DNA of 64,000 bases. Origin: a virus. The DNA lies in IMG/VR virus record IMGVR_UViG_3300049893_003686; one strand, written 5' to 3'. Below the pieces are notes generated by a model that had not been told where the DNA came from, did no database searches, and was given only the letters and a program-made list of their open reading frames with translations. The translations under genes and the position numbers were made by a program. Positions 1-64,000 of this stretch are shown one piece after another. How positions within the stretch are numbered: position 1 is the stretch's first letter; each line of letters opens with the position of its first letter.

Positions 1-160
1 GGGCTTCTAGGGCTTATAGGGCTTCTAGGGTTTCTTGGGCTTCTGAGGCTTCTGTGGCTTCTTGGGTTTCTGGGGCTTATAGGGCTTCTTGGGTTTCTGT
101 GGTTTCTGGGTTTTCGGTGGTTTATAGAGGTTATGTGGTCTCTATAGTAAGAGGCGGTAG

Positions 161-412
161 ATGATTTCTTATGCTGTAGTTTATTTTTATTCTGGGGCTT
201 CTAGGGCTTCTGGGGCTTCTGGGTCTTATAGGGCTTCTGGGTCTTATAGGGCTTCTTGTGTTTCTAGGGCTTCTTGGATTTCTAGGGTTTCTGGGGTTTC
301 TGTGGCTTCTGTGGTTTCTGGGGCTTCTTGGGCTTCTTGGGCTTCTGGCGCTTCTAGGGCTTCTAGGGTTTCTGGGGTTTCTTGGGTTTCTGGAGTAAGG
401 GGTGGTAGATGA
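161..412 (+). CDS. Candidate small repeat protein (unit A1): N-terminal [10 protein letters not shown] followed by (A/V)-S-(G/R/W) triplets, ending RGGR
   Basis: AAGAGG lies 6 nt upstream of the ATG. The TGA stop overlaps the next ATG (ATGA). Low-complexity sequence, so coding status is unproven. Confidence 0.3.
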
Positions 413-678
413 TTTCTTATGCTGTAGTTTATTTGTATGGCGGGGCTTCTTGGGCCTCTAGGGCTTCTGGGGCTTCTAGGGCTTCTGGCGCTTCTGGGGC
501 TTCTGGGGCTTCTGGGGCTTCTGGGGCTTCTAGGGTTTCTAGGGTTTCTGGGACTTCTAGGGCTTCTTGGGCTTCTTGGGTTTCTAGGGCTTCTGGGGCT
601 TATAGGGTTTCTTGGGCTTCTGGGGCTTCTTGGGCTTCTGGAGGTTGTGCAACCTCTATAGTAAGGGGTAGTAGATGA
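409..678 (+). CDS. Candidate small repeat protein (unit A2)
   Basis: AAGGGG-N6-ATG and ATGA junctions at both ends; same (A/V)-S-(G/R/W) frame as unit A1. Confidence 0.3.
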
Positions 679-971
679 TTTCTTATGCTGTAGTTTATTT
701 TTATTCTGGGGCTTCTGGGGCTTCTTTGGTTTCTGGGGCTTCTAGGGCTTCTTGGATTTCTGGGGCTTCTAGGGCTTCTAGGGCTTCTAGGGCTTCTAGG
801 GCTTCTAGGATTTCTGAGGCTTCTGTGGCTTCTTGGGTTTCTGGGGCTTCTGGGGTTTCTGGGGCCTCTGGGGCCTCTGGGACTTCTAGGGTTTCTGGGG
901 CTTCTAGGGCTTCTTGGGTGTCTAGGGTTTCTTGGATTTCTAGGGCTTCTAGAGTAAGAGGCGGTAGATGA
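675..971 (+). CDS. Candidate small repeat protein (unit A3)
   Basis: Same architecture as units A1 and A2. The following copy (ATG 968) runs out of repeats and terminates after ~25 codons. Confidence 0.3.
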
Positions 972-1601
972 TTTCTTATGCTGTAGTTTATTTTTATGGT
1001 GAGGTTTCTGACGCTAACTCATATAGTAGGATATAAGGATCTATCTTTGACGCAGTAGCATCTACATCGGGATTACATCTTGATATAGCTGTTCGTGAGC
1101 ATAATTTTAATTTTCGCAAAGATCAATAGTTGCTAATAATATAGTTTATGATAAATAGCCTAAGTCTAATCCTTAATGTCTATCTATATAGAGATTTGCA
1201 ACAAACCTTATATCAAGGTCCGCAGTCAGTGGGTTATCGGTGTTTATGATTCTTCCCACTACATCATATAGACCTTATTACCAATATAGCTTAATTTAAA
1301 GCCCCGGATTGTAACTGGGAGATGCGAGCTTATATGCTCGCTATTGGTATTTGTAATTTACATATAATCGTATGCCAGTCGCACATACATCTGCTTATAG
1401 CACTTCGATATAATTATAGTTTATTCTGCTTAGAGGGCCATGTGATTACTTCATCACAGGCAGTCTAAAGCGATTTAAACCTTCTTGAAGAAAGCAATTA
1501 TATACACTAGAAAAATACCTAACCTAGATTAAGGAAGGGTAATTCCGTCAGAGGCAATTTTCTACTGCTATCGTATATGATTTTTATATCTCTACACTAG
1601 A

Positions 1602-1715
1602 AGGTTAATATCTTAGCGTCCAAGATATTAAATACTTTTGCGAAAAAACCGATCTATAAGATCACTGAGATCGCGGGGGAAAATATTCTTAGACAAATGC
1701 ATAGGGCGATCCGAG
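1602..1715 (+). repeat. Direct repeat copy 1 (114 bp) inside the gene-free core
   Basis: Matches 2172-2284 with 3 differences seen (two substitutions and one G indel in ..ATCACTGAGATCGCGGGGGA..). Contains the hairpin AATATCTT-agcgtcc-AAGATATT and the palindrome GATCT-ATA-AGATC. Confidence 0.95.
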
Positions 1716-2171
1716 TCTATACTTACTATTATTTCCTCAAGTAAATATATCCTAAGTACCCTATATAATTCTACGAGTTTATTCGACTAATGAGATTCTT
1801 CTTTTCGCGGCCAATAAATGGCACAGCCAGCTACTAGAAGCGCCTCATATTCGGTATAAACGCATTTTATAATAATAATTCTGAGCAACCCGCATAGGCC
1901 ATCTGGGCACCCATTTGGGTCTACTGTAATCATGTATATTTATAAGATTTTATCAAAGCCACTAGTGTGTGAAAAATATATTTGGGTTAATAAATTACTA
2001 ATCTACAATATCCTGCGGCAATTTTATAGTAGGCATCGCAGGTTGCAACATTTTCTATCTTGAAGATGGCGATAAGAATCCATTATATAGCGAGCGTTCT
2101 CACCAAGTGGAAATGTGTCACATCACATTAAGACAATCGTATATAGAGACATCCAGCAATAAATACCGCAT

Positions 2172-2284
2172 AGGTTAATATCTTAGCGTCCAAGATATTA
2201 AATACTTTTGCGAAAAAACCGATCTATAAGATAACCGAGATCGCGGGGAAAATATTCTTAGACAAATGCATAGGGCGATCCGAG
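2172..2284 (+). repeat. Direct repeat copy 2 (113 bp) inside the gene-free core
   Basis: See copy 1; same orientation, about 570 bp downstream. Confidence 0.95.
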
Positions 2285-2630
2285 GATTGGATCTAACACT
2301 ACTAGATCTATTCTAATACAATAGATAGTAACTTTAATTCTCTATATGTTAACCATACTCTAAACTTAAGAGTAATTCTAATCTACCAATATCATGCCTT
2401 TGCTATAAGATCTCCGATATCTATCAAAGCTATAAGTGCGTAATAATTTTTATTAGGTTAATACATTATTAACATTAATATAAATAACTGCCTAAATTCT
2501 ACACCCTAAGTCGCATTTCTTCAGATAATTAACTACACATTAACTGTGTGGGCAGCATACAGATGAGTTTGGTAACAGCTAACCCTAAAAACCTATACGA
2601 CATCATAATATAGCTATGGAGAGCGACGAG

Positions 2631-2846
2631 ATGATTTCTTATACGGCAATTTATTGGTATGGTGAAGATTCTAATACTTATGGGGTTTCTAGGGTTTCTG
2701 GGGATTATAGGGCTTCTTGGGCTTCTGGGACTTCTTGGGATTCTGCGGCTTCTAGTGTTTCTAGGGCTTCTAAGGTTTATAGGGCTTCTTGGGTTTCTGG
2801 GGTTTTTTGGGGTTATGTAATCTCCAGAGCAAGGAGTGGTCAATGA
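2631..2846 (+). CDS. Candidate small repeat protein (unit B1)
   Basis: The homologous ATGATTTCT start is at 2631; the ORF track extends it to an upstream ATG at 2616. ATGA junction at 2843-2846. Confidence 0.25.
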   Translation: MISYTAIYWYGEDSNTYGVSRVSGDYRASWASGTSWDSAASSVSRASKVYRASWVSGVFWGYVISRARSGQ

Positions 2847-3031
2847 TCTCTCATGCGACAGTTTATCTTTATGGTGGAGCTTATTGGACTTCTAAGGCTT
2901 CTAAGGCTTCTGGGATTTCTAAGGCCTCTTGGATTTCTAAGGCTTCTGGGGTTTCTAGGGTTTCTATGGCTTCTAGGGCTTCTGGGGGTTATGGGAGCTA
3001 TATAGTCTCCAGAGCAAGAGGTGGTAGATGA
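2843..3031 (+). CDS. Candidate small repeat protein (unit B2)
   Basis: AAGGAG lies 6 nt upstream of ATG 2843. ATGA junctions at both ends. Confidence 0.3.
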
Positions 3032-3279
3032 TTTCTCATGTGGGAGTTTATTTTTATTCTGTGGCTTCTTTGGTTTCTGGGGCTTCTTTGGTTTCTAGGG
3101 CCTCTAGGGCTTCTAGGGCTTCTAGGGCTTCTGTGGCTTCTGGGGCTTCTGGGGCTTTTAGGATTTCTGGGGTTTCTGGGGCTTCTTTGGTTTCTATGAC
3201 TTCTGGGGTTTCTGGGGCTTCTGGGGTTTCTGGGGCTTCTGGGGTTTCTGGGGTTTCTGGGGCAAGAGGTGGCAGATGA
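3028..3279 (+). CDS. Candidate small repeat protein (unit B3)
   Basis: AAGAGG-N6-ATG and ATGA junctions at both ends. Confidence 0.3.
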
Positions 3280-3551
3280 TTTCTCATGTGGGAGTTTATT
3301 TTTATTCTGGGGCTTCTTGGGTTTCTTGGGTTTCTGGGGTTTCTGTGACTTCTTGGGTTTCTAGGGTTTCTGGGGTTTCTGGGGTTTCTGTGACTTCTGG
3401 GGTTTCTGGGGTTTCTGGGGCTTCTGGGGTTTCTAGGGCTTCTAAGGCCTCTATGGTTTCTGGGGCAAGAGGTGGTAGATTATTTCTCATGTGGGAGTTT
3501 ATTGGTACGGCGAGGTTACTGGAGCGGACCTATTCGTATAGGAATAGATAA
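3276..3551 (+). CDS. Candidate small repeat protein (unit B4), reading through a decayed fifth linker
   Basis: AAGAGG-N6-ATG. The next junction is mutated (AGATTA instead of AGATGA), so the ORF continues to 3551. Confidence 0.25.
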
Positions 3552-3589
3552 TTTAAGTATAAAGCAATATACTTCACATAGAGAGTGAC

Positions 3590-4078
3590 ATGAATATCTT
3601 CCTAGTAGATACTGATCCAATTAAAGCAGCACAAGCGTTATGCGACAAACATTGTATCAAAATGATTCTAGAAACAGCACAATTGCTATCAACATCAGTA
3701 TACCTCACAAAAGGAGATTTAACAGGGCTGTATAAGCCAACCCATTTAGCACATCCATGTACTAAGTGGGCCTCAGAGTCTAAGATTAATTTTAATTGGC
3801 TAAAGAACCATGGATTAGGCCTTCTGTCGGAATATACGTTTCGATATCGAAAAGAGCATAAGTCAACACAGATAATATTAAAATGCACTAATGAATCTCT
3901 ACCAGACTTACCTGCTACAGATTTTGTTCAGGTAATGCCAGAGGTATATAGACGACCAGATCCTACAGAAGCATATAGGGCTTATTATAATAGTGCAAAG
4001 TATATGATGGCCACGTGGACAAGGCGGCAGCCTCCAGAATGGTGGTGCTCACAATTGTACGTAGAAAAGCACGAATAA
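3590..4078 (+). CDS. Conserved hypothetical protein
   Basis: 162-aa ORF and the first gene after the repeat region. The motifs DKHCIKMILETAQLLS and HPCTKWA recall a widespread phage/bacterial family that I cannot name with certainty. Confidence 0.7.
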   Translation: MNIFLVDTDPIKAAQALCDKHCIKMILETAQLLSTSVYLTKGDLTGLYKPTHLAHPCTKWASESKINFNWLKNHGLGLLSEYTFRYRKEHKSTQIILKCTNESLPDLPATDFVQVMPEVYRRPDPTEAYRAYYNSAKYMMATWTRRQPPEWWCSQLYVEKHE

Positions 4079-4114
4079 AGATAATCTATTATAAAATAAT
4101 ATTGAGGAGAATAG

Positions 4115-4477
4115 ATGCAGCCATCAGATATGATAATTAATCAAAAAGACTGCAGAGGGCTATTCGAGCAGCTGATCACATCGCAACCCTATGCTTTGAT
4201 AGATAAAATAAAGCTAGGTGAATTATCCAATGCGCGTATGGGAGAAGCGCTGGAGATAATAGGTCAGCTTAATTACGAATTGATACATGATATCTATGCC
4301 AATTTAGTAAATCATCATAACTCATTGGTACGTGGTGGCATAGTTTGCGGACTAGCCCTACATTCAGAAAATGTACAAGCTAGGCAATTACTTAAACAGA
4401 TGGCTGACTCAGATCCATCAGAGACAATACGATACGCTGCCGGACAAATATATTTCGAACATAGGTCAGTAAAATGA
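4115..4477 (+). CDS. Hypothetical protein, possibly HEAT-like repeats
   Basis: GAGGAG SD upstream. The helical-repeat-like C-terminus (..VQARQLLKQMADSDPSETIRYAAGQ..) is weak evidence. Confidence 0.6.
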   Translation: MQPSDMIINQKDCRGLFEQLITSQPYALIDKIKLGELSNARMGEALEIIGQLNYELIHDIYANLVNHHNSLVRGGIVCGLALHSENVQARQLLKQMADSDPSETIRYAAGQIYFEHRSVK

Positions 4478-4965
4478 TGCAGCATGTAGTTATCCATGAA
4501 GGGTCACTCCTTGATTCTAAGGATCAGTACTTGGCCCACCAGACAAACTGCATTTCAAAAAGAGCAGCACACCTAGCAGATGAGGTATTTGCTAAATATC
4601 CATATGCGAACGTTTATTCCAAACGCACATCTCAGGATGAACCAGGAACAATCATCATTAGCGGTAACGGCAACGATGAAAGATACGTCATCAATATGAT
4701 GGGGCAGGTCTATCCAGGCAAACCTAAGTATAGCGAGAGTGCCACTGATGGGTACAGAGCCCGATATAGATATTTTTTTCTATGCCTAAAAGCTATATCT
4801 AAAATAGATAATTTGCAAAGTATTGCATTTCCATGGCAGATAGGCTGTGGCGCAGCAGGTGGCAACTGGGAAGATTACTATAATTTACTAAATAAATTCG
4901 CGAAACATTTATCAGGTAAAGTAGAAGTAAAGATATATAGACTCCCAGATGATGATCATATATAA
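4474..4965 (+). CDS. Macro-domain protein (ADP-ribose binding/hydrolase, Poa1p/TARG1-like)
   Basis: ATGA overlap with the upstream gene. Motifs YLAHQTNC and IAFPWQIGCGAAGGNW resemble the macro-domain phosphate-binding loops. Confidence 0.65.
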   Translation: MMQHVVIHEGSLLDSKDQYLAHQTNCISKRAAHLADEVFAKYPYANVYSKRTSQDEPGTIIISGNGNDERYVINMMGQVYPGKPKYSESATDGYRARYRYFFLCLKAISKIDNLQSIAFPWQIGCGAAGGNWEDYYNLLNKFAKHLSGKVEVKIYRLPDDDHI

Positions 4966-4988
4966 TTTGTTATAACAAAGGTAAATTC

Positions 4989-5387
4989 ATGAAACAAATG
5001 GCAAGTCCTGGATGGAAGAACAAATCAGGTTACTATATCATAGAAAGAGAGGAATGGCGAGCAGAAATATATCCAAGCTCCAATAATTATGCCTGGCGTC
5101 TAGATCGTGCAGGATATACCCGATTCTCGGGAGAAGATAATAATTTAGAAGAGATTAAAAGAAATTTAGAATTAATACTAGGATATAGATTTCTTGTTAA
5201 AGAAGAGATTGTTATTGATAAATATTGCACATGTGGCGGATGCGCAAGATTTACTGGTCGATGGCAAGTACTTGACTGTATGGGCGAGGAAGAGCCGATC
5301 TTTCAGAGTGAGGATGATGCATTAGCTTGGATAGCCAATCAAGACATGAAGCACGAAATAGCTAATCTGGCACACAAAATGCAATAA
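4989..5387 (+). CDS. Hypothetical protein
   Basis: 132-aa ORF with AAGG upstream of the ATG and no recognised motif. Confidence 0.65.
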   Translation: MKQMASPGWKNKSGYYIIEREEWRAEIYPSSNNYAWRLDRAGYTRFSGEDNNLEEIKRNLELILGYRFLVKEEIVIDKYCTCGGCARFTGRWQVLDCMGEEEPIFQSEDDALAWIANQDMKHEIANLAHKMQ

Positions 5388-5457
5388 TCTGTACATGTGA
5401 TACTCATATTAGCTTAACTTAATATTTGCATATCAGGATATATGTGGAGAACATAAC

Positions 5458-5697
5458 ATGTTATTTACGATAGGAAATAGAGAATTTGAATTTGCTAGAC
5501 AAACTTCTGAAATAGGCAAGCTCTTCTGTGGTATGTATAATACCGAGACTGATGCGTATATAGGGGTACATTTCTTTGTATCAAAACCGACTCATAAGTA
5601 TTGGGGATTTCAGCAAGATGAGTTGGGCGGAACTTTAATGAAGCAATTTGGATTAGGTCCAATAGCATTATTTGTGTGGGTGGCATATGGCGAATAA
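5458..5697 (+). CDS. Hypothetical protein
   Basis: 79-aa ORF with GGAGAA upstream. Confidence 0.55.
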   Translation: MLFTIGNREFEFARQTSEIGKLFCGMYNTETDAYIGVHFFVSKPTHKYWGFQQDELGGTLMKQFGLGPIALFVWVAYGE

Positions 5698-5863
5698 AAA
5701 TAGCTTGAGAGTAGCACATAAAGGGTTGGCCTATCATGAAATGACTTCAGATGTTTATGATGGTCCAAGATCTATAAGTGACCGAAAATGGTGGAAGCGA
5801 TATGCCGCGAAGCGCAAAAGACGCACTGAAGATAATGAAATTGTAGAACAGATTGGCAAGTAA
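5687..5863 (+). CDS. Hypothetical small basic protein
   Basis: ATG at 5687 overlaps the upstream gene by 11 nt; the track's alternative start is 5672. An 8-bp hairpin (GTCTCTTA-atac-TAAGAGAC, 5877-5896) follows. Confidence 0.45.
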   Translation: MANKNSLRVAHKGLAYHEMTSDVYDGPRSISDRKWWKRYAAKRKRRTEDNEIVEQIGK

Positions 5864-6133
5864 GACCTGTACCACAAGTCTCTTAATACTAAGAGACGTA
5901 TGATAGAGAAATTAGGATGGATATAAATAAACGAAATTTAGAGGATGCTGGCGATCACATAGAAGCACACTTTTTGCTCAGAGCGTGGTTATCACGAACT
6001 ATGGTAAGTATTATATATGCTTAGGCTATACTGACAGTTAATTATAGTAATTATTATTGCCTTTACTTACCTCGTATAACGCATCATCAGAGATAATACG
6101 CGGTAACTGAAATCTTATTACTAGAGATTTTAT

Positions 6134-7243
6134 ATGCATGATGAAATCAATGTTGGAGTTGTAATCGGAAGATTCCAACCTCTACACATCTGTCACCTCT
6201 CAGAGGCGATCTTGCCCGCCCTAGATGAATCAGACACATTAATCATTCTTCTCGGATCATCGCACAGACCAAGTACACCTAAAAATCCATGGACGGACTC
6301 TGATAGGGCGGAGATGATTCATCTTGGCCTAAAAGACGCAGGGATGACCGTAGAGGCATATGGAAATTGGTTATTAAAGATAGGTGCGAGTGACACTACT
6401 CAAAAGACGGTATATATTGTTCCAATAAGAGACTTTGCTTATTCAGATATTCAGTGGCAGATGCAAGTGCAGGAGAAAGTAAGAGAGATCGTTTCATCCT
6501 GCTCAAATCTCGATAGCAAATATGAATCTGCAAAAATTAATCTATTTGGAGTAGATCGTGATGATACCACATTCTACCTTAAATTATTTCCTCAATGGAT
6601 AGATAAAACAACTAAGCGGGATAAGAGCTCCGATCAAGTTAAGGGCACAATGTGCAGAGAGCTGATTTTTGCTAGCGGCGCAAAAGGTCATGGGGAGTGG
6701 GGAAAGTACTTGTCACCCCAGGTATCAGAATTCATATTAAATTGGTGTAACTCAATATCATTTTCATCACTTAAAGAAGAGTTTGATTTTCTCAAACGAT
6801 ATAAGGCAGACTTATCTGGATATAAATATCCAATTATATTTCAAACAGTAGATAATATTATTCTATATAAGGGGCACGTCTTCTTGCTAAATAGGAGGAG
6901 TTTCCCTGGAAAAGGATTGCTATCTTTACCGGGCGGGTTTATAGATTCCAGTCTAACTCTACTTCAGAGCGCGCTATCTATAGCCAAAGAGAAAAGTAAA
7001 CTTAATCTTAAATTAGACTGGCTTGTAGCAAGCAAGACTTTCGATTATCCCGGACGCTCACTAAGAGGCAGGACTATCACTACAGCATTTCTCTGGAAAT
7101 TACCCGAGACAATGAATGTAATAGTTGCAGGGGCAAATAAAGAACACTGGTATCAGCTATGCGATATCATGAAAATGAGTGATTTCTTATATGAAGATCA
7201 CTATGATATCATAATTGATATGCTACAGCTTAGCAAGACATAA
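6134..7243 (+). CDS. Bifunctional-type nicotinamide-nucleotide adenylyltransferase (NMNAT) with a C-terminal Nudix-like domain
   Basis: The N-terminal GRFQPLHICH matches the cytidylyltransferase (H/T)xGH motif of NadR/NadM-type NMNAT. The C-terminal LPGGFIDSS..LSIAKEKSKL is a degenerate Nudix box that has lost the REx2EE acidic residues. Confidence 0.8.
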   Translation: MHDEINVGVVIGRFQPLHICHLSEAILPALDESDTLIILLGSSHRPSTPKNPWTDSDRAEMIHLGLKDAGMTVEAYGNWLLKIGASDTTQKTVYIVPIRDFAYSDIQWQMQVQEKVREIVSSCSNLDSKYESAKINLFGVDRDDTTFYLKLFPQWIDKTTKRDKSSDQVKGTMCRELIFASGAKGHGEWGKYLSPQVSEFILNWCNSISFSSLKEEFDFLKRYKADLSGYKYPIIFQTVDNIILYKGHVFLLNRRSFPGKGLLSLPGGFIDSSLTLLQSALSIAKEKSKLNLKLDWLVASKTFDYPGRSLRGRTITTAFLWKLPETMNVIVAGANKEHWYQLCDIMKMSDFLYEDHYDIIIDMLQLSKT

Positions 7244-7286
7244 GTCGATATACGACGCATATAACTTATTTTCGGAGGAATATACC

Positions 7287-8768
7287 ATGGAATTTTCAAA
7301 ATTTCTACATACTGACAGTTATAAATTAGCTCACTTCGAGCAATATCCAGCAGCCAAGAAGATGGTTGCTTATGGTGAATTTCGCAAGCCGTATCCTAAT
7401 ATTAAAGATGAGCGAATTGTTGTATACGGCATACAGTATTTAGTAGATAAATTTTTAAACAAACAGTGGACGGTAGAAGAACTTAATGCCGCATCACAAT
7501 TTGCCAGCAAACATAATGCTGGTTTAAAAGAATACCCATTTCCTCGGAAATTATTTACCGACATGATTGCTGAAAATAACGGATACTTTCCAGTTAAGGT
7601 AGAGGCTGTTCCGGACGGAACAGTGGTATACCCACATGTGCCAGTGTATCAGATTACAGCAGAGGGGAAGTATTCGGGTCTGGTAACATACATCGAAAGT
7701 TTTCTGTCGCACTTATGGTATTCAACTACTGTAGCAACTCTTTCACGACATACTAAAACACTTATCAAAAATGCGTTCGATCTTACTGTAGATGATAATA
7801 TGAGGTGGTTACTTGGGAGTCGATTGCATGATTTTGGTTATCGAGGCTGTGCGTCTGATGAGCAGGCTATGATCGGAGGTGCCGCACACCTACTTAATTT
7901 TGATGGTACAGATACGATGCTAGCTGCTGCATATGCACACTATCAAAATAATGGAGAAGAATTTGCACAAAGTATTCCAGCTACAGAGCATTCGGTAATG
8001 ACATCATGGCCATCAGAAGTTGATGCAGTTCGAAATATGATCCACCACTACGGAGATGGTGTATTTGCCTGTGTAGCTGATAGCTATGACTATAAGCACT
8101 TTCTTCATCATGTATTGCCAGCAGTAGCAGCTGATGTGCAGGCTAAGGGCGGCACAATGGTAATTAGACCAGACTCTGGCGATCCACTTAAATCAGTGAT
8201 AGACGGACTCTATGCTTGTCAAAGATATTTTGGAATATCCTATAATAAAAAGGGATTTAAGGTACTGAACAATAGCGCAATAATTCAAGGTGACGGCATT
8301 AATATAGAGATAGTTGATAACATACTTACTGAGGTTATTAATAATGGATTCAGCGCACAGAACGTAGCCTTCGGCATGGGCGCCGGCCTATTACATAAAC
8401 ATAATAGAGATACTATGAGTTTTGCCACTAAGTTATCATATATTGAATATGCAGATGGGACAAGTAGGAACATTATGAAGGCACCTAAAACGGATCCGGA
8501 GAAGTACTCACTACCTGGTATACTTAAGGTAATTAATGATGACCTATTGAAGGTTGGAACAGAAGAAGATCGTGGTAATAACTTGCTGATAACAGTGTAT
8601 GATGGCAGACCAGTAGATTTTAAAGAGAAATTTTCTAACATCCGCGCTAAGGTAGAACATCAATGGAATCTCTTACCGCCTAAAGTAGAAAACCTATTTA
8701 CAGATAAGTTAAAGATGAAGATAAATGAGACAATCTTTAACTTAAGAAATAGCACGTCCAAATCCTAA
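7287..8768 (+). CDS. nadV: Nicotinamide phosphoribosyltransferase (NAMPT)
   Basis: The N-terminal HTDSYKLAHFEQYP matches the TDSYK signature. CGGAGGAA SD at 7273-7280. The length (~493 aa) and the GYRG and GDG blocks fit NAMPT. The track start at 7215 is probably an upstream extension. Confidence 0.9.
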   Translation: MEFSKFLHTDSYKLAHFEQYPAAKKMVAYGEFRKPYPNIKDERIVVYGIQYLVDKFLNKQWTVEELNAASQFASKHNAGLKEYPFPRKLFTDMIAENNGYFPVKVEAVPDGTVVYPHVPVYQITAEGKYSGLVTYIESFLSHLWYSTTVATLSRHTKTLIKNAFDLTVDDNMRWLLGSRLHDFGYRGCASDEQAMIGGAAHLLNFDGTDTMLAAAYAHYQNNGEEFAQSIPATEHSVMTSWPSEVDAVRNMIHHYGDGVFACVADSYDYKHFLHHVLPAVAADVQAKGGTMVIRPDSGDPLKSVIDGLYACQRYFGISYNKKGFKVLNNSAIIQGDGINIEIVDNILTEVINNGFSAQNVAFGMGAGLLHKHNRDTMSFATKLSYIEYADGTSRNIMKAPKTDPEKYSLPGILKVINDDLLKVGTEEDRGNNLLITVYDGRPVDFKEKFSNIRAKVEHQWNLLPPKVENLFTDKLKMKINETIFNLRNSTSKS

Positions 8769-8812
8769 AATAGTATTTAGGAATAAATTTCACCATCTCA
8801 ATAAAAAATCTT

Positions 8813-9016
8813 ATGATAACAAGATTAAAACAAAGTCTGAATTTGATTTTAAAAAAACTATCACAGGAGCATAAATCTTCTTTAGATTATGATATTCCTG
8901 AGTTAAATACAATATGCTGGAAATCCCCAGCGTATCCAACTCAAATTCATAAAGAAATACAGTTATTTGATAATGATATAATTAAATGGGAGAGGTATTT
9001 CCCAAGAGTGGAGTAG
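8813..9016 (+). CDS. Hypothetical protein
   Basis: 67-aa ORF only. Confidence 0.5.
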   Translation: MITRLKQSLNLILKKLSQEHKSSLDYDIPELNTICWKSPAYPTQIHKEIQLFDNDIIKWERYFPRVE

Positions 9017-9023
9017 AATTAAG

Positions 9024-9149
9024 ATGGCTAATATAATATATAGATTATTGCTGATTATGGCAGTACCAGCATTAATATTTGGATTATTCACTAAATGCTG
9101 GGCACCACTCAATATCTATAGAAAGTGTATACTTGTGAATTTTGAATAA
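9024..9149 (+). CDS. Possible 41-aa membrane peptide
   Basis: ATG 9024, stop 9147-9149. Hydrophobic core LLLIMAVPALIFGLF. Below the ORF-track cutoff. Confidence 0.3.
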   Translation: MANIIYRLLLIMAVPALIFGLFTKCWAPLNIYRKCILVNFE

Positions 9150-9168
9150 AGTTATTAAGGATTAGTAT

Positions 9169-9417
9169 ATGGAAAGAACGCAAATACAAGAAAGGCTCAG
9201 GTTATTAACGGAACGACAGACACTTTTAAGAGAATATTTGATGCGTCCACTGCAAGTGGCTAAAGATAAATCAAAATTATCAATAGTTGATATTAAGAAG
9301 CATCAGGTCTTACCACAACACCTATGGAAAGAAATGCAACTGCAATATTTTAAAACCTCAAAGGAAATTGAAACACTTACTGCTCAAATTGTCGATCACG
9401 GTCAAAATAAAATATGA
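9169..9417 (+). CDS. Hypothetical protein (coiled-coil-like)
   Basis: 82-aa ORF with an ATGA overlap to the next gene. Confidence 0.55.
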   Translation: MERTQIQERLRLLTERQTLLREYLMRPLQVAKDKSKLSIVDIKKHQVLPQHLWKEMQLQYFKTSKEIETLTAQIVDHGQNKI

Positions 9418-9809
9418 TACCGACTACGCTAAATACTTTAGAACAAGCACTTACAACTGGATTTTGGGAAGACCTTTTAGAGGTTTTACTTAAGCTTAAA
9501 GCTGATAAACAAGAATTGCCTAAGCAATTTAGAGGAGTGAAGAATATATATAAGGCTAAGGACCTCAAAGGGCTCTGTTTTGATCGATTAGGTGATGATC
9601 CAGATTGTGAATGGATTTTAGATGATAGACTATGGGGAGTTTTTCAAAAGCATAAAATTACAGGATACTTCGCCCATCTCGATGATAGCACGACTACATA
9701 TATTGGAACTTACTTCATGGAAGGATATGCATATAAAGCAGATGTGCTTCATAAAATGGATATGAATATTGTAGTGCGAGCGGCAGAGGAATTAAAACCT
9801 AAGGTATAA
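9414..9809 (+). CDS. Hypothetical protein
   Basis: 131-aa ORF, translationally coupled to the upstream gene. Confidence 0.6.
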   Translation: MIPTTLNTLEQALTTGFWEDLLEVLLKLKADKQELPKQFRGVKNIYKAKDLKGLCFDRLGDDPDCEWILDDRLWGVFQKHKITGYFAHLDDSTTTYIGTYFMEGYAYKADVLHKMDMNIVVRAAEELKPKV

Positions 9810-9816
9810 TTCATAC

Positions 9817-10827
9817 TTGCGGGAAGCAAAGACACTGATGCTAATTCCATGGAAAACAATACGCTCATTGCTATTTCGTCTAGATGCGGAAGATGCACAT
9901 AGTTTAGCAATTAAATATTTAAAAATATTATCCAAAGCACTCCCAGCTACATCACCAAATATTAGCTCCCCTGTAGAAGTATTCGGCGTACAATTTCCTA
10001 ACCCTTTAGGCTTAGCAGCTGGATTTGATAAAGACGGTGAAGCCATACTTGCCTGGCAAAGACTTGGCTTCGGATTTGTTGAAGCAGGGACAGTAACCGC
10101 ACATCCTCAACAAGGAAATCCTCGTCCGCGTCTAACTAGGATACCAGAGCACTATGCGCTTAAAAATTGTATGGGCTTCAATAATGCCGGAGCCAAGGCC
10201 TTAGGAATTAAGCTGCAAAAGTTACGCGACAAAGAAATAGTAAATATTCCAATAGGAATTAATATTGGAAAATCAAAAATAGTATCAAATGAAGAGGTAA
10301 TACAAGACTATTGCAAGTCGTTCTCATATATAAAAGACGTAGCTGATTATGTCGCAATAAATATCTCAAGCCCAAACACTCCAAGCTTACGAGATCTTCA
10401 GACTGCTAATATGATTAAAAAAATCATGGATGCTTTAATGGAATTAAATCGCAAGCAGGTACCGATACTTATCAAACTTTCTCCAGATTTGGATGATGAT
10501 ACATTAATAAGCTGTGCCATAGGAGCTATTGACTGTGGAGCCCAAGGTCTTATATTAGCAAATACATCTACCTCTACAGGACTGATGCCTAACATGAGCG
10601 GAGGAGTTTCCGGTCAACCTATACGAGAGCGAGCGAATTCCACAATTAAACTCATTAGGACTGCCGTTAGTGATAAGATTCCATTAATTGGAGTTGGAGG
10701 AATAATTGATCATAATGATGCCAACGAGAGGATTAAATCAGGAGCTACGCTTATACAGGCATACACTGGATTTGTTTATGGTGGACCATCGTTTGCAAAA
10801 GACATCATTCGACAATTAGATATATGA
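9817..10827 (+). CDS. pyrD: Dihydroorotate dehydrogenase (quinone), class 2
   Basis: Motifs FPNPLGLAAGFDKDGEA, GFGFVEAGTVT, GNPRPRL and MGFNNAG. The start may be TTG 9817 or ATG 9838. Confidence 0.9.
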   Translation: MREAKTLMLIPWKTIRSLLFRLDAEDAHSLAIKYLKILSKALPATSPNISSPVEVFGVQFPNPLGLAAGFDKDGEAILAWQRLGFGFVEAGTVTAHPQQGNPRPRLTRIPEHYALKNCMGFNNAGAKALGIKLQKLRDKEIVNIPIGINIGKSKIVSNEEVIQDYCKSFSYIKDVADYVAINISSPNTPSLRDLQTANMIKKIMDALMELNRKQVPILIKLSPDLDDDTLISCAIGAIDCGAQGLILANTSTSTGLMPNMSGGVSGQPIRERANSTIKLIRTAVSDKIPLIGVGGIIDHNDANERIKSGATLIQAYTGFVYGGPSFAKDIIRQLDI

Positions 10828-10828
10828 A

Positions 10829-11035
10829 ATGCAGTTCATAGATAAAAATACATACATTGTAATGCTATGGAATATGATACATGGCTGGATACCAGTCACA
10901 AACCCTTTAACTCAAGAGCTAGCAGAAGCCGCATGGCATAGTTTAACGTGTTCAGGCACACTAAATTCCAAATACGAAGACGGCAATTACTTTAAGATCT
11001 TCATACATAGCACTACAGATACCATACAGGATTAA
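10829..11035 (+). CDS. Hypothetical protein
   Basis: 68-aa ORF abutting pyrD. Confidence 0.5.
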   Translation: MQFIDKNTYIVMLWNMIHGWIPVTNPLTQELAEAAWHSLTCSGTLNSKYEDGNYFKIFIHSTTDTIQD

Positions 11036-11039
11036 CAAA

Positions 11040-12137
11040 ATGAAGCTACCGACATTATTTTCTCGTACCTCCAGTGGGGCTATCCAAATATGGGAAGTTG
11101 AAGTAATTGATAATAAACATCGCGTAATATCAGGACAGATTGATGGGCAAAAAGTTCAGTCAGAATGGACTGTGTGCGTATCAAAAAATATCGGAAAAAG
11201 CAATGAGACATCTCCAGCTCAGCAGGCCGAACTAGAAGCAGGAGCTAAGTGGAAGAAGAAATTAGAGTCCGGCTATAAGGAGTCTATAGCCGATATAGAT
11301 CAGGTAGGTTTTATTGAGCCAATGCTAGCCAAATCATTTAGTGATTATGAACACGAGATCAAATATCCTGTGTTTAGTCAGCCTAAGTATGACGGGATTA
11401 GGTGTGTAGCTACAAAAAATGGCCTCAGTAGTAGAGGTGGCAAAAGATTCTCTAGCGTACCTCATATAATGGAGGCACTACGACCAATATTTGATAAATT
11501 CCCGCAGCTAGCTTTTGACGGCGAACTATACTGCGATAAATTTGCTAATGATTTTAATCAAATATGCTCTCTCGTAAAGAAGTCAAAGCCATCTACTCAA
11601 GACCTTAAAAATAGTGCTGAAGCAATAGAGTATTGGGTATATGATATTCCCAATGATGAGATGAACATATTTTCAGACCGATATGAGCTACTAGCCACTT
11701 TATTAAAAGATGCGCCAAAGTGCATTAGGATTGTTCCCACACGAATAGTCTATGATAAGTCCCAATTAGATAACGAATATTCTTCATACCTAGAGTTAGG
11801 ATATGAAGGACAGATGGTTCGACTTAATGGCCCTTATGAGAATAAGAGAAGCAAGTTTCTCTTAAAAAGAAAAGAATTTGTTGATAATGAATATCTGATA
11901 GTTGATATAATTGAGGGCGACGGCAACAAGAGTAATATGGCAGCCTCTATGCTATTGCGAGACTCTACTAGTAAAGAATTTAATTCAAATATTAAAGGTA
12001 ATAGACAATATCTACGCAAACTCTTAATAGACAAGAATAACCTTTTAGGCAAACTGGCAACAGTGAAATATTTTAATTTAACGCCTGATGGTATACCTAG
12101 ATTCCCATATGTGATTGCCATAAGAGATTATGAGTAG
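11040..12137 (+). CDS. ATP-dependent DNA ligase (T7-like size)
   Basis: Motif I KxDG is present as SQPKYDGIRC. The 365-aa length and the EGQMVR and LLKRK blocks resemble adenylation and OB-domain motifs. Confidence 0.9.
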   Translation: MKLPTLFSRTSSGAIQIWEVEVIDNKHRVISGQIDGQKVQSEWTVCVSKNIGKSNETSPAQQAELEAGAKWKKKLESGYKESIADIDQVGFIEPMLAKSFSDYEHEIKYPVFSQPKYDGIRCVATKNGLSSRGGKRFSSVPHIMEALRPIFDKFPQLAFDGELYCDKFANDFNQICSLVKKSKPSTQDLKNSAEAIEYWVYDIPNDEMNIFSDRYELLATLLKDAPKCIRIVPTRIVYDKSQLDNEYSSYLELGYEGQMVRLNGPYENKRSKFLLKRKEFVDNEYLIVDIIEGDGNKSNMAASMLLRDSTSKEFNSNIKGNRQYLRKLLIDKNNLLGKLATVKYFNLTPDGIPRFPYVIAIRDYE

Positions 12138-12161
12138 AGATATTACAATATAGGAGCGGCA

Positions 12162-13163
12162 GTGACTTTAAATAGTGATTGGCAAATGGCCAAAGTGACA
12201 GACCCTAATATAATAAATTTGGCTGTAGGGGAACCATACTTCCTGCAAAATGCATTGCGACAAAGTAATATTCTAGATAAATGTACTGTACGACTATCTG
12301 GTTTAGAGTACCCACCTTTTGGAGGAGAACCTAAATTAATTGAAGCTATCAAACGGTTGCCTAACTTCGGTGACTATAAGCATGTAGTAATTACTAATGG
12401 GGCAAAGCAGGCCATCTCAGCAGCACTGTATGCTGCAACTGAAGTTAGGCATGCCAAGCGACTCGTACATAGTGCCCCATACTGGCCGTCGTACCCAACT
12501 CTAGCATATCAATGTGGACTTCAGTTCTCTGAAATAGGGAGTGGGTTAGATACGGTAGTTGCCATAACATCGCCAAATAATCCAGATGGAATGCAGGTAT
12601 CGGAACAGAAGTGTTATATTTGGGACGCAGCATATGCGTCTCCTCTATATGGATATAAGGGGGATCATCCGACTGCTGAAGTAGCTATAGTAAGCCTAGC
12701 TAAGTCTTTAGGCATATCAGGGTTACGTATAGGAGCAGCACTTACAAATGATGATGTGCTGGCAAAGTACATGGCATATTTCGTTGAAATATCAACTAGC
12801 GGAGTATCTACAACAGCACAAGAGCAGTGTACAATGCTCATCAAGCATATACTTTCAGATGGAAGTGACGAATTCGCTTCAGTTATTGAGCGCGCTAGAA
12901 GCACACTATCGAACAATCGCAGCTTATTTCGTCAAGTATTATTACCGATTTGTGATGAGGCCAAATTTTCTCACGGTATGTTTGCCTGGTTTAAGCCCAA
13001 TAATAAAGTTGAATTCTCAAATATACTTGAGCATGCAGGAGTTAGGGTAGTAGATGGAGGGGCCTGCGGCGTTCAGGGATGGTTTAGAATGAGTTTAGGA
13101 CTGGATATAAATGCATTTACTGCAGCGATAGAAGCGATATCAACACATATATCAGATCAATAA
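12162..13163 (+). CDS. PLP-dependent aminotransferase, class I/II
   Basis: NLAVGEP, ITSPNNPDG, and SLAKSLGISGLRIGA (the PLP-lysine motif S-x-x-K..G-x-R-x-G). GTG start at 12162 or ATG at 12186. Confidence 0.8.
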   Translation: MTLNSDWQMAKVTDPNIINLAVGEPYFLQNALRQSNILDKCTVRLSGLEYPPFGGEPKLIEAIKRLPNFGDYKHVVITNGAKQAISAALYAATEVRHAKRLVHSAPYWPSYPTLAYQCGLQFSEIGSGLDTVVAITSPNNPDGMQVSEQKCYIWDAAYASPLYGYKGDHPTAEVAIVSLAKSLGISGLRIGAALTNDDVLAKYMAYFVEISTSGVSTTAQEQCTMLIKHILSDGSDEFASVIERARSTLSNNRSLFRQVLLPICDEAKFSHGMFAWFKPNNKVEFSNILEHAGVRVVDGGACGVQGWFRMSLGLDINAFTAAIEAISTHISDQ

Positions 13164-13186
13164 AATTCATAATATTAGGAGATAAT

Positions 13187-13396
13187 ATGCCGTTATTTGA
13201 TTACAAATGTAAGTTATGTAATAGTAAAACAGAGTATCTACTCAAAAATAGCGATGAGATTCCCTATATATGCGAGAATTGTGGGGCAGTATTATCATTA
13301 GTTAAAGAGATATCTAGAAGCACATTTGCATTAAAGGGCTCTGGATGGTATAAGGACCTCTATGGAAATAAATCAGAGACGTCATCAAGTAATTAA
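13187..13396 (+). CDS. FmdB-family zinc-ribbon protein
   Basis: MPLFDYKCKLC..CENCG follows the CxxC..CxxC pattern typical of this family. AGGAG SD. Confidence 0.7.
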   Translation: MPLFDYKCKLCNSKTEYLLKNSDEIPYICENCGAVLSLVKEISRSTFALKGSGWYKDLYGNKSETSSSN

Positions 13397-13557
13397 TTAC
13401 ACCAGTGTAGCTAAGCATACATATTAAGATTGATTACTGCATAAGGAAATATGCAGGCTATGCAATCACAAAAGCTGGTTACCAACGAAGCTTTCAGCTC
13501 ACAATATAATAGATGAGTAAAGTATAAAGATTCACTCTCTTCAAGGAAAGATTACAA

Positions 13558-14136
13558 ATGACTATATGGTTCACCAGCGACCTTCATTTCGGACACGCAA
13601 ATATCATCAAATACTGCAAAAGACCCTATTCTAATGTTGATGATATGAATGAAGCTCTAATAGATAATTGGAATAGCATAGTGCAGAAGGATGATATTGT
13701 ATATGTCCTAGGAGATTTTGCATACGGAAGGCACTTTACACCAGATAAAGCAGCGCGTGTGCTACAGAGATTATCAGGGATTAAAGTTCTAATTGCCGGA
13801 AACCATGATGAAGACAACTTAAGATCTTCACAATTTCGCTCTAAGTTCGAAGAGATACATTCATTATTTGAGCTAAAAATTCCACCAAAGCGTGGTGAAC
13901 GACACGGCACTATGATTGTAATGTGCCATTACCCTATGCGCAAATGGAATCAGTCACATAGAGGATCTATTCATCTGTTCGGACATGAGCATGGGTCTTC
14001 GCCTGAAGATAAGGCATCTCGTAGTATGGATGTTGGAGTAGATTGCCATAATTATTACCCAATTTCTTTTGAAGAAGTTTTGGAAAAAATGGAAACTAAG
14101 ACCTGGAAGCCCAAACGAAATAATAATGAGGAATAG
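13558..14136 (+). CDS. Calcineurin-like metallophosphoesterase
   Basis: SDLHFGH, LGDF, GNHD and GHEH motifs in the canonical order. Confidence 0.8.
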   Translation: MTIWFTSDLHFGHANIIKYCKRPYSNVDDMNEALIDNWNSIVQKDDIVYVLGDFAYGRHFTPDKAARVLQRLSGIKVLIAGNHDEDNLRSSQFRSKFEEIHSLFELKIPPKRGERHGTMIVMCHYPMRKWNQSHRGSIHLFGHEHGSSPEDKASRSMDVGVDCHNYYPISFEEVLEKMETKTWKPKRNNNEE

Positions 14137-14139
14137 AAA

Positions 14140-14592
14140 ATGAAGAAGGCATATATCTACGCACCGTTACCACAAGCAGTTCATCATTATTTTCCCAAAG
14201 ATCGAGGAGGAGATGATGACAGCGAACCACACTGTACGATCTTATATGTTGGCGAGATACAAGATTCACTAATACCTAAGTTAAAACAGATTCTTGATGA
14301 AGCTACAAGTGATATGCCACCTATCAAATGTAGTTTTGGACAATTAAAATCATTTCCGGGCGGGGAATACGGAGTGCCGTGGTACGTAGAGATAGATGCG
14401 GATCAAGCACTAGAGCAATTACATAAATCATTATGGAAGAACCTAGAAAACGCAGGTATTGATGTACAGCACAGGTTTAAAAACTATAAGCCACACGCTA
14501 CACTCAAATATCTTCCTGAAGGTAAGAAATATTCCGGAGATATTCCTGTAGGCGACTTCAGTATTTCTGTGGTAGAATTAGATATCCAATAA
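14140..14592 (+). CDS. 2H phosphoesterase superfamily protein (LigT/2'-5' RNA ligase-like or Acb1-like)
   Basis: Two H-x-T-x motifs (HCTI near aa 31 and HATL near aa 118) in a 150-aa protein. Confidence 0.65.
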   Translation: MKKAYIYAPLPQAVHHYFPKDRGGDDDSEPHCTILYVGEIQDSLIPKLKQILDEATSDMPPIKCSFGQLKSFPGGEYGVPWYVEIDADQALEQLHKSLWKNLENAGIDVQHRFKNYKPHATLKYLPEGKKYSGDIPVGDFSISVVELDIQ

Positions 14593-14627
14593 CCATAATT
14601 ATAGTATAATTAGAAGTAATATCAATT

Positions 14628-17222
14628 ATGAATCCAGGCAAATATACACTACAAGCACAGTCTCTATTTATTGACAGCCAGCGAATTGCTAAAGCATATC
14701 AGCACCAGGCAATTGAGCCCGAGCATATGCTGAAGGCACTATTGCAAAATAAGCATGTCTGCAGTGCATTAAGCAAATATACTATCATTAGCGAGCTTGA
14801 GCGTAAAATAGATTTAGAACTACATAAGATACCTCAAGTGCAGGCAGTGAATTATTTGTCACCACGATTTCTTAAAATTGCTTCTGCAGCAGAGGTAATC
14901 GCTACAAAAGCAAACGTTAAGACCGACATAGTGCATTTCTTACTAGCTCTTACCGACGCACGTGTAAATACTTCGATGAGCGGAAGAATATTGCGCGATG
15001 CGGGCTTGACCAGAGAGTATATCGAAGGTGGTATGGCAAGAGCTGGTAAGCCAAAGCAGAAAGCAACAACGGACTCTGCAGTTAGCAAATACGCCATTGA
15101 TCTCACTCAGCGCGCTAGGGACGGGAAAATAGACCCTATAATTGGCAGGGACGAGGAGATACGTAGAATCATTCAGGTTCTCTCCCGACGTTCGAAGAAT
15201 AGTCCAATTCTAATAGGCAAACCAGGTGTAGGGAAAAATACAATTATAAATGGGCTTGCACAGCGAATTGCGGCAGGAGATGTCCCATCCCCACTAATAG
15301 ATTGTAGAATCATGGCGCTAGATATGGGAGCGCTGTTGGCCGGAGCATCATTGCGTGGCCAATTCGAAGAGCGCATGAAGGCAGTAATTGCTGAGGTAAA
15401 TCAAGAAGATGAGAATATCATTTTGTTTATCGATGAAATCCATACATTGGTAGGAGCCGGTGGAGAGGGGGCATCTGATGCTAGTCAGATGCTAAAACCC
15501 CCGCTTGCTCGTGGCGAGATTCAGGTACTTGGAGCTACCACACCAGACGAATATCGCAATTCAATCGAGAAAGATAAGGCTTTGGAGCGTAGATTCCAAC
15601 CCATTCTTGTCGAAGAACCATCATATGATGAGACATTGCGAATTTTACGCGGAATAAAGACCAAATATGAAGTTCATCACGGGGTTCGCATCCAAGATGC
15701 TTCCCTATCTGCTGCCATAAAGTTCTCACAACGGTATATATCTGGACGACATCTACCAGATAAAGCCATTGATTTAATTGATGAGGCAGCCTCTAGGTTG
15801 CGGGTGGCAATAGATTCTGTGCCAGATGAGCTTGATAGTGAAAGTAGAAAGCTAACTCAATTAAAGATGGAATTAGCTGCAATTCATGGTGACTCTGGAC
15901 ACGATACGCACGAGCATAAGAGTAGATTGGAGCATCAAATTTCAGAGGCGGAGAAATCAGTATCAGGATTGAAGTCCAGATGGGAATCCGAGGTTAGCCT
16001 TATACAATCAATTAGGGCTATCAAGGAAGGTATAGAAGAGTCTAGCGCTAAGCTAGAATCCGAAACTAGAAGTGGAAATATAAGCAAGGCCTCAGAATTA
16101 AAGTACGGACAACTACAACGTCTAAAGGCAGATTTAGAAGTAACTACACGCGATTTAAAATCACTACAAAAAGATGCCCCGCTTATCAAAGAAGAGGTAG
16201 ATCCTAGCGATATTGCCGGCGTAGTAGGTGACATTACAGGAATTCCAATTGCATCAATGCTAGAGTCCGAAAAGGAAAAGCTGCGCAACATGGAACAGTA
16301 CTTATCATCACGTGTAATTGGACAAAAGGAGGCATTAAAGGCGATATCTCAAGCCATTCGCCGTAGTCGCTCAGGCCTTAATGATCCAAATCGACCAGTA
16401 GGTAGCTTCTTTTTTCTGGGCCCAACAGGTGTCGGGAAAACTGAGTTAGCTAAAGCGCTTACCCAATTTCTCTTTGATGACGAACGATCTATGATTCGCT
16501 TGGATATGAGTGAATTCCAAGAAAAGCATACTGTAGCGCGACTTATCGGAGCTCCTCCAGGATATAAAGGTGCCGATGATGGAGGGCAATTAACTGAAGC
16601 CGTCAGACTTAAACCATACTCAGTCATCCTATTTGACGAAGTAGAAAAAGCGCACCCTGATATATTCAATATATTATTGCAAGTACTTGATGATGGTCGA
16701 CTAACAGATAGTCAGAGTAGGCTCGTAGATTTCAAGAATACGGTTATTATTATGACATCAAATGTAGGTTCGCAGCATCTACTTACAGCTACAGCCAGTG
16801 ATGGCAGTCTGCCTGATGAGGCAAAAAATGCAGCATTCTCCGATCTACGAAAGTTATTTAGACCAGAATTTCTTGGAAGAATTGATGACGTAATCATGTT
16901 TCACGGTCTCACCAGAAATAATATAGAACATATTGCCAACATTCAACTAAAGAAAGTTTCAGGAATGTTGGCGACACGTAAATTAACGATGAATATATCA
17001 GAAGCAGCACTTAAGGCCATAGTAGATGCTGGGTTTGAGCCACAATTCGGAGCACGACCATTAAGAAGAGCAATCCAGCGTTGGCTGCAAGATCCATTAT
17101 CTTCAGCTATTCTTGAAGGGGGCTACACAGAAGGTGACACCGTATCTGTAGATTTAGCAGAGGATGATGAAAATACAGGCCTTATATTTAGGCGTATAAA
17201 CACTAATGTGAAAAGCAACTAA
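14628..17222 (+). CDS. clpB: ClpB-type AAA+ disaggregase
   Basis: Clp N-domain, two Walker A loops (GKPGVGKN and GPTGVGKT), a long coiled-coil middle domain between them, and 864 aa. Confidence 0.95.
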   Translation: MNPGKYTLQAQSLFIDSQRIAKAYQHQAIEPEHMLKALLQNKHVCSALSKYTIISELERKIDLELHKIPQVQAVNYLSPRFLKIASAAEVIATKANVKTDIVHFLLALTDARVNTSMSGRILRDAGLTREYIEGGMARAGKPKQKATTDSAVSKYAIDLTQRARDGKIDPIIGRDEEIRRIIQVLSRRSKNSPILIGKPGVGKNTIINGLAQRIAAGDVPSPLIDCRIMALDMGALLAGASLRGQFEERMKAVIAEVNQEDENIILFIDEIHTLVGAGGEGASDASQMLKPPLARGEIQVLGATTPDEYRNSIEKDKALERRFQPILVEEPSYDETLRILRGIKTKYEVHHGVRIQDASLSAAIKFSQRYISGRHLPDKAIDLIDEAASRLRVAIDSVPDELDSESRKLTQLKMELAAIHGDSGHDTHEHKSRLEHQISEAEKSVSGLKSRWESEVSLIQSIRAIKEGIEESSAKLESETRSGNISKASELKYGQLQRLKADLEVTTRDLKSLQKDAPLIKEEVDPSDIAGVVGDITGIPIASMLESEKEKLRNMEQYLSSRVIGQKEALKAISQAIRRSRSGLNDPNRPVGSFFFLGPTGVGKTELAKALTQFLFDDERSMIRLDMSEFQEKHTVARLIGAPPGYKGADDGGQLTEAVRLKPYSVILFDEVEKAHPDIFNILLQVLDDGRLTDSQSRLVDFKNTVIIMTSNVGSQHLLTATASDGSLPDEAKNAAFSDLRKLFRPEFLGRIDDVIMFHGLTRNNIEHIANIQLKKVSGMLATRKLTMNISEAALKAIVDAGFEPQFGARPLRRAIQRWLQDPLSSAILEGGYTEGDTVSVDLAEDDENTGLIFRRINTNVKSN

Positions 17223-17278
17223 TATAGTCCTGCAGTAACGGAAATCATAATAATGACTACCTCCTATAAAGAGAATAT

Positions 17279-18409
17279 ATGAAATTCCCTATTATCGAGC
17301 ACACAATTTTACTTACAATAGCAGGCTCTAGGAGTTACGGTATGCACAAAAGTGACTCCGATATAGACCTAAAAGGGATAGCCATCCCTCCTATAGATTC
17401 CTATATTGGAGTTTTACCAAATTTCGAACAAGTAGAGTCATCAGAAGCAATGATGGTATATTATCCTCTACTATCGAATGATGAGAAAGATATTTCAGAT
17501 AAATATAAGCTTGAAGGGGTTATATATGATTTGCGTAAATTCATACGACTGGCATCTGGTTCAAATCCCAATATCTTAGATGTATTATTTTGCGATGATG
17601 AGCACGTCAGGTTCTCATCAAAGGCAGGAGATATCATAAGGGCTAGCAGAGATCTATTCATATCTGCACAGGCTAAGCATACATATTCTGGTTATGCAAC
17701 GGCGCAATTTAAGCGCATTAAGACTCATAGGGGATATCTGCTAAATGCTCCAAAGACAGAGCCAGACAGGAGTGAGTTCGGTCTATCAAAGGACCACTGC
17801 ATTCCACGTGCCCAGGTAGAGGCATCTTTATCAGAGATTAATAAGAAACTTGATGAGTGGGAATTAGATCTTAGCTCTATAGATTCTGAGTCTGACAGAA
17901 TGTCGATATTAAATAATATTGCACAAGTACTATCAGAAATAATGTCAACAACTGACTCTAAATGGAAGAGCTCCGCTAGAAACATCGGCTATGGCGATAA
18001 CCTTATTGAAATTCTAGACAAGGAGCGTAGATTTAGACAGGCTAAGAACGAATGGGATAAATATCAATATTGGAAGAAGGGGCGAAACTCAGCACGAGCG
18101 AAACTAGAAGAAAAATACGGGTATGATACCAAGCACGCTTCTCACTTAGTTAGATTAATGAGGATGTGTTATGAGATTTTAGTAGATGGCAAGGTCAATG
18201 TCAATCGCAAGAAAATAGATGCCGATGAATTAGTTGCGATTCGAGATGGCTCATGGAGCTACGATAAGCTAGAGGAATTCTTTATAACGATGGATAATAA
18301 ATGCAGCGAGCTGTATAATAGTAAGTCATATAGCATTCCACATAGGGTAGATATGAGTGCGATAAATGCATTGTGCGTACAACTCATCTCCGATAAGTAC
18401 AAAATGTGA
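17279..18409 (+). CDS. Pol-beta-superfamily nucleotidyltransferase, RlaP-like (RNA-repair-associated family)
   Basis: The N-terminal GSRSYGMHKSDSDIDLKG matches the G-S-x-x-Y-G..S-D-x-D minimal NTase motif of that family, as I recall it. Confidence 0.6.
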   Translation: MKFPIIEHTILLTIAGSRSYGMHKSDSDIDLKGIAIPPIDSYIGVLPNFEQVESSEAMMVYYPLLSNDEKDISDKYKLEGVIYDLRKFIRLASGSNPNILDVLFCDDEHVRFSSKAGDIIRASRDLFISAQAKHTYSGYATAQFKRIKTHRGYLLNAPKTEPDRSEFGLSKDHCIPRAQVEASLSEINKKLDEWELDLSSIDSESDRMSILNNIAQVLSEIMSTTDSKWKSSARNIGYGDNLIEILDKERRFRQAKNEWDKYQYWKKGRNSARAKLEEKYGYDTKHASHLVRLMRMCYEILVDGKVNVNRKKIDADELVAIRDGSWSYDKLEEFFITMDNKCSELYNSKSYSIPHRVDMSAINALCVQLISDKYKM

Positions 18410-18441
18410 TAGCTTTAACTTTTAAAAGAAAATTGTGATAT

Positions 18442-18644
18442 ATGAATATTAAAGATTTGGATTCAGATAATAAGAAGGTTAAATTTAAGTTTTATCGTAA
18501 GGGTTATATGTATTATGAGACTGATACAGGTTTCCAGTACCAGCAGACGATTGCGGCGATGCGACATTCTTAGCAGAAGACCGAGCCATGTTATTTATGC
18601 GCTATATAAGAAAAGAACTTGAATTGACTCAATCGAACGAGTAA
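18442..18644 (+). pseudogene. Small ORF split by a -1 frame change (43-aa N-part plus 34-aa C-part)
   Basis: ATG 18442 reads ..YYETDTGFQ and stops at 18571-18573. The -1 frame from ~18535 reads FPVPADDCGDATFLAEDRAMLFMRYIRKELELTQSNE up to the stop at 18642-18644. Confidence 0.35.
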
Positions 18645-18649
18645 TAGGC

Positions 18650-18997
18650 CTACAAGCCTAACTTATCAAGCTTATTATAGTACTGCCCATCTTCTTTCAG
18701 ATGAGCCCATGCTATACGTCCGGCATCAAGATAGTTGTGATGAATAACGTCAGTTTCTTGGTCATGCGAGCCATGCTCAAGCTCCACAGCTAATCCTCTG
18801 CGAAAATCATGCAAGCTAAATTTAGCAATACTGAAATCTATGCCTATAGCATCAGCTATTAATCTAGCCTCTTCAAGATCAAATGGAGGAGAGACGTCAT
18901 CTAAAATAGCAATAACGGTAATATCGACGGCATTAGCTAAAGAATAGTGAGCTATACTATCTAGATAATTAGCAATTTTAATTAAGGTATTTAGCAT
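18650..18997 (-). CDS. Hypothetical protein (ELEHG..AHL..YY block, DUF5661-like from memory)
   Basis: 115-aa minus-strand ORF. The N-terminal LIKIANYLDS..ANAVD motif is shared with 18999..19355 and 39464..39910. Confidence 0.65.
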   Translation of the reverse strand: MLNTLIKIANYLDSIAHYSLANAVDITVIAILDDVSPPFDLEEARLIADAIGIDFSIAKFSLHDFRRGLAVELEHGSHDQETDVIHHNYLDAGRIAWAHLKEDGQYYNKLDKLGL

Positions 18998-18998
18998 A

Positions 18999-19355
18999 TT
19001 AATCTCTGCCAGGCCGAGTGGATGCTATACTGACGGTAATTGATGGGTATTTTCGCTTCACTGACTTAACCACAATATTAACGAGTTCCTGTAGCGTACC
19101 ATCCCACCATTCAGGCCTCTTCTTAAATTGATTAACACGAGCTAGTGCATTTCTAGCTTGAGTCAAGCTTCCTAACGGAAAATGATCTCTATTATCAGTT
19201 ACCTTTGGATGAGCGCTTGGTATAGCAGGATTTGCGCGATTGCGTGATTCATTAGCTGAAGCAAGGTGAATAATAAGGTCATCAATAATATCAGCATAGG
19301 AGTACAACCCAGACTTGTCAAGTATATTGGCAATTTTATATAATTGTTCGATCAT
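18999..19355 (-). CDS. Hypothetical protein with the shared KIANxLD..AD.ID motif
   Basis: 118-aa minus-strand ORF. One nucleotide separates it from the downstream minus-strand gene. Confidence 0.65.
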   Translation of the reverse strand: MIEQLYKIANILDKSGLYSYADIIDDLIIHLASANESRNRANPAIPSAHPKVTDNRDHFPLGSLTQARNALARVNQFKKRPEWWDGTLQELVNIVVKSVKRKYPSITVSIASTRPGRD

Positions 19356-19375
19356 TTAAAGCCTCGAGGAGAAAA

Positions 19376-20062
19376 ATGCATTCTATAGTTACATATTATA
19401 ATAATAGAAATGGAGAGACAACTGAAATAATACAATCGATCATTCCGCACTCTCAAGTAGATTTTGATATAGATACATCTCAGTATTATACTCTCGATCC
19501 AGTCACAGAAAAGATGGTCTTACTTCACTCATTTAATGATGAGCCGTGCTTGATTGAAGTCGCGGATAGGCGCCATTGGATGTGGTATGGTGTCCTGCAT
19601 CGGACGTCAGGTCCGGCATTCGAGACATCATCAAATCAAGAATGGTTTGTATTTGGTCAGCCACTTGATCTAGAAGAGTTTGACCAATACAAGGACTATC
19701 TATTTAAAGTTGAGGCGATGGCATTGGCAAATGATATAGCCATGTACGACATTTCCCAGTCTTGCATAGTTGATAATGATGAGAGTATGAGCAAGTACAA
19801 ATACTGCTTATGCTTTCGCGACGAGAGAGAGATAATTCACTATGCGGCACACAATTCAGTTCCACTTAAAAATCTACAAACTGGAGAGGTATCGGTAGTT
19901 AAGCTGGACGAACTTAATGATGAAATTAATAAAGAGTACAATGTAGGCAGTACGATAGCTCTATCTATTATAGGAGCAGCCACAATAGCTATGATCAATA
20001 ATCTTTCTAATCCTAAGAAGGAATTAGTTACGGCAACAGATCGGAGGCAAATTAATGCTTGA
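19376..20062 (+). CDS. Hypothetical protein with a MORN/YwqK-like segment and a C-terminal TM helix
   Basis: GAGGAG SD. The segment WMWYGVLHRTSGPAFE..EWFVFGQP and the hydrophobic stretch IALSIIGAATIAMI. Confidence 0.65.
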   Translation: MHSIVTYYNNRNGETTEIIQSIIPHSQVDFDIDTSQYYTLDPVTEKMVLLHSFNDEPCLIEVADRRHWMWYGVLHRTSGPAFETSSNQEWFVFGQPLDLEEFDQYKDYLFKVEAMALANDIAMYDISQSCIVDNDESMSKYKYCLCFRDEREIIHYAAHNSVPLKNLQTGEVSVVKLDELNDEINKEYNVGSTIALSIIGAATIAMINNLSNPKKELVTATDRRQINA

Positions 20063-20672
20063 CTTAAATAACCATAGCCTCTCAGTGCAATATAAGAATT
20101 ATACATTAAGCCATTGTCAACATCCATCAAAGTTTGTAATAAATACATTCAAACGACATGGTCAAATAACATATTTTTACCTCGCAAAATATAATGTCGA
20201 TAAATGTGGAGAGTATGACTATCACTACAATTCTACAAATCAATACATCACCCTTCCAATAGACAAAATTAGTTCAACACGAGATATAATAGAAGTATGT
20301 GGCGCGAGAGGTATGAGCGAGATTGGGATAACCTCACTTGTGAAAACAATACATGGAAATGCCAACCTTCCTATGATAGATTTTATAGGAAGGCCGCCAA
20401 TAGAAGAAATACAACAATTGTGCATAAAGCTAGCAGATATATTTAATATGGATAGGGTATTTGAAATATATGACAGTGGAAACTCATATCACGCATATTT
20501 CGCTAGCTTATTAGAGCCAGACCACTATAAGGAATACTTGTCATTATTAAAAGATTATAGTATAGTAGATCGTGGTTGGGTTCATTATGCGCTAAGGGGT
20601 CAGACGCCTGTAGCTGTACTCAGATGGTCAGCATTCACAGGTATAAAGGGTGTAATATCAAAAATCGCATGA
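20055..20672 (+). CDS. Hypothetical protein (weak primase-polymerase-like SGNSYHAYF motif)
   Basis: 205-aa ORF. The motif resemblance to the AEP sGxGxH block is weak. Confidence 0.6.
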   Translation: MLDLNNHSLSVQYKNYTLSHCQHPSKFVINTFKRHGQITYFYLAKYNVDKCGEYDYHYNSTNQYITLPIDKISSTRDIIEVCGARGMSEIGITSLVKTIHGNANLPMIDFIGRPPIEEIQQLCIKLADIFNMDRVFEIYDSGNSYHAYFASLLEPDHYKEYLSLLKDYSIVDRGWVHYALRGQTPVAVLRWSAFTGIKGVISKIA

Positions 20673-21322
20673 TTAAAAGTATAACACAAATACCGTTAAC
20701 CTTTCATTGGTCGGTATCGGGAATGATAGCACTTTCTTCTATCATTAGTGGTCCAATAGGAATCTATTATGCTTTTGCAATCTTCCTTTCGGTAATCATA
20801 CATGAATATGCTCATGCTATAGCAGCAAGCAGTCGTGGATTCACTACATCCGGCATTACCATTCATGGTTTTGGAGGAATGGCCAATATAACTGGGTTAG
20901 CGACAGCAAATCAGAGAGATGTAGCTATCATCGCTCTTGCAGGTCCATTAGCCAATGCCGTTGTGGCCGGAATTATGCTCCCAATGACAACTATAGTCCT
21001 AAATACAGGACTAACTACATTATATACTATATGTAATATTCTGCTATTATCAAACATATATATGGCTATAGTGAATATGGCTCCAGTATATCCACTAGAT
21101 GGCGGAAAAGCGCTATCCGCGCTACTAAAGATACACTTTGGCTATTATAAATCTGAACAAATCACTCAAAGAATATGCGCCATATTCCTTATTGCCATGT
21201 GGATAGTAACACTTTCACACCTTCACTCTCTAATAGAGACAACTATACTTCTATCTATTATTGGAATTATATCACTTAGCCTTAACAAAAAGAAAGATAT
21301 TGATTATTCAAAAGTAGATTAA
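20669..21322 (+). CDS. M50-family (site-2 protease-like) membrane metalloprotease
   Basis: HEYAH (HExxH) lies in a TM segment, NMAPVYPLDGG supplies the second motif, and the protein is multi-pass hydrophobic. ATG 20669 forms an ATGA overlap with the upstream stop. Confidence 0.8.
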   Translation: MIKSITQIPLTFHWSVSGMIALSSIISGPIGIYYAFAIFLSVIIHEYAHAIAASSRGFTTSGITIHGFGGMANITGLATANQRDVAIIALAGPLANAVVAGIMLPMTTIVLNTGLTTLYTICNILLLSNIYMAIVNMAPVYPLDGGKALSALLKIHFGYYKSEQITQRICAIFLIAMWIVTLSHLHSLIETTILLSIIGIISLSLNKKKDIDYSKVD

Positions 21323-21406
21323 AAAATTAATTACAGAGTACTGCTCCCGATATCATAGAACTAGTTGCACTAATTGCGGTTTATCCGCAGCATAGGAGAG
21401 AAATAA

Positions 21407-21607
21407 GTGACCACACATGTAGTATATCAAAGCACGGAACATACATTCATTATGTCTATTGATGATGAGGCGGAATTTGTGGCTCGCTTTTTTGGCGAAG
21501 ATGGTATTGACAATGATGAGTGGGAGAGGTTTGAGGTAGATGGTCCTGTAGAAATTGAGACCGCCAAACCATCAATTATTGATGTATATGAGACATATGA
21601 TATGTAA
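21407..21607 (+). CDS. Hypothetical acidic protein
   Basis: 66-aa ORF with a GTG start and AGGAGAG upstream. Confidence 0.45.
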   Translation: MTTHVVYQSTEHTFIMSIDDEAEFVARFFGEDGIDNDEWERFEVDGPVEIETAKPSIIDVYETYDM

Positions 21608-21655
21608 GTTATCTATTTAGATTCATGATATGAAAAGTTAGATCAGCTACCAAAT

Positions 21656-21785
21656 AGCGACATGGTGAAGTGGTATCACGTGAGAACAAACATCTCGGTT
21701 CTTTATAACCTTGCCAGATCTATGGCCGAATAAGAATCGTTATCTTAGTCAATCTTAAATCTCCTGTTCGATTCAGGATGTCGCT
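21656..21785 (+). tRNA. tRNA-like gene with canonical acceptor, D and T arms but about 60 nt of extra sequence in the anticodon/variable region; anticodon unassigned
   Basis: Acceptor AGCGACA/TGTCGCT, then T8-G9. D arm GTGA-AGTGGTA-TCAC with G18-G19. T arm TCCTG-TTCGATT-CAGGA. The 82 nt between 21680 and 21761 replace the expected ~23 nt. Confidence 0.5.
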
Positions 21786-21806
21786 GTCTTTTCAGGATTA
21801 GATATA

Positions 21807-22088
21807 ATGAATAAAATATGGATGTTAACTGCAGTAGTATTACTATCAGCATGTAATGATTCGCAATATGCACGACAAAAGGCATGTAAATCCGTACTAA
21901 CAATCTACTGTCATAAAGTAGCAGAATGCAGCTCTTCTTCAGAAGAAGAGTGCCTAGAGTTCATTGAAAGTAATGCATTGTGCAATAAAGAGATCAAATC
22001 TTATGTTAAGGAAATTTCAGAATGCGGCAAGGCTCTAAGTGCTAATGACTGTACTGGTCTGCCAGCAGAATGTACTACTCTAGAATAA
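21807..22088 (+). CDS. Cys-rich lipoprotein
   Basis: Signal peptide with a lipobox (VVLLSAC) and multiple Cys residues in the mature part. Confidence 0.7.
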   Translation: MNKIWMLTAVVLLSACNDSQYARQKACKSVLTIYCHKVAECSSSSEEECLEFIESNALCNKEIKSYVKEISECGKALSANDCTGLPAECTTLE

Positions 22089-22094
22089 AGATCC

Positions 22095-22781
22095 CTATAC
22101 AAGCCTTCTAGCATGTTCAAGAACAGCCCTAACCTCAGACCAGGACACTATCAAACTAATAGTGTTATGAACATGCATATCCTCTCCTGCATGAAATATA
22201 TGCTCTACGAGGGCGTGTACAACTCCTATAACCTGACCATTATGCAATGATATAACAGGGCCGCCAGATTCGCCGGGATAGCTAATACCTTTACTGACCA
22301 ATAACGACACTCCATTACTGGTAGTATAATCCATTATAATACCTTCTTCAAAGATAAATTGCTGCTGATAATAACCGGGATAGCCCATACTTACAATAGA
22401 GCTTCCTATCTTAGGCATACCATAAAGTCTTTCGCTCCACAGTATCATTGGCTGACCCTTAAAGCCCATAGCCTCAAATACAGCCACGTCCCTATCATTA
22501 TCTACTAGAATTTGTCTCACAGAGTATACTAGCTCCATATCATCTACAATAGTATACTCCTTAGTGTGCTGCAGGCAGTGCCCTGCAGTAATAAAAAGGT
22601 TTCGTCCAACATAAAAGGCGCTGCAACTACTATCATCAGTTTGCAGCCTGACGACAGCATGTCGAGACTCGGATATGCGGGTGGGTAAAAGGTCATACTC
22701 TACACCCTTACTATCTAGGCGACACCCTATTAGTGCAAGTAATAGATAGGATAGGAATAAGAGATATCTGAGCATACTCAT
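22095..22781 (-). CDS. Trypsin-like (S1) serine protease, probably a lipoprotein
   Basis: TAGHC (His), a catalytic-Asp candidate (..NDRDVAV..) and GESGGPV (Ser). The N-terminal LLALIGC is a lipobox. Confidence 0.85.
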   Translation of the reverse strand: MSMLRYLLFLSYLLLALIGCRLDSKGVEYDLLPTRISESRHAVVRLQTDDSSCSAFYVGRNLFITAGHCLQHTKEYTIVDDMELVYSVRQILVDNDRDVAVFEAMGFKGQPMILWSERLYGMPKIGSSIVSMGYPGYYQQQFIFEEGIIMDYTTSNGVSLLVSKGISYPGESGGPVISLHNGQVIGVVHALVEHIFHAGEDMHVHNTISLIVSWSEVRAVLEHARRLV

Positions 22782-22845
22782 ATCAAATATTAACTTATAT
22801 TGGTAGATAATTATATTAGTGACTAATATAAGCTGGGGACTATAA

Positions 22846-23052
22846 ATGGTATCTACAATGATAATATGTATGTTACTTGGGGTAGCATTAGGTACACCAA
22901 TCGGCGGACTTCTAGCTACGTCTTTTCAAGAAAATCGTTGTGGCGATGAATCATGTCATGGCCGCAAAAGTTCGGTGTGTATAGATGGTCTATGCTCACG
23001 TCACTGTCGTGATCTTCACAACAATAAATGCACTAAAGCATTTATAATGTAG
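22846..23052 (+). CDS. Small membrane/Cys-rich protein
   Basis: N-terminal TM helix followed by 7 Cys in 40 aa. Confidence 0.5.
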   Translation: MVSTMIICMLLGVALGTPIGGLLATSFQENRCGDESCHGRKSSVCIDGLCSRHCRDLHNNKCTKAFIM

Positions 23053-23113
23053 TAATTACTAATGTGGTAAAGCAAGCTATTTCGGCAGCACTATATTTAG
23101 GAGAGAGATAAGT

Positions 23114-23926
23114 ATGAAAAATTTTACGAGATTAGTTGGCGCACTTTCTATTGCTCTATTGCATGGCTGCGGCTGTGAAATTGTTGATCCAGGAAATAGA
23201 GGTGTGGTGGTAGAATGGGGTAAAGTACAAGAGCCAGCAAGAGGAGAGGGATTCCAAACTTATTGTCCAATTGGTTGTACCTTAGAGCAAGTAAGTGTGC
23301 GACAGCAAAAAATCGACGTAGCTGCACCATGCTTCAGCAGTGATTTACAACAGGTAAATCTTAATGTCACAGTCATGTATCGCATTCCTGAAAAGTCAGT
23401 TCCAGCTATTTTTCGAGATTTCCACGGAGAACCATTCGATGTACTAGTGTCACCACGAGTGCAGGAATCGATCAAAGAGGCTACAGCCACACGATCTGCT
23501 GAGATGATTGTTAAGGAAAGAGAAACAGTAAAGAATCTGGCACTTGAAGCAGTACGTAAAAAGGTTGGGCCAATCCTTGTAATTGAGGATATGATTATTT
23601 CAGATGTTAAATTAAGCAAGCAACTAACCGACTCAATTGAAAGCAAAATGGTACAAGAACAAGAAGCCGCAAAGGCGAAGTATATGCAACAACAAAAGCA
23701 AATTGAAGCAGATACTCGCGTATTGGAGGCCACTGCAGAGGCAAAGGCCACTCTAGCTCGTGCTCAAGCCGAGGCAGAGTCAATCAAAATTCGCGGCGAG
23801 GCACTGCAGGAGAATCCTGGAGTAGTCCAATTGCAACTGATTGAAAAGTGGAATGGCATTAGTCCCCAGATTATTTCCGGAGCAAGCGGAATAAATGTAC
23901 TACTACCAGCCTCAACCACAAAATAG
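23114..23926 (+). CDS. SPFH/band-7 (prohibitin-like) protein, lipoprotein-type signal
   Basis: The signal ends LLHGC. The SPFH core (..VVVEWGKV..NLNVTVMYRI..) is followed by an Ala/Glu/Gln-rich coiled coil. Confidence 0.85.
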   Translation: MKNFTRLVGALSIALLHGCGCEIVDPGNRGVVVEWGKVQEPARGEGFQTYCPIGCTLEQVSVRQQKIDVAAPCFSSDLQQVNLNVTVMYRIPEKSVPAIFRDFHGEPFDVLVSPRVQESIKEATATRSAEMIVKERETVKNLALEAVRKKVGPILVIEDMIISDVKLSKQLTDSIESKMVQEQEAAKAKYMQQQKQIEADTRVLEATAEAKATLARAQAEAESIKIRGEALQENPGVVQLQLIEKWNGISPQIISGASGINVLLPASTTK

Positions 23927-24148
23927 TAGGCCGACAACTTACAGCATAAGTACGTCGAGGTATTCATGAAAATGATGTATATAAAATAATTTATATAGTA
24001 TGGATACCTATAAGAAGTAAATTAGCTATAGTTACATCAACTAGGTCTAGCGCTAATCATGTAGATTAATGATGATGGGACGGAAGCTATTTATGAAGTA
24101 GCAGACTACAGAGATGGCCCAGACGACATCTTTTTTGCAGAGAAAGAT

Positions 24149-24640
24149 GTGCCATTAGAAAAGATAGAAATATTATCAATGAGTCTCTGCGCAGAAAAGG
24201 AGATAACAATGGATGACAATTATATCGGATATTTTTTATATTCCACAAATAACGACGAGACTCTTATTACCGAAGCACTTAGTCTTTTTACTGATATTGA
24301 ACTACTTTGTAGTTGGATAGAGGAGTTTCTTATAGATAATCCTAATTCGAATATCTTTTTCGAAATGTTGCTCTTAAATCCTTCACCAGGAAGCTATCAT
24401 ATTGATAACTCACATTATAGTGGAGAAGGAGCAATCCTTCACACAATGAAAAACGGGCATATTGAAGAGATCCTCTGTATGTTTACTGATACAGATAAAT
24501 TTATCGAATGGGCAGAAGATTTCGTCAAAAAGAACCCATCGATAGATCTTTACTATACTGTATTAGCAGTAAATCCGCTTCCAGGAGAGCGGCTGCATAC
24601 TACAGAGCGCTATCGTGCAATTAAAATGTTATCAAGATAA
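24149..24640 (+). CDS. Hypothetical protein with an internal two-fold duplication
   Basis: The halves ..FTDIELLCSWIEEFLIDNPNSNIFFEMLLLNPSPG.. and ..FTDTDKFIEWAEDFVKKNPSIDLYYTVLAVNPLPG.. align. The start is uncertain (GTG 24149, ATG 24179 or ATG 24209). Confidence 0.55.
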   Translation: MPLEKIEILSMSLCAEKEITMDDNYIGYFLYSTNNDETLITEALSLFTDIELLCSWIEEFLIDNPNSNIFFEMLLLNPSPGSYHIDNSHYSGEGAILHTMKNGHIEEILCMFTDTDKFIEWAEDFVKKNPSIDLYYTVLAVNPLPGERLHTTERYRAIKMLSR

Positions 24641-24660
24641 GGTCAGTAGGTGATTGAAGA

Positions 24661-25164
24661 GTGAAACTTAATGATCTTAAGAATTTCCCGCCCTCCTATA
24701 AACTGAGCCACTTATTGTCACTACAGCGTATCACTCCAGAGTATGGCACGAATATATGCCATCGGTATAGTTATTGGGATGGAATTCTTTCAGGAATACT
24801 AAGGTGGAATGGAGGACTATTCTATTTTCACTGCATTCTTGATGAAATGGATTTTGCCCTTCCGGTATCATCAAATCCACATGATTCAGGCATCGGGTTT
24901 GAACATACTTCTGACGGCACGAGGAGATACTACGCTGTATGTTTGTACTCAACAGCTAAGATGATAGATATGGTAAGAACTGCCGTGTCGCACAGAAGGT
25001 ATGTGAACCCACGGGGTGATTATCGTTATATGGCTAGGCACAATCTTTCAGAAAGTACATTGCTATCAAAAAAGAATGATCGGCCATCATGGTCAAATAG
25101 AAATCTCCGTAAGGTACGTGAGGAGCCCTACGATGGCGAGGTAATTGCCTGGTTTACTCTATAA
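24661..25164 (+). CDS. Hypothetical protein
   Basis: 167-aa ORF with a GTG start. Confidence 0.5.
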   Translation: MKLNDLKNFPPSYKLSHLLSLQRITPEYGTNICHRYSYWDGILSGILRWNGGLFYFHCILDEMDFALPVSSNPHDSGIGFEHTSDGTRRYYAVCLYSTAKMIDMVRTAVSHRRYVNPRGDYRYMARHNLSESTLLSKKNDRPSWSNRNLRKVREEPYDGEVIAWFTL

Positions 25165-25226
25165 TACTATATTTGTTATATAAACATAATTTCCTTATCT
25201 AGAAAAAGGTAACCTGGTGGTGGTTA

Positions 25227-25496
25227 ATGAAAATACTTGAAGTAGACTTCTATTTGGATGGCGGTTCAGCAAAGATTGTTACAGATAATGGCATCTATTT
25301 TGTAAATAGAAGAGTTGATGCTAAAGATAATTGGTGCGAACTATATGATAGGTATCCTGGAGATCGTGAGGCAAAAAAGATATCTCTAGATAAAGACTTG
25401 CTAATCTCTGCTCTAAAAGAATTTACTGTAAACACAGAGATGTCTAATTCTCTAAATTTACTATTAGAACATCTAATAGGCAATGATGTGGCGTGA
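25227..25496 (+). CDS. Hypothetical protein
   Basis: 89-aa ORF with GGTGGTGG upstream. Confidence 0.6.
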   Translation: MKILEVDFYLDGGSAKIVTDNGIYFVNRRVDAKDNWCELYDRYPGDREAKKISLDKDLLISALKEFTVNTEMSNSLNLLLEHLIGNDVA

Positions 25497-25567
25497 TAAT
25501 TAATTGCTCCGGATATCTGGGAGTACACATATAATATAGCATAGGTAGTTGATAACAACAACAAAAT

Positions 25568-25643
25568 GCGCCTGTAGCTCAGCGGATAGAGTACTTGTCT
25601 TCTAAATAAGGTGTCGTAGGTTCGAATCCTACCAGGCGCGCCA
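25568..25643 (+). tRNA. tRNA-Arg (anticodon TCT), CCA encoded
   Basis: Cloverleaf read by hand. Acceptor GCGCCTG/CAGGCGC. D arm GCTC-AGCGGATA-GAGT. Anticodon arm CTTGT-CTTCTAA-ATAAG. Variable loop GTGTC. T arm GTAGG-TTCGAAT-CCTAC. Discriminator G followed by CCA. Confidence 0.9.
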
Positions 25644-25708
25644 CTTAGTCAGTTAATTAATCACTCCATACTGCTATCTCGTAGATAATATCGTTCACAA
25701 CGTCATAT

Positions 25709-25792
25709 GGGCCAGTAGACGCGCTCCGCTCATAACGGAGTAAGGGTAATTTGGTTCTGAAAATGTGGGTTCAAGTCCCACCTGGCCCACCA
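25709..25792 (+). tRNA. Atypical tRNA-like element, copy 1 (CAU anticodon loop, no canonical D arm, 24-nt variable region, CCA encoded)
   Basis: Acceptor GGGCCAG/CTGGCCC. Hairpin CTCCG-CTCATAA-CGGAG. T arm GTGGG-TTCAAGT-CCCAC. Discriminator A followed by CCA. Only 8 nt (TAGACGCG) lie in the D-arm position. Identical to 42249..42332. Confidence 0.5.
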
Positions 25793-25936
25793 TTTACACG
25801 TACTCAATTCCTAATCTGACGTACGGTAATAGAATGATTAGGATCTCACTCTTCGGGATTTAAGAGCAACCCTTTAGCCTTAGGCGTTGTAGTACGGAGA
25901 GAAAAGGCCATCTTCTTTTAAGGAGAGCGTCAGCTA

Positions 25937-26560
25937 ATGCTTAGAGCTGAAGGTAAGCTGCCTAGAGATGTATACGTAGCTTGTTCTGGCGGCGTAGACA
26001 GTATGGCAGTGCTTGCGTTTTTAATGCGCCGAGAAGTTAAGCCACAAGTAGTCTACTTTAATCATAGGACTGATCATTCAGAAAAAGCAGAAGAACATGT
26101 ACGTACATTCTGCACTAAGCACGCCCTCAATCTTACCATAGGAACTATTCTTCGTGATCGCCTTAGCCGTGAGTCTAAAGAGGAATTTTGGCGAAACGAG
26201 AGATATAAATTCCTGCACGGACTATCTCTACCAGTAATTACAGCGCATAACTTAGACGATTGTATTGAAACATGGATCTTCTCTTCATTGCATGGAGAAG
26301 GAAAAATGATTCCATACAGAAATCGAAATGTAATTAGACCATTTAGACAAACACATAAGGCAGAGTTTATCAGATGGTGCACGAAGAATAACATCCCATG
26401 GATAGAGGACGAGTCAAATAAGAATATATTATTTGCACGCAATAGAATCAGACATGCACTTATGCCAGAAGTTCTAAAAATCAATCCTGGAATTTCTAAA
26501 GTAATTAGAAAGAAAATCTTGGCAGAAAGTGATATGCATAGGCTTTCCCCGCCACTCTAA
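25937..26560 (+). CDS. tilS: tRNA(Ile)-lysidine synthetase-like PP-loop ATPase (N-terminal catalytic domain only)
   Basis: PP-loop ACSGGVDSMAV, then ..VYFNHRTDHSEKAEEHVRTFC..L.. as in TilS. AAGGAGAG SD. At 207 aa it lacks the long TilS C-terminal domains. Confidence 0.7.
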   Translation: MLRAEGKLPRDVYVACSGGVDSMAVLAFLMRREVKPQVVYFNHRTDHSEKAEEHVRTFCTKHALNLTIGTILRDRLSRESKEEFWRNERYKFLHGLSLPVITAHNLDDCIETWIFSSLHGEGKMIPYRNRNVIRPFRQTHKAEFIRWCTKNNIPWIEDESNKNILFARNRIRHALMPEVLKINPGISKVIRKKILAESDMHRLSPPL

Positions 26561-26572
26561 AGAAGGATAATT

Positions 26573-27049
26573 ATGTACTATAACCATATGGCCTTTGCCG
26601 AACGTGTTGCTCGCAAATTTAGCAATGAAGATAGGCATCTTGTTGCCGCACTGCAGATTCGGGGAGGTAATATAGTCAATTATGGGATTAACCGACTTCA
26701 GTATAAAAGAGGCAGTAGCTATTTCGACTGTAGTATTCATGCAGAGGTAGACCTCGCGAGAAAAAGTGGATTCTCGCTAAATGGAGATAAAATCTGCATA
26801 TACCGGTTCAATCGAGCCCAAGAAACAAATGACTATAGAGACAGTAAGCCATGTCCTTTATGCGTAAGGGTCTTATTCCAATCTGGAGCAGGCAAGGTAT
26901 ATTATTCTTTAAACAACAAGGTTCTTAGTAGCAAGGTACACTCTCTTCCCATGCTGGCAGTGGATCCAATCATGTTTACCAAGCAGTATATTCCAAAATA
27001 CAGTACCGAAAGTACAAGGCATATGGATTTTGATGGTTACCTCATTTAG
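26573..27049 (+). CDS. CDA-fold (cytidine/deoxycytidylate-type) zinc deaminase, specificity unknown
   Basis: HAE (..CSIHAEVD..) and PCxxC (..SKPCPLC..) zinc-binding motifs with the expected spacing. Confidence 0.6.
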   Translation: MYYNHMAFAERVARKFSNEDRHLVAALQIRGGNIVNYGINRLQYKRGSSYFDCSIHAEVDLARKSGFSLNGDKICIYRFNRAQETNDYRDSKPCPLCVRVLFQSGAGKVYYSLNNKVLSSKVHSLPMLAVDPIMFTKQYIPKYSTESTRHMDFDGYLI

Positions 27050-27058
27050 GATTCAAAT

Positions 27059-27283
27059 ATGAACGCACGCTTATTGCCGGGAATCTTTTGGCCATATGGT
27101 GATTTCGACACTAAAGTTCGAATGTCCACATTACTATGGAATATTAAATGCGAGTATTTGTTGACAGCTGAACTAGCAGATGATGGGTCGATTTATGATC
27201 AGTCCGAGATAGAGTGTGAATTAGCTCGCGCACGCAGATATATTGTCAAGCAGACAGACGAGCTAATATCGCTACTTGCCTAA
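27059..27283 (+). CDS. Hypothetical protein
   Basis: 74-aa ORF. Confidence 0.5.
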   Translation: MNARLLPGIFWPYGDFDTKVRMSTLLWNIKCEYLLTAELADDGSIYDQSEIECELARARRYIVKQTDELISLLA

Positions 27284-27293
27284 TAAAGCTATT

Positions 27294-27692
27294 ATGACAT
27301 CAAGTTTTACTACACGAGCAGAGCAAGCAGCATTGCTTTTATCTAGATTGAATGATGATGACATTGCAGATGAGAGAGCCAGAAATGCATTGCGCACGAT
27401 TACAAAGTCAGAACTAGAAACATGTATAAAATTATACTTTGCTTGGTGCAGCATTGCGATTACGGCAAAGAAGTTATCAGATATAGGCTACGAGCTAGAT
27501 CCGCAATGGGAAGAGCGGCTTACATCTGCATACATGCATATAATTAATCTCTGCGTATCTAATCTTCAAGTAGCAGATCTAGCAAAGTTCAATCGAAATA
27601 ATATAATTATATTTTCAAATGCATTACACTTGAATCCATATGTTGCAGTAGCTGGTTATACTGAAGAATTAGATCTAAAAGACTTCTTATAG
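27294..27692 (+). CDS. Hypothetical protein
   Basis: ATG at 27294; the track's start is TTG 27276. Confidence 0.55.
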   Translation: MTSSFTTRAEQAALLLSRLNDDDIADERARNALRTITKSELETCIKLYFAWCSIAITAKKLSDIGYELDPQWEERLTSAYMHIINLCVSNLQVADLAKFNRNNIIIFSNALHLNPYVAVAGYTEELDLKDFL

Positions 27693-27709
27693 CATACGGA
27701 TAACATCGG

Positions 27710-28075
27710 ATGAGTAATAGTAAGTTCCATAAATTAAAGAAGAGACTGAAATTTCGAGCTGTAAAAGCCGGAATGGCATGTGATGTATCAACAGAATTTC
27801 TACGGTTTATATGGAATGCTGACACTAAATGTCAGATATGCAGTGTAAGTTTTGTATTAGATATGAACAGCGCGTCATCTAAATCAATAGACAGATTTAA
27901 TTCAGAACTTGGATACACTAAGGATAATGTGCATGTCATGTGTAGAAGATGCAATTCAATTAAATCAGTATTTGATCGTGACGGCCTATCTGGGCTGAGA
28001 ACGTACCAGCTTCGTAATCCAAGAATGCCAGTAGATAATTTAATTAAATGGATTACTAAAAATAAGAAGGATTAA
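27710..28075 (+). CDS. HNH/Endo-VII-like zinc-finger nuclease family protein
   Basis: CQIC..SIDRFNSELGYTKDNVHVMCRRCNSIK follows the CxxC..D-R-x-x..GY..N..CxxCN pattern seen in phage HNH-type proteins. Confidence 0.45.
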   Translation: MSNSKFHKLKKRLKFRAVKAGMACDVSTEFLRFIWNADTKCQICSVSFVLDMNSASSKSIDRFNSELGYTKDNVHVMCRRCNSIKSVFDRDGLSGLRTYQLRNPRMPVDNLIKWITKNKKD

Positions 28076-28076
28076 T

Positions 28077-28430
28077 ATGCTTTTGATGTTTGACCTCTCA
28101 GGTAATCGTGTTGCTGAATGGAGTCTGGGGAAAAAGCTAGTTTTTCCAAAAACCATAGATGCGGTAGACATTACGGCTATATGTACCGAGGGATTGGAGT
28201 TAGAATTTCTAGCATCAATATTAGAAAATTTAGTATATCCTAAAAATTATAGCACTGTTTGGTGGTACGGTGCAGACGCAAAGACAGTTGCTTCTGTAAT
28301 GGAATCCTACCATTCCTTGGAAAAAGATAGCAGGGATTTTTTACAACGTAAGTTGAAAATTGATTCAGCAAAGAAAAAGGTTGGCGTCGCATTAGACAAG
28401 ATAAAGGATCTTACATTCCCTCAATCCTGA
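28077..28430 (+). CDS. Hypothetical protein
   Basis: 117-aa ORF starting 1 nt after the upstream stop. Confidence 0.55.
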   Translation: MLLMFDLSGNRVAEWSLGKKLVFPKTIDAVDITAICTEGLELEFLASILENLVYPKNYSTVWWYGADAKTVASVMESYHSLEKDSRDFLQRKLKIDSAKKKVGVALDKIKDLTFPQS

Positions 28431-28510
28431 GAGAATTAATCTAGATATAAGGTCACATTAACTATAACTATAGCGTCATGCTGGCGTATATAGGAATAAT
28501 CGGAGAAAAG

Positions 28511-30802
28511 ATGAAGAAATATATTTTCGCAACGCTACTGCTCGCAACTACAGCGGCAGCATCAAATAGCGATAAATCTCATCATGAAAAGGTGGAGATT
28601 TGTCATAAGGATCATCATGAAATTAGTGTCGACGAGCATGCTGTCGAGGCGCATATTGATCACGGCGATTGTCTCGGGACATGTCCATGCGCCCCATTGC
28701 CAGAATGCCAATCTGATGCTGATTGTACTAACGATCTATTCTGTGATGGCAACGAATCATGCCTCAATGGAAGCTGTGTGGCAGGAGAGTCTCCGTGTGA
28801 GCACAGCTTATCATGTGACGAAGTGGAAGACCTATGTGTGCAACAGCCAGATTGCATTACCGATAGCGATTGTGACGACGGAGTATTTTGTAATAATCAA
28901 GAATTATGTTTAAATGGCTCCTGTGTTTCTTTTGGAGATAGTCCATGCCCAGACTACATTTGTGTAGAAAAGTATGCCATATGCGTATTGCCACCAGAGT
29001 GTCATGTAGATGACGATTGTACGAATGGACTATTTTGCGACGGGCACGAATTATGTTCAAATGGAGCATGCGTATCCAATGTACTTCCATGCCCTGAAAC
29101 AGAACAGTGTGACGAAGAATCTGATGCTTGTTTTAATGCAGGTGAGGGTGAAGGAGAAGGCGAGGGAGAAGGTGAGGGTGAAGGAGAAGGCGAGGGAGAA
29201 GGTGAGGGTGAAGGAGAAGGCGAGGGAGAAGGTGAGGGTGAAGGAGAAGGCGAGGGAGAAGGTGAAGGCGAGGGTGAAGGTGCCGAGAAAACAAACTTAT
29301 TTGTCTCAGGGTCAGGGATTTTTTCATGCTCTGAGTCATCATCTCCAGACCTGTTTATACTTGCACTATTCTTGCCAGCACTGCTAATATCACAAAAGCG
29401 TAGGGCACTAGTAGCAACCTTAGTAATTGGACTATTTTCATTCTCTGCTTCTGCAGAAGGATTAAATCGTGTAGGTGGCCCAACATCATTTAACGATTCC
29501 CCGCAAGCATCATCAGCGGATCTACTGCCTAACCTTACATTGCAGACTGGTCTAAACTTAGATTACTCGCATGCTCCATTGGTGCTCAGAGACGTAGCTT
29601 TTATTAAGCATAGTGATTTGGTCGAACACCAATTCTCAAGTAGCATCAATGCAGCAATGGGATTTCGCGATGTCGTGCAATTAGATCTAGCATTGCCCAT
29701 TTCAGTCGCAACAGGACAGGGTTTAAATTTGGATGGAACACCATCAGCTGGTCTTCAGGATATGACAGCTGGTGTTAGATTGCGGTTGACTGACAGCAAA
29801 GCACCATTACGCACTGCCCTTAGCCTTAAAGGTACGATGCCAACATCGCTATTGTCATTTAATGGAATGCCAACATTTGGAGAGGTATTCCCGACGCTTA
29901 CCCCAGGAGTCTTACTTACTGCCGGCAATGAGTTGGCATCAGTTACACTAAATACAGGATACACTATTCGTATTCCTAAAAATGTAGCGGATCTTCAAAT
30001 GGGACATACTGTAAATGCAGCTGTAGGTGGACAACTGTGCTTACTTAAAGATAGCTTGTGGTTAGTCGGAGATGTTGGCACAAGTCTATCAGCACAAGGC
30101 TTGTTTACAAATCGATTATTTATGCCAGTAGAGGCGACACTTGGCTTTAAAGGAAAGCACGGTCCTTTCTATGGAATGGTAGCCGCTGGCTCTGGGCTAT
30201 TGCCCGACGTTGGGACCCCTGATGTGCGCGTTTTGGCTTCATTAGGTCTTAATTTTGACTTTGCAACTAAGCAGAAAGCACGTACCACTAGCAAGTTAGT
30301 TACAGAGCATAATCCTCTGCCACCTCCACTTGATTCCGATGGCGATGGGATCCTTGATCAAGATGATAAGTGTCCAAATGATCCAGAGGATTTTGATGGA
30401 TTTGAGGATTCAGATGGGTGCCCAGAGCAAGAGTTAGTAGTAATAGAGTCAGAAAAAATCATATTGTTATCCCCAGTGTACTTTTTCTTTGACTCAGATC
30501 AAATTAAACCAGAAAGCTTTCAAGTATTGAATGATGTGGCAACTGTACTAAAAGAGCATACTGAGATTAAGCTATTGTCTATTGAGGGGCATGCCTCAGC
30601 AGAAGGTGAATTGGATTATAACCAAGCACTTAGTGAACGCCGAGCTTTGGCAATAGTAAAATTCCTCCAAAAGGCAGGAGTTGCTACAGAACGACTTGTT
30701 GCACTCGGGCATGGAGAGAATAATCCGGCTGAATCAAATAAGACAAAAGCTGGACGTGAAAAAAATCGCCGCGTAGAGTTTCGTATTCTAGAAAAGCAGT
30801 GA
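28511..30802 (+). CDS. Composite OmpA-family envelope protein: signal peptide, 4 Cys-rich repeats, (EG)n tract, internal sorting-signal-like/TM pair, putative beta-barrel region, thrombospondin type-3 (DxDxDG) repeats, OmpA C-terminal peptidoglycan-binding domain
   Basis: GGAGAAAAG SD precedes ATG 28511 (MKKYIFATLLLATTAAAS). Four repeats match DxDCxxxxFCxGxExCxNGxC. The TSP3 repeats read DSDGDGILDQDDKCPNDPEDFDGFEDSDGCPE. The OmpA_C domain reads ..IEGHASAEG..YNQALSERRA..NRRVEF. Confidence 0.85.
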   Translation: MKKYIFATLLLATTAAASNSDKSHHEKVEICHKDHHEISVDEHAVEAHIDHGDCLGTCPCAPLPECQSDADCTNDLFCDGNESCLNGSCVAGESPCEHSLSCDEVEDLCVQQPDCITDSDCDDGVFCNNQELCLNGSCVSFGDSPCPDYICVEKYAICVLPPECHVDDDCTNGLFCDGHELCSNGACVSNVLPCPETEQCDEESDACFNAGEGEGEGEGEGEGEGEGEGEGEGEGEGEGEGEGEGEGEGEGEGEGEGAEKTNLFVSGSGIFSCSESSSPDLFILALFLPALLISQKRRALVATLVIGLFSFSASAEGLNRVGGPTSFNDSPQASSADLLPNLTLQTGLNLDYSHAPLVLRDVAFIKHSDLVEHQFSSSINAAMGFRDVVQLDLALPISVATGQGLNLDGTPSAGLQDMTAGVRLRLTDSKAPLRTALSLKGTMPTSLLSFNGMPTFGEVFPTLTPGVLLTAGNELASVTLNTGYTIRIPKNVADLQMGHTVNAAVGGQLCLLKDSLWLVGDVGTSLSAQGLFTNRLFMPVEATLGFKGKHGPFYGMVAAGSGLLPDVGTPDVRVLASLGLNFDFATKQKARTTSKLVTEHNPLPPPLDSDGDGILDQDDKCPNDPEDFDGFEDSDGCPEQELVVIESEKIILLSPVYFFFDSDQIKPESFQVLNDVATVLKEHTEIKLLSIEGHASAEGELDYNQALSERRALAIVKFLQKAGVATERLVALGHGENNPAESNKTKAGREKNRRVEFRILEKQ
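29141..29282 (+). repeat. Perfect 30-bp tandem repeat x4 plus a partial copy, encoding (GE)n inside the OmpA-family gene
   Basis: GGTGAGGGTGAAGGAGAAGGCGAGGGAGAA occurs at 29141, 29171, 29201 and 29231 with no mismatch seen. A divergent partial copy spans 29261-29282. Confidence 0.95.
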
Positions 30803-30805
30803 TAT

Positions 30806-30835
30806 AAGGCGGCTCCATTATGGAGCTCGCGCCTT
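30806..30835 (+). terminator. Terminator-like bulged hairpin after the OmpA-family gene
   Basis: AAGGCG-GCTCCA-tta-TGGAGC-(tcg)-CGCCTT. There is no clear U-tract. Confidence 0.4.
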
Positions 30836-30857
30836 AAGCGCAGCTATAATAATATTT

Positions 30858-31628
30858 ATGAGCAGTAATGAACTTGGTTTGAAGATTAAAAGTTTATATG
30901 AAAATCGTACACGACTCTTGCTAGATCAAGATGAGTATATAATTATCAGAATTGATGGTAAGAATTTTTCAAGATATACTCGTAAGCTCAAAAAGCCATT
31001 CGATCAGGATCTTGCAGATGATTTCGACCAAACTGCTAAGATATTGTGCTCTCAAATCATGGGAGCACATATGGCATATACTCAAAGTGATGAGATAAGT
31101 ATTGTAGTTTCGAATTTTAGTTCTTCAGGTAAGGACATCTGGTTTAACGGAAATATACAAAAAATAGTTTCAGTATCATGTTCAATGGCAACAGCATCAT
31201 TTAATGATTCAAGAATAAAGCGAAGTGTTGATTATAAAGGTGGAATTTTTGATTCTAGGGTATTTACAATACCTGATCGCTCATCAGTATTAGAGTATTT
31301 AACCTGGAGACAAAAGGATGCAAGTAGAAATTCCATTTCCATGATTGCAAGAAGCGTAATGAGTAGTAAAGAAATGCATGGAATTTCTACTGGCAAAATA
31401 ATAGAGATTTTAAAAGATAGAGGAATAGACCTCAAAATATATAATCAAGGTCTATTGTATGGAAGAATTATTTTCAAAGAAAAATTTACAGTAACCGCTA
31501 CTCATAGTGAATACGGGATTGCTCAAAATTCTGATTCACTCAGAACAAGATGGGTAGCTAAGACAGCACCAAATTTCTCTAAAGAAGACATTTCCATAGA
31601 ATTGATTCCAGAAAGAAAGCTTTCTTGA
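30858..31628 (+). CDS. Thg1-like protein (tRNA-His guanylyltransferase / 3'-5' polymerase family, TLP)
   Basis: IIRIDGKNFSRYT..KPFDQDLADDF..MAYTQSDEISIV matches the Thg1 palm-domain blocks. Confidence 0.8.
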   Translation: MSSNELGLKIKSLYENRTRLLLDQDEYIIIRIDGKNFSRYTRKLKKPFDQDLADDFDQTAKILCSQIMGAHMAYTQSDEISIVVSNFSSSGKDIWFNGNIQKIVSVSCSMATASFNDSRIKRSVDYKGGIFDSRVFTIPDRSSVLEYLTWRQKDASRNSISMIARSVMSSKEMHGISTGKIIEILKDRGIDLKIYNQGLLYGRIIFKEKFTVTATHSEYGIAQNSDSLRTRWVAKTAPNFSKEDISIELIPERKLS

Positions 31629-31640
31629 TAGGAGCATAAT

Positions 31641-31973
31641 ATGAACGTATTTATAAGCACAAATTTCTATCTTTCAATGTTCCAAGATTTAGATAAGAAG
31701 GCAAAGATAGTGACATTTGACCAAATTGGTCTTAATATGGTAAAGCGATTTCTCGGACAAAATCCTATTAGTGTAAATATTGATTTACGTACAGCAACAG
31801 CGTTATCGGCAGCCCTATCTATTCCTATTATGGAATCATCAAGATTTGAAGTTGTAAAATCAGGCGATGCAGTCGTGATTGCCAAATATCATGGTCCAGA
31901 TTTGAAGACAACAAAAGACAAAGCTATGCCGCATAACGGCAGGTTTGACTTTTACCGTGCGGTTATCTCATGA
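31641..31973 (+). CDS. Hypothetical protein
   Basis: 110-aa ORF with a GGAG SD. Confidence 0.55.
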   Translation: MNVFISTNFYLSMFQDLDKKAKIVTFDQIGLNMVKRFLGQNPISVNIDLRTATALSAALSIPIMESSRFEVVKSGDAVVIAKYHGPDLKTTKDKAMPHNGRFDFYRAVIS

Positions 31974-32182
31974 AACTTATAGCACGATTAATCCTCTCAC
32001 CAGCCATACTTACGACATATGCTACATATGGAGCTGTATTAGCTGCACAATCTTGTAGAGATGATTGCACTCTCTTATCTAGTTTAAAGCACGGATTATC
32101 AGGTTGTGTAGCGGGATTTGCTCATGGATCCTATTATATTGTAAGCGGTCGTAAACTAAGTAACTCTTTATTTGATGAGTAA
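31970..32182 (+). CDS. Hypothetical membrane protein
   Basis: ATGA overlap with the upstream gene and two hydrophobic segments. Confidence 0.5.
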   Translation: MKLIARLILSPAILTTYATYGAVLAAQSCRDDCTLLSSLKHGLSGCVAGFAHGSYYIVSGRKLSNSLFDE

Positions 32183-32184
32183 AT

Positions 32185-33492
32185 ATGATTAAGATTCCGC
32201 TTTCAATCTCCCCGTCATATGTTAGCTGGTCATGGTGGCATGCAATGCGCGAATTATTCCAAAATGGAATGGACGCACATGAGCAAGGGCTGCTAATGAC
32301 CTATTCATTTGATGAGAAGTTGCGACAATTAGCGATCAAGAATGAGGGAGCTAGTTTACCTAGAGAATCGCTTGTTCTTGGAGTTACATCGAAGAGAAAT
32401 GCCGCTAATCAACGCGGAGAATTTGGAGAGGGCTATAAGCTTGCAATGGCAACACTGTGTCGCTTAGGAGCGCATGTTACTATTTTTAACGGTAAAGAGA
32501 TCTGGATTCCGGAACTAATTCACTCAGATGTATTTAATACAGAAGTTCTATCATTTACCATTAAACCTAGCGCTATAGAGCATTCGCTTACAATTGTAGT
32601 AACAGGGATTCCAGTAGCAGAGTGGGAATTAGCAAATGAAAGATTGCTATTCTTATATGATACCCAACCTAAAGCGCTATCATGCAATGATGGCTCTATT
32701 TTATTAGAGCCGCAATATGCCGGTAAATTATATGTAAAAGGCATTTTTGTAAATGACTTACCAGATAAACATAAATTTGGATATGATTTATCTAAAATTA
32801 AGCTAGATCGAGATAGGCAAATTCCAGACATATATGCGTTAAGATATGCTTTATGCTGCCTGCTAAAAAGAACTACAGAGCTTGGCTTGCTAAAGCCGCT
32901 AGAAGTACTGGAAATTCTAGAGGCAGAATCAGGTGAGATTAGAGCATTTGATGCAGATTTTGCGAAATCTCCAGTCTTTGAGAAAATTGTAGCAGAAGCA
33001 TTCGATACAAAATACGGGAAAGATGCCATCCCAGTTAAATCATTAGATGACAGTATCAGAGCCAAAGATTTTGCTCTAAAAGGAGTAATTGTTAACTCTA
33101 CCCTTCTAAGGATTCTTAATAATACCAAGGTATCATTAAATCAGATTGTGGAATCTATGGTTCTATTGCCAACTAAAATCTGGTCGGCAAATGAACTTTC
33201 TAATGAGGAGATTTCAAATTTAAAATGGGCTGTAGAGTTAACGGCAAGGGTAGAGCCAATATCACTAACTCAAATTTCTGTTGTAGATTTTATAGGCGAT
33301 AAATTATATGGAAAGTTTGAATTTAGTACAGAGCACGTATCTATCGCTAGAAGAATTTTATGCGACAAGGTAGAACTAATTGCCACCATGGTGCATGAAA
33401 TATGTCATCGCTATGGTCCAGATGGCGACCTGAGACACAGATATGCAGTAGAAAATAGGTTGTCAAAACTCATCCTACTAGGGCAGAACTAA
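32185..33492 (+). CDS. GHKL/sacsin-like ATPase-fold protein with a C-terminal HExxH motif
   Basis: The N-box ExxxNxxD appears as MRELFQNGMDAH. RGEFGEGYK resembles the GxFGxGF block. VHEICH lies near the C-terminus. Confidence 0.55.
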   Translation: MIKIPLSISPSYVSWSWWHAMRELFQNGMDAHEQGLLMTYSFDEKLRQLAIKNEGASLPRESLVLGVTSKRNAANQRGEFGEGYKLAMATLCRLGAHVTIFNGKEIWIPELIHSDVFNTEVLSFTIKPSAIEHSLTIVVTGIPVAEWELANERLLFLYDTQPKALSCNDGSILLEPQYAGKLYVKGIFVNDLPDKHKFGYDLSKIKLDRDRQIPDIYALRYALCCLLKRTTELGLLKPLEVLEILEAESGEIRAFDADFAKSPVFEKIVAEAFDTKYGKDAIPVKSLDDSIRAKDFALKGVIVNSTLLRILNNTKVSLNQIVESMVLLPTKIWSANELSNEEISNLKWAVELTARVEPISLTQISVVDFIGDKLYGKFEFSTEHVSIARRILCDKVELIATMVHEICHRYGPDGDLRHRYAVENRLSKLILLGQN

Positions 33493-33572
33493 TCTATTAG
33501 ATTAAATAATCTGCTTATAATTATAACACAATGTTAATTATAATATAACCAAGGATATCGGTATGCAGTTAA

Positions 33573-33938
33573 ATGAAAGACATAACAAGAGAATATATTA
33601 AGTTCTTTGCAATAGAGGAACAGATAAATAATATACTAGATGATTTCTTTGCAATGCTAATGAATTCATTAAATACATATGATGCTAATTATTTTCTCAG
33701 ACTGAGAGCTGGCTTTGATATGATCCTTCTATCTGAGAAAATTGGAGCAATTTTAGAAGATACATTTTCAGATGCAGAGTTACAGGAAATAATTGTTCTA
33801 TATAAGGCAAACCCTGTTCTGCTCAAAGTATTAGATGCCAGAGATGTTATATCATCCGCTCAGGCTAAAGCCGGCCAGGAAATGGTTGAAGAGGCGCTAT
33901 GCAAGGTACCTTTTGTCGTTTCTGATGGGAGCTGTTAA
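33573..33938 (+). CDS. Hypothetical protein
   Basis: 121-aa ORF. Confidence 0.55.
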   Translation: MKDITREYIKFFAIEEQINNILDDFFAMLMNSLNTYDANYFLRLRAGFDMILLSEKIGAILEDTFSDAELQEIIVLYKANPVLLKVLDARDVISSAQAKAGQEMVEEALCKVPFVVSDGSC

Positions 33939-34588
33939 TGAAAGTCGTATGTGTGAGTGATACACATAATTATGCTAATTATGTAGAAATTCCAGAAGGA
34001 GATGTGCTGGTTCATGCTGGAGATTTTACAATGAGCGGCTCACAAAAAGAATTTGAAGCATTCGCTAGATGGCTGGCCACTTTGACACACGAACATGTTA
34101 TTATAGTAGCCGGCAATCATGACTGGTTGGCTGAAAAAGACCCAGTACAAGCCAGGCAAATTATTGAAGGGGCCAGGCATAACATACATTATTTAGTAGA
34201 TCAATCTATAATACTTAGTGGAATTAAATTCTACGGATCGCCATATCAGCCAGAGTTTCGTCAATGGGCATTTAATTTACCAAGAGGAGATAGAAGTAAA
34301 GAGAAATGGGCTGAAATACCTGATGATACGAACGTGTTAATCACACATGGTCCACCAATTATGATTGGAGATCAGGTACATAGGAGTGATACTATTGTAG
34401 TTGAAAATGTTGGATGCAAAGATCTAGCGGAGAGGATAGCTACATTATCACAATTAAAAGCTCATATATATGGGCATATTCATGACGGATATGGACATAG
34501 GGTGATTAATAATATCTCCTATATTAATGCATCTGCGTTGAATGATAAATATCAGATAGCCCATAAACCAATTTTACTTAATCTATAG
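33938..34588 (+). CDS. Calcineurin-like metallophosphoesterase (second copy type, MPPED/239FB-like)
   Basis: SDTH, AGDF, GNHD, THGPP and GHIH motifs in order. Confidence 0.8.
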   Translation: MKVVCVSDTHNYANYVEIPEGDVLVHAGDFTMSGSQKEFEAFARWLATLTHEHVIIVAGNHDWLAEKDPVQARQIIEGARHNIHYLVDQSIILSGIKFYGSPYQPEFRQWAFNLPRGDRSKEKWAEIPDDTNVLITHGPPIMIGDQVHRSDTIVVENVGCKDLAERIATLSQLKAHIYGHIHDGYGHRVINNISYINASALNDKYQIAHKPILLNL

Positions 34589-34693
34589 CATGATAATTAA
34601 AATTAATAATATGAGCGGGAATCGCACTCTAATTTCTTTATATATGTAAAGATCTTATACATATATTGATATTAGCGATAGCAAATATAACAA

Positions 34694-34879
34694 ATGGGAG
34701 TATATAAAATGATTGATCTACATATCCAAGAAGCTCTTGAAGAGGTGCGCGACACTCTTTCGAATTATATGAGCGAAGCAGAGATGTTCGATGACACTGA
34801 TGAGCGATTGGCATCAGCAGAAGAAGTAATGCAGGAAGTGCTTGACAAGATTACGGCTTTAATTGAAGGTTCACTATGA
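34694..34879 (+). CDS. Hypothetical acidic protein
   Basis: 61-aa ORF with an alternative ATG at 34709. A 9-bp-stem hairpin lies upstream at ~34641-34668. Confidence 0.5.
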   Translation: MGVYKMIDLHIQEALEEVRDTLSNYMSEAEMFDDTDERLASAEEVMQEVLDKITALIEGSL

Positions 34880-35238
34880 AGGAATCGATAGAAATTTTCC
34901 AGATTAGAACTAAGTCTGGATTATTTAGCTCAGGTGGTATCAGACCGAGCTTTAAGAAAAAAGGAAAAGCATGGTATAAACTTACTGATGTGCTAAGACA
35001 TCTTGCTGAACTTGACGGTTTACGGCGAGAGGAAATATATAAAGGATGTGTTATTACCTCAAGAGTTTATGAGCTTAGGACACAGATAGATCAGCCAATA
35101 GAAAATGTACTGTCTGAATTAACAGAAAAAGAAAATAAGAAGATGCAGAAAAGAGAAGCTGATCGAAGGGCCTATATTGAGCGCGAAGAGTTAGCAGAAC
35201 TAGAGCGGCTAAAAGCCAAATATAGTAATGTGCGGTAA
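34876..35238 (+). CDS. Hypothetical protein
   Basis: ATGA overlap with the upstream gene; 120 aa. Confidence 0.6.
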   Translation: MKESIEIFQIRTKSGLFSSGGIRPSFKKKGKAWYKLTDVLRHLAELDGLRREEIYKGCVITSRVYELRTQIDQPIENVLSELTEKENKKMQKREADRRAYIEREELAELERLKAKYSNVR

Positions 35239-35288
35239 GTCATTGACCTTATTGGAAATAAAAGCTCCCTATTATAGCAGAATATTAT

Positions 35289-35450
35289 ATGGCAAAGAAA
35301 AATAAAAAGAAAAATAAGATACGTATTCCAAGAAAGCTTGCACGCTTAGCATGGGAGCGTAATGGGGCAGGTCAACATAAGGACAAGAAACATCAAAAAA
35401 ATATAGATGAATGTCGCAAGTGGACTGCAGATCAGGAGTTAGATAATTAA
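35289..35450 (+). CDS. Possible 53-aa highly basic protein
   Basis: Begins MAKKNKKKNKIRIPRKLARLAWERNG.. and is below the ORF-track cutoff. Confidence 0.35.
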   Translation: MAKKNKKKNKIRIPRKLARLAWERNGAGQHKDKKHQKNIDECRKWTADQELDN

Positions 35451-35527
35451 TTCCACCAGTCGACAGACATGCTCATATATTTTATTATCAACAATTCTCT
35501 AACAAATCTATATAATTTGGTGATAAT

Positions 35528-35929
35528 ATGATTGAATTTACATCTGCAGAAAATGGTGACCCTCAATATGATAATCGCAAATGGGTGGATAAAATGTTCA
35601 CCGATGCTAGTCAAAACGGACCTGTCCCACTAGATGTTGTCGTACATGATTGCAGTGATAAATCAAATTTAGGAACAGTAGAGCTAAATCCCAATAGTAT
35701 TAGCGTACTGGCAGATTTTGCTATAAATACTTCAAGTAAGAATATCCTAAAGGGAGAACACATACTTGTACTTGGAGGAAATCGTCAAGCAAGAGGTGGA
35801 CTGGGTAGACTGTGGGTGCCAGCAAGCCAGCTAGGAGATTTGATCAATCATCTACAGACACTAAAAGCATCTCTTGACCAGGACCTAACTAGATTAGTTG
35901 AGCAGATGCGCTCAGAGCGGGATGACTAG
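35528..35929 (+). CDS. Hypothetical protein
   Basis: 133-aa ORF. Confidence 0.6.
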   Translation: MIEFTSAENGDPQYDNRKWVDKMFTDASQNGPVPLDVVVHDCSDKSNLGTVELNPNSISVLADFAINTSSKNILKGEHILVLGGNRQARGGLGRLWVPASQLGDLINHLQTLKASLDQDLTRLVEQMRSERDD

Positions 35930-36039
35930 AACTAGCAAATAATTTGAAAGAAAAAAGTCACGCAGTACTTTACGTAGGGATGCTACCTGATTATATTACC
36001 AATAATCAGGCGCACATGCGCACCTTACGGAGGTATACT

Positions 36040-36435
36040 ATGCTGTTCAAGTACTTAACTTTGGATCCAATGGATAATTTGCTTGGGTCATTTGGGCGTA
36101 CATATAACTCAACCCACAATAAGCTACCAGCGAATATTTCATCTCAACAAGATAAATACGAAATAAGCATCCTTATTCCAGGATTTACCAAAGACGAGAT
36201 TAAGTTAACTGTAAGTGGTAATACTATGCTAATTTTAGCTGAAAAATCAACCATTTCTGATGTGGAATATTTCCATAAAGAATTTGCAATTGAAACAGTA
36301 GAGCGTAAAATATCATTACCTTCTTCAGTTAAGAAGGATGCCATTTCAGCATCATATAATGAAGGAATTCTGACCATTACACTCCCACACTCTAACTTAA
36401 GAAATGAGTCTTCCATTGAAATTCAAGTTTGCTAA
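36040..36435 (+). CDS. Hsp20/alpha-crystallin small heat-shock protein
   Basis: The alpha-crystallin domain reads ..ISILIPGFTKDEIKLTVSGNTMLILAEK..ISLPSSV..ISASYNEGILTITLP. A GGAGG SD precedes ATG 36040. Confidence 0.85.
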   Translation: MLFKYLTLDPMDNLLGSFGRTYNSTHNKLPANISSQQDKYEISILIPGFTKDEIKLTVSGNTMLILAEKSTISDVEYFHKEFAIETVERKISLPSSVKKDAISASYNEGILTITLPHSNLRNESSIEIQVC

Positions 36436-37300
36436 CAATCACCATAATGGTATAGATTACTGTATCATCTATCATGCTAACTGTGCCGACGGCTTTGCGG
36501 CTGCTTGGGCCATATGGAAAGTGCTAGGGGACCAGCTGGCCAGCTATCATCCGGCAGCATACGGCTCAGAGCCACCTGAAGAAATAAAGGATAGGCACGT
36601 AGTTATAGTAGATTTTTCATACTCTCGTAAGGTTCTTGAAGAAATCAAGAGCAAGGCAAAAAGCCTGTTAGTTCTCGATCATCATAAAAGTGCTGAAGAG
36701 AGTTTGCGTGATTTCGAGGGAGCTCATTTTGATATGAATCGCAGCGGGGCCGGTATGGCATGGGATTATTTCCATGAAAAGCCCCGTCCGCCACTCATTA
36801 ATTATGTAGAGGATCGAGACTTATGGAACTGGAAGCTGCCATATGCTAAAGAACTAACCGCTATGTTTGAAATTGATAATCAATCATTTCAAGATCTCTC
36901 TGAATTTAATAGCAAGTTAGAGTCACCTGAAGAATTTCAAGTCTTGGTAACTAAGGGGTCTGCTGTCCTAGAATATAAGAATTCTAGAGTTAAAATGCTG
37001 TCCTCCAAACCTTATATGGTAGACATATCCAGTATATGTATGTTAGATGACCTGACATTGCAGATTCCATGTGTCAATTCTCAACTTTTTCAAAGTGAAA
37101 TTGGTAATGTTTTGGCTCAAAAGCATCCAATGGCAATAGTTTGGTATCGCGCAGAAGACGGATCATATAGACACTCATTGCGTTCGAATGGCAAAATTGA
37201 TTGTAGCAAGATTGCTCAATTTTGGGGAGGCGGGGGTCATGCAAATGCAGCAGGATTTACAACGCAAGAACCCTTAGTTAGAATGGATGATAAAAGCTAA
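36404..37300 (+). CDS. DHH/DHHA1-family phosphoesterase
   Basis: YHANCADGFAAAW, the DHH motif in VLDHHKS, and the C-terminal GGGGHANAAG (DHHA1 GGGH). Confidence 0.8.
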   Translation: MSLPLKFKFANNHHNGIDYCIIYHANCADGFAAAWAIWKVLGDQLASYHPAAYGSEPPEEIKDRHVVIVDFSYSRKVLEEIKSKAKSLLVLDHHKSAEESLRDFEGAHFDMNRSGAGMAWDYFHEKPRPPLINYVEDRDLWNWKLPYAKELTAMFEIDNQSFQDLSEFNSKLESPEEFQVLVTKGSAVLEYKNSRVKMLSSKPYMVDISSICMLDDLTLQIPCVNSQLFQSEIGNVLAQKHPMAIVWYRAEDGSYRHSLRSNGKIDCSKIAQFWGGGGHANAAGFTTQEPLVRMDDKS

Positions 37301-37320
37301 GCTTGCATATAATTTATGGG

Positions 37321-37484
37321 TGATGGACCCACAAGCCATCAGTTGGTCGCTAAAAGACTCGGCAAGGGCTGCCGCTATAATAGCCTATATTTATTAGTTT
37401 AATAGCTTATTAAACCACCCACAAGCAGATATATACATATGCCTTAATTTTAAGGTAGTATTATGTACTGCTTGTGGGTGGGTT
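37321..37484 (+). ncRNA. Candidate structured RNA upstream of the Ro60/TROVE gene (possible Y-RNA-like or regulatory element)
   Basis: First hairpin: TGATGG-ACCCACAAG-CCATCA (37321-37341). Second, long hairpin at 37413-37484: AACCACCCACAAGCAG..CTGCTTGTGGGTGGGTT, with 14 perfect bp, a bulged G and an inner CCTTAA-tt-TTAAGG. CCCACAAGC occurs twice and its complement once. Confidence 0.35.
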
Positions 37485-37506
37485 ATTAATAACTATATAC
37501 TGATAT

Positions 37507-37782
37507 ATGGCAATTACTCCATTAGAGTTGCAAACTCTTAGTACAGAGCAGATATCGAGCATCTCTCGGGCACGCTCTATAATAGACGCAGAGTTACGAT
37601 TAAAAGTCGACGAAGCATTTCCTATAAAGATTAGGCAGGGTATAATTGACTTTATTTTTAAAGAAAATGCAATGGTGCTCGATGCTCTGATATCAGAGTA
37701 CCGCGCAGCAGGATGGGAAGTGGTTACTTATTTGAGCGACAGTCAAGGTACATGGCTCAGCTTCTATCCTAGTTCTACGTGA
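37507..37782 (+). CDS. Hypothetical protein
   Basis: 91-aa ORF. Confidence 0.55.
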   Translation: MAITPLELQTLSTEQISSISRARSIIDAELRLKVDEAFPIKIRQGIIDFIFKENAMVLDALISEYRAAGWEVVTYLSDSQGTWLSFYPSST

Positions 37783-37852
37783 GCGGTAGAATTTATAATT
37801 CACATCATATATACTCTATATTTCTACTTGTCAGGCAAGCAGTAGGTGATTT

Positions 37853-39460
37853 ATGTCAATATTAAATACCGATGCAACTCAAACTCAGATATATGATAAT
37901 CGACAGATAAGAAATTCTGCTGGCGGCTATTCATTTGCAGTGGAAAATATGGATTATGTGCGGCGATTTCTAATTTTAGGAAGCGAGGGCGCGCAATATA
38001 GCCTACAGAATAGGCCAACTCTGTCGTTAGAGAACTGCCCGCATATATTGTTTATGCTAGATGCCGATGGCCAAAAAGTAGTAGAAGAGCTGGTCAAGGT
38101 ATCATTACAAGGCAGGGCGCCGAAGCAAGAGCCGACACTATTCGTATTAGCACTGGCAGCTAGACATAAGGATCTCGCTGTGCGTAAAGCCGCATTTGAT
38201 GCCGTGCAGAAGGTATGTCGCACAGCAACTATGCTATTTACCTTCTTAGATTTCTATAAAAAGTCCGGGGTGACATCTGGCTGGGGTCGCCTTATGCGAG
38301 ATGCGATATCGTCATGGTATAATAATAAGGATTTGCAATCTTTAATATATCAAGTTACGAAATATGGTAGTAGAAATGGGTGGTCGCATCAAGATGTGCT
38401 ACGTTTAGCACACACAAGGCCAGTAGATCAAGATCATTCTCTGTTATATAAGAAGATTACTTCTAAAAATAAGTTTAATATCGACATCAATATCGCTTCT
38501 GATAAGAATGCTTTTAATAAACTGCTAGCCATTGAAGCGGTGAAATTAGCAACAGAGGCAAAAAGTATCATCCCGTTAATTACAGAATTTAATTTAGTAC
38601 ATGAGCAGGTACCATCATCGCTAAAGCTTTGTCCCGATGTATGGGATGCATTGCTAGATAATATGCCATTAACTGCATTAATTCGTAATCTAGGAGCGAT
38701 GACATCCTCCGGGTTGCTTGTTAATGGAAATAGTGCTTCAAGAAGAGTGAGAGAAAAGCTATCTAATTTAGATACAATTAAGAGTGCAAGAATACATCCA
38801 TTTAATGTACTCACAGCATACAATACCTATGCAAAAGGAGTTGGTCAATTAGGTCACAAAAAATGGAACCCTAGTGAAGATATTATTGAAGCGCTAGATA
38901 GCCTATTCTATACCTCATTTACATTTATAGATCCATCGCATAAGCGCACACATCTCGCTATTGATGTATCGCGTTCGATGGATATGGGTACAATTCTTGG
39001 CTCGCCGGGGATGTCTCCTCGATTCGGCGCAGCCGCAATGTCAATGGCAACGCTGCGTTCTGAGGATAATGTTTCGATGAGCGCATTTTCGCATACATTA
39101 GTACCGCTACAATTTTCACCCAAAGATGATTTGCAGACAGTTATCAAGAAGATGAGGTCTATTAAAATGGGCGCCACAGATTGCGCCCTACCAATAACCA
39201 CTGCCATGCAGTCGAAGACCCCTATTGATACATTTGTTATATATACCGATAATGAAACTTGGTTCGGAAACGTTCACCCAATGGCAGCATTGCGCCAATA
39301 TCGAGATAGAATGGGAATTCCTGCCAGACTCATTGTCGTTGCAATGAAAGAAACAAACTTTACCATTGCAGATCCCGAAGATGCGGGTGCATTGGATGTA
39401 GTTGGATTTGATTCTGCCACTCCAGCTGTCATAGCAGAATTTTCACGCGGGGAGTTATAA
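37853..39460 (+). CDS. Ro60-related TROVE-domain protein with a C-terminal vWA domain
   Basis: The N-terminal NSAGGYSFAVENMDYVRRFLILGSEGAQY is characteristic of Ro/Rsr. The MIDAS DxSxS motif appears as IDVSRSM. 535 aa. Confidence 0.9.
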   Translation: MSILNTDATQTQIYDNRQIRNSAGGYSFAVENMDYVRRFLILGSEGAQYSLQNRPTLSLENCPHILFMLDADGQKVVEELVKVSLQGRAPKQEPTLFVLALAARHKDLAVRKAAFDAVQKVCRTATMLFTFLDFYKKSGVTSGWGRLMRDAISSWYNNKDLQSLIYQVTKYGSRNGWSHQDVLRLAHTRPVDQDHSLLYKKITSKNKFNIDINIASDKNAFNKLLAIEAVKLATEAKSIIPLITEFNLVHEQVPSSLKLCPDVWDALLDNMPLTALIRNLGAMTSSGLLVNGNSASRRVREKLSNLDTIKSARIHPFNVLTAYNTYAKGVGQLGHKKWNPSEDIIEALDSLFYTSFTFIDPSHKRTHLAIDVSRSMDMGTILGSPGMSPRFGAAAMSMATLRSEDNVSMSAFSHTLVPLQFSPKDDLQTVIKKMRSIKMGATDCALPITTAMQSKTPIDTFVIYTDNETWFGNVHPMAALRQYRDRMGIPARLIVVAMKETNFTIADPEDAGALDVVGFDSATPAVIAEFSRGEL

Positions 39461-39463
39461 ACC

Positions 39464-39910
39464 CTATTCTATATCAAATAGCAGGTCGTCAATCTTATCG
39501 GCCAAAAGAAAATTTCCAGCCAGGTCAAGATCATTAGCTAGTTTAGCTAGGGTGGCCAGCTTTATTGGGCTTAGAGTACCCTTTTGTACCGCCATCCCTA
39601 CGGCTATAATTGCAGCCCTTTGCACAGTTGGCATGGTAACTGTAGAGGTAAAAGCTGAAGCCTTTTGTTGGGCCATACCTACTTCTTGCGCTGTTAGCAT
39701 GCCAGTTGATTGAAGTTGGCGTAATACTTCACGGCACTCATCTTCGGTAAATGATCGCTTGATAGCAGATACTAATTCGCTTGCTTCAGTAAAAACACGA
39801 GCGCCTATTTTAATAGGCGCAGTACGGCCCTTCATAGATTGGCCACCAGTTAGAAATGACATTTCACGTTCAGAAATACCCAGATCAGCATCACTCATAC
39901 TATCCTCCAA
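39464..39910 (-). CDS. Hypothetical protein ending with the shared LAKLANDLD..ADKIDDL motif
   Basis: 148-aa minus-strand ORF with GGAGGA upstream of the ATG on the minus strand. Confidence 0.65.
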   Translation of the reverse strand: MEDSMSDADLGISEREMSFLTGGQSMKGRTAPIKIGARVFTEASELVSAIKRSFTEDECREVLRQLQSTGMLTAQEVGMAQQKASAFTSTVTMPTVQRAAIIAVGMAVQKGTLSPIKLATLAKLANDLDLAGNFLLADKIDDLLFDIE

Positions 39911-39977
39911 GATTGTAATAGTATGTAACTATGCGTATATTTATGGCCAATAACTAAATAGCAAAAGGACGCAGATA

Positions 39978-40217
39978 TTGATCACCATAGTATCAAACTT
40001 CTTTGAAGATATAAATAAAGCTACCCATAGTAATATAGCCCTGGCATCATTGCTAATGAAGATGCCTGAATATATTCTTCATATAGGGGCACTGTCAGAA
40101 CAAGAATATTTAGATACTATTGAAAAGGCCAAGGATATTACTTCAGATACCCAGCTTCAGGCTTTGTTAATAGAGGTTCTAACTAAAATGAGATCTACAG
40201 GCAAATCTTATTCTTAA
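39978..40217 (+). CDS. Hypothetical protein
   Basis: 79-aa ORF with a TTG start. Confidence 0.45.
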   Translation: MITIVSNFFEDINKATHSNIALASLLMKMPEYILHIGALSEQEYLDTIEKAKDITSDTQLQALLIEVLTKMRSTGKSYS

Positions 40218-40285
40218 TTTTATTGAGAGATAATTTACTATTGAAATTACTGCTATAAAATATTGCGATAATAGCGATAAATATT

Positions 40286-40762
40286 ATGAATACAATGTTA
40301 GTATTATTGCAGTTAATAACATTAACATATCAGGCCGAGGCAGTGCAGCATAAGTATACTGCTGGGTATATCCGTGGCACACCAGTCAAACTAAGAGTTG
40401 TAGAGGTGGGCGGTTATGATAATGATGGAAGGCCGCTAATGCTTGAGCAGAGAGCAGCTGATAGTTTTATCAAAATGAGAGCAGCCATGGTAGCTGATGG
40501 GTTAAATTTGCAAGTAAATTATGCTCACAGATCAATGAAGCAGCAAACATCGCTTTTTCGTAAAAATCATAAATTGGCCAGCCGACCAGGAACAAGCCCT
40601 CATCAAAAAGGTATCGCTATAGATGTAGCTAATTGTACTAAATATATAAGTAATCGTAGGGTTGATACTAGAACATGTCGATGGTTAAGACGACATGCAA
40701 AACAATATGGATTTTCTAGAACAATAAAAAGTGAGCCATGGCACTGGCAGTATATATACTAA
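40286..40762 (+). CDS. Peptidase M15 (VanY / D-Ala-D-Ala carboxypeptidase-like) with an N-terminal signal; endolysin candidate
   Basis: SPHQKGIAIDV matches SxHxxGxAxD. EPWHWQY is also present. The N-terminus is hydrophobic (MNTMLVLLQLITLTYQAEA). Confidence 0.8.
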   Translation: MNTMLVLLQLITLTYQAEAVQHKYTAGYIRGTPVKLRVVEVGGYDNDGRPLMLEQRAADSFIKMRAAMVADGLNLQVNYAHRSMKQQTSLFRKNHKLASRPGTSPHQKGIAIDVANCTKYISNRRVDTRTCRWLRRHAKQYGFSRTIKSEPWHWQYIY

Positions 40763-40764
40763 AT

Positions 40765-40938
40765 ATGCAAACCATACACTTATTCATCTTTATTATGATA
40801 GTTGGCGTGACGCCACACTTGTATATATTATCAGTAATTTTAAAGAGACAAATCAGGAGTATTTATGACCGATCCAAACAATACTACAGACGCAAATACA
40901 GCAGCAATCTGCATGGCAATACAGCACCTCTTGATTAA
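40765..40938 (+). CDS. Possible holin-like small membrane protein
   Basis: ATG lies 3 nt after the peptidase stop. A TM core (IHLFIFIMIVGVTPHLYILSVIL) is followed by a basic tail. It overlaps the next, SD-led gene by 74 nt, which weakens the call. Confidence 0.3.
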   Translation: MQTIHLFIFIMIVGVTPHLYILSVILKRQIRSIYDRSKQYYRRKYSSNLHGNTAPLD

Positions 40939-41161
40939 AAAGGGAGTATGTTCATATAATGAGCTGGTCGAAGCCAATGGTAAGGCGCAGAAAGTTTTAG
41001 AGAAAATTTACGCATCTGTTTCAGATGAAAGTGGCAACATTAATGCCTTACATGAATCTGTTAAAGATATGTTAATGTTTATTGGAGGAGAAGAGGCAAT
41101 GCCCTCATTAGAAGCTGCATTTGCACGTGCAGCTGATTTGACCCCAGAGGAGAATGAATAA
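40865..41161 (+). CDS. Hypothetical protein
   Basis: Strong AGGAG SD; 98 aa. Confidence 0.6.
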   Translation: MTDPNNTTDANTAAICMAIQHLLIKKGVCSYNELVEANGKAQKVLEKIYASVSDESGNINALHESVKDMLMFIGGEEAMPSLEAAFARAADLTPEENE

Positions 41162-41677
41162 GTGGCTCTAATAGGATTCAATCCACGTCATAACTATGAT
41201 GTACGACTTACTATAGAAGATGGCCCGCAACTTGGAGTTTATAAGTTACAGGATGCAATAAGAATTGCCACAGAGCGTGGATTGGATCTGGTAAATATAT
41301 CGCCGCAAGCTAAGCCGCCAGTAGCAAAGATAATGGATCATGGTCGGTTCAAGTATCGCCAAAAGCAGGCTGCTAAAGAGGCTAAGAAGAAGCAGCATGT
41401 GGTTGTGCTCAAAGAAATCAAATTAGGCGTAAACATAGAGAGGCACGATCTTGATGTTAAGCTATCTAAGATTAAAGAATGTATTGTTGATGGATGCAAG
41501 GTAAAGATTGTCATTCGATTCTATGGTAGAGAAAACGCTCATAAGGAACTCGGTTCTACATTGATGGATGCAATTCTTACGGAAATCAAAGATTTTGTCA
41601 TAATAGAAACCCCACCTACCTCAGAACGCAGGGAGATTTTCGCTATAGTGAGACCTAAAAATGATAAAAAAGCTTAA
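41162..41677 (+). CDS. infC: Translation initiation factor IF-3
   Basis: The N-domain reads VRLTIEDGPQLGVYKLQDAIRIATERGLDLV, the linker reads KYRQKQAAKEAKKKQ, and the C-domain reads LKEIKLGVNIERHDLDVK..FYGRENAH. The predicted GTG start abuts the upstream stop. Confidence 0.9.
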   Translation: MALIGFNPRHNYDVRLTIEDGPQLGVYKLQDAIRIATERGLDLVNISPQAKPPVAKIMDHGRFKYRQKQAAKEAKKKQHVVVLKEIKLGVNIERHDLDVKLSKIKECIVDGCKVKIVIRFYGRENAHKELGSTLMDAILTEIKDFVIIETPPTSERREIFAIVRPKNDKKA

Positions 41678-41822
41678 AACAATAGCATATACTCTTGCTG
41701 GAACTACAGTTACGCTAGCATCACTAATTTATATTGAGAGGGCGCTCAGCAATATTATTTTAAAGCATGCAAGTAAGCATGCTCGTAAGATTAATAGTGT
41801 AGATGAGAAAAATGACAGATAA
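41661..41822 (+). CDS. Possible 53-aa membrane peptide overlapping the infC end
   Basis: Begins MIKKLKTIAYTLAGTTVTLASLIYIERAL.. and is below the track cutoff. It overlaps both neighbours by 17-20 nt. Confidence 0.3.
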   Translation: MIKKLKTIAYTLAGTTVTLASLIYIERALSNIILKHASKHARKINSVDEKNDR

Positions 41823-42201
41823 TATACTATATGTTGATTTTAAGAATAAAAAACGAATAGAACACTCCATTGCAGAGGCCCCATCTGCAGTGCCTACATT
41901 GTTTAATGAAAAAAGGCGGAGATTCCTAGAGCTACTAGAACTTGGCATTGTCCGGACGGTATCTTCTGGTAATGATCCAAATCTATTGCTTCCACAGCAC
42001 ATATACGCTCAAGAAGTTCATTTAAATTGGAGCTCTAAATTTCTGATATCAGATTTAGTGATCAATGATAATGGTATAAGTGGAACATTATCATTTAATC
42101 AAACGCCATCGCATGTTACGGTACCGTGGAGTTCTATTATTTCCATGTGGAGCCTCAGTCATCCAAAAGATTATAGATTCGACTGGGATATAAATGAGTG
42201 A
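41803..42201 (+). CDS. SspB-like (ClpXP adaptor family) protein
   Basis: ..HLNWSSKFLISDLVINDNGISGTLSFNQTPSHVTVPWSSIISMWS aligns by eye with E. coli SspB ..LNIAPRAVGNLELANDEVRFNARFGGIPRQVSVPLAAVLAIYA. Confidence 0.5.
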   Translation: MRKMTDNILYVDFKNKKRIEHSIAEAPSAVPTLFNEKRRRFLELLELGIVRTVSSGNDPNLLLPQHIYAQEVHLNWSSKFLISDLVINDNGISGTLSFNQTPSHVTVPWSSIISMWSLSHPKDYRFDWDINE

Positions 42202-42248
42202 AAATAAATTAATTAACGCCATCTTCTGTCAGTAGCATAATTAGGTGC

Positions 42249-42332
42249 GGGCCAGTAGACGCGCTCCGCTCATAACGGAGTAAGGGTAATTTGGTTCTGA
42301 AAATGTGGGTTCAAGTCCCACCTGGCCCACCA
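42249..42332 (+). tRNA. Atypical tRNA-like element, copy 2 (identical to 25709..25792)
   Basis: The 84 nt are identical by eye, including the CCA. Identity continues for 3 nt (TTT) downstream, while the upstream flanks differ. Confidence 0.5.
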
Positions 42333-42346
42333 TTTTAACATCTTAG

Positions 42347-42616
42347 ATGAAATCTATACTAAATACTATAATGTTAAATAATGATAAATCATTTTTAACT
42401 AAAGCAATAATTGCTATTAAAGCAGCTCACTTGGGACCATTTATTTCGAGTGATGATATGAGTATGCTTCATGCTTATTATGCATCGGCAGAGCAAGAGT
42501 TGTATGCGCATTTTTGTGCGCAAGTAAACATACTCTATAAAACCAATGAAGTTAATAAACAAGATATTAATGTCTCTAATAGAGAAAGAGCCGTCTTTAG
42601 AAAAGATCATTCATGA
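42347..42616 (+). CDS. Hypothetical protein
   Basis: 89-aa ORF. Confidence 0.5.
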   Translation: MKSILNTIMLNNDKSFLTKAIIAIKAAHLGPFISSDDMSMLHAYYASAEQELYAHFCAQVNILYKTNEVNKQDINVSNRERAVFRKDHS

Positions 42617-43085
42617 ATTGGAACTATCATTAATTGATGATCCGCTCTTTGCATGTGCAGCAATATCAATTAAGGATGGTAATGTTGTACTTACCATTAA
42701 TCAAAGAAAATTCGATCTTTTAACTCAAGATGAGATGGTCGCTGTTATGGCCCATGAGATAGGACATCTTATATTAGGTCACCTATCTCATCGTACAATT
42801 CATGCTAATGATAGATTTATCATTAGCTTAGCTCAAGATTTGGCATTAAATTCTGGACTCGAACAATCATATACGCTGCCAAAGTGGTTTGTCACAGCAG
42901 AAAAGCTAAAGTTACCGCCTATGCTATCTACAGAGCAATACATAGAGCTACTTAGCCTTGATAATCAGTATGAGCTTAAAAAAATAGTTAAGATACCAGA
43001 TATTATAATGAATAGTGATCACGTCTCTAATAAAAAAATACTGAAGTCATTGATAGATAAAGTGCCCATGTCAATTATATTATAA
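42546..43085 (+). CDS. Putative zinc metallopeptidase (HExxH)
   Basis: VAVMAHEIGHLILGH. The start is uncertain: 42546 overlaps the upstream ORF by 71 nt. Confidence 0.55.
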   Translation: MKLINKILMSLIEKEPSLEKIIHELELSLIDDPLFACAAISIKDGNVVLTINQRKFDLLTQDEMVAVMAHEIGHLILGHLSHRTIHANDRFIISLAQDLALNSGLEQSYTLPKWFVTAEKLKLPPMLSTEQYIELLSLDNQYELKKIVKIPDIIMNSDHVSNKKILKSLIDKVPMSIIL

Positions 43086-43097
43086 TAAACAACTATA

Positions 43098-43340
43098 ATG
43101 TTTATGATGACAGCAAAAATATCTCTCGATGCAGATAGCAATCTCGTCATCAGTATGGATGATTACCCAAATAGATATCTTAGCGACTCATTAATTAAAC
43201 TGTCTATAGATAATAAAACATTCTCCGCTCCATCAGGATCAAGTCCTCAGAATCCTTGGAGTTGGAGATTTGCACAACAATTCAAACCAGCTCTTCTTTC
43301 TTTGTTAGAAAAGCATAAGATTGCAATAGAATATTTGTGA
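43098..43340 (+). CDS. Hypothetical protein
   Basis: 80-aa ORF. Confidence 0.55.
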   Translation: MFMMTAKISLDADSNLVISMDDYPNRYLSDSLIKLSIDNKTFSAPSGSSPQNPWSWRFAQQFKPALLSLLEKHKIAIEYL

Positions 43341-43825
43341 TGTCAAGCAGACCTGATTGGGATCAGTATTTTCTTAACTTAGCTGCAGCTGCAGCCACTC
43401 GTGCTACATGTGATCGGGCTAAAGTGGGCTGTGTTCTGGTAAGAGATAACAGGATTATCTCTACGGGATACAATGCATCTATTAGCGGGCATGCACATTG
43501 CGACGATGCTGGGCATATAATTGTGAATAATTCATGCATACGAGCTGCTCATGCGGAAGAGAATGCAGTTATTACGGCAGCTAAATTCGGCACATCAATT
43601 GCTGATACGACCGCATATACTACACATTTTCCGTGCTGGAGATGCTTTAGGATGCTAGCAAATGCCGGGATTACGCGTATAGTATTCTTAAATATTAAAA
43701 TTAGTGATATGACGGCCGAGATACTAGACGAGTATCTCGCATCTTCAATAATGATCGAGAATGGTGAAGGTGCAACCTTGACCGATTTAAAACAAGTTAT
43801 CATTCAACAGATATCTAATAGATAA
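43337..43825 (+). CDS. dCMP deaminase (ComEB/Dcd-type)
   Basis: WDQYFLNLA..TCDRAKVGCVLV..HAEENA..PCWRC..GITRIVF. Start is GTG 43337 or ATG 43340. Confidence 0.9.
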   Translation: MMSSRPDWDQYFLNLAAAAATRATCDRAKVGCVLVRDNRIISTGYNASISGHAHCDDAGHIIVNNSCIRAAHAEENAVITAAKFGTSIADTTAYTTHFPCWRCFRMLANAGITRIVFLNIKISDMTAEILDEYLASSIMIENGEGATLTDLKQVIIQQISNR

Positions 43826-43836
43826 GGTAGAAATAA

Positions 43837-44925
43837 GTGGCAGACCAAACAAGCACTGTTCCATCTACAGTTGATTTTGAGCGTGTACTAAAATCTTTAG
43901 GAATTAAAGCAACTGTAGTCTGTGTAGAGATAAACTTTCCGCTTGCAAGGTATCAGATCAGATTAGATCCTAAGACTAGATTATCAAAATTAGAGAGCAT
44001 GGCTGACGATATCGCACTTGCCATGAAGCCACTTGCGCCACCAGTAATTAGACCGGCATTTACGAGCGGCATGGTCATTGCTGAAATGATGTTTGCAGAA
44101 CATCCAATAGTAGAATTTGATTCCATCTTTACTAAGCATGCAAGCGGTAACCTTCCGCTAACCTTAGGAGCTACCGATATAACAACTCCGCTTGTTATTG
44201 ATCTAACAAAGATGCCGCACCTGATAATTGCCGGAACTACAGGCAGTGGGAAAAGCATGTTACTACATGCCATTATTACATCAATAATTAGACTATATTC
44301 AGATATAGGAATTAAACTAGCCCTTCTAGATCCTAAGCTAGTAGAATTTGCAAGATATACGGATCACAACTCGTTACTATACTCAGTTATTAATGAGCCA
44401 GAACAGGCGATTGAGATGCTGGATGATTTAAGAGAAGAGATGAATAACAGATATAGGGTTTTTCAAAAGTTTAACTGCAGGGATATATCAGAATATAGAG
44501 TTAAATTTAAAAAAATACCATATATAGTATTAGTAATAGATGAGCTAGCTGACTTGATGCGTATCAAGGGTTTTGAAAAAGGCCTATGTGAAATAGCTCA
44601 AAAGAGTCGTGCCGCCGGCATACATATAGTAGCTGCTACACAGCACCCGTCATCAAAAGTATTGACCGGAGAAATCAGAGCAAACTTTCCAAGTAAAATA
44701 GCGTGCAAAGTAGCCACTCAAGTGCACTCTCGGGTTGTTCTAGATAGAAGCGGCGCAGAGAATTTACTGGGTAAAGGAGATGCTATTTTACTTGACGAAG
44801 CCGGGAATTCATTTAGATTTAGGGGAGCCTATGTTCCAAATGAAAAGCGTAATATAATAAATAAGGGGCCACATAATAAAGAGACTATACTTACCAAATT
44901 AGTCAAGGCCATGTCAAAGAAGTGA
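43837..44925 (+). CDS. FtsK/SpoIIIE-family DNA translocase ATPase
   Basis: Walker A IIAGTTGSGKS, Walker B LVIDELADL, and the ..IHIVAATQHPS.. block. GTG start. Confidence 0.85.
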   Translation: MADQTSTVPSTVDFERVLKSLGIKATVVCVEINFPLARYQIRLDPKTRLSKLESMADDIALAMKPLAPPVIRPAFTSGMVIAEMMFAEHPIVEFDSIFTKHASGNLPLTLGATDITTPLVIDLTKMPHLIIAGTTGSGKSMLLHAIITSIIRLYSDIGIKLALLDPKLVEFARYTDHNSLLYSVINEPEQAIEMLDDLREEMNNRYRVFQKFNCRDISEYRVKFKKIPYIVLVIDELADLMRIKGFEKGLCEIAQKSRAAGIHIVAATQHPSSKVLTGEIRANFPSKIACKVATQVHSRVVLDRSGAENLLGKGDAILLDEAGNSFRFRGAYVPNEKRNIINKGPHNKETILTKLVKAMSKK

Positions 44926-44958
44926 TTGAATTAATTAACTTCATACAAAGCCGCCGTT

Positions 44959-45318
44959 CTACATAGAACGTTTCGGACGCATTGATACTGTGCCGATTGG
45001 TTTTGAAGGAGCGTCTTCGCGGCCCTTCTCTAGAATGCTACGAAGCAGTTCTTCATATTCAGGACTAAGAGATTCAGCCGTAGGATCAGGCTCTCCAGGA
45101 ACCTTGCCAAAAACTAAGTCAACATCGTCTTCTCTAGAAGCTTGTTTGGTTGTAGTGCCGATTAGGCTCAGTAAGCGCGTACGGATATCTTCAATGCGGC
45201 CATCTTCGGTCAACTGACCTGTATTTACGGGGTTATTTATAGCTGAAGGCGGAAGAGGCAGATCAGTGGTGTCAGCGGCAGTGACTAAAAATTTATAAAG
45301 CTCGTTTTTAGAGATCAT
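44959..45318 (-). CDS. Hypothetical protein
   Basis: 119-aa minus-strand ORF with AAGGAG upstream on the minus strand. Confidence 0.55.
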   Translation of the reverse strand: MISKNELYKFLVTAADTTDLPLPPSAINNPVNTGQLTEDGRIEDIRTRLLSLIGTTTKQASREDDVDLVFGKVPGEPDPTAESLSPEYEELLRSILEKGREDAPSKPIGTVSMRPKRSM

Positions 45319-45359
45319 CTATATACTCCTTGTGTTAATATAGATAAATTAGTATTAGA

Positions 45360-45857
45360 ATGGAGTCAAAAATGACCGATGCTCAGTTATCAGATTCAGA
45401 TTCACGTAGAATAACAGTTATGCGTGGCGTAAAAGAAGGTGCACTTAAAAGTGTTGTTGATAAATTAGTGCATACGATGTCAGACCCAGTCTGTCAAGCA
45501 ATTATGCCAAAGTTTAAAGAAACTTTTCCTCAGGGAGGGCACATGCTTGAGCCGGCTGTTAAAGTCGCCCTAGAATTTGCTTTTATTATGGGGATCGCAG
45601 AGCTCATGCTATTCGCTGCTCCAACAGCATCTAGAATAATTCCTACAACCTCTCCAGAAGAGATGACCAAAAAGAGTCAGCTACTGGCGACATGGATGCG
45701 CAAATATGCTGGTGAGCGCGTAGGAGAGCAGCTTGTTGAAGCGGCATTGGCAGTATTTCCCATGGTAATGACTCAGTTTAGTGAAATTAGCTCTACTGAT
45801 GTGGCGGAAATTCTTGGAGAATCAACAGTTGAGCTAGCTGGCTCTGAGCGAAAATAA
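45360..45857 (+). CDS. Hypothetical protein, paralog family member 1
   Basis: Aligns along its whole length with 47280..47786 (RGVKEGALKS/RGVKQGMLKS; EPAVKVALEFAF/DPAVKSLLEFAL; YAGERVGEQLVEAA/YSGEKLGEQAVDAA). Confidence 0.65.
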   Translation: MESKMTDAQLSDSDSRRITVMRGVKEGALKSVVDKLVHTMSDPVCQAIMPKFKETFPQGGHMLEPAVKVALEFAFIMGIAELMLFAAPTASRIIPTTSPEEMTKKSQLLATWMRKYAGERVGEQLVEAALAVFPMVMTQFSEISSTDVAEILGESTVELAGSERK

Positions 45858-45894
45858 GCGGATGTCTAAACGCTGTTAGCAAGTACTAGTACTG

Positions 45895-46209
45895 ATGACG
45901 CATTCGGGCGTCAAACAACATATGCATTTTGCATTCGGAGTAGTGATGAAGTCAAAGGTTAGTACTTTCGATCTCGCCGTATCTCAGGTTCGCGCGGCGA
46001 TTCGCCGTCGACTGCGGCGTGAGCGCACAATTAGTGCGCTAAATATAGCGAACGTAGCGCTCTCAGTCAAGGGCGCCCGGCGCGGTGCTGTCGTACGTAC
46101 AGCATTTCGCCAACTTGAATCAGAGGGGGTGATTGAACCGACTGCCGAACAGGCATATAATGAACGTAATCGACATTACGTTACAGTATATAGTCGGAAA
46201 GGTCGCTAA
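45895..46209 (+). CDS. Hypothetical Arg-rich protein, possibly a winged-helix DNA binder; locally GC-rich
   Basis: ..RGAVVRTAFRQLESEGVIEP.. resembles a wHTH wing. The composition is visibly more GC-rich than its neighbours. Alternative ATG at 45946. Confidence 0.55.
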   Translation: MTHSGVKQHMHFAFGVVMKSKVSTFDLAVSQVRAAIRRRLRRERTISALNIANVALSVKGARRGAVVRTAFRQLESEGVIEPTAEQAYNERNRHYVTVYSRKGR

Positions 46210-46214
46210 GAATT

Positions 46215-46244
46215 ATTCCCGCCGCAAGGCGGGAATTTCATTTG
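46215..46244 (+). terminator. Rho-independent terminator
   Basis: 9-bp GC-rich stem ATTCCCGCC-gcaa-GGCGGGAAT followed by TTCATTTG. Confidence 0.75.
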
Positions 46245-46354
46245 TGTTAGTATGTTGACCCGGTCTACATATGATGTAGGTCAGGTCACCAGATAGGTGA
46301 TGATAGTAGTTGGATAAGAATAACGTCAATACGACACTTACAAAAGGTACGGAA

Positions 46355-46690
46355 ATGCAAAAGTTAAGCCTACATACCAAACTTCGTTCATTGTTAGAAT
46401 TAGGGAGCCTGCATCTTAGGCAAGACCCTGATTTGGGGCATGTGCTCACCGGCGAAGGCAGTTACTATATGGGCGACGATAAGGTGGAGATTTTAGCAAA
46501 TTTTCACGGCACATTGCCAGGTGATGCTGACATTACATTTTCTGCTCCAAGCGATGTAGCGTGGATTCCAAGGACAGGAGTTATTGTAGCATTCGCATTG
46601 GCAGAAGACGAGCCATTTGAGATCATGCCTGCACCTCTACGAGATGTGGTCTCTAAGTTTAAACAGAAGCAAAGTTCATCACTTAACTGA
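46355..46690 (+). CDS. Hypothetical protein
   Basis: ATG at 46355; the track's start is TTG 46310. Confidence 0.5.
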   Translation: MQKLSLHTKLRSLLELGSLHLRQDPDLGHVLTGEGSYYMGDDKVEILANFHGTLPGDADITFSAPSDVAWIPRTGVIVAFALAEDEPFEIMPAPLRDVVSKFKQKQSSSLN

Positions 46691-46702
46691 AAGGGTATAT
46701 TT

Positions 46703-47038
46703 ATGAATTCAACACAAGATTCACAAGTCAAGAAATTCTTAAAGCAAGTTGGAAATATCGTTGCCGTACAGGCCGTTGCAGGAGCAGTTACAGAGTTAGG
46801 CAAAAAGGTTTGGCCGAAGGCAAAGGAAAAGCTTAATTTTGTACTAGACAAGGCTGAGGAATTACAGAAGGCCAAAGAGATGCGTCAAGGTTTAAATGAT
46901 CTTGTTAAGGATACAACATCGCATTATAAGCGAGTGCGTAAAGTTAGTAAAGAGGACCTTGCTGCACAATTAGATGCTCAGCTATCAGAAGATCCGCCAG
47001 TAGATGCAACTTTTGCAGAGGATAGTAGCAGTGAGTAA
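46703..47038 (+). CDS. Hypothetical protein
   Basis: 111-aa ORF. Confidence 0.55.
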
Positions 47039-47255
47039 AGCAGATAAGATTGAATTTGAAGGCGTTGTAATAGACGTTTGTAAGGATAAATTCAGAGTTG
47101 AGGTTGCTCAGCAAAGCGGCACCCTTATTGTGATATGTACACCATCAGGCAAGATGCGTCAAAATTCAATTAAAATTGTGCCAGGAGATATGGTAGATGT
47201 AGAAGTATCTCCATATGATTTAAGTCGCGGTAGAATCATCTATAGGGCTAAGTGA
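47031..47255 (+). CDS. infA: Translation initiation factor IF-1
   Basis: ..[52 protein letters not shown] aligns with E. coli IF1 (..[53 protein letters not shown]). GTG 47031 overlaps the upstream stop, with GAGGA 8 nt upstream. Confidence 0.9.
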
Positions 47256-47279
47256 TATATTTTTAGCATAGGAGAATTT

Positions 47280-47786
47280 ATGGCAGGTGTTCCAAAGGAG
47301 AAGATTGTGAAAGTTGTTAAAGAAAAGCGTACCAGTCAGGTTGCGCGTGGCGTAAAGCAAGGTATGCTAAAAAGTACACTTGATCGCTTCGTAGATCAAC
47401 TCATTACCCCAATTACAGATAGTATCACGCCTAAGCTACATGAGTTTCATCCGGGATTGCGGTTAGCCGATCCTGCAGTAAAATCATTGTTAGAATTTGC
47501 ATTACTTAATGCTATTGCTGAAATTCTAGATGTAGGAGGCCCTTTGATTGCTAAGGCTCCTGGCATTTCTTTATCCAAAGATGAAGCCTCAGCTAAAGCG
47601 CAAGCTCTATCATTATGGATCCGGAATTACTCAGGTGAAAAACTAGGGGAGCAGGCTGTCGATGCAGCAATACAACTCACTCCACTGTTTAAAGATCTAT
47701 TAGTTCAAACCGATCTAGGCGAACTACTTAACGCTGCTGATCTAACATCAGAAGAGCACGTTGAAGAGAAGTCGCTATTATCATAG
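47280..47786 (+). CDS. Hypothetical protein, paralog family member 2
   Basis: See 45360..45857. GGAGAA SD. Confidence 0.65.
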   Translation: MAGVPKEKIVKVVKEKRTSQVARGVKQGMLKSTLDRFVDQLITPITDSITPKLHEFHPGLRLADPAVKSLLEFALLNAIAEILDVGGPLIAKAPGISLSKDEASAKAQALSLWIRNYSGEKLGEQAVDAAIQLTPLFKDLLVQTDLGELLNAADLTSEEHVEEKSLLS

Positions 47787-47796
47787 GTATAAATAT

Positions 47797-47997
47797 ATGG
47801 CAAGAAAAACTTTAACAGAAAAGGTAGTAGATATATTTATTTCTACTATTGCACGTGACATTAGCAAAACAGCACTTAAGAAAATCAAGGGTTCGTTTAC
47901 GTCAAGCGCGGTTTCCCGTAAGCGCTTGCGAAAAAATACAGAATATCTTGAGCCAACGAATCCTACGGGCGATATTGACGGAGAGCAGAATGTTTAA
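47797..47997 (+). CDS. Hypothetical basic protein
   Basis: ATG at 47797; overlaps the protease start by 8 nt. Confidence 0.45.
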   Translation: MARKTLTEKVVDIFISTIARDISKTALKKIKGSFTSSAVSRKRLRKNTEYLEPTNPTGDIDGEQNV

Positions 47998-49327
47998 CTT
48001 TGGTAAAAAGATGCTATATCTAGCACTATTTTTAGGTCAATCAGCTGCACTTGCATCACCAATTAAATTAATTGTCGACTTTCGCGATGAAGCATCAGAT
48101 AGTGATATTTCAGATACAGAAGATGATTTAGGAATAAAGCTAAATTCAAATTCAAAGATGTTCTCATCTACAAAGATAATGACTGCAATTGTAGATTCTG
48201 ACAATGTAGAAGAGCTAATTCAGAGCATCGAAGATGATTCTGATATTCAAAGTGTTGAAATATCACAAACATATAGGATACTATCTGACGGTGTAGACTT
48301 TGATGTGCCAAACGATCCATTTTTGACTAAGCAACTATGGCATTTTGATATGATCGGACTGCAACAAGCCTGGCGTCATACTACAGGAAAGGGTGCAGTA
48401 GTAGCGGTATTGGATACTGGAGTTTCAGGACCACATAGCAAATTCCCGCAGGTACCAGATTTAAAAGATACCTGCTTTGTTCCTGGCTATAACTTTGCAG
48501 ATAATACGTCAGATCCATATGATGCTCAAAGTCACGGTACGCATGTAGCATCGACTATCGCTGAGAGTACAAATAATTCTTTGGGTGGAGTAGGTATTGC
48601 ATTTGGCGCATGCATTATGCCAGTTAAGGTACTAAATGACTACGGCAGTGGCAGTACAGAGGACATTGCTGAAGGAATCAGATTTGCAGCAGACAACGGA
48701 GCACATATCATTAATATGTCTCTTGGTGGCGGAGGATATAGCCAGGTAATGCAAGATGCGATAGACTATGCTGTAGATAAAAATGTTTTAATATTTTGTG
48801 CTGCTGGTAATTCTGGGCGTGATCGGATCGAATATCCTGCAGGTATGGAAGGCTGTTTGGCGATATCATCGGTCGGACCAGATCAAAAACTAGCGCCATA
48901 TTCATCGCATGGACGAGATGCCAATGATCAAGAAGGGCTATTCTTAGCTGCTCCTGGTGGAAATATGATGGACTTTGGGCCAGACGGTGGTGTATGGCAA
49001 TCTACAATTAATCCTGATGATCCATATACATGGGGTATGTTTCCATATCAAGGGACTTCTATGGCTACGCCAATGGCTGCAGGGTCAGCAGCATTATTAG
49101 TATCATTACTAGGTCCAGGTGTAGATAGGGAAGAAGTCATTAAACTGATGTCCTCTACAGCATTAGATGTTGATGATGAGTATAAGTATGGTGCAGGAAT
49201 ATTAAATGTTGGGGCTGCAGTTGAAGAGGCAAAGGGTAAGGGTGTAACACGCAATTCCGTGATGATGGCAATGGTGCTCTTTGTATTGTTTGCTATATTT
49301 GTTGCCGGCAAAAAGGTGTTCGGGTAG
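47990..49327 (+). CDS. Subtilisin-like (S8) serine protease with a signal peptide and a C-terminal TM anchor
   Basis: Catalytic triad blocks VAVLDTGV, SHGTHVAS and GTSMATPMAAG. The N-terminal MFNFGKKMLYLALFLGQSAALA is the signal, and the C-terminal VMMAMVLFVLFAIFVAG is the anchor. Confidence 0.9.
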   Translation: MFNFGKKMLYLALFLGQSAALASPIKLIVDFRDEASDSDISDTEDDLGIKLNSNSKMFSSTKIMTAIVDSDNVEELIQSIEDDSDIQSVEISQTYRILSDGVDFDVPNDPFLTKQLWHFDMIGLQQAWRHTTGKGAVVAVLDTGVSGPHSKFPQVPDLKDTCFVPGYNFADNTSDPYDAQSHGTHVASTIAESTNNSLGGVGIAFGACIMPVKVLNDYGSGSTEDIAEGIRFAADNGAHIINMSLGGGGYSQVMQDAIDYAVDKNVLIFCAAGNSGRDRIEYPAGMEGCLAISSVGPDQKLAPYSSHGRDANDQEGLFLAAPGGNMMDFGPDGGVWQSTINPDDPYTWGMFPYQGTSMATPMAAGSAALLVSLLGPGVDREEVIKLMSSTALDVDDEYKYGAGILNVGAAVEEAKGKGVTRNSVMMAMVLFVLFAIFVAGKKVFG

Positions 49328-49333
49328 GTACTT

Positions 49334-50161
49334 ATGATAAACACTATACCAGCAGAGCTGACTGAAGAATTATTTATAGAGCTTGAGCCAGCTCTTGCTG
49401 GTATAGCAGCGAAATTAGGTACAGCAGATCCGGCGGGAGAGGCTAGATCTTGGTATGCTAGATTTTCGGAAATAATTCAAGCATTTAATTCTGGCAGATT
49501 ACATGGAGAAATTCATAGAGATGATGGTACGATTGAGCAGTTGTCGGACCATCCTACCAAAGAGCAGGTCGCAGCGTTTAAGAAATCGCTCAAAGCATAT
49601 TTGAAAACTTCATTCAAGAACGACTTAAGACAAGCTTATAAGATTAGAAGTAGACATGCCTCACTTTCATCAGATTTAGAACAAAGCAGTATAGAGAAGA
49701 CACTACATCATGATCATAATCTTTCAGAAGAAGAGGTAATTCGATTATCAGATCTCGTCCTATTAATCAAACGAGATGTTGAAAGACAAAGGCGTACGGC
49801 CACGGCAGCAAGAGATCATGCCAATCTACTATTTCTAGTAGCTATGTTAGATTTTCATATGCAACTTATTGCGGATTACGGTGACATGCCAATTGTACGC
49901 GATCTCAGCGCATGTGATCCACGGGAATTTTTCGTATATGATATACGAGAAGGTAGGACTGCAGCAATAAGTAAGAGATTAAAGGAATTATTAGAGAGTG
50001 AGCCTGCAAAGGCAGTGCATTTGTGTAGTAAAAAGCTTTTGTCGCCAGACAAGGGATATTTTACTTTAAATAGAAAGATTTCTAGATATTTTAACGATAA
50101 TTTAGGTGGAATGCCCTTGCGATTAAAAAAGATAAGACTAGAACTTAGTAGCAGTAAGTAA
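49334..50161 (+). CDS. Hypothetical protein
   Basis: 275-aa ORF with no recognised motif. Confidence 0.65.
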   Translation: MINTIPAELTEELFIELEPALAGIAAKLGTADPAGEARSWYARFSEIIQAFNSGRLHGEIHRDDGTIEQLSDHPTKEQVAAFKKSLKAYLKTSFKNDLRQAYKIRSRHASLSSDLEQSSIEKTLHHDHNLSEEEVIRLSDLVLLIKRDVERQRRTATAARDHANLLFLVAMLDFHMQLIADYGDMPIVRDLSACDPREFFVYDIREGRTAAISKRLKELLESEPAKAVHLCSKKLLSPDKGYFTLNRKISRYFNDNLGGMPLRLKKIRLELSSSK

Positions 50162-50166
50162 TATTT

Positions 50167-50349
50167 ATGAATTTCAAATCAGTAGCTACAAAAGCCTTAT
50201 TAGCCTCAATGGTAATTATTATGCCAGGAGGCTTTCTAATTTGGTCAGGAATTGTATCATATAAAGGTATAATGGAGAAAATTAATGCAGTTCGTATTAA
50301 AACTCGCAACGGAAGCGCCGGCCAAAACAAGGACGAAAAATCTACCTGA
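50167..50349 (+). CDS. Small membrane protein
   Basis: 60 aa with a TM core (LLASMVIIMPGGFLIWSGIV). Confidence 0.45.
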   Translation: MNFKSVATKALLASMVIIMPGGFLIWSGIVSYKGIMEKINAVRIKTRNGSAGQNKDEKST

Positions 50350-50611
50350 TATTTCAAATTCTGGACTTGAGCCAGGAGAATATGTTACCGCTGAGGCTCT
50401 AGCAGAAGAATTTAAGATACCCAGAGAATTAGTATTGAGAATATTAGATCATGCCAAGGTCTGGCCTATAGCTAAAGTACTCAATCGTGAACCTTCGGCA
50501 GATGGAATTGGTTTAGGATTACGTAAGGATGGTAGACCGAAAATGGCCTTCGCATCAGCTATAGCAAGAGGGGCGGTAGAATCAGGAATAGAAGCAGTGT
50601 ACGGAAGGTAA
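50285..50611 (+). CDS. Hypothetical protein (possible HTH)
   Basis: 108-aa ORF that overlaps the upstream ORF by 65 nt, so one of the two may be spurious. Confidence 0.5.
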   Translation: MQFVLKLATEAPAKTRTKNLPDISNSGLEPGEYVTAEALAEEFKIPRELVLRILDHAKVWPIAKVLNREPSADGIGLGLRKDGRPKMAFASAIARGAVESGIEAVYGR

Positions 50612-50662
50612 AAATTCCTTACTCACCATTGTATATATTTATATATTCAATACAGGTGAGTT

Positions 50663-52498
50663 ATGTCAATAAAGAGCAAGGACTGGGTTTCAGTTTTAAA
50701 AGAAATAAAGAGATGCCCATCTAAAATTTCTATCAGAAAAGACAGAGTTTCGATCGGCCCAAATACATCATTAATGTTAGATGGAGAAGAGATTCCATAT
50801 GAGCATTTATCACTAGCATTTGATTGCCTCTCATATAGAACAAAAAGGCAATTTGAAGATGATGGTTCTCGCAAAACAACTAACTTTTTAGATGTAGATG
50901 ATGCTCATTTTACCTATATTAAATTCGATAATGGCGACTTTGAGATTAGGGTCAATAATAAGTTGCATTGTTCTTCTGGTGCAGCAAGAAAATGTGGAGC
51001 TACAACAGAGTACTATAAGCATGGATTGTTGCACAATGAGATTGGCCCTGCCGTAGTTGTAGGTTATAAGAATAAATTTTATCTTGATGGAAAAGAGTTA
51101 ACACAAGCAGAATTACTGGAATGTAGTCCTAAATCTACCCATTCATGGGGAATTATAGGGGATAAGTCATTTACCATTGCAAAGTTAGGGGACCACGCTA
51201 TTGTTAGAGGGGTAGACGGCACAGCCGCTCTACTTACCAAAAGTGATAATTCTCCAAATATAGATGACTTAGTATTGGATTTAATTGGTACTAGAATAGC
51301 AGGTTATAAGGTAGAGAAGTATCTTAATGTTGGAAATAAAATCGGGCCACTTTATGATTACCTTGTATCAGAAAATGGCACATGGAAGATGGAGTATGAG
51401 CGGGAGCAGATTAAAGCATCATGCCTGCATACAGACGGAACAGAAATAAAGCTCTCATTAGCTATTAGAACCAGGCATTTGAGTCTAAAAATAAAATTAC
51501 CAGATGAACATATTTATTCGGTAGTGACAAACTTCACATTCAATGATATCAGCGCTCAGACTTCTGCATTTTTGCAATTTCCAACAATTGAAGTTCATAG
51601 AAGCGATGGACTGTTGCACAATACAATGGGGCCAGCAATTATTTTGCCAGCCGCCACAAGGAATTCTACTCAATATGAAGGTTACTTTATTAATGGTAAA
51701 AAAACAGATCTTACATCTCAACGTAAGTACAACAATTCATTGTTAGAATTAATTACTGATACTAATAGTTCAACTCAAAGCAGACATGACATAGACGATA
51801 TAGAGGGCTCTCATTTACAGAATATATTAGATCATGTTAATGAGAATAATAATAGTACTCTTAGCTCTTTCGGTGGTGATAAGTTAATTAACTCAACAGA
51901 GGCGATGATGACGACATATACAGATACGAACGTTAGTAATGAGCAGCGTCAAAGTAAATTTGAAGAGGCGCTAAAGCGCGTAGCACGAAAAAATGCTGAC
52001 GCAAATAAAATCAATCTTATCGGAGATACGATGGAAACCAAGACAATTAAATATGGCGATACGACTGCATCTAGTAAGGATTCTCGCGTCAGACAAGTAA
52101 CGTCTGGTGCTAAACTTGGCGTTCAAAAGGCTGCATTGCGGACGGTATCGCAAAAGGCAGCAGAGAAGATTGTCGACATAGCTTCACCAACAGATAATAT
52201 TGTCGTACAACGAATAGTGCAACTAGCGCTTTTATTGGGGACGGCAGAGTTAAGCGAACGCCTTCCAGATGGAGCAGCATCAAAAATAGGCCTTACTGAA
52301 GATAGGCGTGAAGGCTACGGCGGTCTCGCCAGATATGTTGCAGGTGAGACGCTGGGTCGCGATGCAGTTGATATTATGAATTATATAGCGCCACTATTAC
52401 TTGATAAGCTGCAGGATATTTCGGCCGAAGAAATTGCCGAGCTTACAGTTGATTCAGAAGAGTACGACTCTCTTAAAATACCAACATTTTCTAAATAA
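50663..52498 (+). CDS. Large hypothetical protein: MORN/YwqK-like repeats in the N-terminal two-thirds and a C-terminal domain paralogous to 45360 and 47280
   Basis: The repeats read YYKHGLLHNEIGPAVVVGYKNKFYLDGKEL and HRSDGLLHNTMGPAIIL..YFINGKK. The C-terminus reads SGAKLGVQKAAL..VQLALLLGTAEL..YVAGETLGRDAVD. Confidence 0.7.
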   Translation: MSIKSKDWVSVLKEIKRCPSKISIRKDRVSIGPNTSLMLDGEEIPYEHLSLAFDCLSYRTKRQFEDDGSRKTTNFLDVDDAHFTYIKFDNGDFEIRVNNKLHCSSGAARKCGATTEYYKHGLLHNEIGPAVVVGYKNKFYLDGKELTQAELLECSPKSTHSWGIIGDKSFTIAKLGDHAIVRGVDGTAALLTKSDNSPNIDDLVLDLIGTRIAGYKVEKYLNVGNKIGPLYDYLVSENGTWKMEYEREQIKASCLHTDGTEIKLSLAIRTRHLSLKIKLPDEHIYSVVTNFTFNDISAQTSAFLQFPTIEVHRSDGLLHNTMGPAIILPAATRNSTQYEGYFINGKKTDLTSQRKYNNSLLELITDTNSSTQSRHDIDDIEGSHLQNILDHVNENNNSTLSSFGGDKLINSTEAMMTTYTDTNVSNEQRQSKFEEALKRVARKNADANKINLIGDTMETKTIKYGDTTASSKDSRVRQVTSGAKLGVQKAALRTVSQKAAEKIVDIASPTDNIVVQRIVQLALLLGTAELSERLPDGAASKIGLTEDRREGYGGLARYVAGETLGRDAVDIMNYIAPLLLDKLQDISAEEIAELTVDSEEYDSLKIPTFSK

Positions 52499-52505
52499 AG
52501 AGTTA

Positions 52506-52880
52506 ATGATGCAATCTAAGTTTTCACTAGTCGACAGCAAGTACCTTTTTCATGATGAAAGCATCATGGCAGTAGTTTCTAATGTAAAAAAGGCCAGACA
52601 GCTACTTTCCAAGTTAGAGAATATAGAGTGCGCTGAAGGTACGGACTATGCGATTAAGCTATTACGCGAATTGTTATCTTCAAATGACCTGGCCACTAAA
52701 ATCTCAAGTAGAGAACCATCTGACGCAGATCGCATAGCCATCAGATCTTCATTGTGTGGTCCTCAAACAAAACATGGTCGAAAGCATACGTGCACTAAGT
52801 GTAATCAGAAATTTTTCGATTTGAATGGCAAGATTGATAAATGTCCAGGTTGCAAAACACCAATATCATCAAACAAATAA
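52506..52880 (+). CDS. FYDLN-type zinc-ribbon protein (TIGR02300-like, from memory)
   Basis: The C-terminal CTKCNQKFFDLNGKIDKCPGCKT. ATG at 52506. Confidence 0.6.
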   Translation: MMQSKFSLVDSKYLFHDESIMAVVSNVKKARQLLSKLENIECAEGTDYAIKLLRELLSSNDLATKISSREPSDADRIAIRSSLCGPQTKHGRKHTCTKCNQKFFDLNGKIDKCPGCKTPISSNK

Positions 52881-52892
52881 GGAGAATGGTTA

Positions 52893-53078
52893 ATGTTAAT
52901 TGACGTAGAAGAGCTGAAAACCCTAATCAAGGATCATCTTCCTTCGATTGCAGCTAAAAATGCTGGCGTACAACTACTTATTAAATTTGTAGGTAAAACA
53001 GTTCATGCCGTAAATGCTTTAGATACTCGCTTAAAGGCAGTAGAAGCCTCGCTAAAGACGGAACAACCTAAGGACTAA
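52893..53078 (+). CDS. Hypothetical protein
   Basis: GGAGAA SD; 61 aa. Confidence 0.5.
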   Translation: MLIDVEELKTLIKDHLPSIAAKNAGVQLLIKFVGKTVHAVNALDTRLKAVEASLKTEQPKD

Positions 53079-53080
53079 AT

Positions 53081-53308
53081 ATGAGAAGGGTTACATTAAC
53101 TCTTCAGTCAGGTGATAAAAGTGTAGAGTATATAATAGATCTTAGTACTAATACATTTAATTCTACCGTAACCGATGCTTCGGGCGACAGAACGACTATT
53201 CAAACCGGGATGGTAGGACAATCTGATGTAGAAAAGCAAGATCTAGCACTACGCTTATATCATATAATGCTAGCAGCATTAAGAGCGTCTGATAATGAAG
53301 GAAGCTGA
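53081..53308 (+). CDS. Hypothetical protein
   Basis: 75-aa ORF. Confidence 0.5.
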   Translation: MRRVTLTLQSGDKSVEYIIDLSTNTFNSTVTDASGDRTTIQTGMVGQSDVEKQDLALRLYHIMLAALRASDNEGS

Positions 53309-53654
53309 TATTATAGTTATTGCAGAGGATTTAATAAGGGAATATATAAATATTCTTCATATAGATCCGTACTTCAAGATTCAGCTAGAAATTTCAGATG
53401 CGGCAAAAATATCAGAGTGCATAGAGTCAGACGCTCCGGCCACATGGATCTTGAGATTAAATCCAAATAGGCATGGAGACGAGATAGACATAAGACTATC
53501 AGTAGTCAATGCCACTTTAAACATACTCTTCAGGGATGTGCCTACATCAAATAGATTAAATGAGGCGCTTTCAAAGCTGACGCACTCTATAGTAGAGCTA
53601 ACATCTGCAGATGATGATGGTGACATGGAAGAAGAAGAGTATGTTGAAGATTAA
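53295..53654 (+). CDS. Hypothetical acidic protein
   Basis: 119-aa ORF overlapping the upstream gene by 14 nt. Confidence 0.55.
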   Translation: MKEADIIVIAEDLIREYINILHIDPYFKIQLEISDAAKISECIESDAPATWILRLNPNRHGDEIDIRLSVVNATLNILFRDVPTSNRLNEALSKLTHSIVELTSADDDGDMEEEEYVED

Positions 53655-53743
53655 AAAGAGCCGTCCAAGACGTCCGTGAGAACACTAACTACTCTCACTA
53701 GTAGTAATGGCAGCGTGGTACAAACCTCATACAAGGAGAATAT

Positions 53744-53965
53744 ATGACTGGATTATTAAAGTTACTTGGTGTAGCAGCTGCCGGAGGCGCAGCAGTAGGC
53801 GTTTTAGCGTCGAAAAAAATTAATCAGATGCTTTCTGGTGAAAAAGCCAGAGTTAGTAAGAAGAGAGTTTCAGTAGTAGAAGTACCAGTTGAAGACGGAG
53901 ATCCAGAAGAATTGGATATAGTGGTACTTAAGCGCTCTCGCAAACAATTGAGAGAGCGGGAGTAA
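53744..53965 (+). CDS. Small protein with an N-terminal TM helix and a basic/acidic tail; first gene of the Ubl cassette neighbourhood
   Basis: AAGGAGAA SD. Begins LLKLLGVAAAGGAAVGVLA. Confidence 0.5.
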   Translation: MTGLLKLLGVAAAGGAAVGVLASKKINQMLSGEKARVSKKRVSVVEVPVEDGDPEELDIVVLKRSRKQLRERE

Positions 53966-54097
53966 CAGTTTTAACTTATTACCCATAGCATTGCTATGGC
54001 AAATATTTGTGAAAGAAGATAGTTCACAACAATATCACCTCTGTTGTGGTGCTGAGGTTGGTAGAAGTATAAAAGCACACCACTTTAGGAGAATAGC

Positions 54098-54283
54098 ATG
54101 CAAGATACAGTAATTTTTCAAGGCATTACCTACCACCTTCCAACCGGCCATACTGAAGCTGAAATTCGAGCCGCGCTCGCTGAGCAGGCGCCCTCGATTA
54201 CCACAGCGCAAGTAGTCACCACCCTTAATGGCGATGGTTCAACTACCTGGGAGTTTTCAGAAAAGGCCGGCACCAAGGGCTGA
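54098..54283 (+). CDS. Ubiquitin-like (beta-grasp, Prok_Ub/PRTRC-C-like) protein ending in Gly
   Basis: 61 aa whose C-terminus is ..WEFSEKAGTKG followed by stop. TAGGAGAA SD. A strong terminator follows immediately. Confidence 0.65.
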   Translation: MQDTVIFQGITYHLPTGHTEAEIRAALAEQAPSITTAQVVTTLNGDGSTTWEFSEKAGTKG

Positions 54284-54301
54284 TAGCATTATGCAATAAT
54301 T

Positions 54302-54340
54302 ATGGCAGGAGGTTCTTTAAAAAGCCTCCTGCCATTTTGT
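54302..54340 (+). terminator. Rho-independent terminator directly after the Ubl gene
   Basis: 11-bp perfect stem ATGGCAGGAGG (54302-54312) / CCTCCTGCCAT (54325-54335), a 12-nt loop, then TTTTGTT. Confidence 0.8.
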
Positions 54341-54350
54341 TGGAGAAATA

Positions 54351-54620
54351 ATGAAAGTAAGTAGTTTAAGTGATACTATATATCACATTTTTTTTGGCGA
54401 GGAGTTTCACCATCATGAAAATAATATAACTCGCATCCTCTCATCTAGCTCATTTGATAAACTGCTGCAAGTTTATCAAACCTTGCAACAAGAAGATAAA
54501 AATTATATTTTTGACAGTTGCATTCAGAAAAATGTGGCATCCTCAAGATTTTCGACACGCGATTGTCAAAATATTTTTATGAGAATGAGAGCTGTTGATC
54601 ATAACGCTGATTTCATATAG
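54351..54620 (+). CDS. Hypothetical protein (cassette member)
   Basis: 89-aa ORF with GGAGAAA upstream. Confidence 0.5.
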   Translation: MKVSSLSDTIYHIFFGEEFHHHENNITRILSSSSFDKLLQVYQTLQQEDKNYIFDSCIQKNVASSRFSTRDCQNIFMRMRAVDHNADFI

Positions 54621-54629
54621 GGAATTTCA

Positions 54630-55493
54630 ATGAGACTTAGAGAGCAGCTGGCGGCAGTATTGTTAAATCACGTTTATGTAGTAGAGCACAGTTTAGCTAT
54701 AGGAAGCAGGCATCGAAAACCAACATCCTCTAAATATAATGAGATAAATAGTTTAGATTTCGATGATACTAATGCCGCCGCTAAACTAATAAAATCATTT
54801 GCAACATTTAATGCCAAACATTTTATTGAAAATAATCGCTTCTGCCTAGATAAAGAGATTAGTGAAATTAATGGTCTACATATCGAATGGGCACCCAAAG
54901 TTCTTGTGCGAGGTCTATCCGGCAAGATTATCATATTAGGCATGCCATATATCAAGGCAGCTACTTTTCTAAATGCAATGAGATATGCGCGGCAATCAGA
55001 TGACTGCATTGCGACTATAAGTAATATAGGAGATCTCGCTGGTGCTAGCAGTACCATAGCAGCATCCAACGAGTCTGTCGCCGCAATATCAATCCTAATA
55101 CCTGGGATGAGAACATCTGCATATCTAAATTTAGCTATGGAACAAAGAGATTTAGATATTCTTTTTAGAAAAAAGATTAACTTTGCTAAGATTTTAAATT
55201 TATGTAATTCACTTTCAGCAGATGAGTATCAACAAATTTTAGATGGACAAAGCAATCTCTATGTAGAATTTGTTAACGGTAGTCCATTAGCAGTTCGTTT
55301 AGATGAAACTGATGCTGCACGAGCACAGAGATTAGCACGAGAGGCTTTAGAAGCATTGCGTATAGCAAGGACGATGGTAATAAATGACGTAACCGATACC
55401 TCTAATGCTATTACTTACAATGTAAGTCCAATTAATAACATAGAAAACACACAAGACTTTTCTGTAGATACAGACTTCTTATTCGGATGGTAA
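54630..55493 (+). CDS. Hypothetical protein (cassette member)
   Basis: 287-aa ORF whose stop lies 1 nt before the E2-like gene. Confidence 0.6.
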   Translation: MRLREQLAAVLLNHVYVVEHSLAIGSRHRKPTSSKYNEINSLDFDDTNAAAKLIKSFATFNAKHFIENNRFCLDKEISEINGLHIEWAPKVLVRGLSGKIIILGMPYIKAATFLNAMRYARQSDDCIATISNIGDLAGASSTIAASNESVAAISILIPGMRTSAYLNLAMEQRDLDILFRKKINFAKILNLCNSLSADEYQQILDGQSNLYVEFVNGSPLAVRLDETDAARAQRLAREALEALRIARTMVINDVTDTSNAITYNVSPINNIENTQDFSVDTDFLFGW

Positions 55494-55494
55494 A

Positions 55495-56205
55495 ATGTTA
55501 GACATAAAAATTTCGGATGCAGGAACAACTTTAGGCTACACAGATCATGCTGGAAACAAAAGCGTAAAGGGAATCGATCTATCAGATTTAATAAAGGTAT
55601 TATCGGCAAATGTTGGATTCGATATGGGGTTTCTACCTATTGGTACCAGATACTTAGGTACCAGGGGAGAGCAAACTCATATTGTAATCGAGAGACCAGC
55701 TAGCACATATAAAATAAAGTTTGATGCAAGAAATTCATTGCCAGCTTATGAAATTGAAGATGTTAAGTTACCGCCGGCACTAATATTCTTCTGTTTGTCA
55801 AAAGCAAATGATGCTTATTTTGTTAGCGATTCACGAATATTTGCTATGGCGCAAAATCATATTATGCTTGGAATAGATGGATTATACAAGTATCCAACGC
55901 CCAATATTTATTCCGATGCCCGCATTTGTTGGGGTCAAAATGACGATGGAAATAAGAATTTTAAATCACTGGCAGCATTAAATGGTATCGTACAGAGATT
56001 TTTCACAGCGCCGTTTAATGATGACCTGTTTGGCACTACCATGGTCCAAACCTCATTTCCATGGGCGGGAAGCACAGGAGGAGCAATGGGGTATTTTAAA
56101 CAGCTGGTAAATCAACCGTTTGATAATAAATGGCTCGTGCCAGCGACAAATGAATTTAAGAACTTCGAAACAGCAGTCAAAACTATATTTAAGACTGGAG
56201 TATAA
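55495..56205 (+). CDS. E2/UBC-like protein (prokaryotic E2 family)
   Basis: YPTPNIYSDARICWGQ (aa 133-148) parallels the UBC HPN..C active-site block. The candidate catalytic residue is Cys145 (nt 55927-55929). Confidence 0.6.
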   Translation: MLDIKISDAGTTLGYTDHAGNKSVKGIDLSDLIKVLSANVGFDMGFLPIGTRYLGTRGEQTHIVIERPASTYKIKFDARNSLPAYEIEDVKLPPALIFFCLSKANDAYFVSDSRIFAMAQNHIMLGIDGLYKYPTPNIYSDARICWGQNDDGNKNFKSLAALNGIVQRFFTAPFNDDLFGTTMVQTSFPWAGSTGGAMGYFKQLVNQPFDNKWLVPATNEFKNFETAVKTIFKTGV

Positions 56206-56208
56206 TAT

Positions 56209-57372
56209 ATGAGCAACTCTCAGAATTTAGATTTAAAAACATTAATGGCCAGACAAAATACTGGATATATAACAGATGTGCAGTGGCCTACCGATCTCAA
56301 TCTTATTAAACCTATCAATTATATTGTTAGGCGAGATGGGTTATGGGAAATGCGTAAATCTCGAGCAGGAGTATTTGTGATGCAACGTGAGAAATTTGCC
56401 ACGCCACTACCGGGATTTCCTGAAGAAAATAATGTAGAATATGGACAAAGTCATTTCGGTAAGATCCCAGATGTTCTATTTAAGGAAATCATTGCATTTT
56501 TTAAGTCAATTTGTGATGAAAGCAAGGATGAAGCATATATACAGACATTCTGGGATCCTCTTGAAAAGAAGTGGTTTAATCACGTTCCAGTGCAACGTGT
56601 GAGTGGAGCGTCAGTTAATTTCGAACGCAACGTAGAACTAGAATCAAGATGCAACTTAGTATTAGAGACTCATTCCCATAATACCATGGAAGCATTCTTT
56701 TCTGGAACTGACAATGCGGACGAGAAGAGTGATAGGTTCTTTGGCGTAATAGGTCGATTAAATCAGAGCGTCCCCACTATGCTCTTTTCATTTGTTTGCG
56801 GTGGGAAAAGAGTTATTATAAATAAATCAGATATATTCGAATCAGAACCAGAGGTATCGTTTCCTTCTGATTGGAAGCAACGCATCACCAAATCTCAACC
56901 ACATCAGTCAAATTTATATTCTGGAGCTACTGGCTACACTCCACGTGCATATAATAACTATAAGTATAGCACTAGCCTAGCATATGAAGGCGAGGATGAT
57001 GTAGATGAAGCCATTTCAGAAGCGCGTCGTCGTTTAGGAGGTGCGACTACCAACCAACGTTTTTTTCCTCAAAACGCGAGAAGCGTAAACGAGACAAGCG
57101 CAACAGAAAAGGACGCTAATGCGAGCATTAGCAATATTATAACAAAGTTTAAGACATATGGAGTAACAATGACAAGAGTAGCAAAGCAGCGGATGTTTGA
57201 GAGTCTCATATCTCTTATGTCTGATGATGATGTAATTGATCTGGTCGGCTGTTTATTGGAAGCTGGACACGAGGAGACTATTGTAGCCTTGTTGCCAGAA
57301 GGGACAGTTGGTGCCGTTGAAGTAGATTTGACTGAAGCAAATAATGCGACAGAATTTGATTATAACGACTAA
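56209..57372 (+). CDS. JAB/JAMM metalloisopeptidase-domain protein with a long C-terminal extension
   Basis: Exact JAMM motif H155-S-H157-x7-S165-x2-D168 (ETHSHNTMEAFFSGTD, nt 56671-56712) with an upstream conserved-type Glu (KDEAY). Confidence 0.85.
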   Translation: MSNSQNLDLKTLMARQNTGYITDVQWPTDLNLIKPINYIVRRDGLWEMRKSRAGVFVMQREKFATPLPGFPEENNVEYGQSHFGKIPDVLFKEIIAFFKSICDESKDEAYIQTFWDPLEKKWFNHVPVQRVSGASVNFERNVELESRCNLVLETHSHNTMEAFFSGTDNADEKSDRFFGVIGRLNQSVPTMLFSFVCGGKRVIINKSDIFESEPEVSFPSDWKQRITKSQPHQSNLYSGATGYTPRAYNNYKYSTSLAYEGEDDVDEAISEARRRLGGATTNQRFFPQNARSVNETSATEKDANASISNIITKFKTYGVTMTRVAKQRMFESLISLMSDDDVIDLVGCLLEAGHEETIVALLPEGTVGAVEVDLTEANNATEFDYND

Positions 57373-57381
57373 GGTGTATAC

Positions 57382-58239
57382 ATGACAAAGATCAATTCTT
57401 TAAATATAGAGCGCATTTATCCGCTAAAGCCTCAACCTAATATACATAATATCTTAGTTATAGGCTGCGGCGGAACAGGCAGCTATATAGTTCCTAATCT
57501 AGTAAGACTGGCGGTAAATGGCAAGCATCCAGTATGTATCACACTTGCTGATGCTGATATTGTTGAGCATAAGAATCTTATTAGGCAGAATTTCATCAAA
57601 TCAGATATAGGTAGAAATAAAGCAGAAGTTCTTGCAAGCAGATACTCTGCTGCATTCGGCACACAGCTTCAATTTATTCCAAAATACCTAGAGACAGCAG
57701 AAGCCATCGGCACAGCTTTATCTAAAGCTCAGATTAATAACATCTCCTATGGAAAGGCAACCCCGCTAATTATTTCGTGCGTCGATAATATTAAATCACG
57801 AAAGAAAATGATTGAGGCTCTGACACTGCATTACCCACGTGGAGCATATATAATTGATTGCGGAAATGAAGAGATGACCGGACAGGTGCTGCTGACATGC
57901 CTTACTACTACTAATACTCCAGCTGCCGGGCTCTATAGCACTCCGCATCTTTTTCAGTTATTTCCTGAATTAAATGAGAGGGAGAAGAATGATAAACTAG
58001 CTAGTGAATTAAGTTGCGCAGAGCTAGCAGAGTCATCAGAACAATTTGGGTTCGTAAATCTTAATGCGGCCACAATTGCTCTAAATTTCATTCATATGTT
58101 GTTAAATAGAAGCCATATATCAACATATATGACTGAGTTTTCAATAGAAAATAAATTCTCTCAGCGCTCTCTTAAAGAATCCGCCCTTAAATCTTGGGCA
58201 TCGTTTGGCCTAAATCCAGATATTGCTACAGTTAAATGA
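57382..58239 (+). CDS. ThiF/MoeB/E1-like adenylyltransferase
   Basis: Rossmann loop VIGCGGTGSY, then DADIVEHKNLIRQNF and GRNKAEV. Confidence 0.85.
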   Translation: MTKINSLNIERIYPLKPQPNIHNILVIGCGGTGSYIVPNLVRLAVNGKHPVCITLADADIVEHKNLIRQNFIKSDIGRNKAEVLASRYSAAFGTQLQFIPKYLETAEAIGTALSKAQINNISYGKATPLIISCVDNIKSRKKMIEALTLHYPRGAYIIDCGNEEMTGQVLLTCLTTTNTPAAGLYSTPHLFQLFPELNEREKNDKLASELSCAELAESSEQFGFVNLNAATIALNFIHMLLNRSHISTYMTEFSIENKFSQRSLKESALKSWASFGLNPDIATVK

Positions 58240-58253
58240 CAGGAGTATAACTG

Positions 58254-58994
58254 ATGCGGAGCCTCACCTTTGCAGAAAAATACACGTTCACATCGGACTT
58301 CTCTCCACTTAACATGAGTTTGATAGCGCAAACAGAATCAAAGGAGCTTGCAAGAAAATACTTCTTTACAAAATACTTTGTACCATTAGCCTTAACTGCC
58401 TGGTATCAAGTAGAAGATTTTTCGCCGGCGGATAAATCACATTGTATTTCAATTGAGTTATCTCACAGTGAAAATGGGCTAATGCCTATATTATCTTTTA
58501 TAAAGACAATCACATCAGACAGAACTCATTTCCCTAAAGAGATCTATGAAAAGATATGTAGAATGGTATTTACGAAGCACACGCCTGATACATGGCTTGT
58601 AAATCATGATCAAAACATTAATTTCGACAGAATCCTACATTCAGTCTTTCACGATTGTCTTCCTGAAGAAGGTAAAAATATTTTCAATACAATGCTTGGC
58701 TCTATTAGACGAGCATATATCGGAACTTTGGGTGGATATAAAGTTTCACTCAGTATCATGGTCAAGACGAAGGACAAAGTTCCCTCTCAGCGTGCCCTAT
58801 TTAATCAAGCAGTGCATAAATCGGACCCATTAATCCTAGTTAATTCACAGAAATATAATAAAATGTTTAATGAAATTACTGGTAAATGGGCATCTCCTTG
58901 TAACAAATCATCCGAAAGCATATGCGCAGCATGTAATGCTATATATAACAGTCCAGCTGCTGATAATGCCTATGATGATCCTACAATAACATGA
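58254..58994 (+). CDS. Hypothetical protein (last co-directional gene of the cassette)
   Basis: 246-aa ORF with a GGAG SD. Confidence 0.6.
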   Translation: MRSLTFAEKYTFTSDFSPLNMSLIAQTESKELARKYFFTKYFVPLALTAWYQVEDFSPADKSHCISIELSHSENGLMPILSFIKTITSDRTHFPKEIYEKICRMVFTKHTPDTWLVNHDQNINFDRILHSVFHDCLPEEGKNIFNTMLGSIRRAYIGTLGGYKVSLSIMVKTKDKVPSQRALFNQAVHKSDPLILVNSQKYNKMFNEITGKWASPCNKSSESICAACNAIYNSPAADNAYDDPTIT

Positions 58995-59000
58995 GGATAT

Positions 59001-59459
59001 ATGCTATTACAATTTTTGAAATTAGATAAAGATGTAGTGCTCCCATCGCGTAAGAATATATCAGACGCAGGAGCTGATATACAGTGGTTTTCTCCAGATG
59101 AAAGAACTTTGAATTTAGAACCAGGTAAAAGTGTGAAGCTCAAAACTGGACTAAAGGTTCATGTTCCGCATGGTTATGCCCTAATCGTAATGAATAGGTC
59201 TGGAATTGCTTCCGATAAGGTCCTTAAGGTAGGAGCTCAGGTAATAGATCCGGGTTATAGCGGAGAGATTATGGTAAACCTCCATAATGACGGACTTACA
59301 ACTCAAGTCATCTCCCATGGTGAGCGGATAGCTCAGCTATTATTAATGCCAGTAGTACACTTTAATGCATTCGAATGCTCTTCTGAAGAAGAGCTATACG
59401 CTACTCCGCTGTATATATCTAAGCGTGGAACTGGGGGTTTTGGTTCCAGTGGGGAGTGA
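59001..59459 (+). CDS. dut: dUTP diphosphatase (trimeric dUTPase)
   Basis: Motifs AGADI, NRSGIA, IDPGYSGEI, RIAQLLL and RGTGGFGSSG. Confidence 0.9.
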   Translation: MLLQFLKLDKDVVLPSRKNISDAGADIQWFSPDERTLNLEPGKSVKLKTGLKVHVPHGYALIVMNRSGIASDKVLKVGAQVIDPGYSGEIMVNLHNDGLTTQVISHGERIAQLLLMPVVHFNAFECSSEEELYATPLYISKRGTGGFGSSGE

Positions 59460-61075
59460 TGTCTCTAATATCGAAATACCCATTCCAATCCTTTAGGCCA
59501 TATGCAGAAGATGCATTGCGCGATGCTGAGGGTGCTTTTAATTCAGGTAAAAGATTTGTACTTATAAATGCACCTACTGGTTCAGGGAAATCAGGTATTG
59601 CAGTAGCTTTTGCGCGCCACTTTAAATCAGCAATTTTAACTCCAACTAAAGTGCTTCAGAATCAATATGCTGATACTAAAGAGTTTGGAACTGAGTATGC
59701 TATATTTGGTAAAAATAATTACAGATGCGGCCTTAAAGCCTTTAAACATCTTACTGTAGATCAGGCGATATGTTGTTCTGATGCCGCTACTATAGAATAT
59801 GCTGATTTAACAGACTGGAGCAAAGAGTTAAGTTCAGAGAAATTACCCTCGGTAGCACTTAAGTCAAAATGCAAAAGTGCAGACATATGCCCATATTATA
59901 GTTTAATATCTAATATCCCTACTAGACCAGGACCAATAGTCAACTATGATCTGTTCTTTCATCTAAAAAAGAATCCTATTAATTCTCGTGATGGAATAGA
60001 TTTTGGTGAAAATATAGTTTTTGACGAGGCGCATCATATTTTGTCAAAAGCAAGATCTATATTTGGCTATAAAATTATAGAATCTGTGGCCGAGAAGCTT
60101 TTAGGACAAGCAGCTAAGCGCAATAAAGGGGAGACTCCAGCACAATGGTTAGCTCGACATGTAATGCTATCAGCAGAAGCTTTAAAGAGCGAATGCGATA
60201 TTAAGGCAGCGCCTGAGCTGCAAAAATTTTATTTAAACGCATCTTTTATCTCCCAGCTTGAAATAGATGATGAGAGAAAATTTTTTATAGATGACAGAGG
60301 TACTGAAGTAGATATTAAGCCGGTCAACTTCAAATACCTAAAAAATTTAATCTTCTATCCCTTCAAAAAGATACTTCTTCTCTCAGCCACCTTTCCGAAA
60401 AACTTCTGTGAGATATTCAATATATCAAATGATGAGATGGAAGCTATAGACATCCCATCATCCTTTAGCAAGGAAAGAAGACCTCTCGTTTTTGTCAAAA
60501 ATCTTCCATCACTAAACTATAAATCCGAATTGAGTGACACTCATCCTACGATCGTAGCCCTTAAAACAATTGTAGAAAAACATTCTGAAGATAAAGGAAT
60601 TATTCATTGTTCCAGCTACTCTTTCTTCAAGCAATTGAAGAGAGTGTTGAAAAGTGACAAAAGATTTTTGTGGGTAGAACAAGGTGATAATAAAAGCAGG
60701 TATTTAGCAAGACATGCCTCGACAAAAGATAACTCAGTGTTAGTTTCAGCTGCTATGCTAGAGGGTGTTGACCTAAAGGACAATCTAGCTAGATTCCAGA
60801 TTATGCTAAAGCTGCCATTTCCTAGTTTGGATGATTATATGCGTCGCATGATGTCATTATATGATAACTACTATGATAACGAGGTTGCAATGTCTATACT
60901 TCAAGCTTATGGCAGAGCGGTACGATCTGATACGGACTATGCGACGTTTTATATTCTAGATGGGGCATTTTATAAATTTCTCAGTAGAAAAGAGATTTTA
61001 TCGCATTATGCAGTAGAAGCTCTTCACTCTATAACAACAAACGATCTTGATAAAATCAAGATATTAATAGGATAG
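59456..61075 (+). CDS. Superfamily-2 DNA helicase, XPD/Rad3/DinG-like with a probable Fe-S Cys cluster
   Basis: Walker A NAPTGSGKS and DEAH box VFDEAHH. The Cys residues between them (..YRCG..ICCS..KCKSADICPYY) are arranged like the XPD 4Fe-4S insert. Confidence 0.85.
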   Translation: MMSLISKYPFQSFRPYAEDALRDAEGAFNSGKRFVLINAPTGSGKSGIAVAFARHFKSAILTPTKVLQNQYADTKEFGTEYAIFGKNNYRCGLKAFKHLTVDQAICCSDAATIEYADLTDWSKELSSEKLPSVALKSKCKSADICPYYSLISNIPTRPGPIVNYDLFFHLKKNPINSRDGIDFGENIVFDEAHHILSKARSIFGYKIIESVAEKLLGQAAKRNKGETPAQWLARHVMLSAEALKSECDIKAAPELQKFYLNASFISQLEIDDERKFFIDDRGTEVDIKPVNFKYLKNLIFYPFKKILLLSATFPKNFCEIFNISNDEMEAIDIPSSFSKERRPLVFVKNLPSLNYKSELSDTHPTIVALKTIVEKHSEDKGIIHCSSYSFFKQLKRVLKSDKRFLWVEQGDNKSRYLARHASTKDNSVLVSAAMLEGVDLKDNLARFQIMLKLPFPSLDDYMRRMMSLYDNYYDNEVAMSILQAYGRAVRSDTDYATFYILDGAFYKFLSRKEILSHYAVEALHSITTNDLDKIKILIG

Positions 61076-61081
61076 TCAAGA

Positions 61082-61327
61082 ATGAATAAGGCAATTGTAA
61101 AAAAGATGCTATTTGTTGCAACAGTTGGCGGTCTAGCAGTATTAGGGCTGCATGCACAGAAATATATTAGATTATTTCTAGCTTTTAGAGGAAAGAGTGC
61201 AGCTACAGAAGAGCGCACTGATTCAGACAGCAATGATGATTACTTAGATGATTTGATTAATTCTGGTGAGGCAGTCAAGGTGCGTATTGTGTCCACACCA
61301 GATGATGAGGACGGCGCTGCAGATTGA
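61082..61327 (+). CDS. Small membrane protein with an acidic tail
   Basis: TM core LFVATVGGLAVLGL; 81 aa. Confidence 0.5.
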   Translation: MNKAIVKKMLFVATVGGLAVLGLHAQKYIRLFLAFRGKSAATEERTDSDSNDDYLDDLINSGEAVKVRIVSTPDDEDGAAD

Positions 61328-61353
61328 TTAACTGGAGGATGAGGAGGTGATAG

Positions 61354-62775
61354 ATGGAACGAGATTGGCGAAAAACATTGACTAGAGTGGTAAATCAGCT
61401 CAATAGGCCTATAGTTAGAAATCTGTCTAAATTCTCATTTCTCCTTCTTGAGACACTTGATATGGTCAAGCGACGTGATCCGATAACGATCACAGCCGCA
61501 GGACTAAGCATGGCCAATGCTATAGCAGAATCGTTTAATCTACCACAACTAACTCCACTAGAATCATATCTGGCTACACTAGATATTGAGCGCGGATATG
61601 GATATTTACCACAATTAGTATTCACTTCCAATCTATTCTCTTCTTTAGACAAAGAAGTCATATTCGCCTCAGAACATGAGGAATTAATAGAGCTCAGGCC
61701 TACAAAAGACAGCTCGCTGTATATTATTCAATATAAAAATACAACAGATTCATATAAGCAGCTAAGAAGAGATGATGTTGGAATGGATTTCTTCTATTCC
61801 AGTACATTAGATTTTAACCTTCTATTTGATAAATTATGGAGCTTATACCCATTTGGAATTTTTTTAAAGAGGAATAAACAGACACAAACTCTAGAGCTAA
61901 AATCACTACCAGCAACAACACCAGAGTATGTAGGTAAGTATAATTTAGAAGAGTTTTGTGCAAGATTAAAGAAAGCACATGATGAGGGAATCTCAAGGTC
62001 TTTCCTATTTCACGGACCTCCTGGTGTAGGAAAAACAACATCAGTATTACAGATAGCGTATAGGCATTTCAATAGAATTATTAAAATAGATCCCGCTATT
62101 GCCAGAACATTAGAGACCGGTGAATTAGAATTCTTCATCAATCAGCTTAAGCCACAAATTATTGTTTTTGAAGACTTTGATAGGGCATATAATTCTGTTG
62201 ACGTGGCGCTATTTATGATAGAAAATATAAAGCAGTCACATCCAGATGTTGCCATATTTGCAACAGTGAATAATCTCAATAAGTTAGACTCAGCGCTATT
62301 GAGACCCGGCAGATTTGATAAATTAATGTACTTCGGCTATCCTCAAGATCATGAATACGAGGCGATAGTTGATATGTACTTCAGCAAATACAATGCATCT
62401 GTAACGAAAGAGCAGAGATTACAGATAGCTTCCAGTGTTATAGGTTTAAGTCCAGCATATCTTAAAGAACTAGCTATAGAGAGTAGAAATTTTTCTGAAA
62501 CATCATTTGATCAAGAATTAGCCGATGCTATTGATGAGTATAAGCAGAGAATAGCTAGAGAAAAGTTAGATTTTGAAAATGCGGCCGAGGTAGATTCAAC
62601 TGAAGAAAATGATTCTGCTAGTGAAAACTTACGAACAATAGATATAGATGAAGGCTTGTCTTTGCTTAGTGAGATAAAGGCCGGACTATCTTCAGAAGAT
62701 TGGGAATCTCTTAAAGATCAACTCGTTGAGATGTATGCTAGAGATGCAGATCCGGAACAAATAAAGGAATTATAA
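61354..62775 (+). CDS. Classic AAA-family ATPase
   Basis: Walker A GPPGVGKTT, Walker B IIVFEDFD, and the second region of homology ATVNNLNKLDSALLRPGRFD. Confidence 0.85.
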   Translation: MERDWRKTLTRVVNQLNRPIVRNLSKFSFLLLETLDMVKRRDPITITAAGLSMANAIAESFNLPQLTPLESYLATLDIERGYGYLPQLVFTSNLFSSLDKEVIFASEHEELIELRPTKDSSLYIIQYKNTTDSYKQLRRDDVGMDFFYSSTLDFNLLFDKLWSLYPFGIFLKRNKQTQTLELKSLPATTPEYVGKYNLEEFCARLKKAHDEGISRSFLFHGPPGVGKTTSVLQIAYRHFNRIIKIDPAIARTLETGELEFFINQLKPQIIVFEDFDRAYNSVDVALFMIENIKQSHPDVAIFATVNNLNKLDSALLRPGRFDKLMYFGYPQDHEYEAIVDMYFSKYNASVTKEQRLQIASSVIGLSPAYLKELAIESRNFSETSFDQELADAIDEYKQRIAREKLDFENAAEVDSTEENDSASENLRTIDIDEGLSLLSEIKAGLSSEDWESLKDQLVEMYARDADPEQIKEL

Positions 62776-63593
62776 TGGCCAAGCCTTTTCTAAAGTGGGC
62801 TGGCGGAAAAACTCAGCTGCTCGAAGAGATCCTCTCTCGCCCACCAGAATCATATAGCAGATACATTGAGCCAATGGTCGGCGGAGGTGCGGTCTTCTTC
62901 TCACTTGCATCAAGAAATAATCCGCCAGAATCAGTAATTAATGATTTAAATGCAGAATTGATAAATGCTTATAGACAGATAAAGGCAAATCCAAACCTGG
63001 TAATAGAAGAATTGCAGGCTCTTGCACAAAATTCTGAAACATATTATCATATTAGAGATGCTGAGCGCTCACCAGAATTCTTGACGTGGGAGCTGCATAA
63101 GAAGGCGGCCAGAACTATCTACCTTAATAAATTAGGATTTAATGGTCTATATAGAGTTAATTCATCGGGATTTTTTAACGTGCCCTTCGGCAAGAGATCC
63201 GGTATTGATTTTAATTCTACAAATATACTAGCCGCATCTGAGGCGCTCCAGAGTTGTGAGATCATGAATGTCTCATATGTTGATATATTACAACACATTT
63301 TACCTGGTGACTGGGTGTACTTGGATCCACCGTACCTACCTATTAATGAGACATCTAACTTTACGCAATATACTGCAGGTGGCTTTGATATAACGGATCA
63401 TAGAGCGCTAAGACAATTCTGTGATACTATAACAGAGCGCGGCGCTAAATTTACTTTATCAAATGCCCATTCTAATCAAATAATTGAACTATATAGTAAT
63501 TATAATATTTCTGTTGTTTTTGCTAAAAGAAGCATTAATAAAAACGGTGCGCGCAGAGGCGCCATCCCTGAAGTAATAATTAGAAATTTTTAA
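62775..63593 (+). CDS. dam: DNA adenine methyltransferase (Dam family)
   Basis: The N-terminal FLKWAGGK and the catalytic DPPY (YLDPPYLP). Confidence 0.9.
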   Translation: MAKPFLKWAGGKTQLLEEILSRPPESYSRYIEPMVGGGAVFFSLASRNNPPESVINDLNAELINAYRQIKANPNLVIEELQALAQNSETYYHIRDAERSPEFLTWELHKKAARTIYLNKLGFNGLYRVNSSGFFNVPFGKRSGIDFNSTNILAASEALQSCEIMNVSYVDILQHILPGDWVYLDPPYLPINETSNFTQYTAGGFDITDHRALRQFCDTITERGAKFTLSNAHSNQIIELYSNYNISVVFAKRSINKNGARRGAIPEVIIRNF

Positions 63594-63594
63594 T

Positions 63595-64000
63595 ATGATA
63601 AAAGAGATTTCTTATGGCATAATTCCTGTTAGAGATGGGAAGGTACTACTTCTACGCTCATATCATATATGGGACTTTCCTAAGGGTAAGCCTAATCCGT
63701 CAGAAAGTCATATTAATACCGCAGTGCGCGAATTGCGCGAAGAGACTTCTCTCGAATCACCATTATTTATCTGGGGATTAGATCATGTAGAATCTATGCC
63801 GTATAAGAAAGGTAAGAAGATAGCGGTATATTTTATAGCATCATGTCCATTTGGGGAGGTACAGTTACTACCAAATCCAGAGTCGGGAATAGTAGAACAT
63901 CACGAGTTTGCATGGTTTTCTCTAGAGAACGCCAAAAGGTTAGTCGGAGATAGGTTGCAGCCAGTAATGAGTTGGATAGAGGAGAGGCTATCTTATGTCG
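63595..64000 (+). CDS. Nudix hydrolase (3' end beyond the window)
   Basis: Near-canonical Nudix box GKPNPSESHINTAVRELREETSL. The frame stays open to the window end, so the ORF is absent from the track. Confidence 0.8.
   Translation, partial: MIKEISYGIIPVRDGKVLLLRSYHIWDFPKGKPNPSESHINTAVRELREETSLESPLFIWGLDHVESMPYKKGKKIAVYFIASCPFGEVQLLPNPESGIVEHHEFAWFSLENAKRLVGDRLQPVMSWIEERLSYV

What the first reader, a model, noticed from the sequence alone, without database searches (positions are those of the whole stretch)
4474..8768. NAD+ salvage pair (NMNAT-Nudix plus NAMPT) sitting just downstream of a macro-domain gene
Seen: a macro domain (4474..4965), an NMNAT with a degenerate Nudix box (6134..7243) and an NAMPT with the TDSYK signature (7287..8768).

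Established knowledge: the NAMPT plus NMNAT pair is the phage NadV/NatV-type salvage route known from KVP40-like phages. It was recently described as an NAD+ reconstitution pathway that counters NAD+-depleting host defences. Macro domains remove ADP-ribose from proteins, nucleic acids or metabolites.

Inference: together these genes look like a counter-defence module against NADase or ADP-ribosyltransferase immunity. The Nudix half has lost the REx2EE acidic residues, so it may bind substrate without hydrolysing it.
Basis: partly seen in the sequence, partly recalled or inferred. Interest (0 to 1): 0.5.

Follow-up and report, generated by a model that had tools for sequence, protein, structure and literature searches.

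The report
Phage NAD+ salvage pair, dead Nudix
A fragment of a very large phage carries the already-known two-enzyme NAD+ rebuilding pathway, but one enzyme's ADP-ribose-cleaving half has lost its catalytic residues while staying highly conserved, and the nearby macro-domain gene is only loosely tied to the pair.

Summary
All three genes exist at the stated coordinates and the domain calls are correct. 6134..7243 (NMNAT-Nudix, NatV) and 7287..8768 (NAMPT, NadV) form a NARP2-type NAD+ salvage pair, which is a known system.

The Nudix box is degenerate: E274L, R282S, E283I, E287K. This is shared by a clade of eight protein clusters, seven of them placed on contigs of 18-423 kb that look like huge-phage DNA. 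In that clade the Nudix half is more conserved (72%) than the NMNAT half (58%). It is therefore a repurposed domain, most likely non-hydrolytic, by analogy with NrtR.

The macro protein (4474..4965) is a real macro fold. It is homologous (hhalign 99.7%) to the Adpp/Poa1p/BT1257-like macros found in NARP operons, but its Gly-rich loop 1 is replaced.

Evidence for a macro plus NARP2 "module" is mixed:
- None of 33 loci of this macro subfamily has NadV or NatV within 10 kb. Its most frequent neighbour is a DenV-like glycosylase.
- Five of seven clade genomes keep the macro 1.2-9.2 kb upstream of NatV, in a syntenic block.
- In 83 other viral NatV loci, related macros lie between natV and nadV in 14 and within 1.5 kb of the pair in 7 more.

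Verdict: a new variant of a known kind, of moderate interest.

The parts
6134..7243 (+). natV: bifunctional-type NMN adenylyltransferase fused to a Nudix-fold domain. The NMNAT half is about aa 1-215 and the Nudix-like half about aa 225-369.
   Evidence: PDB 2qjo E 4e-48 over the full length. phrog_395 8e-41. AF2 pLDDT 93.6, TM 0.79-0.89 to 2qjo and 2qjt. NMNAT motifs GRFQPLH18ICH21 and GTMCR175 are kept. It scores below the NCBIfam equivalog cut-off, 218.6 against 397 bits.
6935..7003 (+). Degenerate Nudix box (aa 268-290): G x5 L x7 S I A x E K x K L in place of G x5 E x7 R E U x E E x G U.
   Evidence: Alignment to 2qjo and 2qjt. Among the 120 nearest homologues, 100 are canonical, and the eight-member clade P0001-P0008 lacks 3-4 of the 5 key residues, with Lys invariant at position 287. 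The helix at residues 276-288 is retained in the model.
7287..8768 (+). nadV: nicotinamide phosphoribosyltransferase (NAMPT).
   Evidence: NAMPT_N plus NAPRTase. phrog_448 9e-117. NCBIfam PRK09198 417.5 against 405 bits. PDB NAMPT E 2e-74 with catalytic motifs kept. It lies directly downstream of natV in all 7 clade genomes and on the same strand in 72 of 83 other viral loci.
4474..4965 (+). Macro-domain protein of a divergent Adpp/Poa1p/BT1257-like subfamily. Conserved HQxNC and GCGAAGGxW motifs. Gly-rich loop 1 replaced by RAAHLA.
   Evidence: hhalign 99.7%, E 9e-27, to macros embedded in NARP operons. tblastn hit to the macro of the Vibrio phage RYC Adps-macro-Namat operon.
4115..4477 (+). 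HEAT-repeat-like small protein whose stop overlaps the macro start codon (ATGA). Not found next to macro homologues elsewhere.
   Evidence: Pfam HEAT_2 E 1e-4, below cut-off. 0 of 33 and 0 of 83 loci.
3590..4078 (+). Pyrimidine-dimer glycosylase (T4 DenV)-like protein. It is the most frequent gene neighbour of this macro subfamily.
   Evidence: Pfam Pyr_excise 1.4e-7, above cut-off. phrog_624 5e-52. Within 1.5 kb upstream of the macro gene in 9 of 33 loci.
4989..5863 (+). Three small ORFs of unknown function (4989..5387, 5458..5697, 5672..5863) separating the macro gene from natV, followed by a 270-bp intergenic gap.
   Evidence: No Pfam, PHROG or NCBIfam hit. Called as genes on an independent contig of the same phage. 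No homologues in related loci.
63595..64000 (+). Separate stand-alone Nudix hydrolase with an intact box (GKPNPSESHINTAVRELREETSL). It runs off the window end. Context only.
   Evidence: Regex scan, translation, Pfam NUDIX 1.4e-14. The closest PDB relatives are Ap4A hydrolases and decapping enzymes.
14140..14592 (+). 2H (LigT-like) cyclic phosphodiesterase. Context for the RNA-repair rival explanation of the macro gene.
   Evidence: Pfam 2_5_RNA_ligase2 6e-13, LigT_PEase 9e-9. TIGR02258 5e-11, below cut-off.

Best explanation
Window 6134..8768 is a NARP2-type (NadV/NatV) NAD+ salvage operon on a fragment of a very large phage. NadV makes NMN from nicotinamide and PRPP. The N-terminal half of NatV adenylylates NMN to NAD+. 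This supplies or restores NAD+ during infection, including in hosts whose defences deplete NAD+.

In this lineage the C-terminal Nudix domain of NatV has lost its metal-binding catalytic residues, yet it is kept under stronger constraint than the catalytic NMNAT half. I infer that it no longer hydrolyses ADP-ribose or NAD(H). It then serves as a ligand-binding or dimerisation module, and the enzyme becomes a net NAD+ producer with no built-in futile hydrolysis.

The macro gene at 4474..4965 is a divergent member of the Adpp/Poa1p/BT1257-like macro group. It most likely acts on a small ADP-ribose derivative such as ADPR-1''-phosphate. It is a separate accessory gene that sits in the same early or accessory gene block by conserved synteny. 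It is not an obligatory component of the salvage pair.

Shown: gene identities, motif loss, conservation pattern, linkage statistics. Inferred: loss of hydrolase activity, ligand binding, the macro substrate, the counter-defence role.
For: Pair identity. The natV-nadV order is conserved in 7 of 7 clade genomes and in 72 of 83 other viral loci. NARP2 function is established for KVP40 (10.1101/2024.02.11.579819).

Dead Nudix:
- The box has lost E274, R282, E283 and E287.
- 100 of the 120 nearest homologues are canonical, so the loss is clade-specific.
- A second Nudix gene in the same window has an intact box, so the loss is not a genome-wide artefact.
- In NrtR relatives a perturbed signature goes with no ADPRase activity, and repairing the signature raises the rate 600-fold (PMC2330246).

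Retained function:
- Within the clade the Nudix half is 72% identical against 58% for the NMNAT half. K287 is invariant. FDxPxRSLRGRTIT and YEDHYDII are conserved.
- The fold is predicted with high confidence. After NadM, the nearest structural neighbours of the Nudix half are ADPR-bound NrtR sensor domains.

Macro:
-.
- Homology to NARP-operon macros at 99.7%, including the Adps-macro-Namat operon of phage RYC.
- Adpp biochemistry is described in 10.64898/2026.01.28.702374.

Loose linkage: 0 of 33. 5 of 7 clade genomes at 1.2-9.2 kb in a syntenic block.
Against: - No biochemical data exist for any protein of this clade.
- Residual or altered catalysis by the Nudix domain cannot be excluded, since E286 is kept.
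- Ligand binding is inferred only from motif conservation. I could not obtain the list of ADPR-contacting residues of NadM.
- The macro subfamily lacks the Gly-rich loop 1 present in all Adpp-like, Poa1p and BT1257 relatives, so its substrate may differ.
- Related macros are embedded inside about 25% of other viral NARP2 operons, and 5 of 7 clade genomes keep the macro upstream. A real functional tie is therefore not excluded.
- No structural phage genes lie in this window. Viral origin rests on PHROG matches and on relatives in IMG/VR and on 200-480-kb contigs.
Confidence: 0.6

Rival explanations
1. Integrated three-part counter-defence module. The macro enzyme converts an ADP-ribose derivative made by host immunity into ADPR, and works functionally with the NadV/NatV pair. 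An example substrate is ADPR-1''-phosphate from RES-type NAD+ phosphorolysis.
For: - Adpp-like macros homologous to the window protein (hhalign 99.7%) lie between natV and nadV in 14 of 83 viral loci. Another 7 lie within 1.5 kb of the pair. All are on the same strand, and P is at most 5e-6 against random placement.
- 5 of 7 genomes of the window's NatV clade keep the macro upstream on the same strand within 10 kb.
- NARP1-AP shows that a macro phosphatase can extend a NAD+ reconstitution pathway.
Against: - 0 of 33 loci of the window's own macro subfamily have NadV or NatV within 10 kb.
- The macro is absent in 2 of 7 clade genomes.
- Three unrelated ORFs and a 270-bp gap separate it from natV here, and 5-9 kb of variable genes do so in relatives.
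- NARP2 uses PRPP, not ADPR, and KVP40 NARP2 cancels aRES without a macro.
- The Nudix step that could recycle ADPR to ribose-5-phosphate is inactivated in this clade.
- This macro type is present in 2,249 deposited phage records, mostly without NARP2.
Confidence: 0.25
2. The macro protein belongs to a nucleic-acid repair set. In one version it removes ADP-ribose from DNA or protein, which would be a DarT-type counter-defence. In the other it clears ADPR-1''P made by 2'-phosphotransferase and 2H RNA-repair chemistry. On either version its closeness to NARP2 is incidental.
For: - Its most frequent neighbour is a DenV-like DNA glycosylase, in 9 of 33 loci plus the window. An Fpg/Nei glycosylase follows it in L004, L125 and L127.
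- The best Foldseek hits include TARG1 and DarG, and DarG outranks Poa1p in the profile search.
- The window encodes a 2H phosphoesterase, RlaP, Thg1 and Ro60. In Ralstonia phage RSP15 a related macro lies about 2 kb from RnlB.
- A role for Macro in KptA-2H RNA repair is established knowledge (PMC9503650).
Against: - No KptA/Tpt1, RNA ligase or ART was detected among the scanned ORFs of the window.
- The 2H gene is 9 kb away.
- The position aligned to the DarG/TARG1 catalytic lysine is not a conserved Lys in the family.
- Profile homology is far stronger to Adpp-like macros.
- The loci may be related phages, so the glycosylase adjacency could be inherited synteny.
Confidence: 0.25
3. The Nudix half of NatV is still a hydrolase. 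It would use a non-canonical set of catalytic residues or a different substrate.
For: - E286 (D in one member) is kept, and other acidic residues occur at box position 14 in most clade members (D, or E in P0007).
- The domain is strongly conserved, which is also what an active enzyme would show.
Against: - Three of the four canonical acidic residues of the box are gone. These are the Gx5E glutamate and three glutamates of the REUxEE motif; the motif's Arg is lost as well.
- One lost glutamate is replaced by an invariant Lys.
- The window protein itself has S282 and I283.
- In the closely related NrtR and Slr1690 case such perturbation reduces kcat to about 1e-4 per second.
Confidence: 0.12
4. 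The pair is a general metabolic booster that raises NAD+ for phage nucleotide and redox metabolism. It is not primarily a counter-defence device.
For: - NadV is found in 22-33% of medium and jumbo phages.
- The neighbourhood is rich in metabolic genes: DHODH, aminotransferase, deaminases.
- NARP2 raises NAD+ even without any defence system.
Against: - NARP2 demonstrably overcomes Thoeris and other NAD+-depleting systems and aRES.
- The two roles are not mutually exclusive and cannot be separated from sequence.
Confidence: 0.3

Closest known systems
NARP2 / NadV-NatV NAD+ salvage of Vibrio phage KVP40
   Same: The same two enzymes, NAMPT and NMNAT fused to a Nudix fold. The genes are adjacent and co-oriented, in a large phage.
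   Different: NadV is under 40% identical to any deposited phage NadV. NatV scores below the NCBIfam equivalog cut-offs. The Nudix box is catalytically degenerate, whereas I recall KVP40 NatV being reported as an active ADPR/NAD(H) pyrophosphatase. That paper was not retrievable here.
Bacterial NadM-Nudix (Synechocystis slr0787, PDB 2qjo; Francisella tularensis, 2qjt)
   Same: The same two-domain architecture and fold, TM 0.79-0.89. The NMNAT motifs and the post-box motif FDxPxRSLRGRTIT are conserved.
   Different: RE and the second E of EE in the Nudix box are lost, with an invariant Lys at the last Glu position.
NrtR family (Nudix-related, ADPR-responsive regulators; PDB 2fml, 3gz5, 3gz8)
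   Same: A Nudix domain closely related to that of NadM, with a perturbed signature and no hydrolase activity, used as an ADPR-sensing effector domain.
   Different: NrtR carries a C-terminal winged-HTH DNA-binding domain. Here the degenerate Nudix is fused to an enzyme (NMNAT) and the protein ends with the Nudix fold.
NARP1-AP Adpp (Macro-domain ADPR-1''-phosphate phosphatase, Vibrio phage Gary) and yeast Poa1p
   Same: The window's macro family is homologous to this group (hhalign 99.7%; tblastn to the RYC Adps-macro-Namat operon macro). It shares the H-x-x-N and G-x-G-x-x-G-G-x-W type motifs.
   Different: It is not inside a NARP operon: it is the fourth gene upstream of natV, next to NARP2 and not NARP1. 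Gly-rich loop 1 is replaced by RAAHLA. Poa1p is only E 0.63 in the profile search.
BT1257 (PDB 2afc/2fg1), a Bacteroides macro-like protein of unknown function
   Same: The closest solved relative by sequence (E 6.5e-6). BT1257-like macros also sit next to NARP2 pairs in L086, L093 and L111.
   Different: BT1257 keeps the GGWGKG loop 1. Its function has not been characterised.

Membership tests
NARP2 (phage Nampt + Nmnat NAD+ reconstitution pathway) | Nampt-type phosphoribosyltransferase with intact catalytic motifs | tested here: met
   NAMPT_N plus NAPRTase. NCBIfam PRK09198 417.5 against 405 bits. E 2e-74 to solved NAMPTs with LHDFGxRG, IRPDSGDP and QGDGIN kept.
NARP2 (phage Nampt + Nmnat NAD+ reconstitution pathway) | An Nmnat homologue encoded with it in the same phage genome | tested here: met
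   natV ends 43 bp upstream of nadV on the same strand. The NMNAT motifs H18..H21 and T172..R175 are kept.
NARP2 (phage Nampt + Nmnat NAD+ reconstitution pathway) | No associated Adps (Prs-like) gene, which would indicate NARP1 | tested here: met
   No Prs-like or Pribosyltran hit among about 60 scanned ORFs of the window. Only 64 kb of a larger genome was visible.
NARP2 (phage Nampt + Nmnat NAD+ reconstitution pathway) | Restores NAD+ and overcomes NAD+-depleting defence systems | not testable with these tools
   Requires infection assays and NAD+ measurement.
Bifunctional NadM-Nudix / NatV (NMNAT plus ADPR pyrophosphatase) | Two-domain architecture: N-terminal NMNAT plus C-terminal Nudix fold | tested here: met
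   Full-length alignment to 2qjo and 2qjt. AF2 pLDDT 93.6, TM 0.79-0.89.
Bifunctional NadM-Nudix / NatV (NMNAT plus ADPR pyrophosphatase) | Canonical Nudix box GX5EX7REUXEEXGU, the catalytic signature of the pyrophosphatase half | tested here: not met
   L274, S282, I283 and K287 replace E, R, E and E. The same holds for the whole clade P0001-P0008.
Bifunctional NadM-Nudix / NatV (NMNAT plus ADPR pyrophosphatase) | Reaches the NCBIfam equivalog cut-off | tested here: not met
   Best model NF003786 scores 218.6 bits against a cut-off of 397.
NrtR-like ADPR-sensing Nudix domain | Perturbed Nudix signature on a NadM-like Nudix fold | tested here: met
   NCBIfam NtrR model E 2.6e-4 on residues 215-320.
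NrtR-like ADPR-sensing Nudix domain | C-terminal winged-HTH DNA-binding domain | tested here: not met
   The protein ends at residue 369 with the last Nudix helix.
NrtR-like ADPR-sensing Nudix domain | Binds ADP-ribose as an effector | not testable with these tools
   Only indirect evidence: the post-box motifs FDxPxRSLRGRTIT and YEDHYDII are conserved.
Macro domain superfamily | Macro fold | tested here: met
   AF2 pLDDT 90. Foldseek probability 1.00, TM 0.62-0.67 to TARG1, nsP3, Poa1p and DarG.
Macro domain superfamily | Pfam PF01661 gathering threshold | tested here: not met
   19.8 bits against 22. 21 of 34 family members match at E up to 1, best 6.7e-6.
Adpp / Poa1p-like ADPR-1''-phosphate phosphatase | Homology to macros of NARP operons | tested here: met
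   hhalign 99.7%, E 9e-27. tblastn to the RYC operon macro at E 2e-4, 27% identity over 89%.
Adpp / Poa1p-like ADPR-1''-phosphate phosphatase | Gly-rich loop 1 after the H-x-x-N-C motif (mGxGia) | tested here: not met
   The window family has NCxxxRAAHLA, with A32 invariant and H33 at 90% or more.
Adpp / Poa1p-like ADPR-1''-phosphate phosphatase | Encoded within two genes of the NARP core genes (the criterion of 10.64898/2026.01.28.702374) | tested here: not met
   Three called genes lie between the macro gene and natV, and the pathway is NARP2, not NARP1.
Adpp / Poa1p-like ADPR-1''-phosphate phosphatase | Dephosphorylates ADPR-1''P to ADPR | not testable with these tools
   Enzyme assay needed.
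DarG / TARG1-type ADP-ribosyl glycohydrolase | Catalytic lysine (TARG1 K84, DarG K80; residue numbers from my own knowledge) | tested here: inconclusive
   In the profile alignment to DarG (E 0.03), the FPTKKHW segment aligns to the variable PGkPKyp region, where no Lys is invariant. The alignment is weak.

The most novel reading that the evidence does not exclude
The catalytically dead but highly conserved Nudix domain of this NatV clade is an ADP-ribose (or ADPR-1''P) sensor that allosterically gates the fused NMNAT. NAD+ rebuilding would then switch on only when host NADases are firing. This would remove the reported metabolic cost and toxicity of constitutive NARP2. The nearby Adpp-like macro enzyme would convert non-canonical cleavage products into the sensed ligand.
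Probability: 0.12. Interest if true: 0.75.

Novelty: new variant of a known kind. Interest (0 to 1): 0.42.

Why it matters
NAD+ depletion is one of the commonest bacterial anti-phage strategies, and NARP1, NARP2 and NARP3 are the known viral answers to it.

A NatV lineage that has switched off its own ADPR/NAD(H) pyrophosphatase, yet guards that domain more tightly than the catalytic half, suggests an unrecognised regulatory or structural layer in NARP2. This parallels the way NrtR turned the same fold into an ADPR sensor.

Separately, this work found that Adpp-like macro genes are embedded in roughly a quarter of sampled viral NARP2 operons. I did not see this described in the papers I could read, which report it only for NARP1. 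It suggests that ADPR-1''P processing is coupled to salvage more widely than thought.

For this window itself the practical consequence is modest. It is a recognisable NARP2 pair with an interesting variant domain and a loosely linked macro gene.

Tried and rejected
1. A near-identical phage search by megablast found nothing. A single-sequence search of IMG/VR with NatV also found nothing. The clade is absent from IMG/VR, where the clade-profile scan gave only 31-33% hits.
2. Fold search alone could not assign the macro subfamily. TARG1, alphavirus, Poa1p and DarG all score TM 0.62-0.67.
3. I tried to obtain the ADPR-contact residues of NadM. The structure paper is not held, and the NrtR paper gives no list. 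Ligand binding therefore remains an inference.
4. The KVP40 NatV biochemistry paper is not in the library. Statements about its Nudix activity rest on my own knowledge.
5. The promoter and terminator scan of 3300..9500 was uninformative. It found 33 promoter-like sites against 24 expected, and no + strand terminator between the macro gene and natV.
6. I looked for KptA/Tpt1, RNA ligase, ART or Adps genes in the window and found none among the scanned ORFs.
7. I looked for a cultured phage with a natV-macro-nadV operon. The best macro hits (RSP15, Synechococcus B23) have the macro elsewhere. B3 and B23 have two hypothetical genes between natV and nadV that are not this macro type.
8. I considered that the degenerate box might be a sequencing or composition artefact and rejected this. 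The identical protein occurs on an independent contig, seven relatives share the degenerate box, and another Nudix gene in the window has an intact box.

Full report
**1. Observation**

The three ORFs are present on the + strand at the coordinates given.

- The macro call is weak in Pfam: PF01661, E 8e-4, 19.8 bits against a 22-bit cut-off. It is supported by phrog_335 'phosphatase' at 7e-15. It is also supported by a confident AlphaFold model (pLDDT 90) and by Foldseek matches to TARG1, alphavirus nsP3, Poa1p and DarG macro domains (TM 0.62-0.67).
- The 369-aa protein aligns end to end with the NadM-Nudix crystal structures, 2qjo at E 4e-48 and 2qjt at E 1e-31. Its model has pLDDT 93.6 and superposes on them at TM 0.79-0.89.
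- The 493-aa protein has NAMPT_N plus NAPRTase domains and passes the NCBIfam PRK09198 cut-off. It aligns to solved NAMPTs at E 2e-74 with LHDFGxRG, IRPDSGDP and QGDGIN intact. TDSYK is at residues 9-13.
- The ATG at 7287 is the supported start, not the TTG at 7215, judging by homologue lengths and an independent gene call.

**2. Genomic setting**

- Megablast against deposited phages finds nothing. NadV is under 40% identical to any of 2,015 phage records that hold a homologue.
- The window is a dense, almost entirely + strand array of accessory genes. These include a DenV-like glycosylase, DHODH, ATP-dependent DNA ligase, an aminotransferase, a 2H phosphoesterase, ClpB, RlaP, Thg1, Ro60/TROVE and IF3. 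It also carries deaminases, an E2/JAB/E1 set and a Dam methylase, plus one tRNA-Arg.
- No capsid or terminase gene lies in the fragment. Several ORFs match phage-only PHROGs. The closest relatives of NatV and of the macro protein lie on 200-480-kb contigs, many of them in IMG/VR.
- I treat the window as a fragment of a huge phage. This is a strong inference, not proof.

**3. The salvage pair**

- natV followed by nadV is conserved in all seven genomes of the window's NatV clade. Homing-endonuclease-like genes are inserted between them in two of these.
- NadV is present on the same strand in 72 of 83 more distant viral NatV loci.
- This is the KVP40-type NadV/NatV route. It was named NARP2 and shown to overcome Thoeris and other NAD+-depleting systems (10.1101/2024.02.11.579819) and aRES (10.64898/2026.01.28.702374).
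- Surveys report NadV in 22-33% of medium and jumbo phages, and NadM always together with NadV (PMC9503650).
- The pair itself is therefore already known.

**4. The degenerate Nudix box**

- The window protein reads G268-F-I-D-S-S-L274...S282-I283-A-K-E286-K287-S-K-L, against the canonical GX5EX7REUXEEXGU.
- Among the 120 nearest homologues from a 5.8-billion-protein collection, 100 have the full E/RE/EE set. The eight closest clusters (P0001-P0008, 51-100% identity) all lack RE and the last Glu, which is an invariant Lys. All 83 IMG/VR NatV homologues but three keep RE..EE.
- The loss is therefore specific to a small clade. It is not an assembly artefact. The identical protein occurs on an independent contig, and another Nudix gene at 63595 to beyond the window end has an intact box.
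- Within the clade the Nudix half is more conserved than the NMNAT half, at 72% against 58% mean pairwise identity. The post-box motifs FDxPxRSLRGRTIT and YEDHYDII are invariant. The NMNAT motifs (H18, H21, T172, R175) are intact.
- The established precedent is NrtR. Its Nudix domain is structurally very close to NadM's. A perturbed signature there goes with loss of ADPRase activity, repairing the signature raises the rate 600-fold, and ADPR acts as an effector (PMC2330246).
- After NadM, the best structural matches of the window's Nudix half are ADPR-bound NrtR domains.
- I infer a non-hydrolytic role that is still under selection: ligand binding, regulation or dimerisation. A likely benefit is that the enzyme no longer degrades ADPR or NAD(H). 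Activity loss and ligand binding are inferences and were not shown here.

**5. The macro protein**

- About 295 homologues form a family of roughly 160-aa proteins, mostly without any Pfam call. Invariant residues include N25, C26, G130 and W132, and H22 is nearly invariant.
- By sequence profile the closest solved relative is BT1257, of unknown function (E 6.5e-6). DarG scores 0.03 and Poa1p 0.63.
- The window protein hits the 'putative phosphatase' that lies between Adps and Namat in Vibrio phage RYC. This is the NARP1-AP arrangement, in which the Macro protein Adpp dephosphorylates ADPR-1''P made by aRES.
- A profile-profile comparison of the window family with macros from NARP operons gives 99.7% probability, E 9e-27.
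- However, the Gly-rich loop 1 (mGxGia) that all those relatives share is replaced by RAAHLA in the window family. The substrate may therefore differ.

**6. Is it a module?**

Three tests were made.

- (a) Macro-centred loci. In 33 IMG/VR loci of the window's macro subfamily, none has NadV or NatV within 10 kb. The most frequent neighbours are the DenV-like protein (9 within 1.5 kb upstream), a metallophosphoesterase (10) and Thg1 (6).
- (b) The NatV clade. In five of seven genomes the macro lies upstream on the same strand, at 1.2 kb in the window and at 5.4, 6.2, 6.9 and 9.2 kb in the others. The relatives share a syntenic block that also holds Fpg, PTH2 and YqeY. In two genomes the macro is absent within 10 kb.
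- (c) NatV-centred loci. In 83 more distant viral loci, an Adpp-like macro is present in 26, always co-oriented. It lies between natV and nadV in 14 and within 1.5 kb of the pair in 7 more. It occupies 14 of the 35 intergenic gaps large enough to hold a gene, with binomial P at most 5e-6 under a conservative null.

Operonic coupling between Adpp-like macros and NARP2 is therefore real in other lineages. I did not find it described in the papers I could read. For this window the tie is loose and can be explained by inherited synteny. Base rates are high: 56% of jumbo phages have a Macro domain, and this macro type occurs in 2,249 deposited records.

Mechanistically, NARP2 does not consume ADPR. 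The only step that could feed ADPR back, Nudix cleavage to ribose-5-phosphate and then PRPP, is inactivated here.

**7. Rivals for the macro**

- A DNA-directed or repair role is suggested by the glycosylase neighbours and by structural similarity to DarG and TARG1. The catalytic-lysine position is not conserved, although that alignment is weak.
- A role clearing ADPR-1''P from RNA repair is suggested by the 2H, RlaP, Thg1 and Ro60 genes. No KptA or RNA ligase was found in the visible 64 kb.

**8. Verdict**

- The NARP2 reading and the dead-Nudix reading are supported.
- The three-gene module reading is only partly supported.
- The finding is a new variant of a known system: a clade-level, selectively maintained, catalytically degenerate Nudix domain in NatV, with a divergent Adpp-like macro nearby.
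- Interest is moderate. It would rise sharply if the Nudix domain proved to be an ADPR-responsive switch on NMNAT.

Noticed in passing
window 1..3470: Long arrays of a 9-bp tandem repeat (GGGCTTCTN; one array at 190..950 has about 84 copies). They are interrupted by short unique stretches and arranged in higher-order units of about 185-270 bp. They generate the spurious '[14 protein letters not shown]...' ORFs on both strands. Function unknown; they could be iterons, an origin or a terminal region.
   Followed up: partly
L087, L088, L096, L098, L099, L101, L102, L103, L116, L117, L119, L056, L063, L066 (e.g. L101:10998-11453): In 14 of 83 IMG/VR NatV loci an Adpp/Poa1p-like macro gene lies between natV and nadV, and in 7 more it lies within 1.5 kb of the pair. 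This 'NARP2 with associated macro' arrangement was not described in the papers I could read. Three of the adjacent ones (L086, L093, L111) are BT1257-like.
   Followed up: yes
proteins P0010, P0013-P0015, P0017, P0019, P0021-P0023 (NatV homologues): A neighbouring clade shows the reciprocal pattern. The NMNAT motifs are eroded (HxxH becomes MRAQ or LREQ, and the SxTxxR motif is missing) while the Nudix box is intact. Either half of this fusion can apparently be inactivated separately.
   Followed up: no
window 9817..10827: A full-length dihydroorotate dehydrogenase (PF01180, E 2e-72) is encoded 1 kb downstream of nadV. This is an unusual pyrimidine-biosynthesis gene for a phage. It matches phrog_14943, annotated 'unknown function'.
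   Followed up: no
window 55495..58239: Consecutive Prok-E2_D, Prok-JAB and ThiF/E1-like genes form a ubiquitin-like conjugation and deconjugation set on a phage fragment, flanked by unknown ORFs.
   Followed up: no
window 14140..18409, 30858..31628, 37853..39460: A set of RNA repair and quality-control genes: 2H phosphoesterase, ClpB-like AAA+ (864 aa), RlaP nucleotidyltransferase, Thg1-like tRNA-His guanylyltransferase, and Ro60/TROVE with a vWA domain. No RNA ligase or KptA was seen in the window.
   Followed up: partly
window 63595..64000 (runs off the end): A stand-alone Nudix hydrolase with a canonical box. It is closest to Ap4A hydrolases and mRNA-decapping enzymes, not to ADPR pyrophosphatases.
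   Followed up: yes
window 3590..4078 and L010, L012, L013, L015, L020, L022, L024, L025: A DenV-like (Pyr_excise, phrog_624) gene lies within 1.5 kb upstream of this macro subfamily in 9 of 33 loci and in the window. In L004, L125 and L127 an Fpg/Nei glycosylase follows the macro gene. Whether this reflects function (DNA de-ADP-ribosylation or repair) or shared ancestry is open.
   Followed up: partly
window 41162..41677 and 25568..25643: A phage-encoded translation initiation factor IF3 (both domains) and a tRNA-Arg(TCT). IF3, PTH2, YqeY and tRNA-synthetase-like fragments recur near natV-nadV in the relatives L004, L125 and L127.
   Followed up: no
L125:11291-11839 (-), L127:6751-7275 (-): In two clade relatives a minus-strand gene of 174-182 aa sits between natV and nadV. 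HNH and GIY-YIG homing-endonuclease genes lie nearby, which suggests mobile insertions into the operon.
   Followed up: no

What the first reader, a model, noticed from the sequence alone, without database searches (positions are those of the whole stretch)
21656..21785. tRNA gene with textbook acceptor, D and T arms but about 60 nt of extra sequence where the anticodon arm should be
Seen:
- Acceptor AGCGACA/TGTCGCT (7 bp), followed by T8.
- D arm GTGA-AGTGGTA-TCAC with G18-G19.
- T arm TCCTG-TTCGATT-CAGGA.
- 82 nt (21680-21761) sit where about 23 nt are expected.
- TGAGA (21681-21685) can pair locally with TCTCG (loop ACAAACA, no U33). It can also pair with either of two downstream TCTTA copies (21743-21747 or 21753-21757). 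The second option leaves a normal 4-nt variable loop and 67 nt of loop plus insert.
- An internal hairpin TAAGA-ATCGTTA-TCTTA has a U33-containing 7-nt loop.
- No CCA is encoded, unlike the tRNA-Arg at 25568.

Inference: this may be an intron-containing tRNA, but the insert is far too short for a group I intron. It could also be a tRNA disrupted by a small insertion, or a tRNA-derived ncRNA. None of these is usual for a bacterial virus.
Basis: partly seen in the sequence, partly recalled or inferred. Interest (0 to 1): 0.6.

Follow-up and report, generated by a model that had tools for sequence, protein, structure and literature searches.

The report
tRNA-shaped Y RNA, partner of Ro60
The odd "tRNA with 60 extra bases" is not an intron-containing tRNA but most likely a Y RNA, the small RNA partner of the Ro60 protein encoded in the same genome, built as a normal tRNA whose anticodon loop is replaced by a Ro60-binding hairpin, a layout I could not find described and that links tRNAs to the known bacterial Y RNAs.

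Summary
Window 21656-21786 (+) has a 7-bp acceptor stem, a D arm, a T arm and 82 nt between them.

The intron reading is not supported. The extra sequence is the most conserved part of the element. It forms a hairpin, UUGCCA-loop-UGGC(C)GA, which is the bulged-C Ro60-binding helix of Y RNAs. That hairpin sits on an 8-bp stem and is followed by the Y-RNA motif GUUAUC.

A covariance model found 115 distinct homologues in phage contigs, metagenomes and many bacterial phyla.
- 95% of pair cells form standard pairs, and 26 of 29 pairs show compensatory changes.
- In 56 of 73 loci a Ro60 gene lies within 1.5 kb.
- The window itself encodes Ro60 at 37853-39460.

A second model was built only from in-silico circularly permuted copies. 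It finds natural YrlA Y RNAs full length, with E down to 1e-22, including ones next to Ro60 in cultured phages. The element is therefore a YrlA-type Y RNA in unpermuted tRNA topology, with free acceptor ends. CCA is encoded in 13% of homologues.

I rate it a new variant of a known kind. RNA expression, end processing and Ro60 binding are inferred, not shown.

The parts
21656..21786 (+). Whole element: a tRNA-topology Y RNA of 131 nt, including discriminator G21786
   Evidence: Model R1 scores it 79.2 bits, E 2e-14, over model positions 1-124. All helices are mapped.
21656..21662 (+). Acceptor stem, 5' strand. It pairs with 21779-21785 (7 bp). U8 is at 21663.
   Evidence: Sequence. All 7 family pairs covary and 98.6% of cells are paired.
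21665..21679 (+). D arm: GUGA, loop AGUGGUA, UCAC. A14, G15 and G18-G19 are present. G15 can form the Levitt pair with C21761.
   Evidence: The 15:48 pair is G:C in 38 and A:U in 16 of 60 homologues.
21681..21685 (+). Outer anticodon-type stem, 5' strand UGAGA. It pairs with UCUUA 21753-21757 and is followed by the 4-nt variable loop AAUC 21758-61.
   Evidence: Sequence. The same stem is fully paired (5 of 5) in 6 of 36 homologues, against 2.9% in a partner-shuffle control. It is present in a subclass only.
21696..21703 (+). 5' strand CGGUUCUU of an 8-bp stem equivalent to the Y-RNA upper stem. It pairs with AAGAAUCG 21732-21739.
   Evidence: CM alignment. RNAalifold finds this stem unprompted. 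Covariation is 92% and 78% paired in its two halves.
21711..21729 (+). Ro60-binding-type hairpin UUGCCA-GAUCUA-UGGC(C)GA. Pairs are U21711-A21729, U21712.G21728, G21713-C21726, C21714-G21725, C21715-G21724 and A21716-U21723. C21727 is bulged.
   Evidence: 95.4% paired; 5 of 7 pairs have compensatory changes. The motif matches GGUCCGA/GNCGAA, described as the Ro60 contact site (PMC4201824).
21739..21744 (+). GUUAUC motif. It matches the conserved YUAY of YrlA and the UUAUC of sbRNAs and vertebrate Y RNAs.
   Evidence: TTATC is invariant in alignment A3, though the search patterns required it. Literature: PMC4201824 (YUAY), PMC4726728 (UUAUC).
21762..21778 (+). T arm: UCCUG, loop UUCGAUU, CAGGA
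   Evidence: 100% paired, 4 of 5 pairs covary.
21779..21785 (+). Acceptor stem, 3' strand. Discriminator G21786 follows; no CCA is encoded.
   Evidence: CCA is encoded in 15 of 115 homologues.
37853..39460 (+). Ro60 orthologue (TROVE plus Ro60 vWA domains), the presumed protein partner
   Evidence: Pfam PF05731 at 4.3e-39 and PF25045 at 5e-62. It is 35-41% identical to annotated 'Ro-like RNA binding protein' genes in 353 GenBank phage records.

Best explanation
The locus encodes a Y RNA, the non-coding partner of the Ro60 protein. It belongs to the YrlA (tRNA-mimicking) kind but keeps the native tRNA order: acceptor 5' strand, D arm, anticodon-type stem, T arm, acceptor 3' strand.

The 7-nt anticodon loop is replaced by a 67-nt module (21686-21752). 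This module consists of:
- a short linker;
- an 8-bp 'upper' stem;
- an internal loop;
- a distal helix UUGCCA/UGGC(C)GA with a bulged C, closed by a 6-nt loop;
- the GUUAUC motif at the junction.

Proposed mechanism (inferred). The RNA is transcribed with its neighbours and trimmed like a tRNA, by RNase P at the 5' end and by 3' trimming with CCA addition at the 3' end. It folds into the tRNA L-shape, since U8, A14, G18-G19, G15:C48 and the T loop are all present. The bulged helix docks on the outer surface of the phage Ro60 ring. The tRNA-like elbow and acceptor end then recruit a tRNA-binding or exonucleolytic effector such as host PNPase. This would gate or retarget Ro60 during infection, within a genome rich in tRNA-repair genes.

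Shown here: family membership, structure by covariation, genomic linkage to Ro60, and circular-permutation homology with YrlA. Inferred: expression, end processing, Ro60 binding and the effector.
For: 1. Motifs. The insert holds UUGCCA-loop-UGGC(C)GA followed 9 nt later by GUUAUC. Homologues carry UUGACC-loop-GGUCCGA, the exact metazoan Ro-binding sequence.
2. Family. Model R1 finds 61 elements at 68 bits or more in viral and metagenome loci, and 68 elements with E<=1e-10 (56 of them carried into the distinct-element count) in 100 bacterial genome loci. That gives 115 distinct elements.
3. Structure. RNAalifold on a plain MAFFT alignment recovers the acceptor, D, T, Ro hairpin and upper stem. 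On the 61-sequence alignment, 95.4% of cells are paired against 69.5% in shuffles, 26 of 29 pairs have double changes, and slid controls reach at most 48%. The tertiary Levitt 15:48 pair covaries.
4. Linkage. 56 of 73 loci with such an element have a Ro60 gene within 1.5 kb, median about 310 nt. The window encodes Ro60.
5. Permutation. Model R2 was built only from computationally permuted elements. It hits natural YrlA-topology RNAs full length: L045 at 95 bits, E 1.6e-22, and L026 913-1043, the same element that Rfam RF02553 YrlA hits at E 5.6e-5. It also hits elements next to Ro60 in phages Sparky, Mareelih and Trina.
6. tRNA-like 3' end. CCA follows the discriminator in 15 of 115 elements and is the commonest trinucleotide there.
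7. Literature. YrlA has GNCGAA near its 5' end, then YUAY, then T arm, acceptor-like hairpin and D arm. M. smegmatis YrlA is cut by RNase P and receives CCA (PMC4201824). Phage Ro60 binds phage Y-like RNAs and host PNPase (PMC12135203).
Against: - There are no expression, end-mapping or binding data for this RNA.
- In the window the element lies 16 kb from Ro60, not beside it. The same holds for its closest relatives (L002, L003, L005, L012), where no Ro60 is in the fetched DNA.
- Rfam's YrlA model does not hit the element. This is expected for a permuted topology but is still a failed test.
- No convincing promoter or terminator flanks it.
- The window's Ro motif is UGGCCGA rather than GGUCCGA or GGGCCGA.
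- The family was collected with patterns that required the Ro motif, RTTATC and the T loop. Conservation of those three motifs is therefore partly by construction. The helices, the Ro60 linkage and the R2 result are not.
Confidence: 0.82

Rival explanations
1. An intron-containing tRNA-Asp(GUC). A 60-nt intervening sequence would be removed from the anticodon region to give a 74-nt decoding tRNA.
For: ARAGORN -i gives this call. G73, G2:C71, G10 and GUC resemble the E. coli Asp identity set; this is from my own knowledge, not tested.
Against: - The proposed loop has A33, and the intron position 31/32 is non-canonical.
- The 'intron' is the conserved, covarying, Ro-motif-bearing part of the element.
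- Across 115 homologues ARAGORN -i yields 39 different anticodons and scattered intron positions. Near-identical L002 and L003 are called Phe and Gln.
- There is no BHB motif at the borders; matches equal shuffle expectation.
- There is no group I intron or ribozyme hit, and 60-67 nt is too short for group I.
Confidence: 0.03
2. A tRNA pseudogene or a tRNA broken by a small insertion, with no function.
For: Default tRNA finders reject it.
Against: All 29 modelled pairs but one are intact in the window. The inserted part is conserved and covaries over distant phyla. Relatives keep the same long element at the same neighbourhood rather than an uninterrupted tRNA.
Confidence: 0.03
3. A tRNA-like RNA of the same family whose main role here does not depend on Ro60. 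Examples are a decoy or sponge for host anticodon nucleases or tRNA-modifying enzymes, or an aminoacylatable or CCA-bearing mimic used by the phage's tRNA-repair enzymes (RlaP, Thg1-like).
For: - The element is 16 kb from Ro60 but within 4 kb of RlaP and near Band-7, Thg1-like and TilS-like genes.
- It has a free acceptor end.
- CCA is encoded in 13% of homologues.
Against: The Ro-binding helix with its bulged C is retained intact in the window, which would be unnecessary without Ro60. At family level, linkage to Ro60 is very tight.
Confidence: 0.1
4. A class-II-like tRNA with anticodon arm UGAGA-ACAAACA-UCUCG (anticodon AAA) and a giant 64-nt variable region.
For: The local hairpin is the thermodynamically preferred pairing in the single-sequence fold.
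Against: There is no U33. The hairpin is absent from homologues, where this stretch is an A-rich linker. In homologues UGAGA-type 5' strands pair with a 3' strand just before the variable loop.
Confidence: 0.01

Closest known systems
YrlA (Y RNA-like A; Rfam RF02553; Chen et al. 2014, PMC4201824; structure preprint 10.1101/312249)
   Same: - It has the same modules in the same cyclic order: Ro motif (GNCGAA/GGNCCGA), about 9 nt, YUAY/GUUAUC, V region, T arm, acceptor-type stem, D arm, and the strand that pairs with the Ro motif.
- The tRNA tertiary nucleotides and Levitt-pair covariation are shared.
- It is encoded next to Ro60.
- A model made from permuted copies of the present family finds YrlA-topology elements full length, including one that Rfam's YrlA model hits below its gathering score.
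   Different: - The topology differs. YrlA has its 5' and 3' ends in the Ro-binding stem and a closed acceptor hairpin, described as a 'circularly permuted tRNA'. Here the ends are in a 7-bp acceptor stem with a discriminator, and the Ro-binding stem is closed by a loop.
- Rfam RF02553 does not detect it.
- An extra 5-bp anticodon-type stem is kept in the window's subclass.
Mycobacterium smegmatis YrlA (PMC4201824)
   Same: It has a 7-bp acceptor stem that is recognised as tRNA-like. [quoted passage not shown]
   Different: In M. smegmatis the free ends arise by cutting a permuted precursor, which leaves a two-piece RNA. Here the gene itself is unpermuted and the RNA would be one piece.
Deinococcus radiodurans Yrn1 (PMC4201824)
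   Same: It is a Ro60-bound RNA with tRNA-like features in the D, stem-loop, T order.
   Different: In Yrn1 the Ro-binding stem sits where the acceptor stem would be, and a small 5-bp, 6-nt 'anticodon arm' is present. Here a true acceptor stem is present and the Ro-binding helix replaces the anticodon loop.
Metazoan Y RNAs and nematode sbRNAs (PMC4726728)
   Same: They share a lower stem with a single bulged C (GGUCCGA/UUGACC), an upper stem, and then a UUAUC motif. Some homologues carry the identical GGUCCGA/UUGACC sequences.
   Different: The metazoan RNAs have no tRNA-like domain, and their ends lie at the Ro-binding stem.
tmRNA
   Same: It is a tRNA-like RNA with free acceptor ends, in which the anticodon arm is replaced by a large functional insert.
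   Different: The present element has no mRNA-like reading frame or pseudoknots and no G3:U70 pair. It is linked to Ro60 rather than SmpB.

Membership tests
Y RNA (Ro60-associated ncRNA), YrlA kind | Ro60-contact motif (GGUCCGA / GNCGAA) able to form a helix with a bulged C | tested here: met
   The helix UUGCCA/UGGC(C)GA lies at 21711-29 with C21727 bulged. In the family this helix is 95.4% paired and covaries.
Y RNA (Ro60-associated ncRNA), YrlA kind | Encoded in a genome with a Ro60 orthologue, usually within a few kb of it | tested here: inconclusive
   The window encodes Ro60 at 37853-39460, but that is 16 kb away. At family level, 56 of 73 loci have Ro60 within 1.5 kb.
Y RNA (Ro60-associated ncRNA), YrlA kind | tRNA-like domain with T arm, D arm, acceptor-type stem and tRNA tertiary nucleotides | tested here: met
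   U8 is present in 59 of 60, A14 in 60 of 60, and the 15:48 pair is G:C or A:U in 54 of 60.
Y RNA (Ro60-associated ncRNA), YrlA kind | Conserved YUAY after the Ro motif, before the V region and T arm | tested here: met
   GUUAUC lies at 21739-44, 9 nt after the Ro motif. Caveat: the search patterns required RTTATC.
Y RNA (Ro60-associated ncRNA), YrlA kind | Order T arm, closed acceptor hairpin, D arm, with RNA ends in the Ro-binding stem (permuted topology) | tested here: not met
   The order here is acceptor 5' strand, D, Ro hairpin, T, acceptor 3' strand. The element is solitary in the window, so no cross-unit register is possible.
Y RNA (Ro60-associated ncRNA), YrlA kind | Score at or above the Rfam RF02553 gathering threshold (69 bits) | tested here: not met
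   There is no RF02553 hit at E<=10 on 21550-21900 or at E<=5 on 17-45 kb. Even a natural YrlA-topology element reached only 37.8 bits.
Y RNA (Ro60-associated ncRNA), YrlA kind | Physical binding to Ro60, and stability that depends on Ro60 | not testable with these tools
   This needs EMSA or co-IP and a Ro60 knockout.
tRNA (RF00005) | Cloverleaf with a 7-nt anticodon loop, detected by tRNA covariance or heuristic models | tested here: not met
   There is no RF00005 hit at E<=10 and no default ARAGORN call. 67 nt replace the anticodon loop.
Intron-containing tRNA (group I or archaeal BHB type) | A recognisable splicing signal (group I core or bulge-helix-bulge at the exon-intron borders) and an anticodon conserved among orthologues | tested here: not met
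   There is no Intron_gpI or ribozyme hit. BHB-like matches number 4 against 2.6 in shuffles, and none lies at the borders. Homologues are assigned 39 different 'anticodons'.
tmRNA | tRNA-like domain plus tag reading frame; detected by ARAGORN -m or RF00023 | tested here: not met
   ARAGORN -m finds nothing and there is no RF00023 hit.

The most novel reading that the evidence does not exclude
tRNA-topology Y RNAs would be a widespread, so far overlooked class that is the structural link between tRNAs and YrlA. In this view a tRNA acquired a Ro60-binding helix in place of its anticodon loop, and the known YrlA layout arose from it by tandem duplication (permutation by duplication).

Three observations fit this.
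- The elements often lie in arrays of 2-6.
- In 16 of 30 neighbouring pairs, the 3' acceptor strand of one unit can pair with the 5' acceptor strand of the next.
- The permuted-copy model R2 hits across unit borders in such arrays.

Because these RNAs keep a free N73(-CCA) end, they might also be CCA-added, aminoacylated, or used as bait for tRNA-directed enzymes while tethered to Ro60. The class may also explain why few YrlA RNAs were found in cyanobacteria and delta-proteobacteria in 2014. Hits overlapping tandem tRNA genes were discarded in that study (PMC4201824), and those are phyla where this class is abundant.
Probability: 0.4. Interest if true: 0.75.

Novelty: new variant of a known kind. 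Interest (0 to 1): 0.62.

Why it matters
Y RNAs and Ro60 occur from bacteria to humans, where Ro60 is a major lupus and Sjogren autoantigen. The origin of Y RNAs and the role of the bacterial tRNA-like domain remain open questions.

- The published view is that YrlA is a circularly permuted tRNA that may have arisen from dimeric tRNA transcripts. An unpermuted form, common in phages and in at least six bacterial phyla and often tandemly repeated, supplies the missing intermediate and makes that model testable by phylogeny.
- It gives experimenters a one-piece Y RNA with authentic tRNA ends. With it they can test RNase P and CCA processing, aminoacylation, and which tRNA-binding effector Ro60 is tethered to.
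- On the practical side, these genes are currently missed, or are mis-called as 'intron tRNAs', 'tRNA-OTHER' or odd tRNAs. Some reach the Rfam tRNA threshold. Genome annotation and counts of phage tRNAs are therefore affected.

Tried and rejected
- Exact or degenerate DNA pattern of the window's own D and T arms in IMG/VR: no hit.
- blastn of 4 kb around the locus against GenBank phages: no hit.
- The search for related loci with the two neighbouring proteases in IMG/VR: no relatives.
- Exact look-ups of the two small neighbouring ORFs: not on record.
- Rfam at relaxed thresholds for ribozymes, introns, YrlA or tmRNA at the locus: only a chance snoRNA hit.
- tmRNA and mitochondrial-tRNA modes of ARAGORN: nothing.
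- Single-sequence MFE fold: z = -2.3. It prefers four small local hairpins that are not conserved in homologues, so I rejected it as the structure.
- A pairing AUAAC/GUUAU seen by eye in two sequences: not general, dropped.
- The outer anticodon-type stem as a family feature: only a subclass has it, so it was left out of the model.
- Promoter and terminator scan: nothing above shuffle expectation near the element.
- BHB scan: at chance level.
- The long inverted repeat at 37407-37489 upstream of Ro60, considered as a candidate classical Y RNA: it lacks the Ro motif, so it was not pursued.
- Two reviews that might mention this topology (PMC10870794, PMC6047535) are not held. The novelty claim therefore rests on the papers I could read and on Rfam 15.

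Full report
**1. The observation**

- A 7-bp acceptor stem, 21656-62 with 21779-85, followed by U8.
- A D arm, GUGA-AGUGGUA-UCAC.
- A T arm, UCCUG-UUCGAUU-CAGGA.
- Discriminator G, with no encoded CCA.
- 82 nt where a tRNA has about 23.

Standard detectors do not call it.
- ARAGORN in default mode finds only tRNA-Arg at 25568.
- Rfam at gathering thresholds finds three tRNA hits elsewhere in the window.
- A relaxed Rfam scan of 21550-21900 finds no tRNA, intron, ribozyme, tmRNA or YrlA.
- The single-sequence fold is only mildly better than shuffles, z = -2.3.

**2. Context**

The window has no nucleotide match in GenBank phages. It encodes a set of RNA-repair and tRNA-maintenance genes typical of large phages (PMC7824862):
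- a Ro60 orthologue with TROVE and Ro60-vWA domains at 37853-39460;
- an RlaP nucleotidyltransferase at 17279-18409;
- a Band-7/SPFH protein at 23114-23926;
- a PP-loop (TilS-like) ATPase at 25937-26560;
- a Thg1-like tRNA-His guanylyltransferase at 30858-31628;
- also NAMPT, a Lon/Clp-like protease, a ligase and DHH and metallophosphatase enzymes.

No structural genes lie in this window, so 'phage' is an inference from gene content.

**3. Relatives of the locus**

Homologues of the neighbouring trypsin-like protease, about 55% identical, led to syntenic contigs. These carry tRNA-like elements of 122-126 nt in the same neighbourhood.

Their 'inserts' contain UUGACC-loop-GGUCCGA. These are the two strands of the Ro60-binding helix of Y RNAs, with its bulged C, but joined by a loop. 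GUUAUC follows 9 nt later. The window's version is UUGCCA-GAUCUA-UGGC(C)GA, then 9 nt, then GUUAUC.

Chen et al. (PMC4201824) describe bacterial YrlA Y RNAs as follows: GNCGAA near the 5' end, a conserved YUAY, a T arm, a closed acceptor-like hairpin, a D arm, and a 3' strand. The new element has the same parts in the same cyclic order but cut at a different place.

**4. The family**

I scanned with the pattern GGKYCGA-N6-13-RTTATC-N17-31-GTTCGAATC.
- IMG/VR gave 48 loci.

The hits fall into two topologies. One is the YrlA order. The other is the tRNA order: acceptor 5' strand, D arm, Ro hairpin, GUUAUC, T arm, acceptor 3' strand.

RNAalifold on a plain MAFFT alignment of 32 tRNA-order elements recovered, without guidance, the acceptor, D and T stems, the Ro hairpin helix and a two-part stem beneath it.

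Covariance model R1 gave these results.
- The window element scores 79.2 bits.
- Ordinary tRNAs score 55 bits or less.
- It finds 61 elements at 68 bits or more in viral and metagenome loci.
- It finds 68 more with E<=1e-10 in 100 bacterial genome loci. These come from Longimicrobium, cyanobacteria, Myxococcota including Sorangium, Planctomycetota, Armatimonadota and Chloroflexota.
- Counting the 61 elements and 56 of those 68, there are 115 distinct sequences of 119-140 nt, with one at 106 nt.

**5. Structure support**

On the 61-sequence model alignment:
- 95.4% of pair cells are standard pairs, against 69.5% in column shuffles and at most 48% when partners are slid;
- 26 of 29 pairs show changes on both sides;
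- every helix covaries.

The alignment was fitted to the model, which favours the structure. The independent RNAalifold result gives the same helices.

tRNA tertiary signatures are kept:
- U8 in 59 of 60;
- A14 in 60 of 60;
- a TTCGAAT-type T loop;
- the Levitt 15:48 pair as G:C in 38 and A:U in 16 of 60. This covariation is the same one reported for YrlA (PMC4201824).

In the window the mapped pairs are:
- acceptor 21656-62 with 21779-85;
- D stem 21665-68 with 21676-79;
- stem 21696-703 with 21732-39;
- Ro helix 21711-16 with 21723-29, C21727 bulged;
- T stem 21762-66 with 21774-78;
- G15 with C21761.

A 5-bp anticodon-type stem, 21681-85 with 21753-57, followed by a 4-nt variable loop, is present in the window. 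A fully paired version occurs in 6 of 36 homologues, against 2.9% in controls. In this subclass the cloverleaf is therefore complete, and only the anticodon loop is replaced, by 67 nt.

**6. Link to Ro60**

Of 73 loci other than the window with a tRNA-order element, 56 contain a Ro60 gene. It always lies within 1.5 kb of the element or array, with a median distance of about 310 nt. The exceptions are short contigs and the window's own clade.

In the window, Ro60 is 16 kb downstream. No other element with the Ro motif, or matching R2, occurs in the window.

**7. Circular permutation test**

I cut 32 tRNA-order elements in the Ro hairpin loop, joined their acceptor ends with GAAA, aligned them and built model R2. 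R2 contains no natural YrlA.

R2 finds natural YrlA-order elements over its whole length:
- L045 9672-9796 at 95 bits, E 1.6e-22;
- dozens more at E 1e-20 to 1e-12;
- L026 913-1043 at 64.7 bits, the element that Rfam's YrlA model (RF02553) hits at E 5.6e-5;
- elements beside the annotated Ro genes of Mycobacterium phage Sparky, Gordonia phage Mareelih and Rhodococcus phage Trina.

R1 finds no tRNA-order element in those four cultured-phage loci. The two topologies are therefore homologous circular permutations of one another.

**8. Against the intron and pseudogene readings**

- ARAGORN -i of 115 family members 'intron tRNAs', with 39 different anticodons and insertion points from 31 to 41. 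Near-identical L002 and L003 come out as Phe and Gln.
- BHB-like motifs occur at shuffle frequency, and none lies at the borders.
- There is no group I or ribozyme signal.
- The 'insert' is the conserved part of the element.

**9. tRNA-like ends and arrays**

CCA follows the discriminator in 15 of 115 elements and is the commonest trinucleotide there. This fits tRNA-type 3' maturation, as seen for M. smegmatis YrlA (PMC4201824).

Elements often form arrays with gaps of 3-109 nt. Within-unit acceptor pairing is 7 of 7 in 104 of 117 units. [quoted passage not shown] Such arrays can be read in either register. This is what permutation by duplication predicts. It also fits the 'dimeric tRNA' origin model cited in the preprint 10.1101/312249. 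The window's element is solitary, so only the tRNA register applies.

**10. Mechanism (inferred)**

By analogy with studied Ro60 and Y RNA systems, the hairpin binds the outer face of Ro60 and the tRNA-like domain recruits an effector. The studied systems are the Ro60-Y RNA-PNPase complexes in Deinococcus and Salmonella (PMC4201824) and a Thermus phage Ro60 that binds phage Y-like RNAs and host PNPase (PMC12135203).

The specific twist here is a free acceptor end. Its consequences for CCA addition, charging or a decoy role are open.

**11. Novelty**

The papers I could read describe YrlA as a permuted tRNA with a closed acceptor, and Yrn1 with the Ro stem at the acceptor position (PMC4201824, 10.1101/312249). 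The 2014 survey discarded hits overlapping tandem tRNA genes and found few YrlA RNAs in cyanobacteria and delta-proteobacteria, which are phyla where the tRNA-order form is common here.

Rfam 15 has no family for the tRNA-order form; some members are picked up as tRNA. Literature searches found no description of it. Two reviews could not be read.

I therefore rate it a new variant of a known kind, with moderate-to-high interest. The caveats are that nothing is shown experimentally and that the motif-based collection biases the family towards the motifs used.

Noticed in passing
window 25709-25795 and 42249-42335 (+): Two 100% identical 87-nt copies of an odd tRNA-like gene. The features are acceptor GGGCCAG, a D arm reduced to about 3 nt, anticodon loop CUCAUAA (CAU), a variable insert of about 21-24 nt, a normal T arm and encoded CCA. 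Rfam tRNA scores them 42.1 bits, while default ARAGORN does not call them. One copy sits right before a PP-loop/TilS-like gene (25937-26560), which suggests a lysidine-modified tRNA-Ile2-like RNA. The other copy is 2.8 kb downstream of Ro60. Model R1 does not hit them.
   Followed up: partly
window 17279-18409, 23114-23926, 25937-26560, 30858-31628, 33938-34588, 36404-37300: A cluster of tRNA/RNA-repair-type genes: RlaP nucleotidyltransferase, Band-7/SPFH lipoprotein, TilS-like PP-loop ATPase, Thg1-like tRNA-His guanylyltransferase, a metallophosphatase and a DHH/DHHA1 phosphoesterase. No RtcB was found among the ORFs scanned. Rhodococcus phage Trina also has a Band-7-like gene right after Ro (L304).
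   Followed up: partly
window 37407-37489: A perfect 15-bp inverted repeat (ACCACCCACAAGCAG ... CTGCTTGTGGGTGGT) with a loop of about 40 nt, 370 nt upstream of Ro60. Rfam gives chance-level miRNA-type hits on both strands. It has no Ro motif and its function is unknown.
   Followed up: partly
window 1-3500: Dense 9-nt periodic repeats, in blocks spaced by about 250-290 nt, plus a 44-nt repeat family with 9 copies. They look like a repetitive, collagen-like or similar coding or intergenic array.
   Followed up: no
window 29110-29300: Tandem GGTGAGGGTGAAGGAGAAGGCGAGGGAGAA repeats (Gly-Glu-rich) inside the 774-aa ORF 28478-30802.
   Followed up: no
L064 209-281 and L138 1900-1968: Rfam's nematode stem-bulge RNA family (RF01656, homologues of Y RNAs) gives near-threshold hits (35.4 and 33.1 bits, gathering score 38) between the tRNA-order Y RNA and Ro60. 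This is probably a second, simple stem-loop Y RNA (YrlB-like) in these bacterial loci.
   Followed up: no
L304 2631-2839 (Rhodococcus phage Trina, NC_042040.1 84277-84485): A 209-nt feature annotated as a pseudo 'tRNA-OTHER' just upstream of the Ro gene overlaps the YrlA-order elements found by R2 (2555-2687, 2770-2896). It is an example of Y RNAs being mis-annotated as aberrant tRNAs.
   Followed up: partly
L002 c[1915-2002] and equivalents in L003, L004, L005 and L007: ARAGORN -i also calls an 88-nt 'tRNA-Asn(GTT) with a 10-nt intron' next to tRNA-Gln in the window's relatives. It was not examined.
   Followed up: no
L001 (Logan contig SRR35532387_15236872): A 1.7-kb contig that encodes the window's trypsin-like protein exactly ends at about window position 21788, right at the 3' edge of the element. 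This may be an assembly break at the tRNA-like sequence or simply low coverage.
   Followed up: no

Follow-up and report, generated by a model that had tools for sequence, protein, structure and literature searches.

The enzyme TilS converts C34 of a tRNA bearing the anticodon CAU to lysidine, which changes the identity of the tRNA from Met to Ile and its codon from AUG to AUA. The phage locus considered here shares much with the bacterial system of tRNA-Ile2(CAU) and TilS (E. coli ileX/TilS, the enzyme structure 1wy5, and the G. kaustophilus complex 3a2k): the CAU anticodon, A37/A38, C4-G69, C5-G68, and A73 of the tRNA and, in the enzyme, a PP-loop domain with the motif SGGxDS that passes the model TIGR02432. 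Both partners also differ from their bacterial counterparts. Solved TilS proteins are 317-464 aa long, whereas the phage protein (207 aa) consists of the N-terminal domain only and therefore lacks the C-terminal domains that bind the tRNA body and the acceptor. The phage CAU tRNA, unlike bacterial tRNA-Ile2, has no D-arm hairpin, and tRNA and enzyme are both encoded by the phage.

The cultured jumbo phages PA5oct and MIJ3, which carry a small TilS along with CAU tRNAs, provide a precedent (PMC7318152). These two and the 635-642-kb "huge phages" LR745206 and LR756502 encode N-domain-only TilS proteins of 203 aa that are 45-46% identical to ours (46% for the annotated TilS of PA5oct and MIJ3), and all of these, like the phage considered here, combine a large genome with translation genes. 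In PA5oct, three CAU tRNAs and a tRNA-Arg(UCU) lie 6-10 kb from the gene encoding the small TilS (here called mini-TilS). Those CAU tRNAs are canonical, however, whereas ours belongs to a group that we call class A, is duplicated, and lies directly upstream of TilS. A search with the covariance model of class A (R1) found no class-A element near the TilS gene or the tRNA array of PA5oct. Measurements have shown lysidine (k2C34) on a vibriophage tRNA(CAU) (PMC13191261).

Metazoan mt-tRNA-Ser(AGY) and nematode mt-tRNA-Ser resemble class A in that the D-arm hairpin is absent and the connector between acceptor and anticodon arms is short, and these mitochondrial tRNAs are functional in translation. 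Outside mitochondria, the D-arm of the cloverleaf counts as almost universal, an assumption built into tRNA finders, identity rules, and structural models. The mitochondrial tRNAs lacking a D-arm are shrunken, have lost the contacts between D-loop and T-loop, and need adapted factors (PMC7609411, PMC4013460). Class-A tRNAs, in contrast, are full-length or longer, with a normal T-arm, a relocated GG strand, a covarying pair of the Levitt type, and a new covarying helix, and they must work with ordinary bacterial machinery.

Allo-tRNAs and the (8/4) tRNA-Ser and tRNA-His (Mukai et al., PMC5389517) also depart from the cloverleaf. Like class A, they were discovered in phage tRNA clusters and in metagenomes, and standard finders either overlook them or score them wrongly. 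They keep the D-arm and have an altered acceptor/T branch (8/4 or 9/3), whereas class A keeps 7/5 and rewires the region of the D-arm and anticodon arm. No prior description of phage tRNAs lacking a D-arm was found in the literature searched, including a 2020 review of non-canonical tRNAs (PMC7609411), though coverage was incomplete and novelty is unproven.

Layout of the island

The window is a stretch of 64,000 nucleotides from the viral record IMGVR_UViG_3300049893_003686 (Table 1). All the features listed by the original prediction were found where it had placed them. A tRNA-Arg(UCU) is followed by a tRNA-like element with a CAU loop, with 144 nt between the element and the TilS ORF. The protein described as TilS-like, with the motif SGGxDS and the catalytic domain only, indeed passes TIGR02432 and lacks the C-terminal TilS domains, and the deaminase that follows it is distinct from a canonical dCMP deaminase, encoded by a second gene confirmed elsewhere in the window. 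The order tRNA-Arg(UCU), CAU tRNA, TilS is found again in relatives. When 2.1 kb spanning the island was compared with isolated phages by blastn, matches were restricted to the tRNA-Arg and part of tilS. Promoter and terminator sites in 25150-27400 were no more numerous than in shuffled sequence.

Table 1. Positions of the features discussed (in the window unless another sequence is named)
Feature	Position	Strand	Evidence or description
Canonical tRNA-Arg(UCU), reads AGA	25568..25643	+	ARAGORN; Rfam RF00005 67.7 bits; class-A model R1 only 25.6 bits
Class-A CAU tRNA, copy 1	25709..25792	+	Rfam tRNA 42.1 bits; R1 65 bits, E=5.7e-15
Copy 1, acceptor stem	25709-25715 / 25782-25788		7 bp, GGGCCAG/CUGGCCC
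Copy 1, U8-A9	25716-25717		
Copy 1, connector and 5' strand of helix 2	25718-25723		
Copy 1, anticodon stem	25724-25728 / 25736-25740		CUCCG/CGGAG, 5-bp Watson-Crick
Copy 1, anticodon loop CUCAUAA	25729-25735		CAU at 25731-25733
Copy 1, linker and 3' strand of helix 2	25741-25746		
Copy 1, D-loop-like strand	25747-25764		UAAUUUGGUUCUGAAAAU
Copy 1, T-arm	25765-25781		GUGGG-UUCAAGU-CCCAC
Copy 1, A73	25789		
Copy 1, CCA	25790-25792		
Mini-TilS, N-terminal catalytic domain only, 207 aa	25937..26560	+	ATP_bind_3, TIGR02432
Divergent CDA-fold zinc deaminase, 158 aa	26573..27049	+	HAE/PCxxC, PF00383, profile vs PDB
Class-A CAU tRNA, copy 2	42249..42332	+	Rfam 42.1 bits; R1 65 bits
Canonical dCMP deaminase	43337-43825		87.8 bits
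Canonical phage CAU tRNA, locus L014	9904-9980		
Class-A Ile-GAU, Kehishuvirus 'tikkala' OQ198717	95577-95653		
Class-A Arg-CCU, Streptomyces phage Stanimal OP021680	91430-91506		

A CAU tRNA without a canonical D-arm

The CAU element is 84 nt long, its encoded CCA included, and exceeds the gathering score of the Rfam tRNA model RF00005 (42.1 bits versus 29); ARAGORN makes no call on it. It has what is expected of a tRNA in its acceptor branch (a 7-bp acceptor stem, the discriminator base A73, and a 5-bp T-stem with a loop of the GTTCRANYC type) and in its anticodon arm (a stem of 5 bp closing a loop of 7 nt, in which position 33 is U and position 37 a purine). The canonical D-arm hairpin is absent. 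Its place is taken by 8 nt, with 6 nt (GACGCG) between position 9 and the anticodon arm, and the Rfam alignment fills only 3 of the 13 D-arm positions. [quoted passage not shown] In this strand (UAA..GG..U), the positions resembling R15 and Y48 make an A-U pair. The element carries C4-G69, C5-G68, A73, A37, and A38, all determinants of the Ile type by E. coli rules, but since those rules are host-specific, this evidence is supportive rather than decisive.

The second copy of the element, downstream of genes encoding IF-3 and an SspB-like protein, matches the first over 87 of 87 nt (42249-42335). The repeat starts exactly at tRNA position 1, and the flanks of the two copies are unrelated. (Both this copy and the membership of the element in a large class of non-canonical tRNAs were overlooked by the original prediction.) Three related lineages keep the element, with near-identical versions directly upstream of TilS. 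The version in L011/L133 shows 3 differences from that of the window, and the version in L208 has a compensatory change in the anticodon stem, from U-A to C-G. The TilS proteins of the relatives with near-identical elements are only 54-69% identical to the TilS of the window.

Two narrow searches added nothing to this group: the exact first 32 nt of the element had no match in IMG/VR, and the junction pattern CTCATAANNNNNTAAGGGTAAT gave three chance matches, none of them tRNA-like. The gene encoding Ro60 prompted a comparison with Y RNA, which was discarded: Rfam calls no Y RNA, and the anticodon arm of the element is complete.

Class A: architecture and covariation

The CAU element is a member of a widespread, mostly unannotated class of phage tRNAs in which the canonical D-arm is missing. 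The class comprises over 150 unique sequences, and their covariation is strong. The alignment considered here (A2) holds 57 unique members with the anticodon CAU. Because the search patterns demanded the CAU loop, the TAR motif, and the T-loop, and because U8-A9 and acceptor pairing served as filters, all these features are invariant in the alignment by construction. The GG of the D-loop-like strand was not demanded by any search pattern and is nonetheless invariant in the class. Within the helices of the alignment, 93.4% of cells are paired (61.8% in shuffled alignments), and the covariation score of 0.80 was reached by none of 500 shuffles (0.18 shuffled; at most 0.13 in slid controls).

The new helix, helix 2, joins columns 12-14 with columns 38-40. 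It is paired in 95.9% of cells, with double-sided changes at all three pairs (pair types GC35/CG10/UA5/AU3 and GC29/CG21/AU3), and RNAalifold independently yields the same helix. The positions resembling R15 and Y48 covary strictly, with 41 instances of A-U, 11 of G-C, and 5 of G-G, and none at all of A-C or G-U. Members are 77-90 nt long. They retain a normal T-arm, the 7/5 acceptor/T branch, and A73, and their anticodon loop of 7 nt has U33 and a purine at position 37. Most class members have U·U at 27-43, hence an anticodon stem of 4 bp. The window element fits R1 less well than do typical members (65 bits versus 83-98), and its helix 2 consists of C-G, G·G, and C-G, as it does in L011 and L208 (the window subtype).

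These patterns suggest how such a tRNA may fold. Nucleotides 11-13 pair with three nucleotides 3' of the anticodon arm, so that the anticodon helix is prolonged, beyond a 1x5 internal loop, by a short helix. From there, a single strand bearing the signature of a D-loop, U-A14-R15-N-N-G18-G19-(U or A)20 ... Y48, leads into the T-arm, and the elbow contacts (U8-A14, R15-Y48, and GG with the T-loop) could still form, leading to an L-shape. Another fold was considered, in which the 24-nt insert is a D-arm moved to the variable position (the minimum free energy hairpin AUUU-GGUUCUGA-AAAU). That hairpin is not kept in the family alignment, which favours a single-stranded D-loop-like segment plus helix 2 over a transposed D-arm hairpin.

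Class A: anticodons and neighbours

A scan of IMG/VR with patterns blind to the anticodon gave at least 107 unique, well-formed class-A members. Their anticodons are UAU (44), GAU (21), CAU (16), ACG (10), UCU (9), and CCU (2), with 5 others interpreted as register-shifted UAU or ACG. The class serves Ile (GAU, UAU, CAU) and Arg (UCU, ACG, UCG, CCU), with no further amino acid among the matches listed. In every Arg-type member listed, A follows GG, while in the others (with one exception) the nucleotide is U or C. This A corresponds to A20, a known identity element of ArgRS. As for the CAU members, 50 of the 57 have C4-G69, the pair that Nureki in 1994 is said to have identified as an IleRS identity pair in E. 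coli; C3-G70, an element of MetRS, is not conserved.

Class-A members keep the company of ordinary tRNAs: 47 of 70 lie within 2 kb of canonical tRNAs, and in the arrays inspected they are on the same strand and have tRNA-like spacing. The commonest neighbours are tRNA-Asn(GUU), with 30 instances, and tRNA-Arg(UCU), with 26, the latter being also the neighbour in the island.

The mini-TilS

The mini-TilS has the motif SGGVDS and matches Pfam ATP_bind_3 (PF01171) with E=1.8e-32. It scores 123.4 bits against TIGR02432, lysidine_TilS_N (cutoff 93.6), and 55.9 bits against the full-length TilS model NF007942 (cutoff 606). Its best match in PDB is the TilS of A. aeolicus (1wy5, residues 25-226), and it keeps TAHxxDD, RPxx, EDxSN, and RNRIRH. 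What it lacks are the C-terminal tRNA-binding domains (CTD1 of type II; CTD1 plus CTD2 of type I). The small size is no peculiarity of the window, as the best 120 homologs are all 193-236 aa. We know of no demonstration that an N-domain-only TilS is active.

A CAU tRNA lies directly beside a mini-TilS gene in at least eight diverged lineages. The tRNA is of class A in the window, L011/L133, L208, and L237 (TilS identity 37-69%) and canonical in L004, L014, L016, and L027. Conversely, the flanks examined around many class-A CAU tRNAs of phage contigs contain no TilS, and many mini-TilS loci (L001-L003, L005-L009) lack a nearby CAU tRNA. The two are often paired but need not be.

The deaminase

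The zinc motifs of the 158-aa protein, H56-A-E58 and P93-C-P-L-C97, are invariant across its homologs, and it passes Pfam dCMP_cyt_deam_1 (PF00383) with 28.9 bits (cutoff 25). The original prediction had raised the possibility of a TadA-type enzyme acting on tRNA. Assignment of 26573..27049 by profile and structure speaks against this and groups the protein with nucleotide deaminases. The family profile matches dCMP deaminases in PDB with 30-44 bits (4p9c, E=3e-10) and TadA/Tad2 with 20-23 bits (TadA being 1z3a), and TadA is not among the NCBIfam matches. The AF2 model (pLDDT 80) has a CDA-type fold; cytidine, dCMP, and blasticidin-S deaminases head its list of Foldseek matches, in which TadA stands at about rank 50. 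Nor is a substrate at hand: the window contains no tRNA with the anticodon ACG, and its sole tRNA-Arg (UCU) carries U34 and so offers no A34 for editing.

The protein shares the CDA fold and the HAE and PCxxC zinc ligands with the dCMP deaminases of cyanophage S-TIM5 (4p9c) and T4 (Cd, 1vq2), the best profile match reaching 43.6 bits. It differs from known dCMP deaminases in that identity is only about 21% and the Foldseek TM about 0.45-0.5, and it has a C-terminal extension of about 40 aa that is kept only in its own small clade. Most likely it is a second nucleotide deaminase, with dCMP or the like as predicted substrate, and not an editor of tRNA. A remote homolog, P0132, is uninformative: its contig, which also carries an Rpb2 gene for RNA polymerase of the eukaryote type, probably stems from a giant eukaryotic virus.

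Interpretation

The window has a strong demand for the two codons at issue: in 61 ORFs, ATA accounts for 41% of Ile codons (30.9 per 1000) and AGA for 37% of Arg codons. This demand, the passing of the TilS N-domain model, and the recurrent adjacency of CAU tRNA and mini-TilS lend support to the original idea that the island is a kit to decode AGA and AUA. They do not extend to its further claim that the kit would work independently of the host. The ORFs scanned yielded no aminoacyl-tRNA synthetase, so the phage has to rely on the IleRS and ArgRS of its host for charging.

We consider it likely that the island is a phage module for AGA and AUA, comprising tRNA-Arg(UCU), a functional class-A CAU RNA of the tRNA-Ile2 type, and a mini-TilS that makes lysidine; the deaminase beside it is most likely of the dCMP type and not a tRNA editor. 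An AT-rich huge phage that uses both codons heavily would read AGA with its canonical tRNA-Arg(UCU). The 84-nt CAU RNA, in its two identical copies, would serve as a tRNA-Ile2 of non-canonical build. Its C34 would most likely be turned into lysidine by the N-domain-only TilS, after which host IleRS would presumably charge it, enabling it to read AUA.

The CAU element could instead be an elongator tRNA-Met or an unmodified tRNA that reads AUA as Met, with the mini-TilS acting on, say, tRNA-Ile2 or tRNA-Met of the host. CAU and A73 suit Met as well as Ile2, and arrays with a class-A CAU tRNA often contain just one other CAU tRNA. Also, a 2026 hypothesis links 4-bp anticodon stems on tRNA-Met(CAU) to the reading of AUA (PMC13092985), and the U·U at 27-43 gives most class members such a stem. 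The window element itself, however, has a full Watson-Crick stem of 5 bp. The prevalence of C4-G69 over C3-G70, the adjacency to TilS in four lineages, and the otherwise exclusive association of the architecture (among the matches listed) with Ile (GAU, UAU) or Arg anticodons make a tRNA-Met quite unlikely. Or perhaps the element does not take part in translation but mimics a tRNA, as a decoy for tRNA-targeting defence nucleases of the host, as a primer, or as a ligand of an RNA-care protein of the phage (Ro60, a Thg1-like protein, or RlaP). Phage tRNAs do counter tRNA-cleaving defences (PMC12409363), genes for all three RNA-care proteins (Ro60/TROVE, Thg1-like, RlaP) are present in the window, and the canonical D-arm is missing. 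Yet the class retains every feature needed for translation, its members sit within ordinary tRNA arrays, and A20 accompanies only Arg anticodons, a match that a decoy would not need; we regard mimicry as improbable. The thought that the element is a decaying pseudogene, left by a deletion within the D-arm and an insertion into the variable region, might be prompted by the rejection by ARAGORN, the modest Rfam score, and the imperfect helix 2 of the window subtype. It is scarcely credible in light of two identical copies, conservation (with a compensatory stem change) where TilS has diverged to 54% identity, and the size and covariation of the class.

With a tRNA-Ile2-type element as the preferred reading, the deaminase might still be coupled to the tRNA module as a C-to-U or A-to-I editor, for example one that changes C34 of the CAU tRNA to U34 for reading AUA. 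Its gene starts 12 nt past the TilS stop codon, and the two genes stay together in all close relatives. The catalytic motifs are intact, the phage already has a canonical dCMP deaminase, and known nucleotide deaminases are only distant matches (TM about 0.5). Against this stand the profile, which sides with dCMP deaminases and not TadA, and the lack of an A34 tRNA nearby. Moreover, the close homologs, about 10, all belong to one phage clade that shares its whole gene order, so its place beside TilS says little about a functional link. Outside the clade, the deaminase is absent from the TilS loci L001-L009 and L237 (L208, with about 216 nt downstream of TilS examined, is left out of this count), and in L237 an HNH endonuclease gene separates TilS from the tRNA. 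A role in tRNA editing is therefore doubtful, and the dCMP-type enzyme is preferred.

The broader proposal, to which we give even credence, is that class A is a distinct and hitherto unrecognised phage tRNA architecture, in which a helix enclosing the anticodon arm and a relocated D-loop strand replace the D-arm; that it decodes only Ile and Arg codons, functions with the usual IleRS, ArgRS, EF-Tu, and ribosomes of bacteria, and is invisible to standard finders; and that its partner here is a minimal TilS of one domain, able to do without contacts with D-arm or acceptor stem. If so, then the L-shape can be built with a different connectivity of strands, preserving R15-Y48, G18 G19, and A20 and presumably working on bacterial ribosomes. 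Questions become testable: why only Ile and Arg, whether the rewiring evades tRNA-targeting defences or host modification enzymes, and how a TilS with only its N-domain chooses its substrate. As an orthogonal tRNA scaffold, the architecture could also be of use in engineering.

Since ARAGORN overlooks 66 of 70 class-A members, and since the two copies checked in cultured phages (a crAss-like Kehishuvirus and Streptomyces phage Stanimal) are unannotated, counts of phage tRNAs and their coverage of the codons AUA, AUY, AGA, AGG, and CGN are probably underestimated. Of 90 GTDB loci that match the CAU-type pattern, only 3 are of class A, at least two of them on MAG contigs.

The island and its genes

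The window derives from a large phage. Its G+C content is 39%, contigs carrying the closest homologs of its TilS reach 368 kb in length, and its genes include those for ClpB-like, FtsK, NAMPT, DHODH, DNA ligase, Dam methylase, IF-3, Thg1-like, Ro60/TROVE, and RlaP proteins. Counted over 61 of its ORFs, the share of ATA among Ile codons is 41% (30.9 per 1000), and that of AGA among Arg codons is 37%. The observation behind the original prediction proved correct in every detail: a tRNA-Arg(UCU), a CAU element, a TilS-like ORF, an ORF with HAE and PCxxC motifs, and a canonical dCMP deaminase, confirmed at 43337.

Coordinates of features in the window
Feature	Coordinates	Length	Remarks
Tandem small ORFs (at least 8)	1-3600 (+)	83-98 aa	44-nt repeat at 5' ends: 159, 407, 673, 966, 2629, 2841, 3026, 3274, 3477
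Direct repeat	12382-12431; 23047-23096	50 nt	86% identity, 10.7 kb apart
RNA-care genes	17279-18409; 30858-31628; 36404-37300; 37853-39460		RlaP-type nucleotidyltransferase; Thg1-like (tRNA 5'-end repair family); DHH/DHHA1 phosphoesterase; Ro60/TROVE with vWA domain
tRNA-Arg(UCU)	25568-25643		sole ARAGORN tRNA call in the whole 64-kb window; Rfam tRNA model, 67.7 bits
CAU element, copy 1	25709-25792 (+)	84 nt	second Rfam tRNA match (25709-25789), 42.1 bits vs gathering score 29
Mini-TilS	25937-26560	207 aa	144 nt downstream of CAU element; Pfam ATP_bind_3, E=1.8e-32
Deaminase	26573-27049	158 aa	starts 12 nt past TilS stop codon; PF00383 match weak, above threshold
Secreted protein	28478-30802	774 aa	C-terminal OmpA domain
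IF-3 homolog	41162-41677		full-length, IF3_N and IF3_C domains
IF-3 homolog and SspB-like gene	41162-42201		immediately upstream of copy 2
CAU element, copy 2	42249-42332 (+)	84 nt	directly downstream of the IF-3 homolog and SspB-like gene

Read directly, the CAU element is GGGCCAG-UA-GACGCG-CUCCG-CUCAUAA-CGGAG-UAAGGG-UAAUUUGGUUCUGAAAAU-GUGGG-UUCAAGU-CCCAC-CUGGCCC-A-CCA. Its acceptor stem, anticodon arm (CAU), and T-arm are all perfect, and A73 and an encoded CCA follow; direct reading found no D-arm hairpin, and the anticodon arm is 24 nt from the T-arm. A search of the window for anticodon-loop hairpins found the stem-loop again at 42269, and by alignment and repeat finding the second copy (42249-42335) is identical at 87 of 87 nt. 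The shared sequence opens precisely with the first tRNA nucleotide, and the sequences on either side of the two copies are unrelated.

The TilS-like protein (mini-TilS) scores 123.4 bits with the NCBIfam equivalog-domain model of the N-terminal TilS domain, above the cutoff of 93.6, and aligns with residues 25-226 of Aquifex TilS, where it ends; it is therefore the catalytic domain only. Homologs of about 200 aa are abundant (1430 matches, the best 120 of them all 193-236 aa). The cultured jumbo phages PA5oct and MIJ3 each have their own 203-aa TilS, annotated as such and 46% identical to mini-TilS, and in PA5oct it lies 6-10 kb from three canonical CAU tRNAs and Arg(UCU). This TilS has been described as "host-like" and transcribed (PMC7318152). 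Phage tRNA islands that include a TilS gene are therefore already known in kind.

In the relatives whose TilS is 65-69% identical to that of the window (L010-L018, L133), gene order is conserved from the TilS-deaminase pair through the four genes that follow, and the CAU tRNA beside TilS varies. The same D-arm-less element, with 3 differences, lies directly upstream of TilS in L011, L013, and L133 (TilS 68-69%), and again in L208 (54%), where a U-A pair of the anticodon stem has become C-G, a compensatory change. A canonical 77-nt CAU tRNA, preceded by tRNA-Arg(UCU), takes the place beside TilS in L014/L015 and L016 (65-67%), and canonical CAU tRNAs also accompany the more distant TilS of L004 and L027. 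L014, a close relative, has a D-arm-less tRNA-Ile(GAU) of the class described below (8787-8863; 82.6 bits by the class model R1, only 31.7 by the Rfam tRNA model) 1.1 kb upstream of its canonical CAU tRNA. In L237 (TilS 37%), a CAU tRNA of that class lies about 550 nt downstream of TilS, with an HNH endonuclease gene between. Three SAR86 genomes in GTDB (L265, L269, L289) match a CAU-loop tRNA-like pattern with a structure that did not parse as this class; L265 and L289 also carry, about 1 kb away, a gene with about 30% identity to the TilS of the window.

A class of phage tRNAs without a canonical D-arm

Scanning IMG/VR for CAU loops with a T-loop 26-36 nt further on gave 111 loci, against a rough chance expectation of a few, and parsing resolved three kinds of unusual CAU tRNA. 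One, class A, has the layout of the window element. Its 5' half consists of the acceptor stem (7 bp), U-A, U/C, h5 (3 nt), 1 nt, and the anticodon arm, and its 3' half of (U/A)GAAA or a 4-nt linker, h3 (3 nt), U-A-R-N-N-G-G-U...A-C-A-Y, the T-arm, and the acceptor 3' strand. Scans of metagenomes and GTDB with a tighter pattern added members. The CAU-type pattern gave only three class-A matches in the 185,579 species genomes of GTDB, and the two with titles shown sit on MAG contigs. [quoted passage not shown] L028, L072, L102, L131, and others combine a CAU anticodon with a class-II body like that of Leu, Ser, or Tyr tRNAs (GGAGAAAUGGUAUCUC D-arm and a long variable arm), which could mean recoding or mis-sense decoding.

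In an alignment of 57 unique class-A CAU members (A2), 93.4% of the cells of proposed pairs are paired; shuffles give 61.8%. The score for covariation is 0.80 (shuffles 0.18, none of 500 reaching 0.80), and it falls to at most 0.13 when the 3' partner is slid by 1-3 columns. Since the search patterns themselves specified the CAU loop, "TAR", and T-loop, and members were selected on U8-A9 and acceptor pairing, the invariance of these parts in A2 holds by construction. In the h5/h3 helix (columns 12-14 with 38-40), pairing reaches 95.9% and each of the three pairs shows double-sided changes (CGG/CCG, CAC/GUG, CGC/GCG, AGG/CCU, CCG/CGG, CUC/GAG, CUG/CAG, CGA/UCG, and others); RNAalifold predicts this helix unguided. 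It would stack on the anticodon stem, taking the position that the D-stem has in ordinary tRNAs. The purine after "UA" and the base just 5' of the T-stem form A-U (41), G-C (11), or G-G (5), never A-C or G-U; such strict covariation is how the R15-Y48 Levitt pair behaves. GG, which no search pattern demanded, is invariant. The strand from h3 to the T-arm therefore carries the D-loop signature (A14, R15, G18, G19, N20...Y48).

Under R1, the covariance model built from A2, the canonical tRNA-Arg scores 25.6 bits and both window copies 65, which clearly marks the window element as a member of class A. The element carries every tertiary-signature base (U8, A9, UAA, GG, closing U) and falls, with L090, L098, and L200, into a "long" subtype. 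Its h5/h3 reads C-G, G·G, C-G, the same mismatch being kept in L011 and L208; elsewhere in class A this helix is stronger, and its weakness here is the main structural uncertainty for the window RNA.

Anticodons and probable identity

At the loci analyzed, R1 found other anticodons in the same architecture (GAU 12, UAU 8, UCU 5, ACG 3, UCG 3). An anticodon-unconstrained pattern scan of IMG/VR gave, among the matches listed, at least 107 unique well-formed elements: UAU 44, GAU 21, CAU 16, ACG 10, UCU 9, CCU 2, and five taken as register-shifted UAU or ACG. No anticodon beyond the Ile, CAU, and Arg types was among those listed. In these elements and in those found with R1, the base after GG is A in every Arg-type element and, with one exception, U or C in the Ile and CAU types. 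ArgRS classically recognizes A20 as its identity element. A synthetase would therefore be reading the relocated strand as a D-loop, and the match is strong indirect evidence that class-A tRNAs are aminoacylated. Class-A elements are candidate working tRNAs for Ile and Arg. The build that the CAU members share with GAU and UAU Ile tRNAs, together with C4-G69 in 50 of the 57 in A2, supports a probable Ile2 rather than Met identity.

Within 2 kb of canonical tRNA genes lie 47 of 70 class-A elements; Asn(GUU), in 30 cases, and Arg(UCU), in 26, are the commonest neighbors. Where arrays were inspected, the elements share the strand of their neighbors and have tRNA-like spacing. ARAGORN overlaps just 4 of the 70, with wrong ends. 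In cultured phages, the 90 nt left unannotated between tRNA-Trp and tRNA-Met of Kehishuvirus "tikkala" are filled by a GAU member, and a CCU member goes unannotated in Streptomyces phage Stanimal. Two phage arrays hold whole Ile/Arg isoacceptor sets of class A alongside canonical tRNAs for other amino acids: L070 (3900-5200; CAU twice, GAU, UAU, UCG, ACG) and L128 (6200-7000; CAU, GAU, UAU, UCG).

A 2020 review of non-canonical tRNAs (PMC7609411) assigns D-arm loss to mitochondria only. No description of the class-A architecture was found there or in a literature search of incomplete coverage; because of that coverage, we hold the chance that the architecture is both real and undescribed to be about even. 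The island as originally framed, tRNAs plus TilS for AUA and AGA, is known in kind, and its surprise is the class-A architecture.

How the island may work

The phage would transcribe tRNA-Arg(UCU) and the two copies of the class-A tRNA(CAU). Mini-TilS would then adenylate C34 and add lysine; being only the anticodon-binding catalytic domain, it would need neither a D-arm nor an acceptor stem. The k2C34 tRNA, charged by host IleRS, would read AUA, and the Arg tRNA AGA. Together they would serve the two A-ending codons that the genome favors most strongly in comparison with the tRNA pools typical of bacteria. Independence of the host, as originally proposed, does not follow, because synthetases, t6A37 formation, and tRNA processing must be the host's.

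A TadA-type role on tRNA-Arg had been suggested for the deaminase. The local tRNA-Arg lacks A34, and at the loci examined outside the window's clade no such gene lies beside TilS. Its HAE and PCxxC motifs are invariant. Close homologs number about 10, all in that clade, and the family profile reaches thousands of small, unannotated, distant deaminases. Searched against solved structures, the profile matches four dCMP deaminases best (S-TIM5 4p9c, E=3e-10, 43.6 bits; S. mutans; T4; human), whereas TadA and Tad2 reach only 20-23 bits. The AlphaFold model (pLDDT 80) matches cytidine, dCMP, and blasticidin-S deaminases first (TM about 0.5), with TadA about 50th. We conclude that the protein is not a TadA; a role in tRNA editing is improbable, and most likely it is a second nucleotide deaminase, as predicted from these comparisons.

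Other features of the window

The window also carries a set of RNA-care genes; Rfam detected no Y RNA within it. The secreted protein has a Cys-rich N-terminal region, a long (GE)n run, and thrombospondin-type-3-like Asp repeats, and relatives (L011) have OmpA-domain genes at the same position. Of the 50-nt repeat, one copy falls inside the aminotransferase-like gene; its partner immediately precedes the gene at 23114. Each tandem small ORF opens with MIS(Y/H)(A/V).VY(F/L)Y, followed by (G/R/V)AS-type repeats with a 9-nt period.
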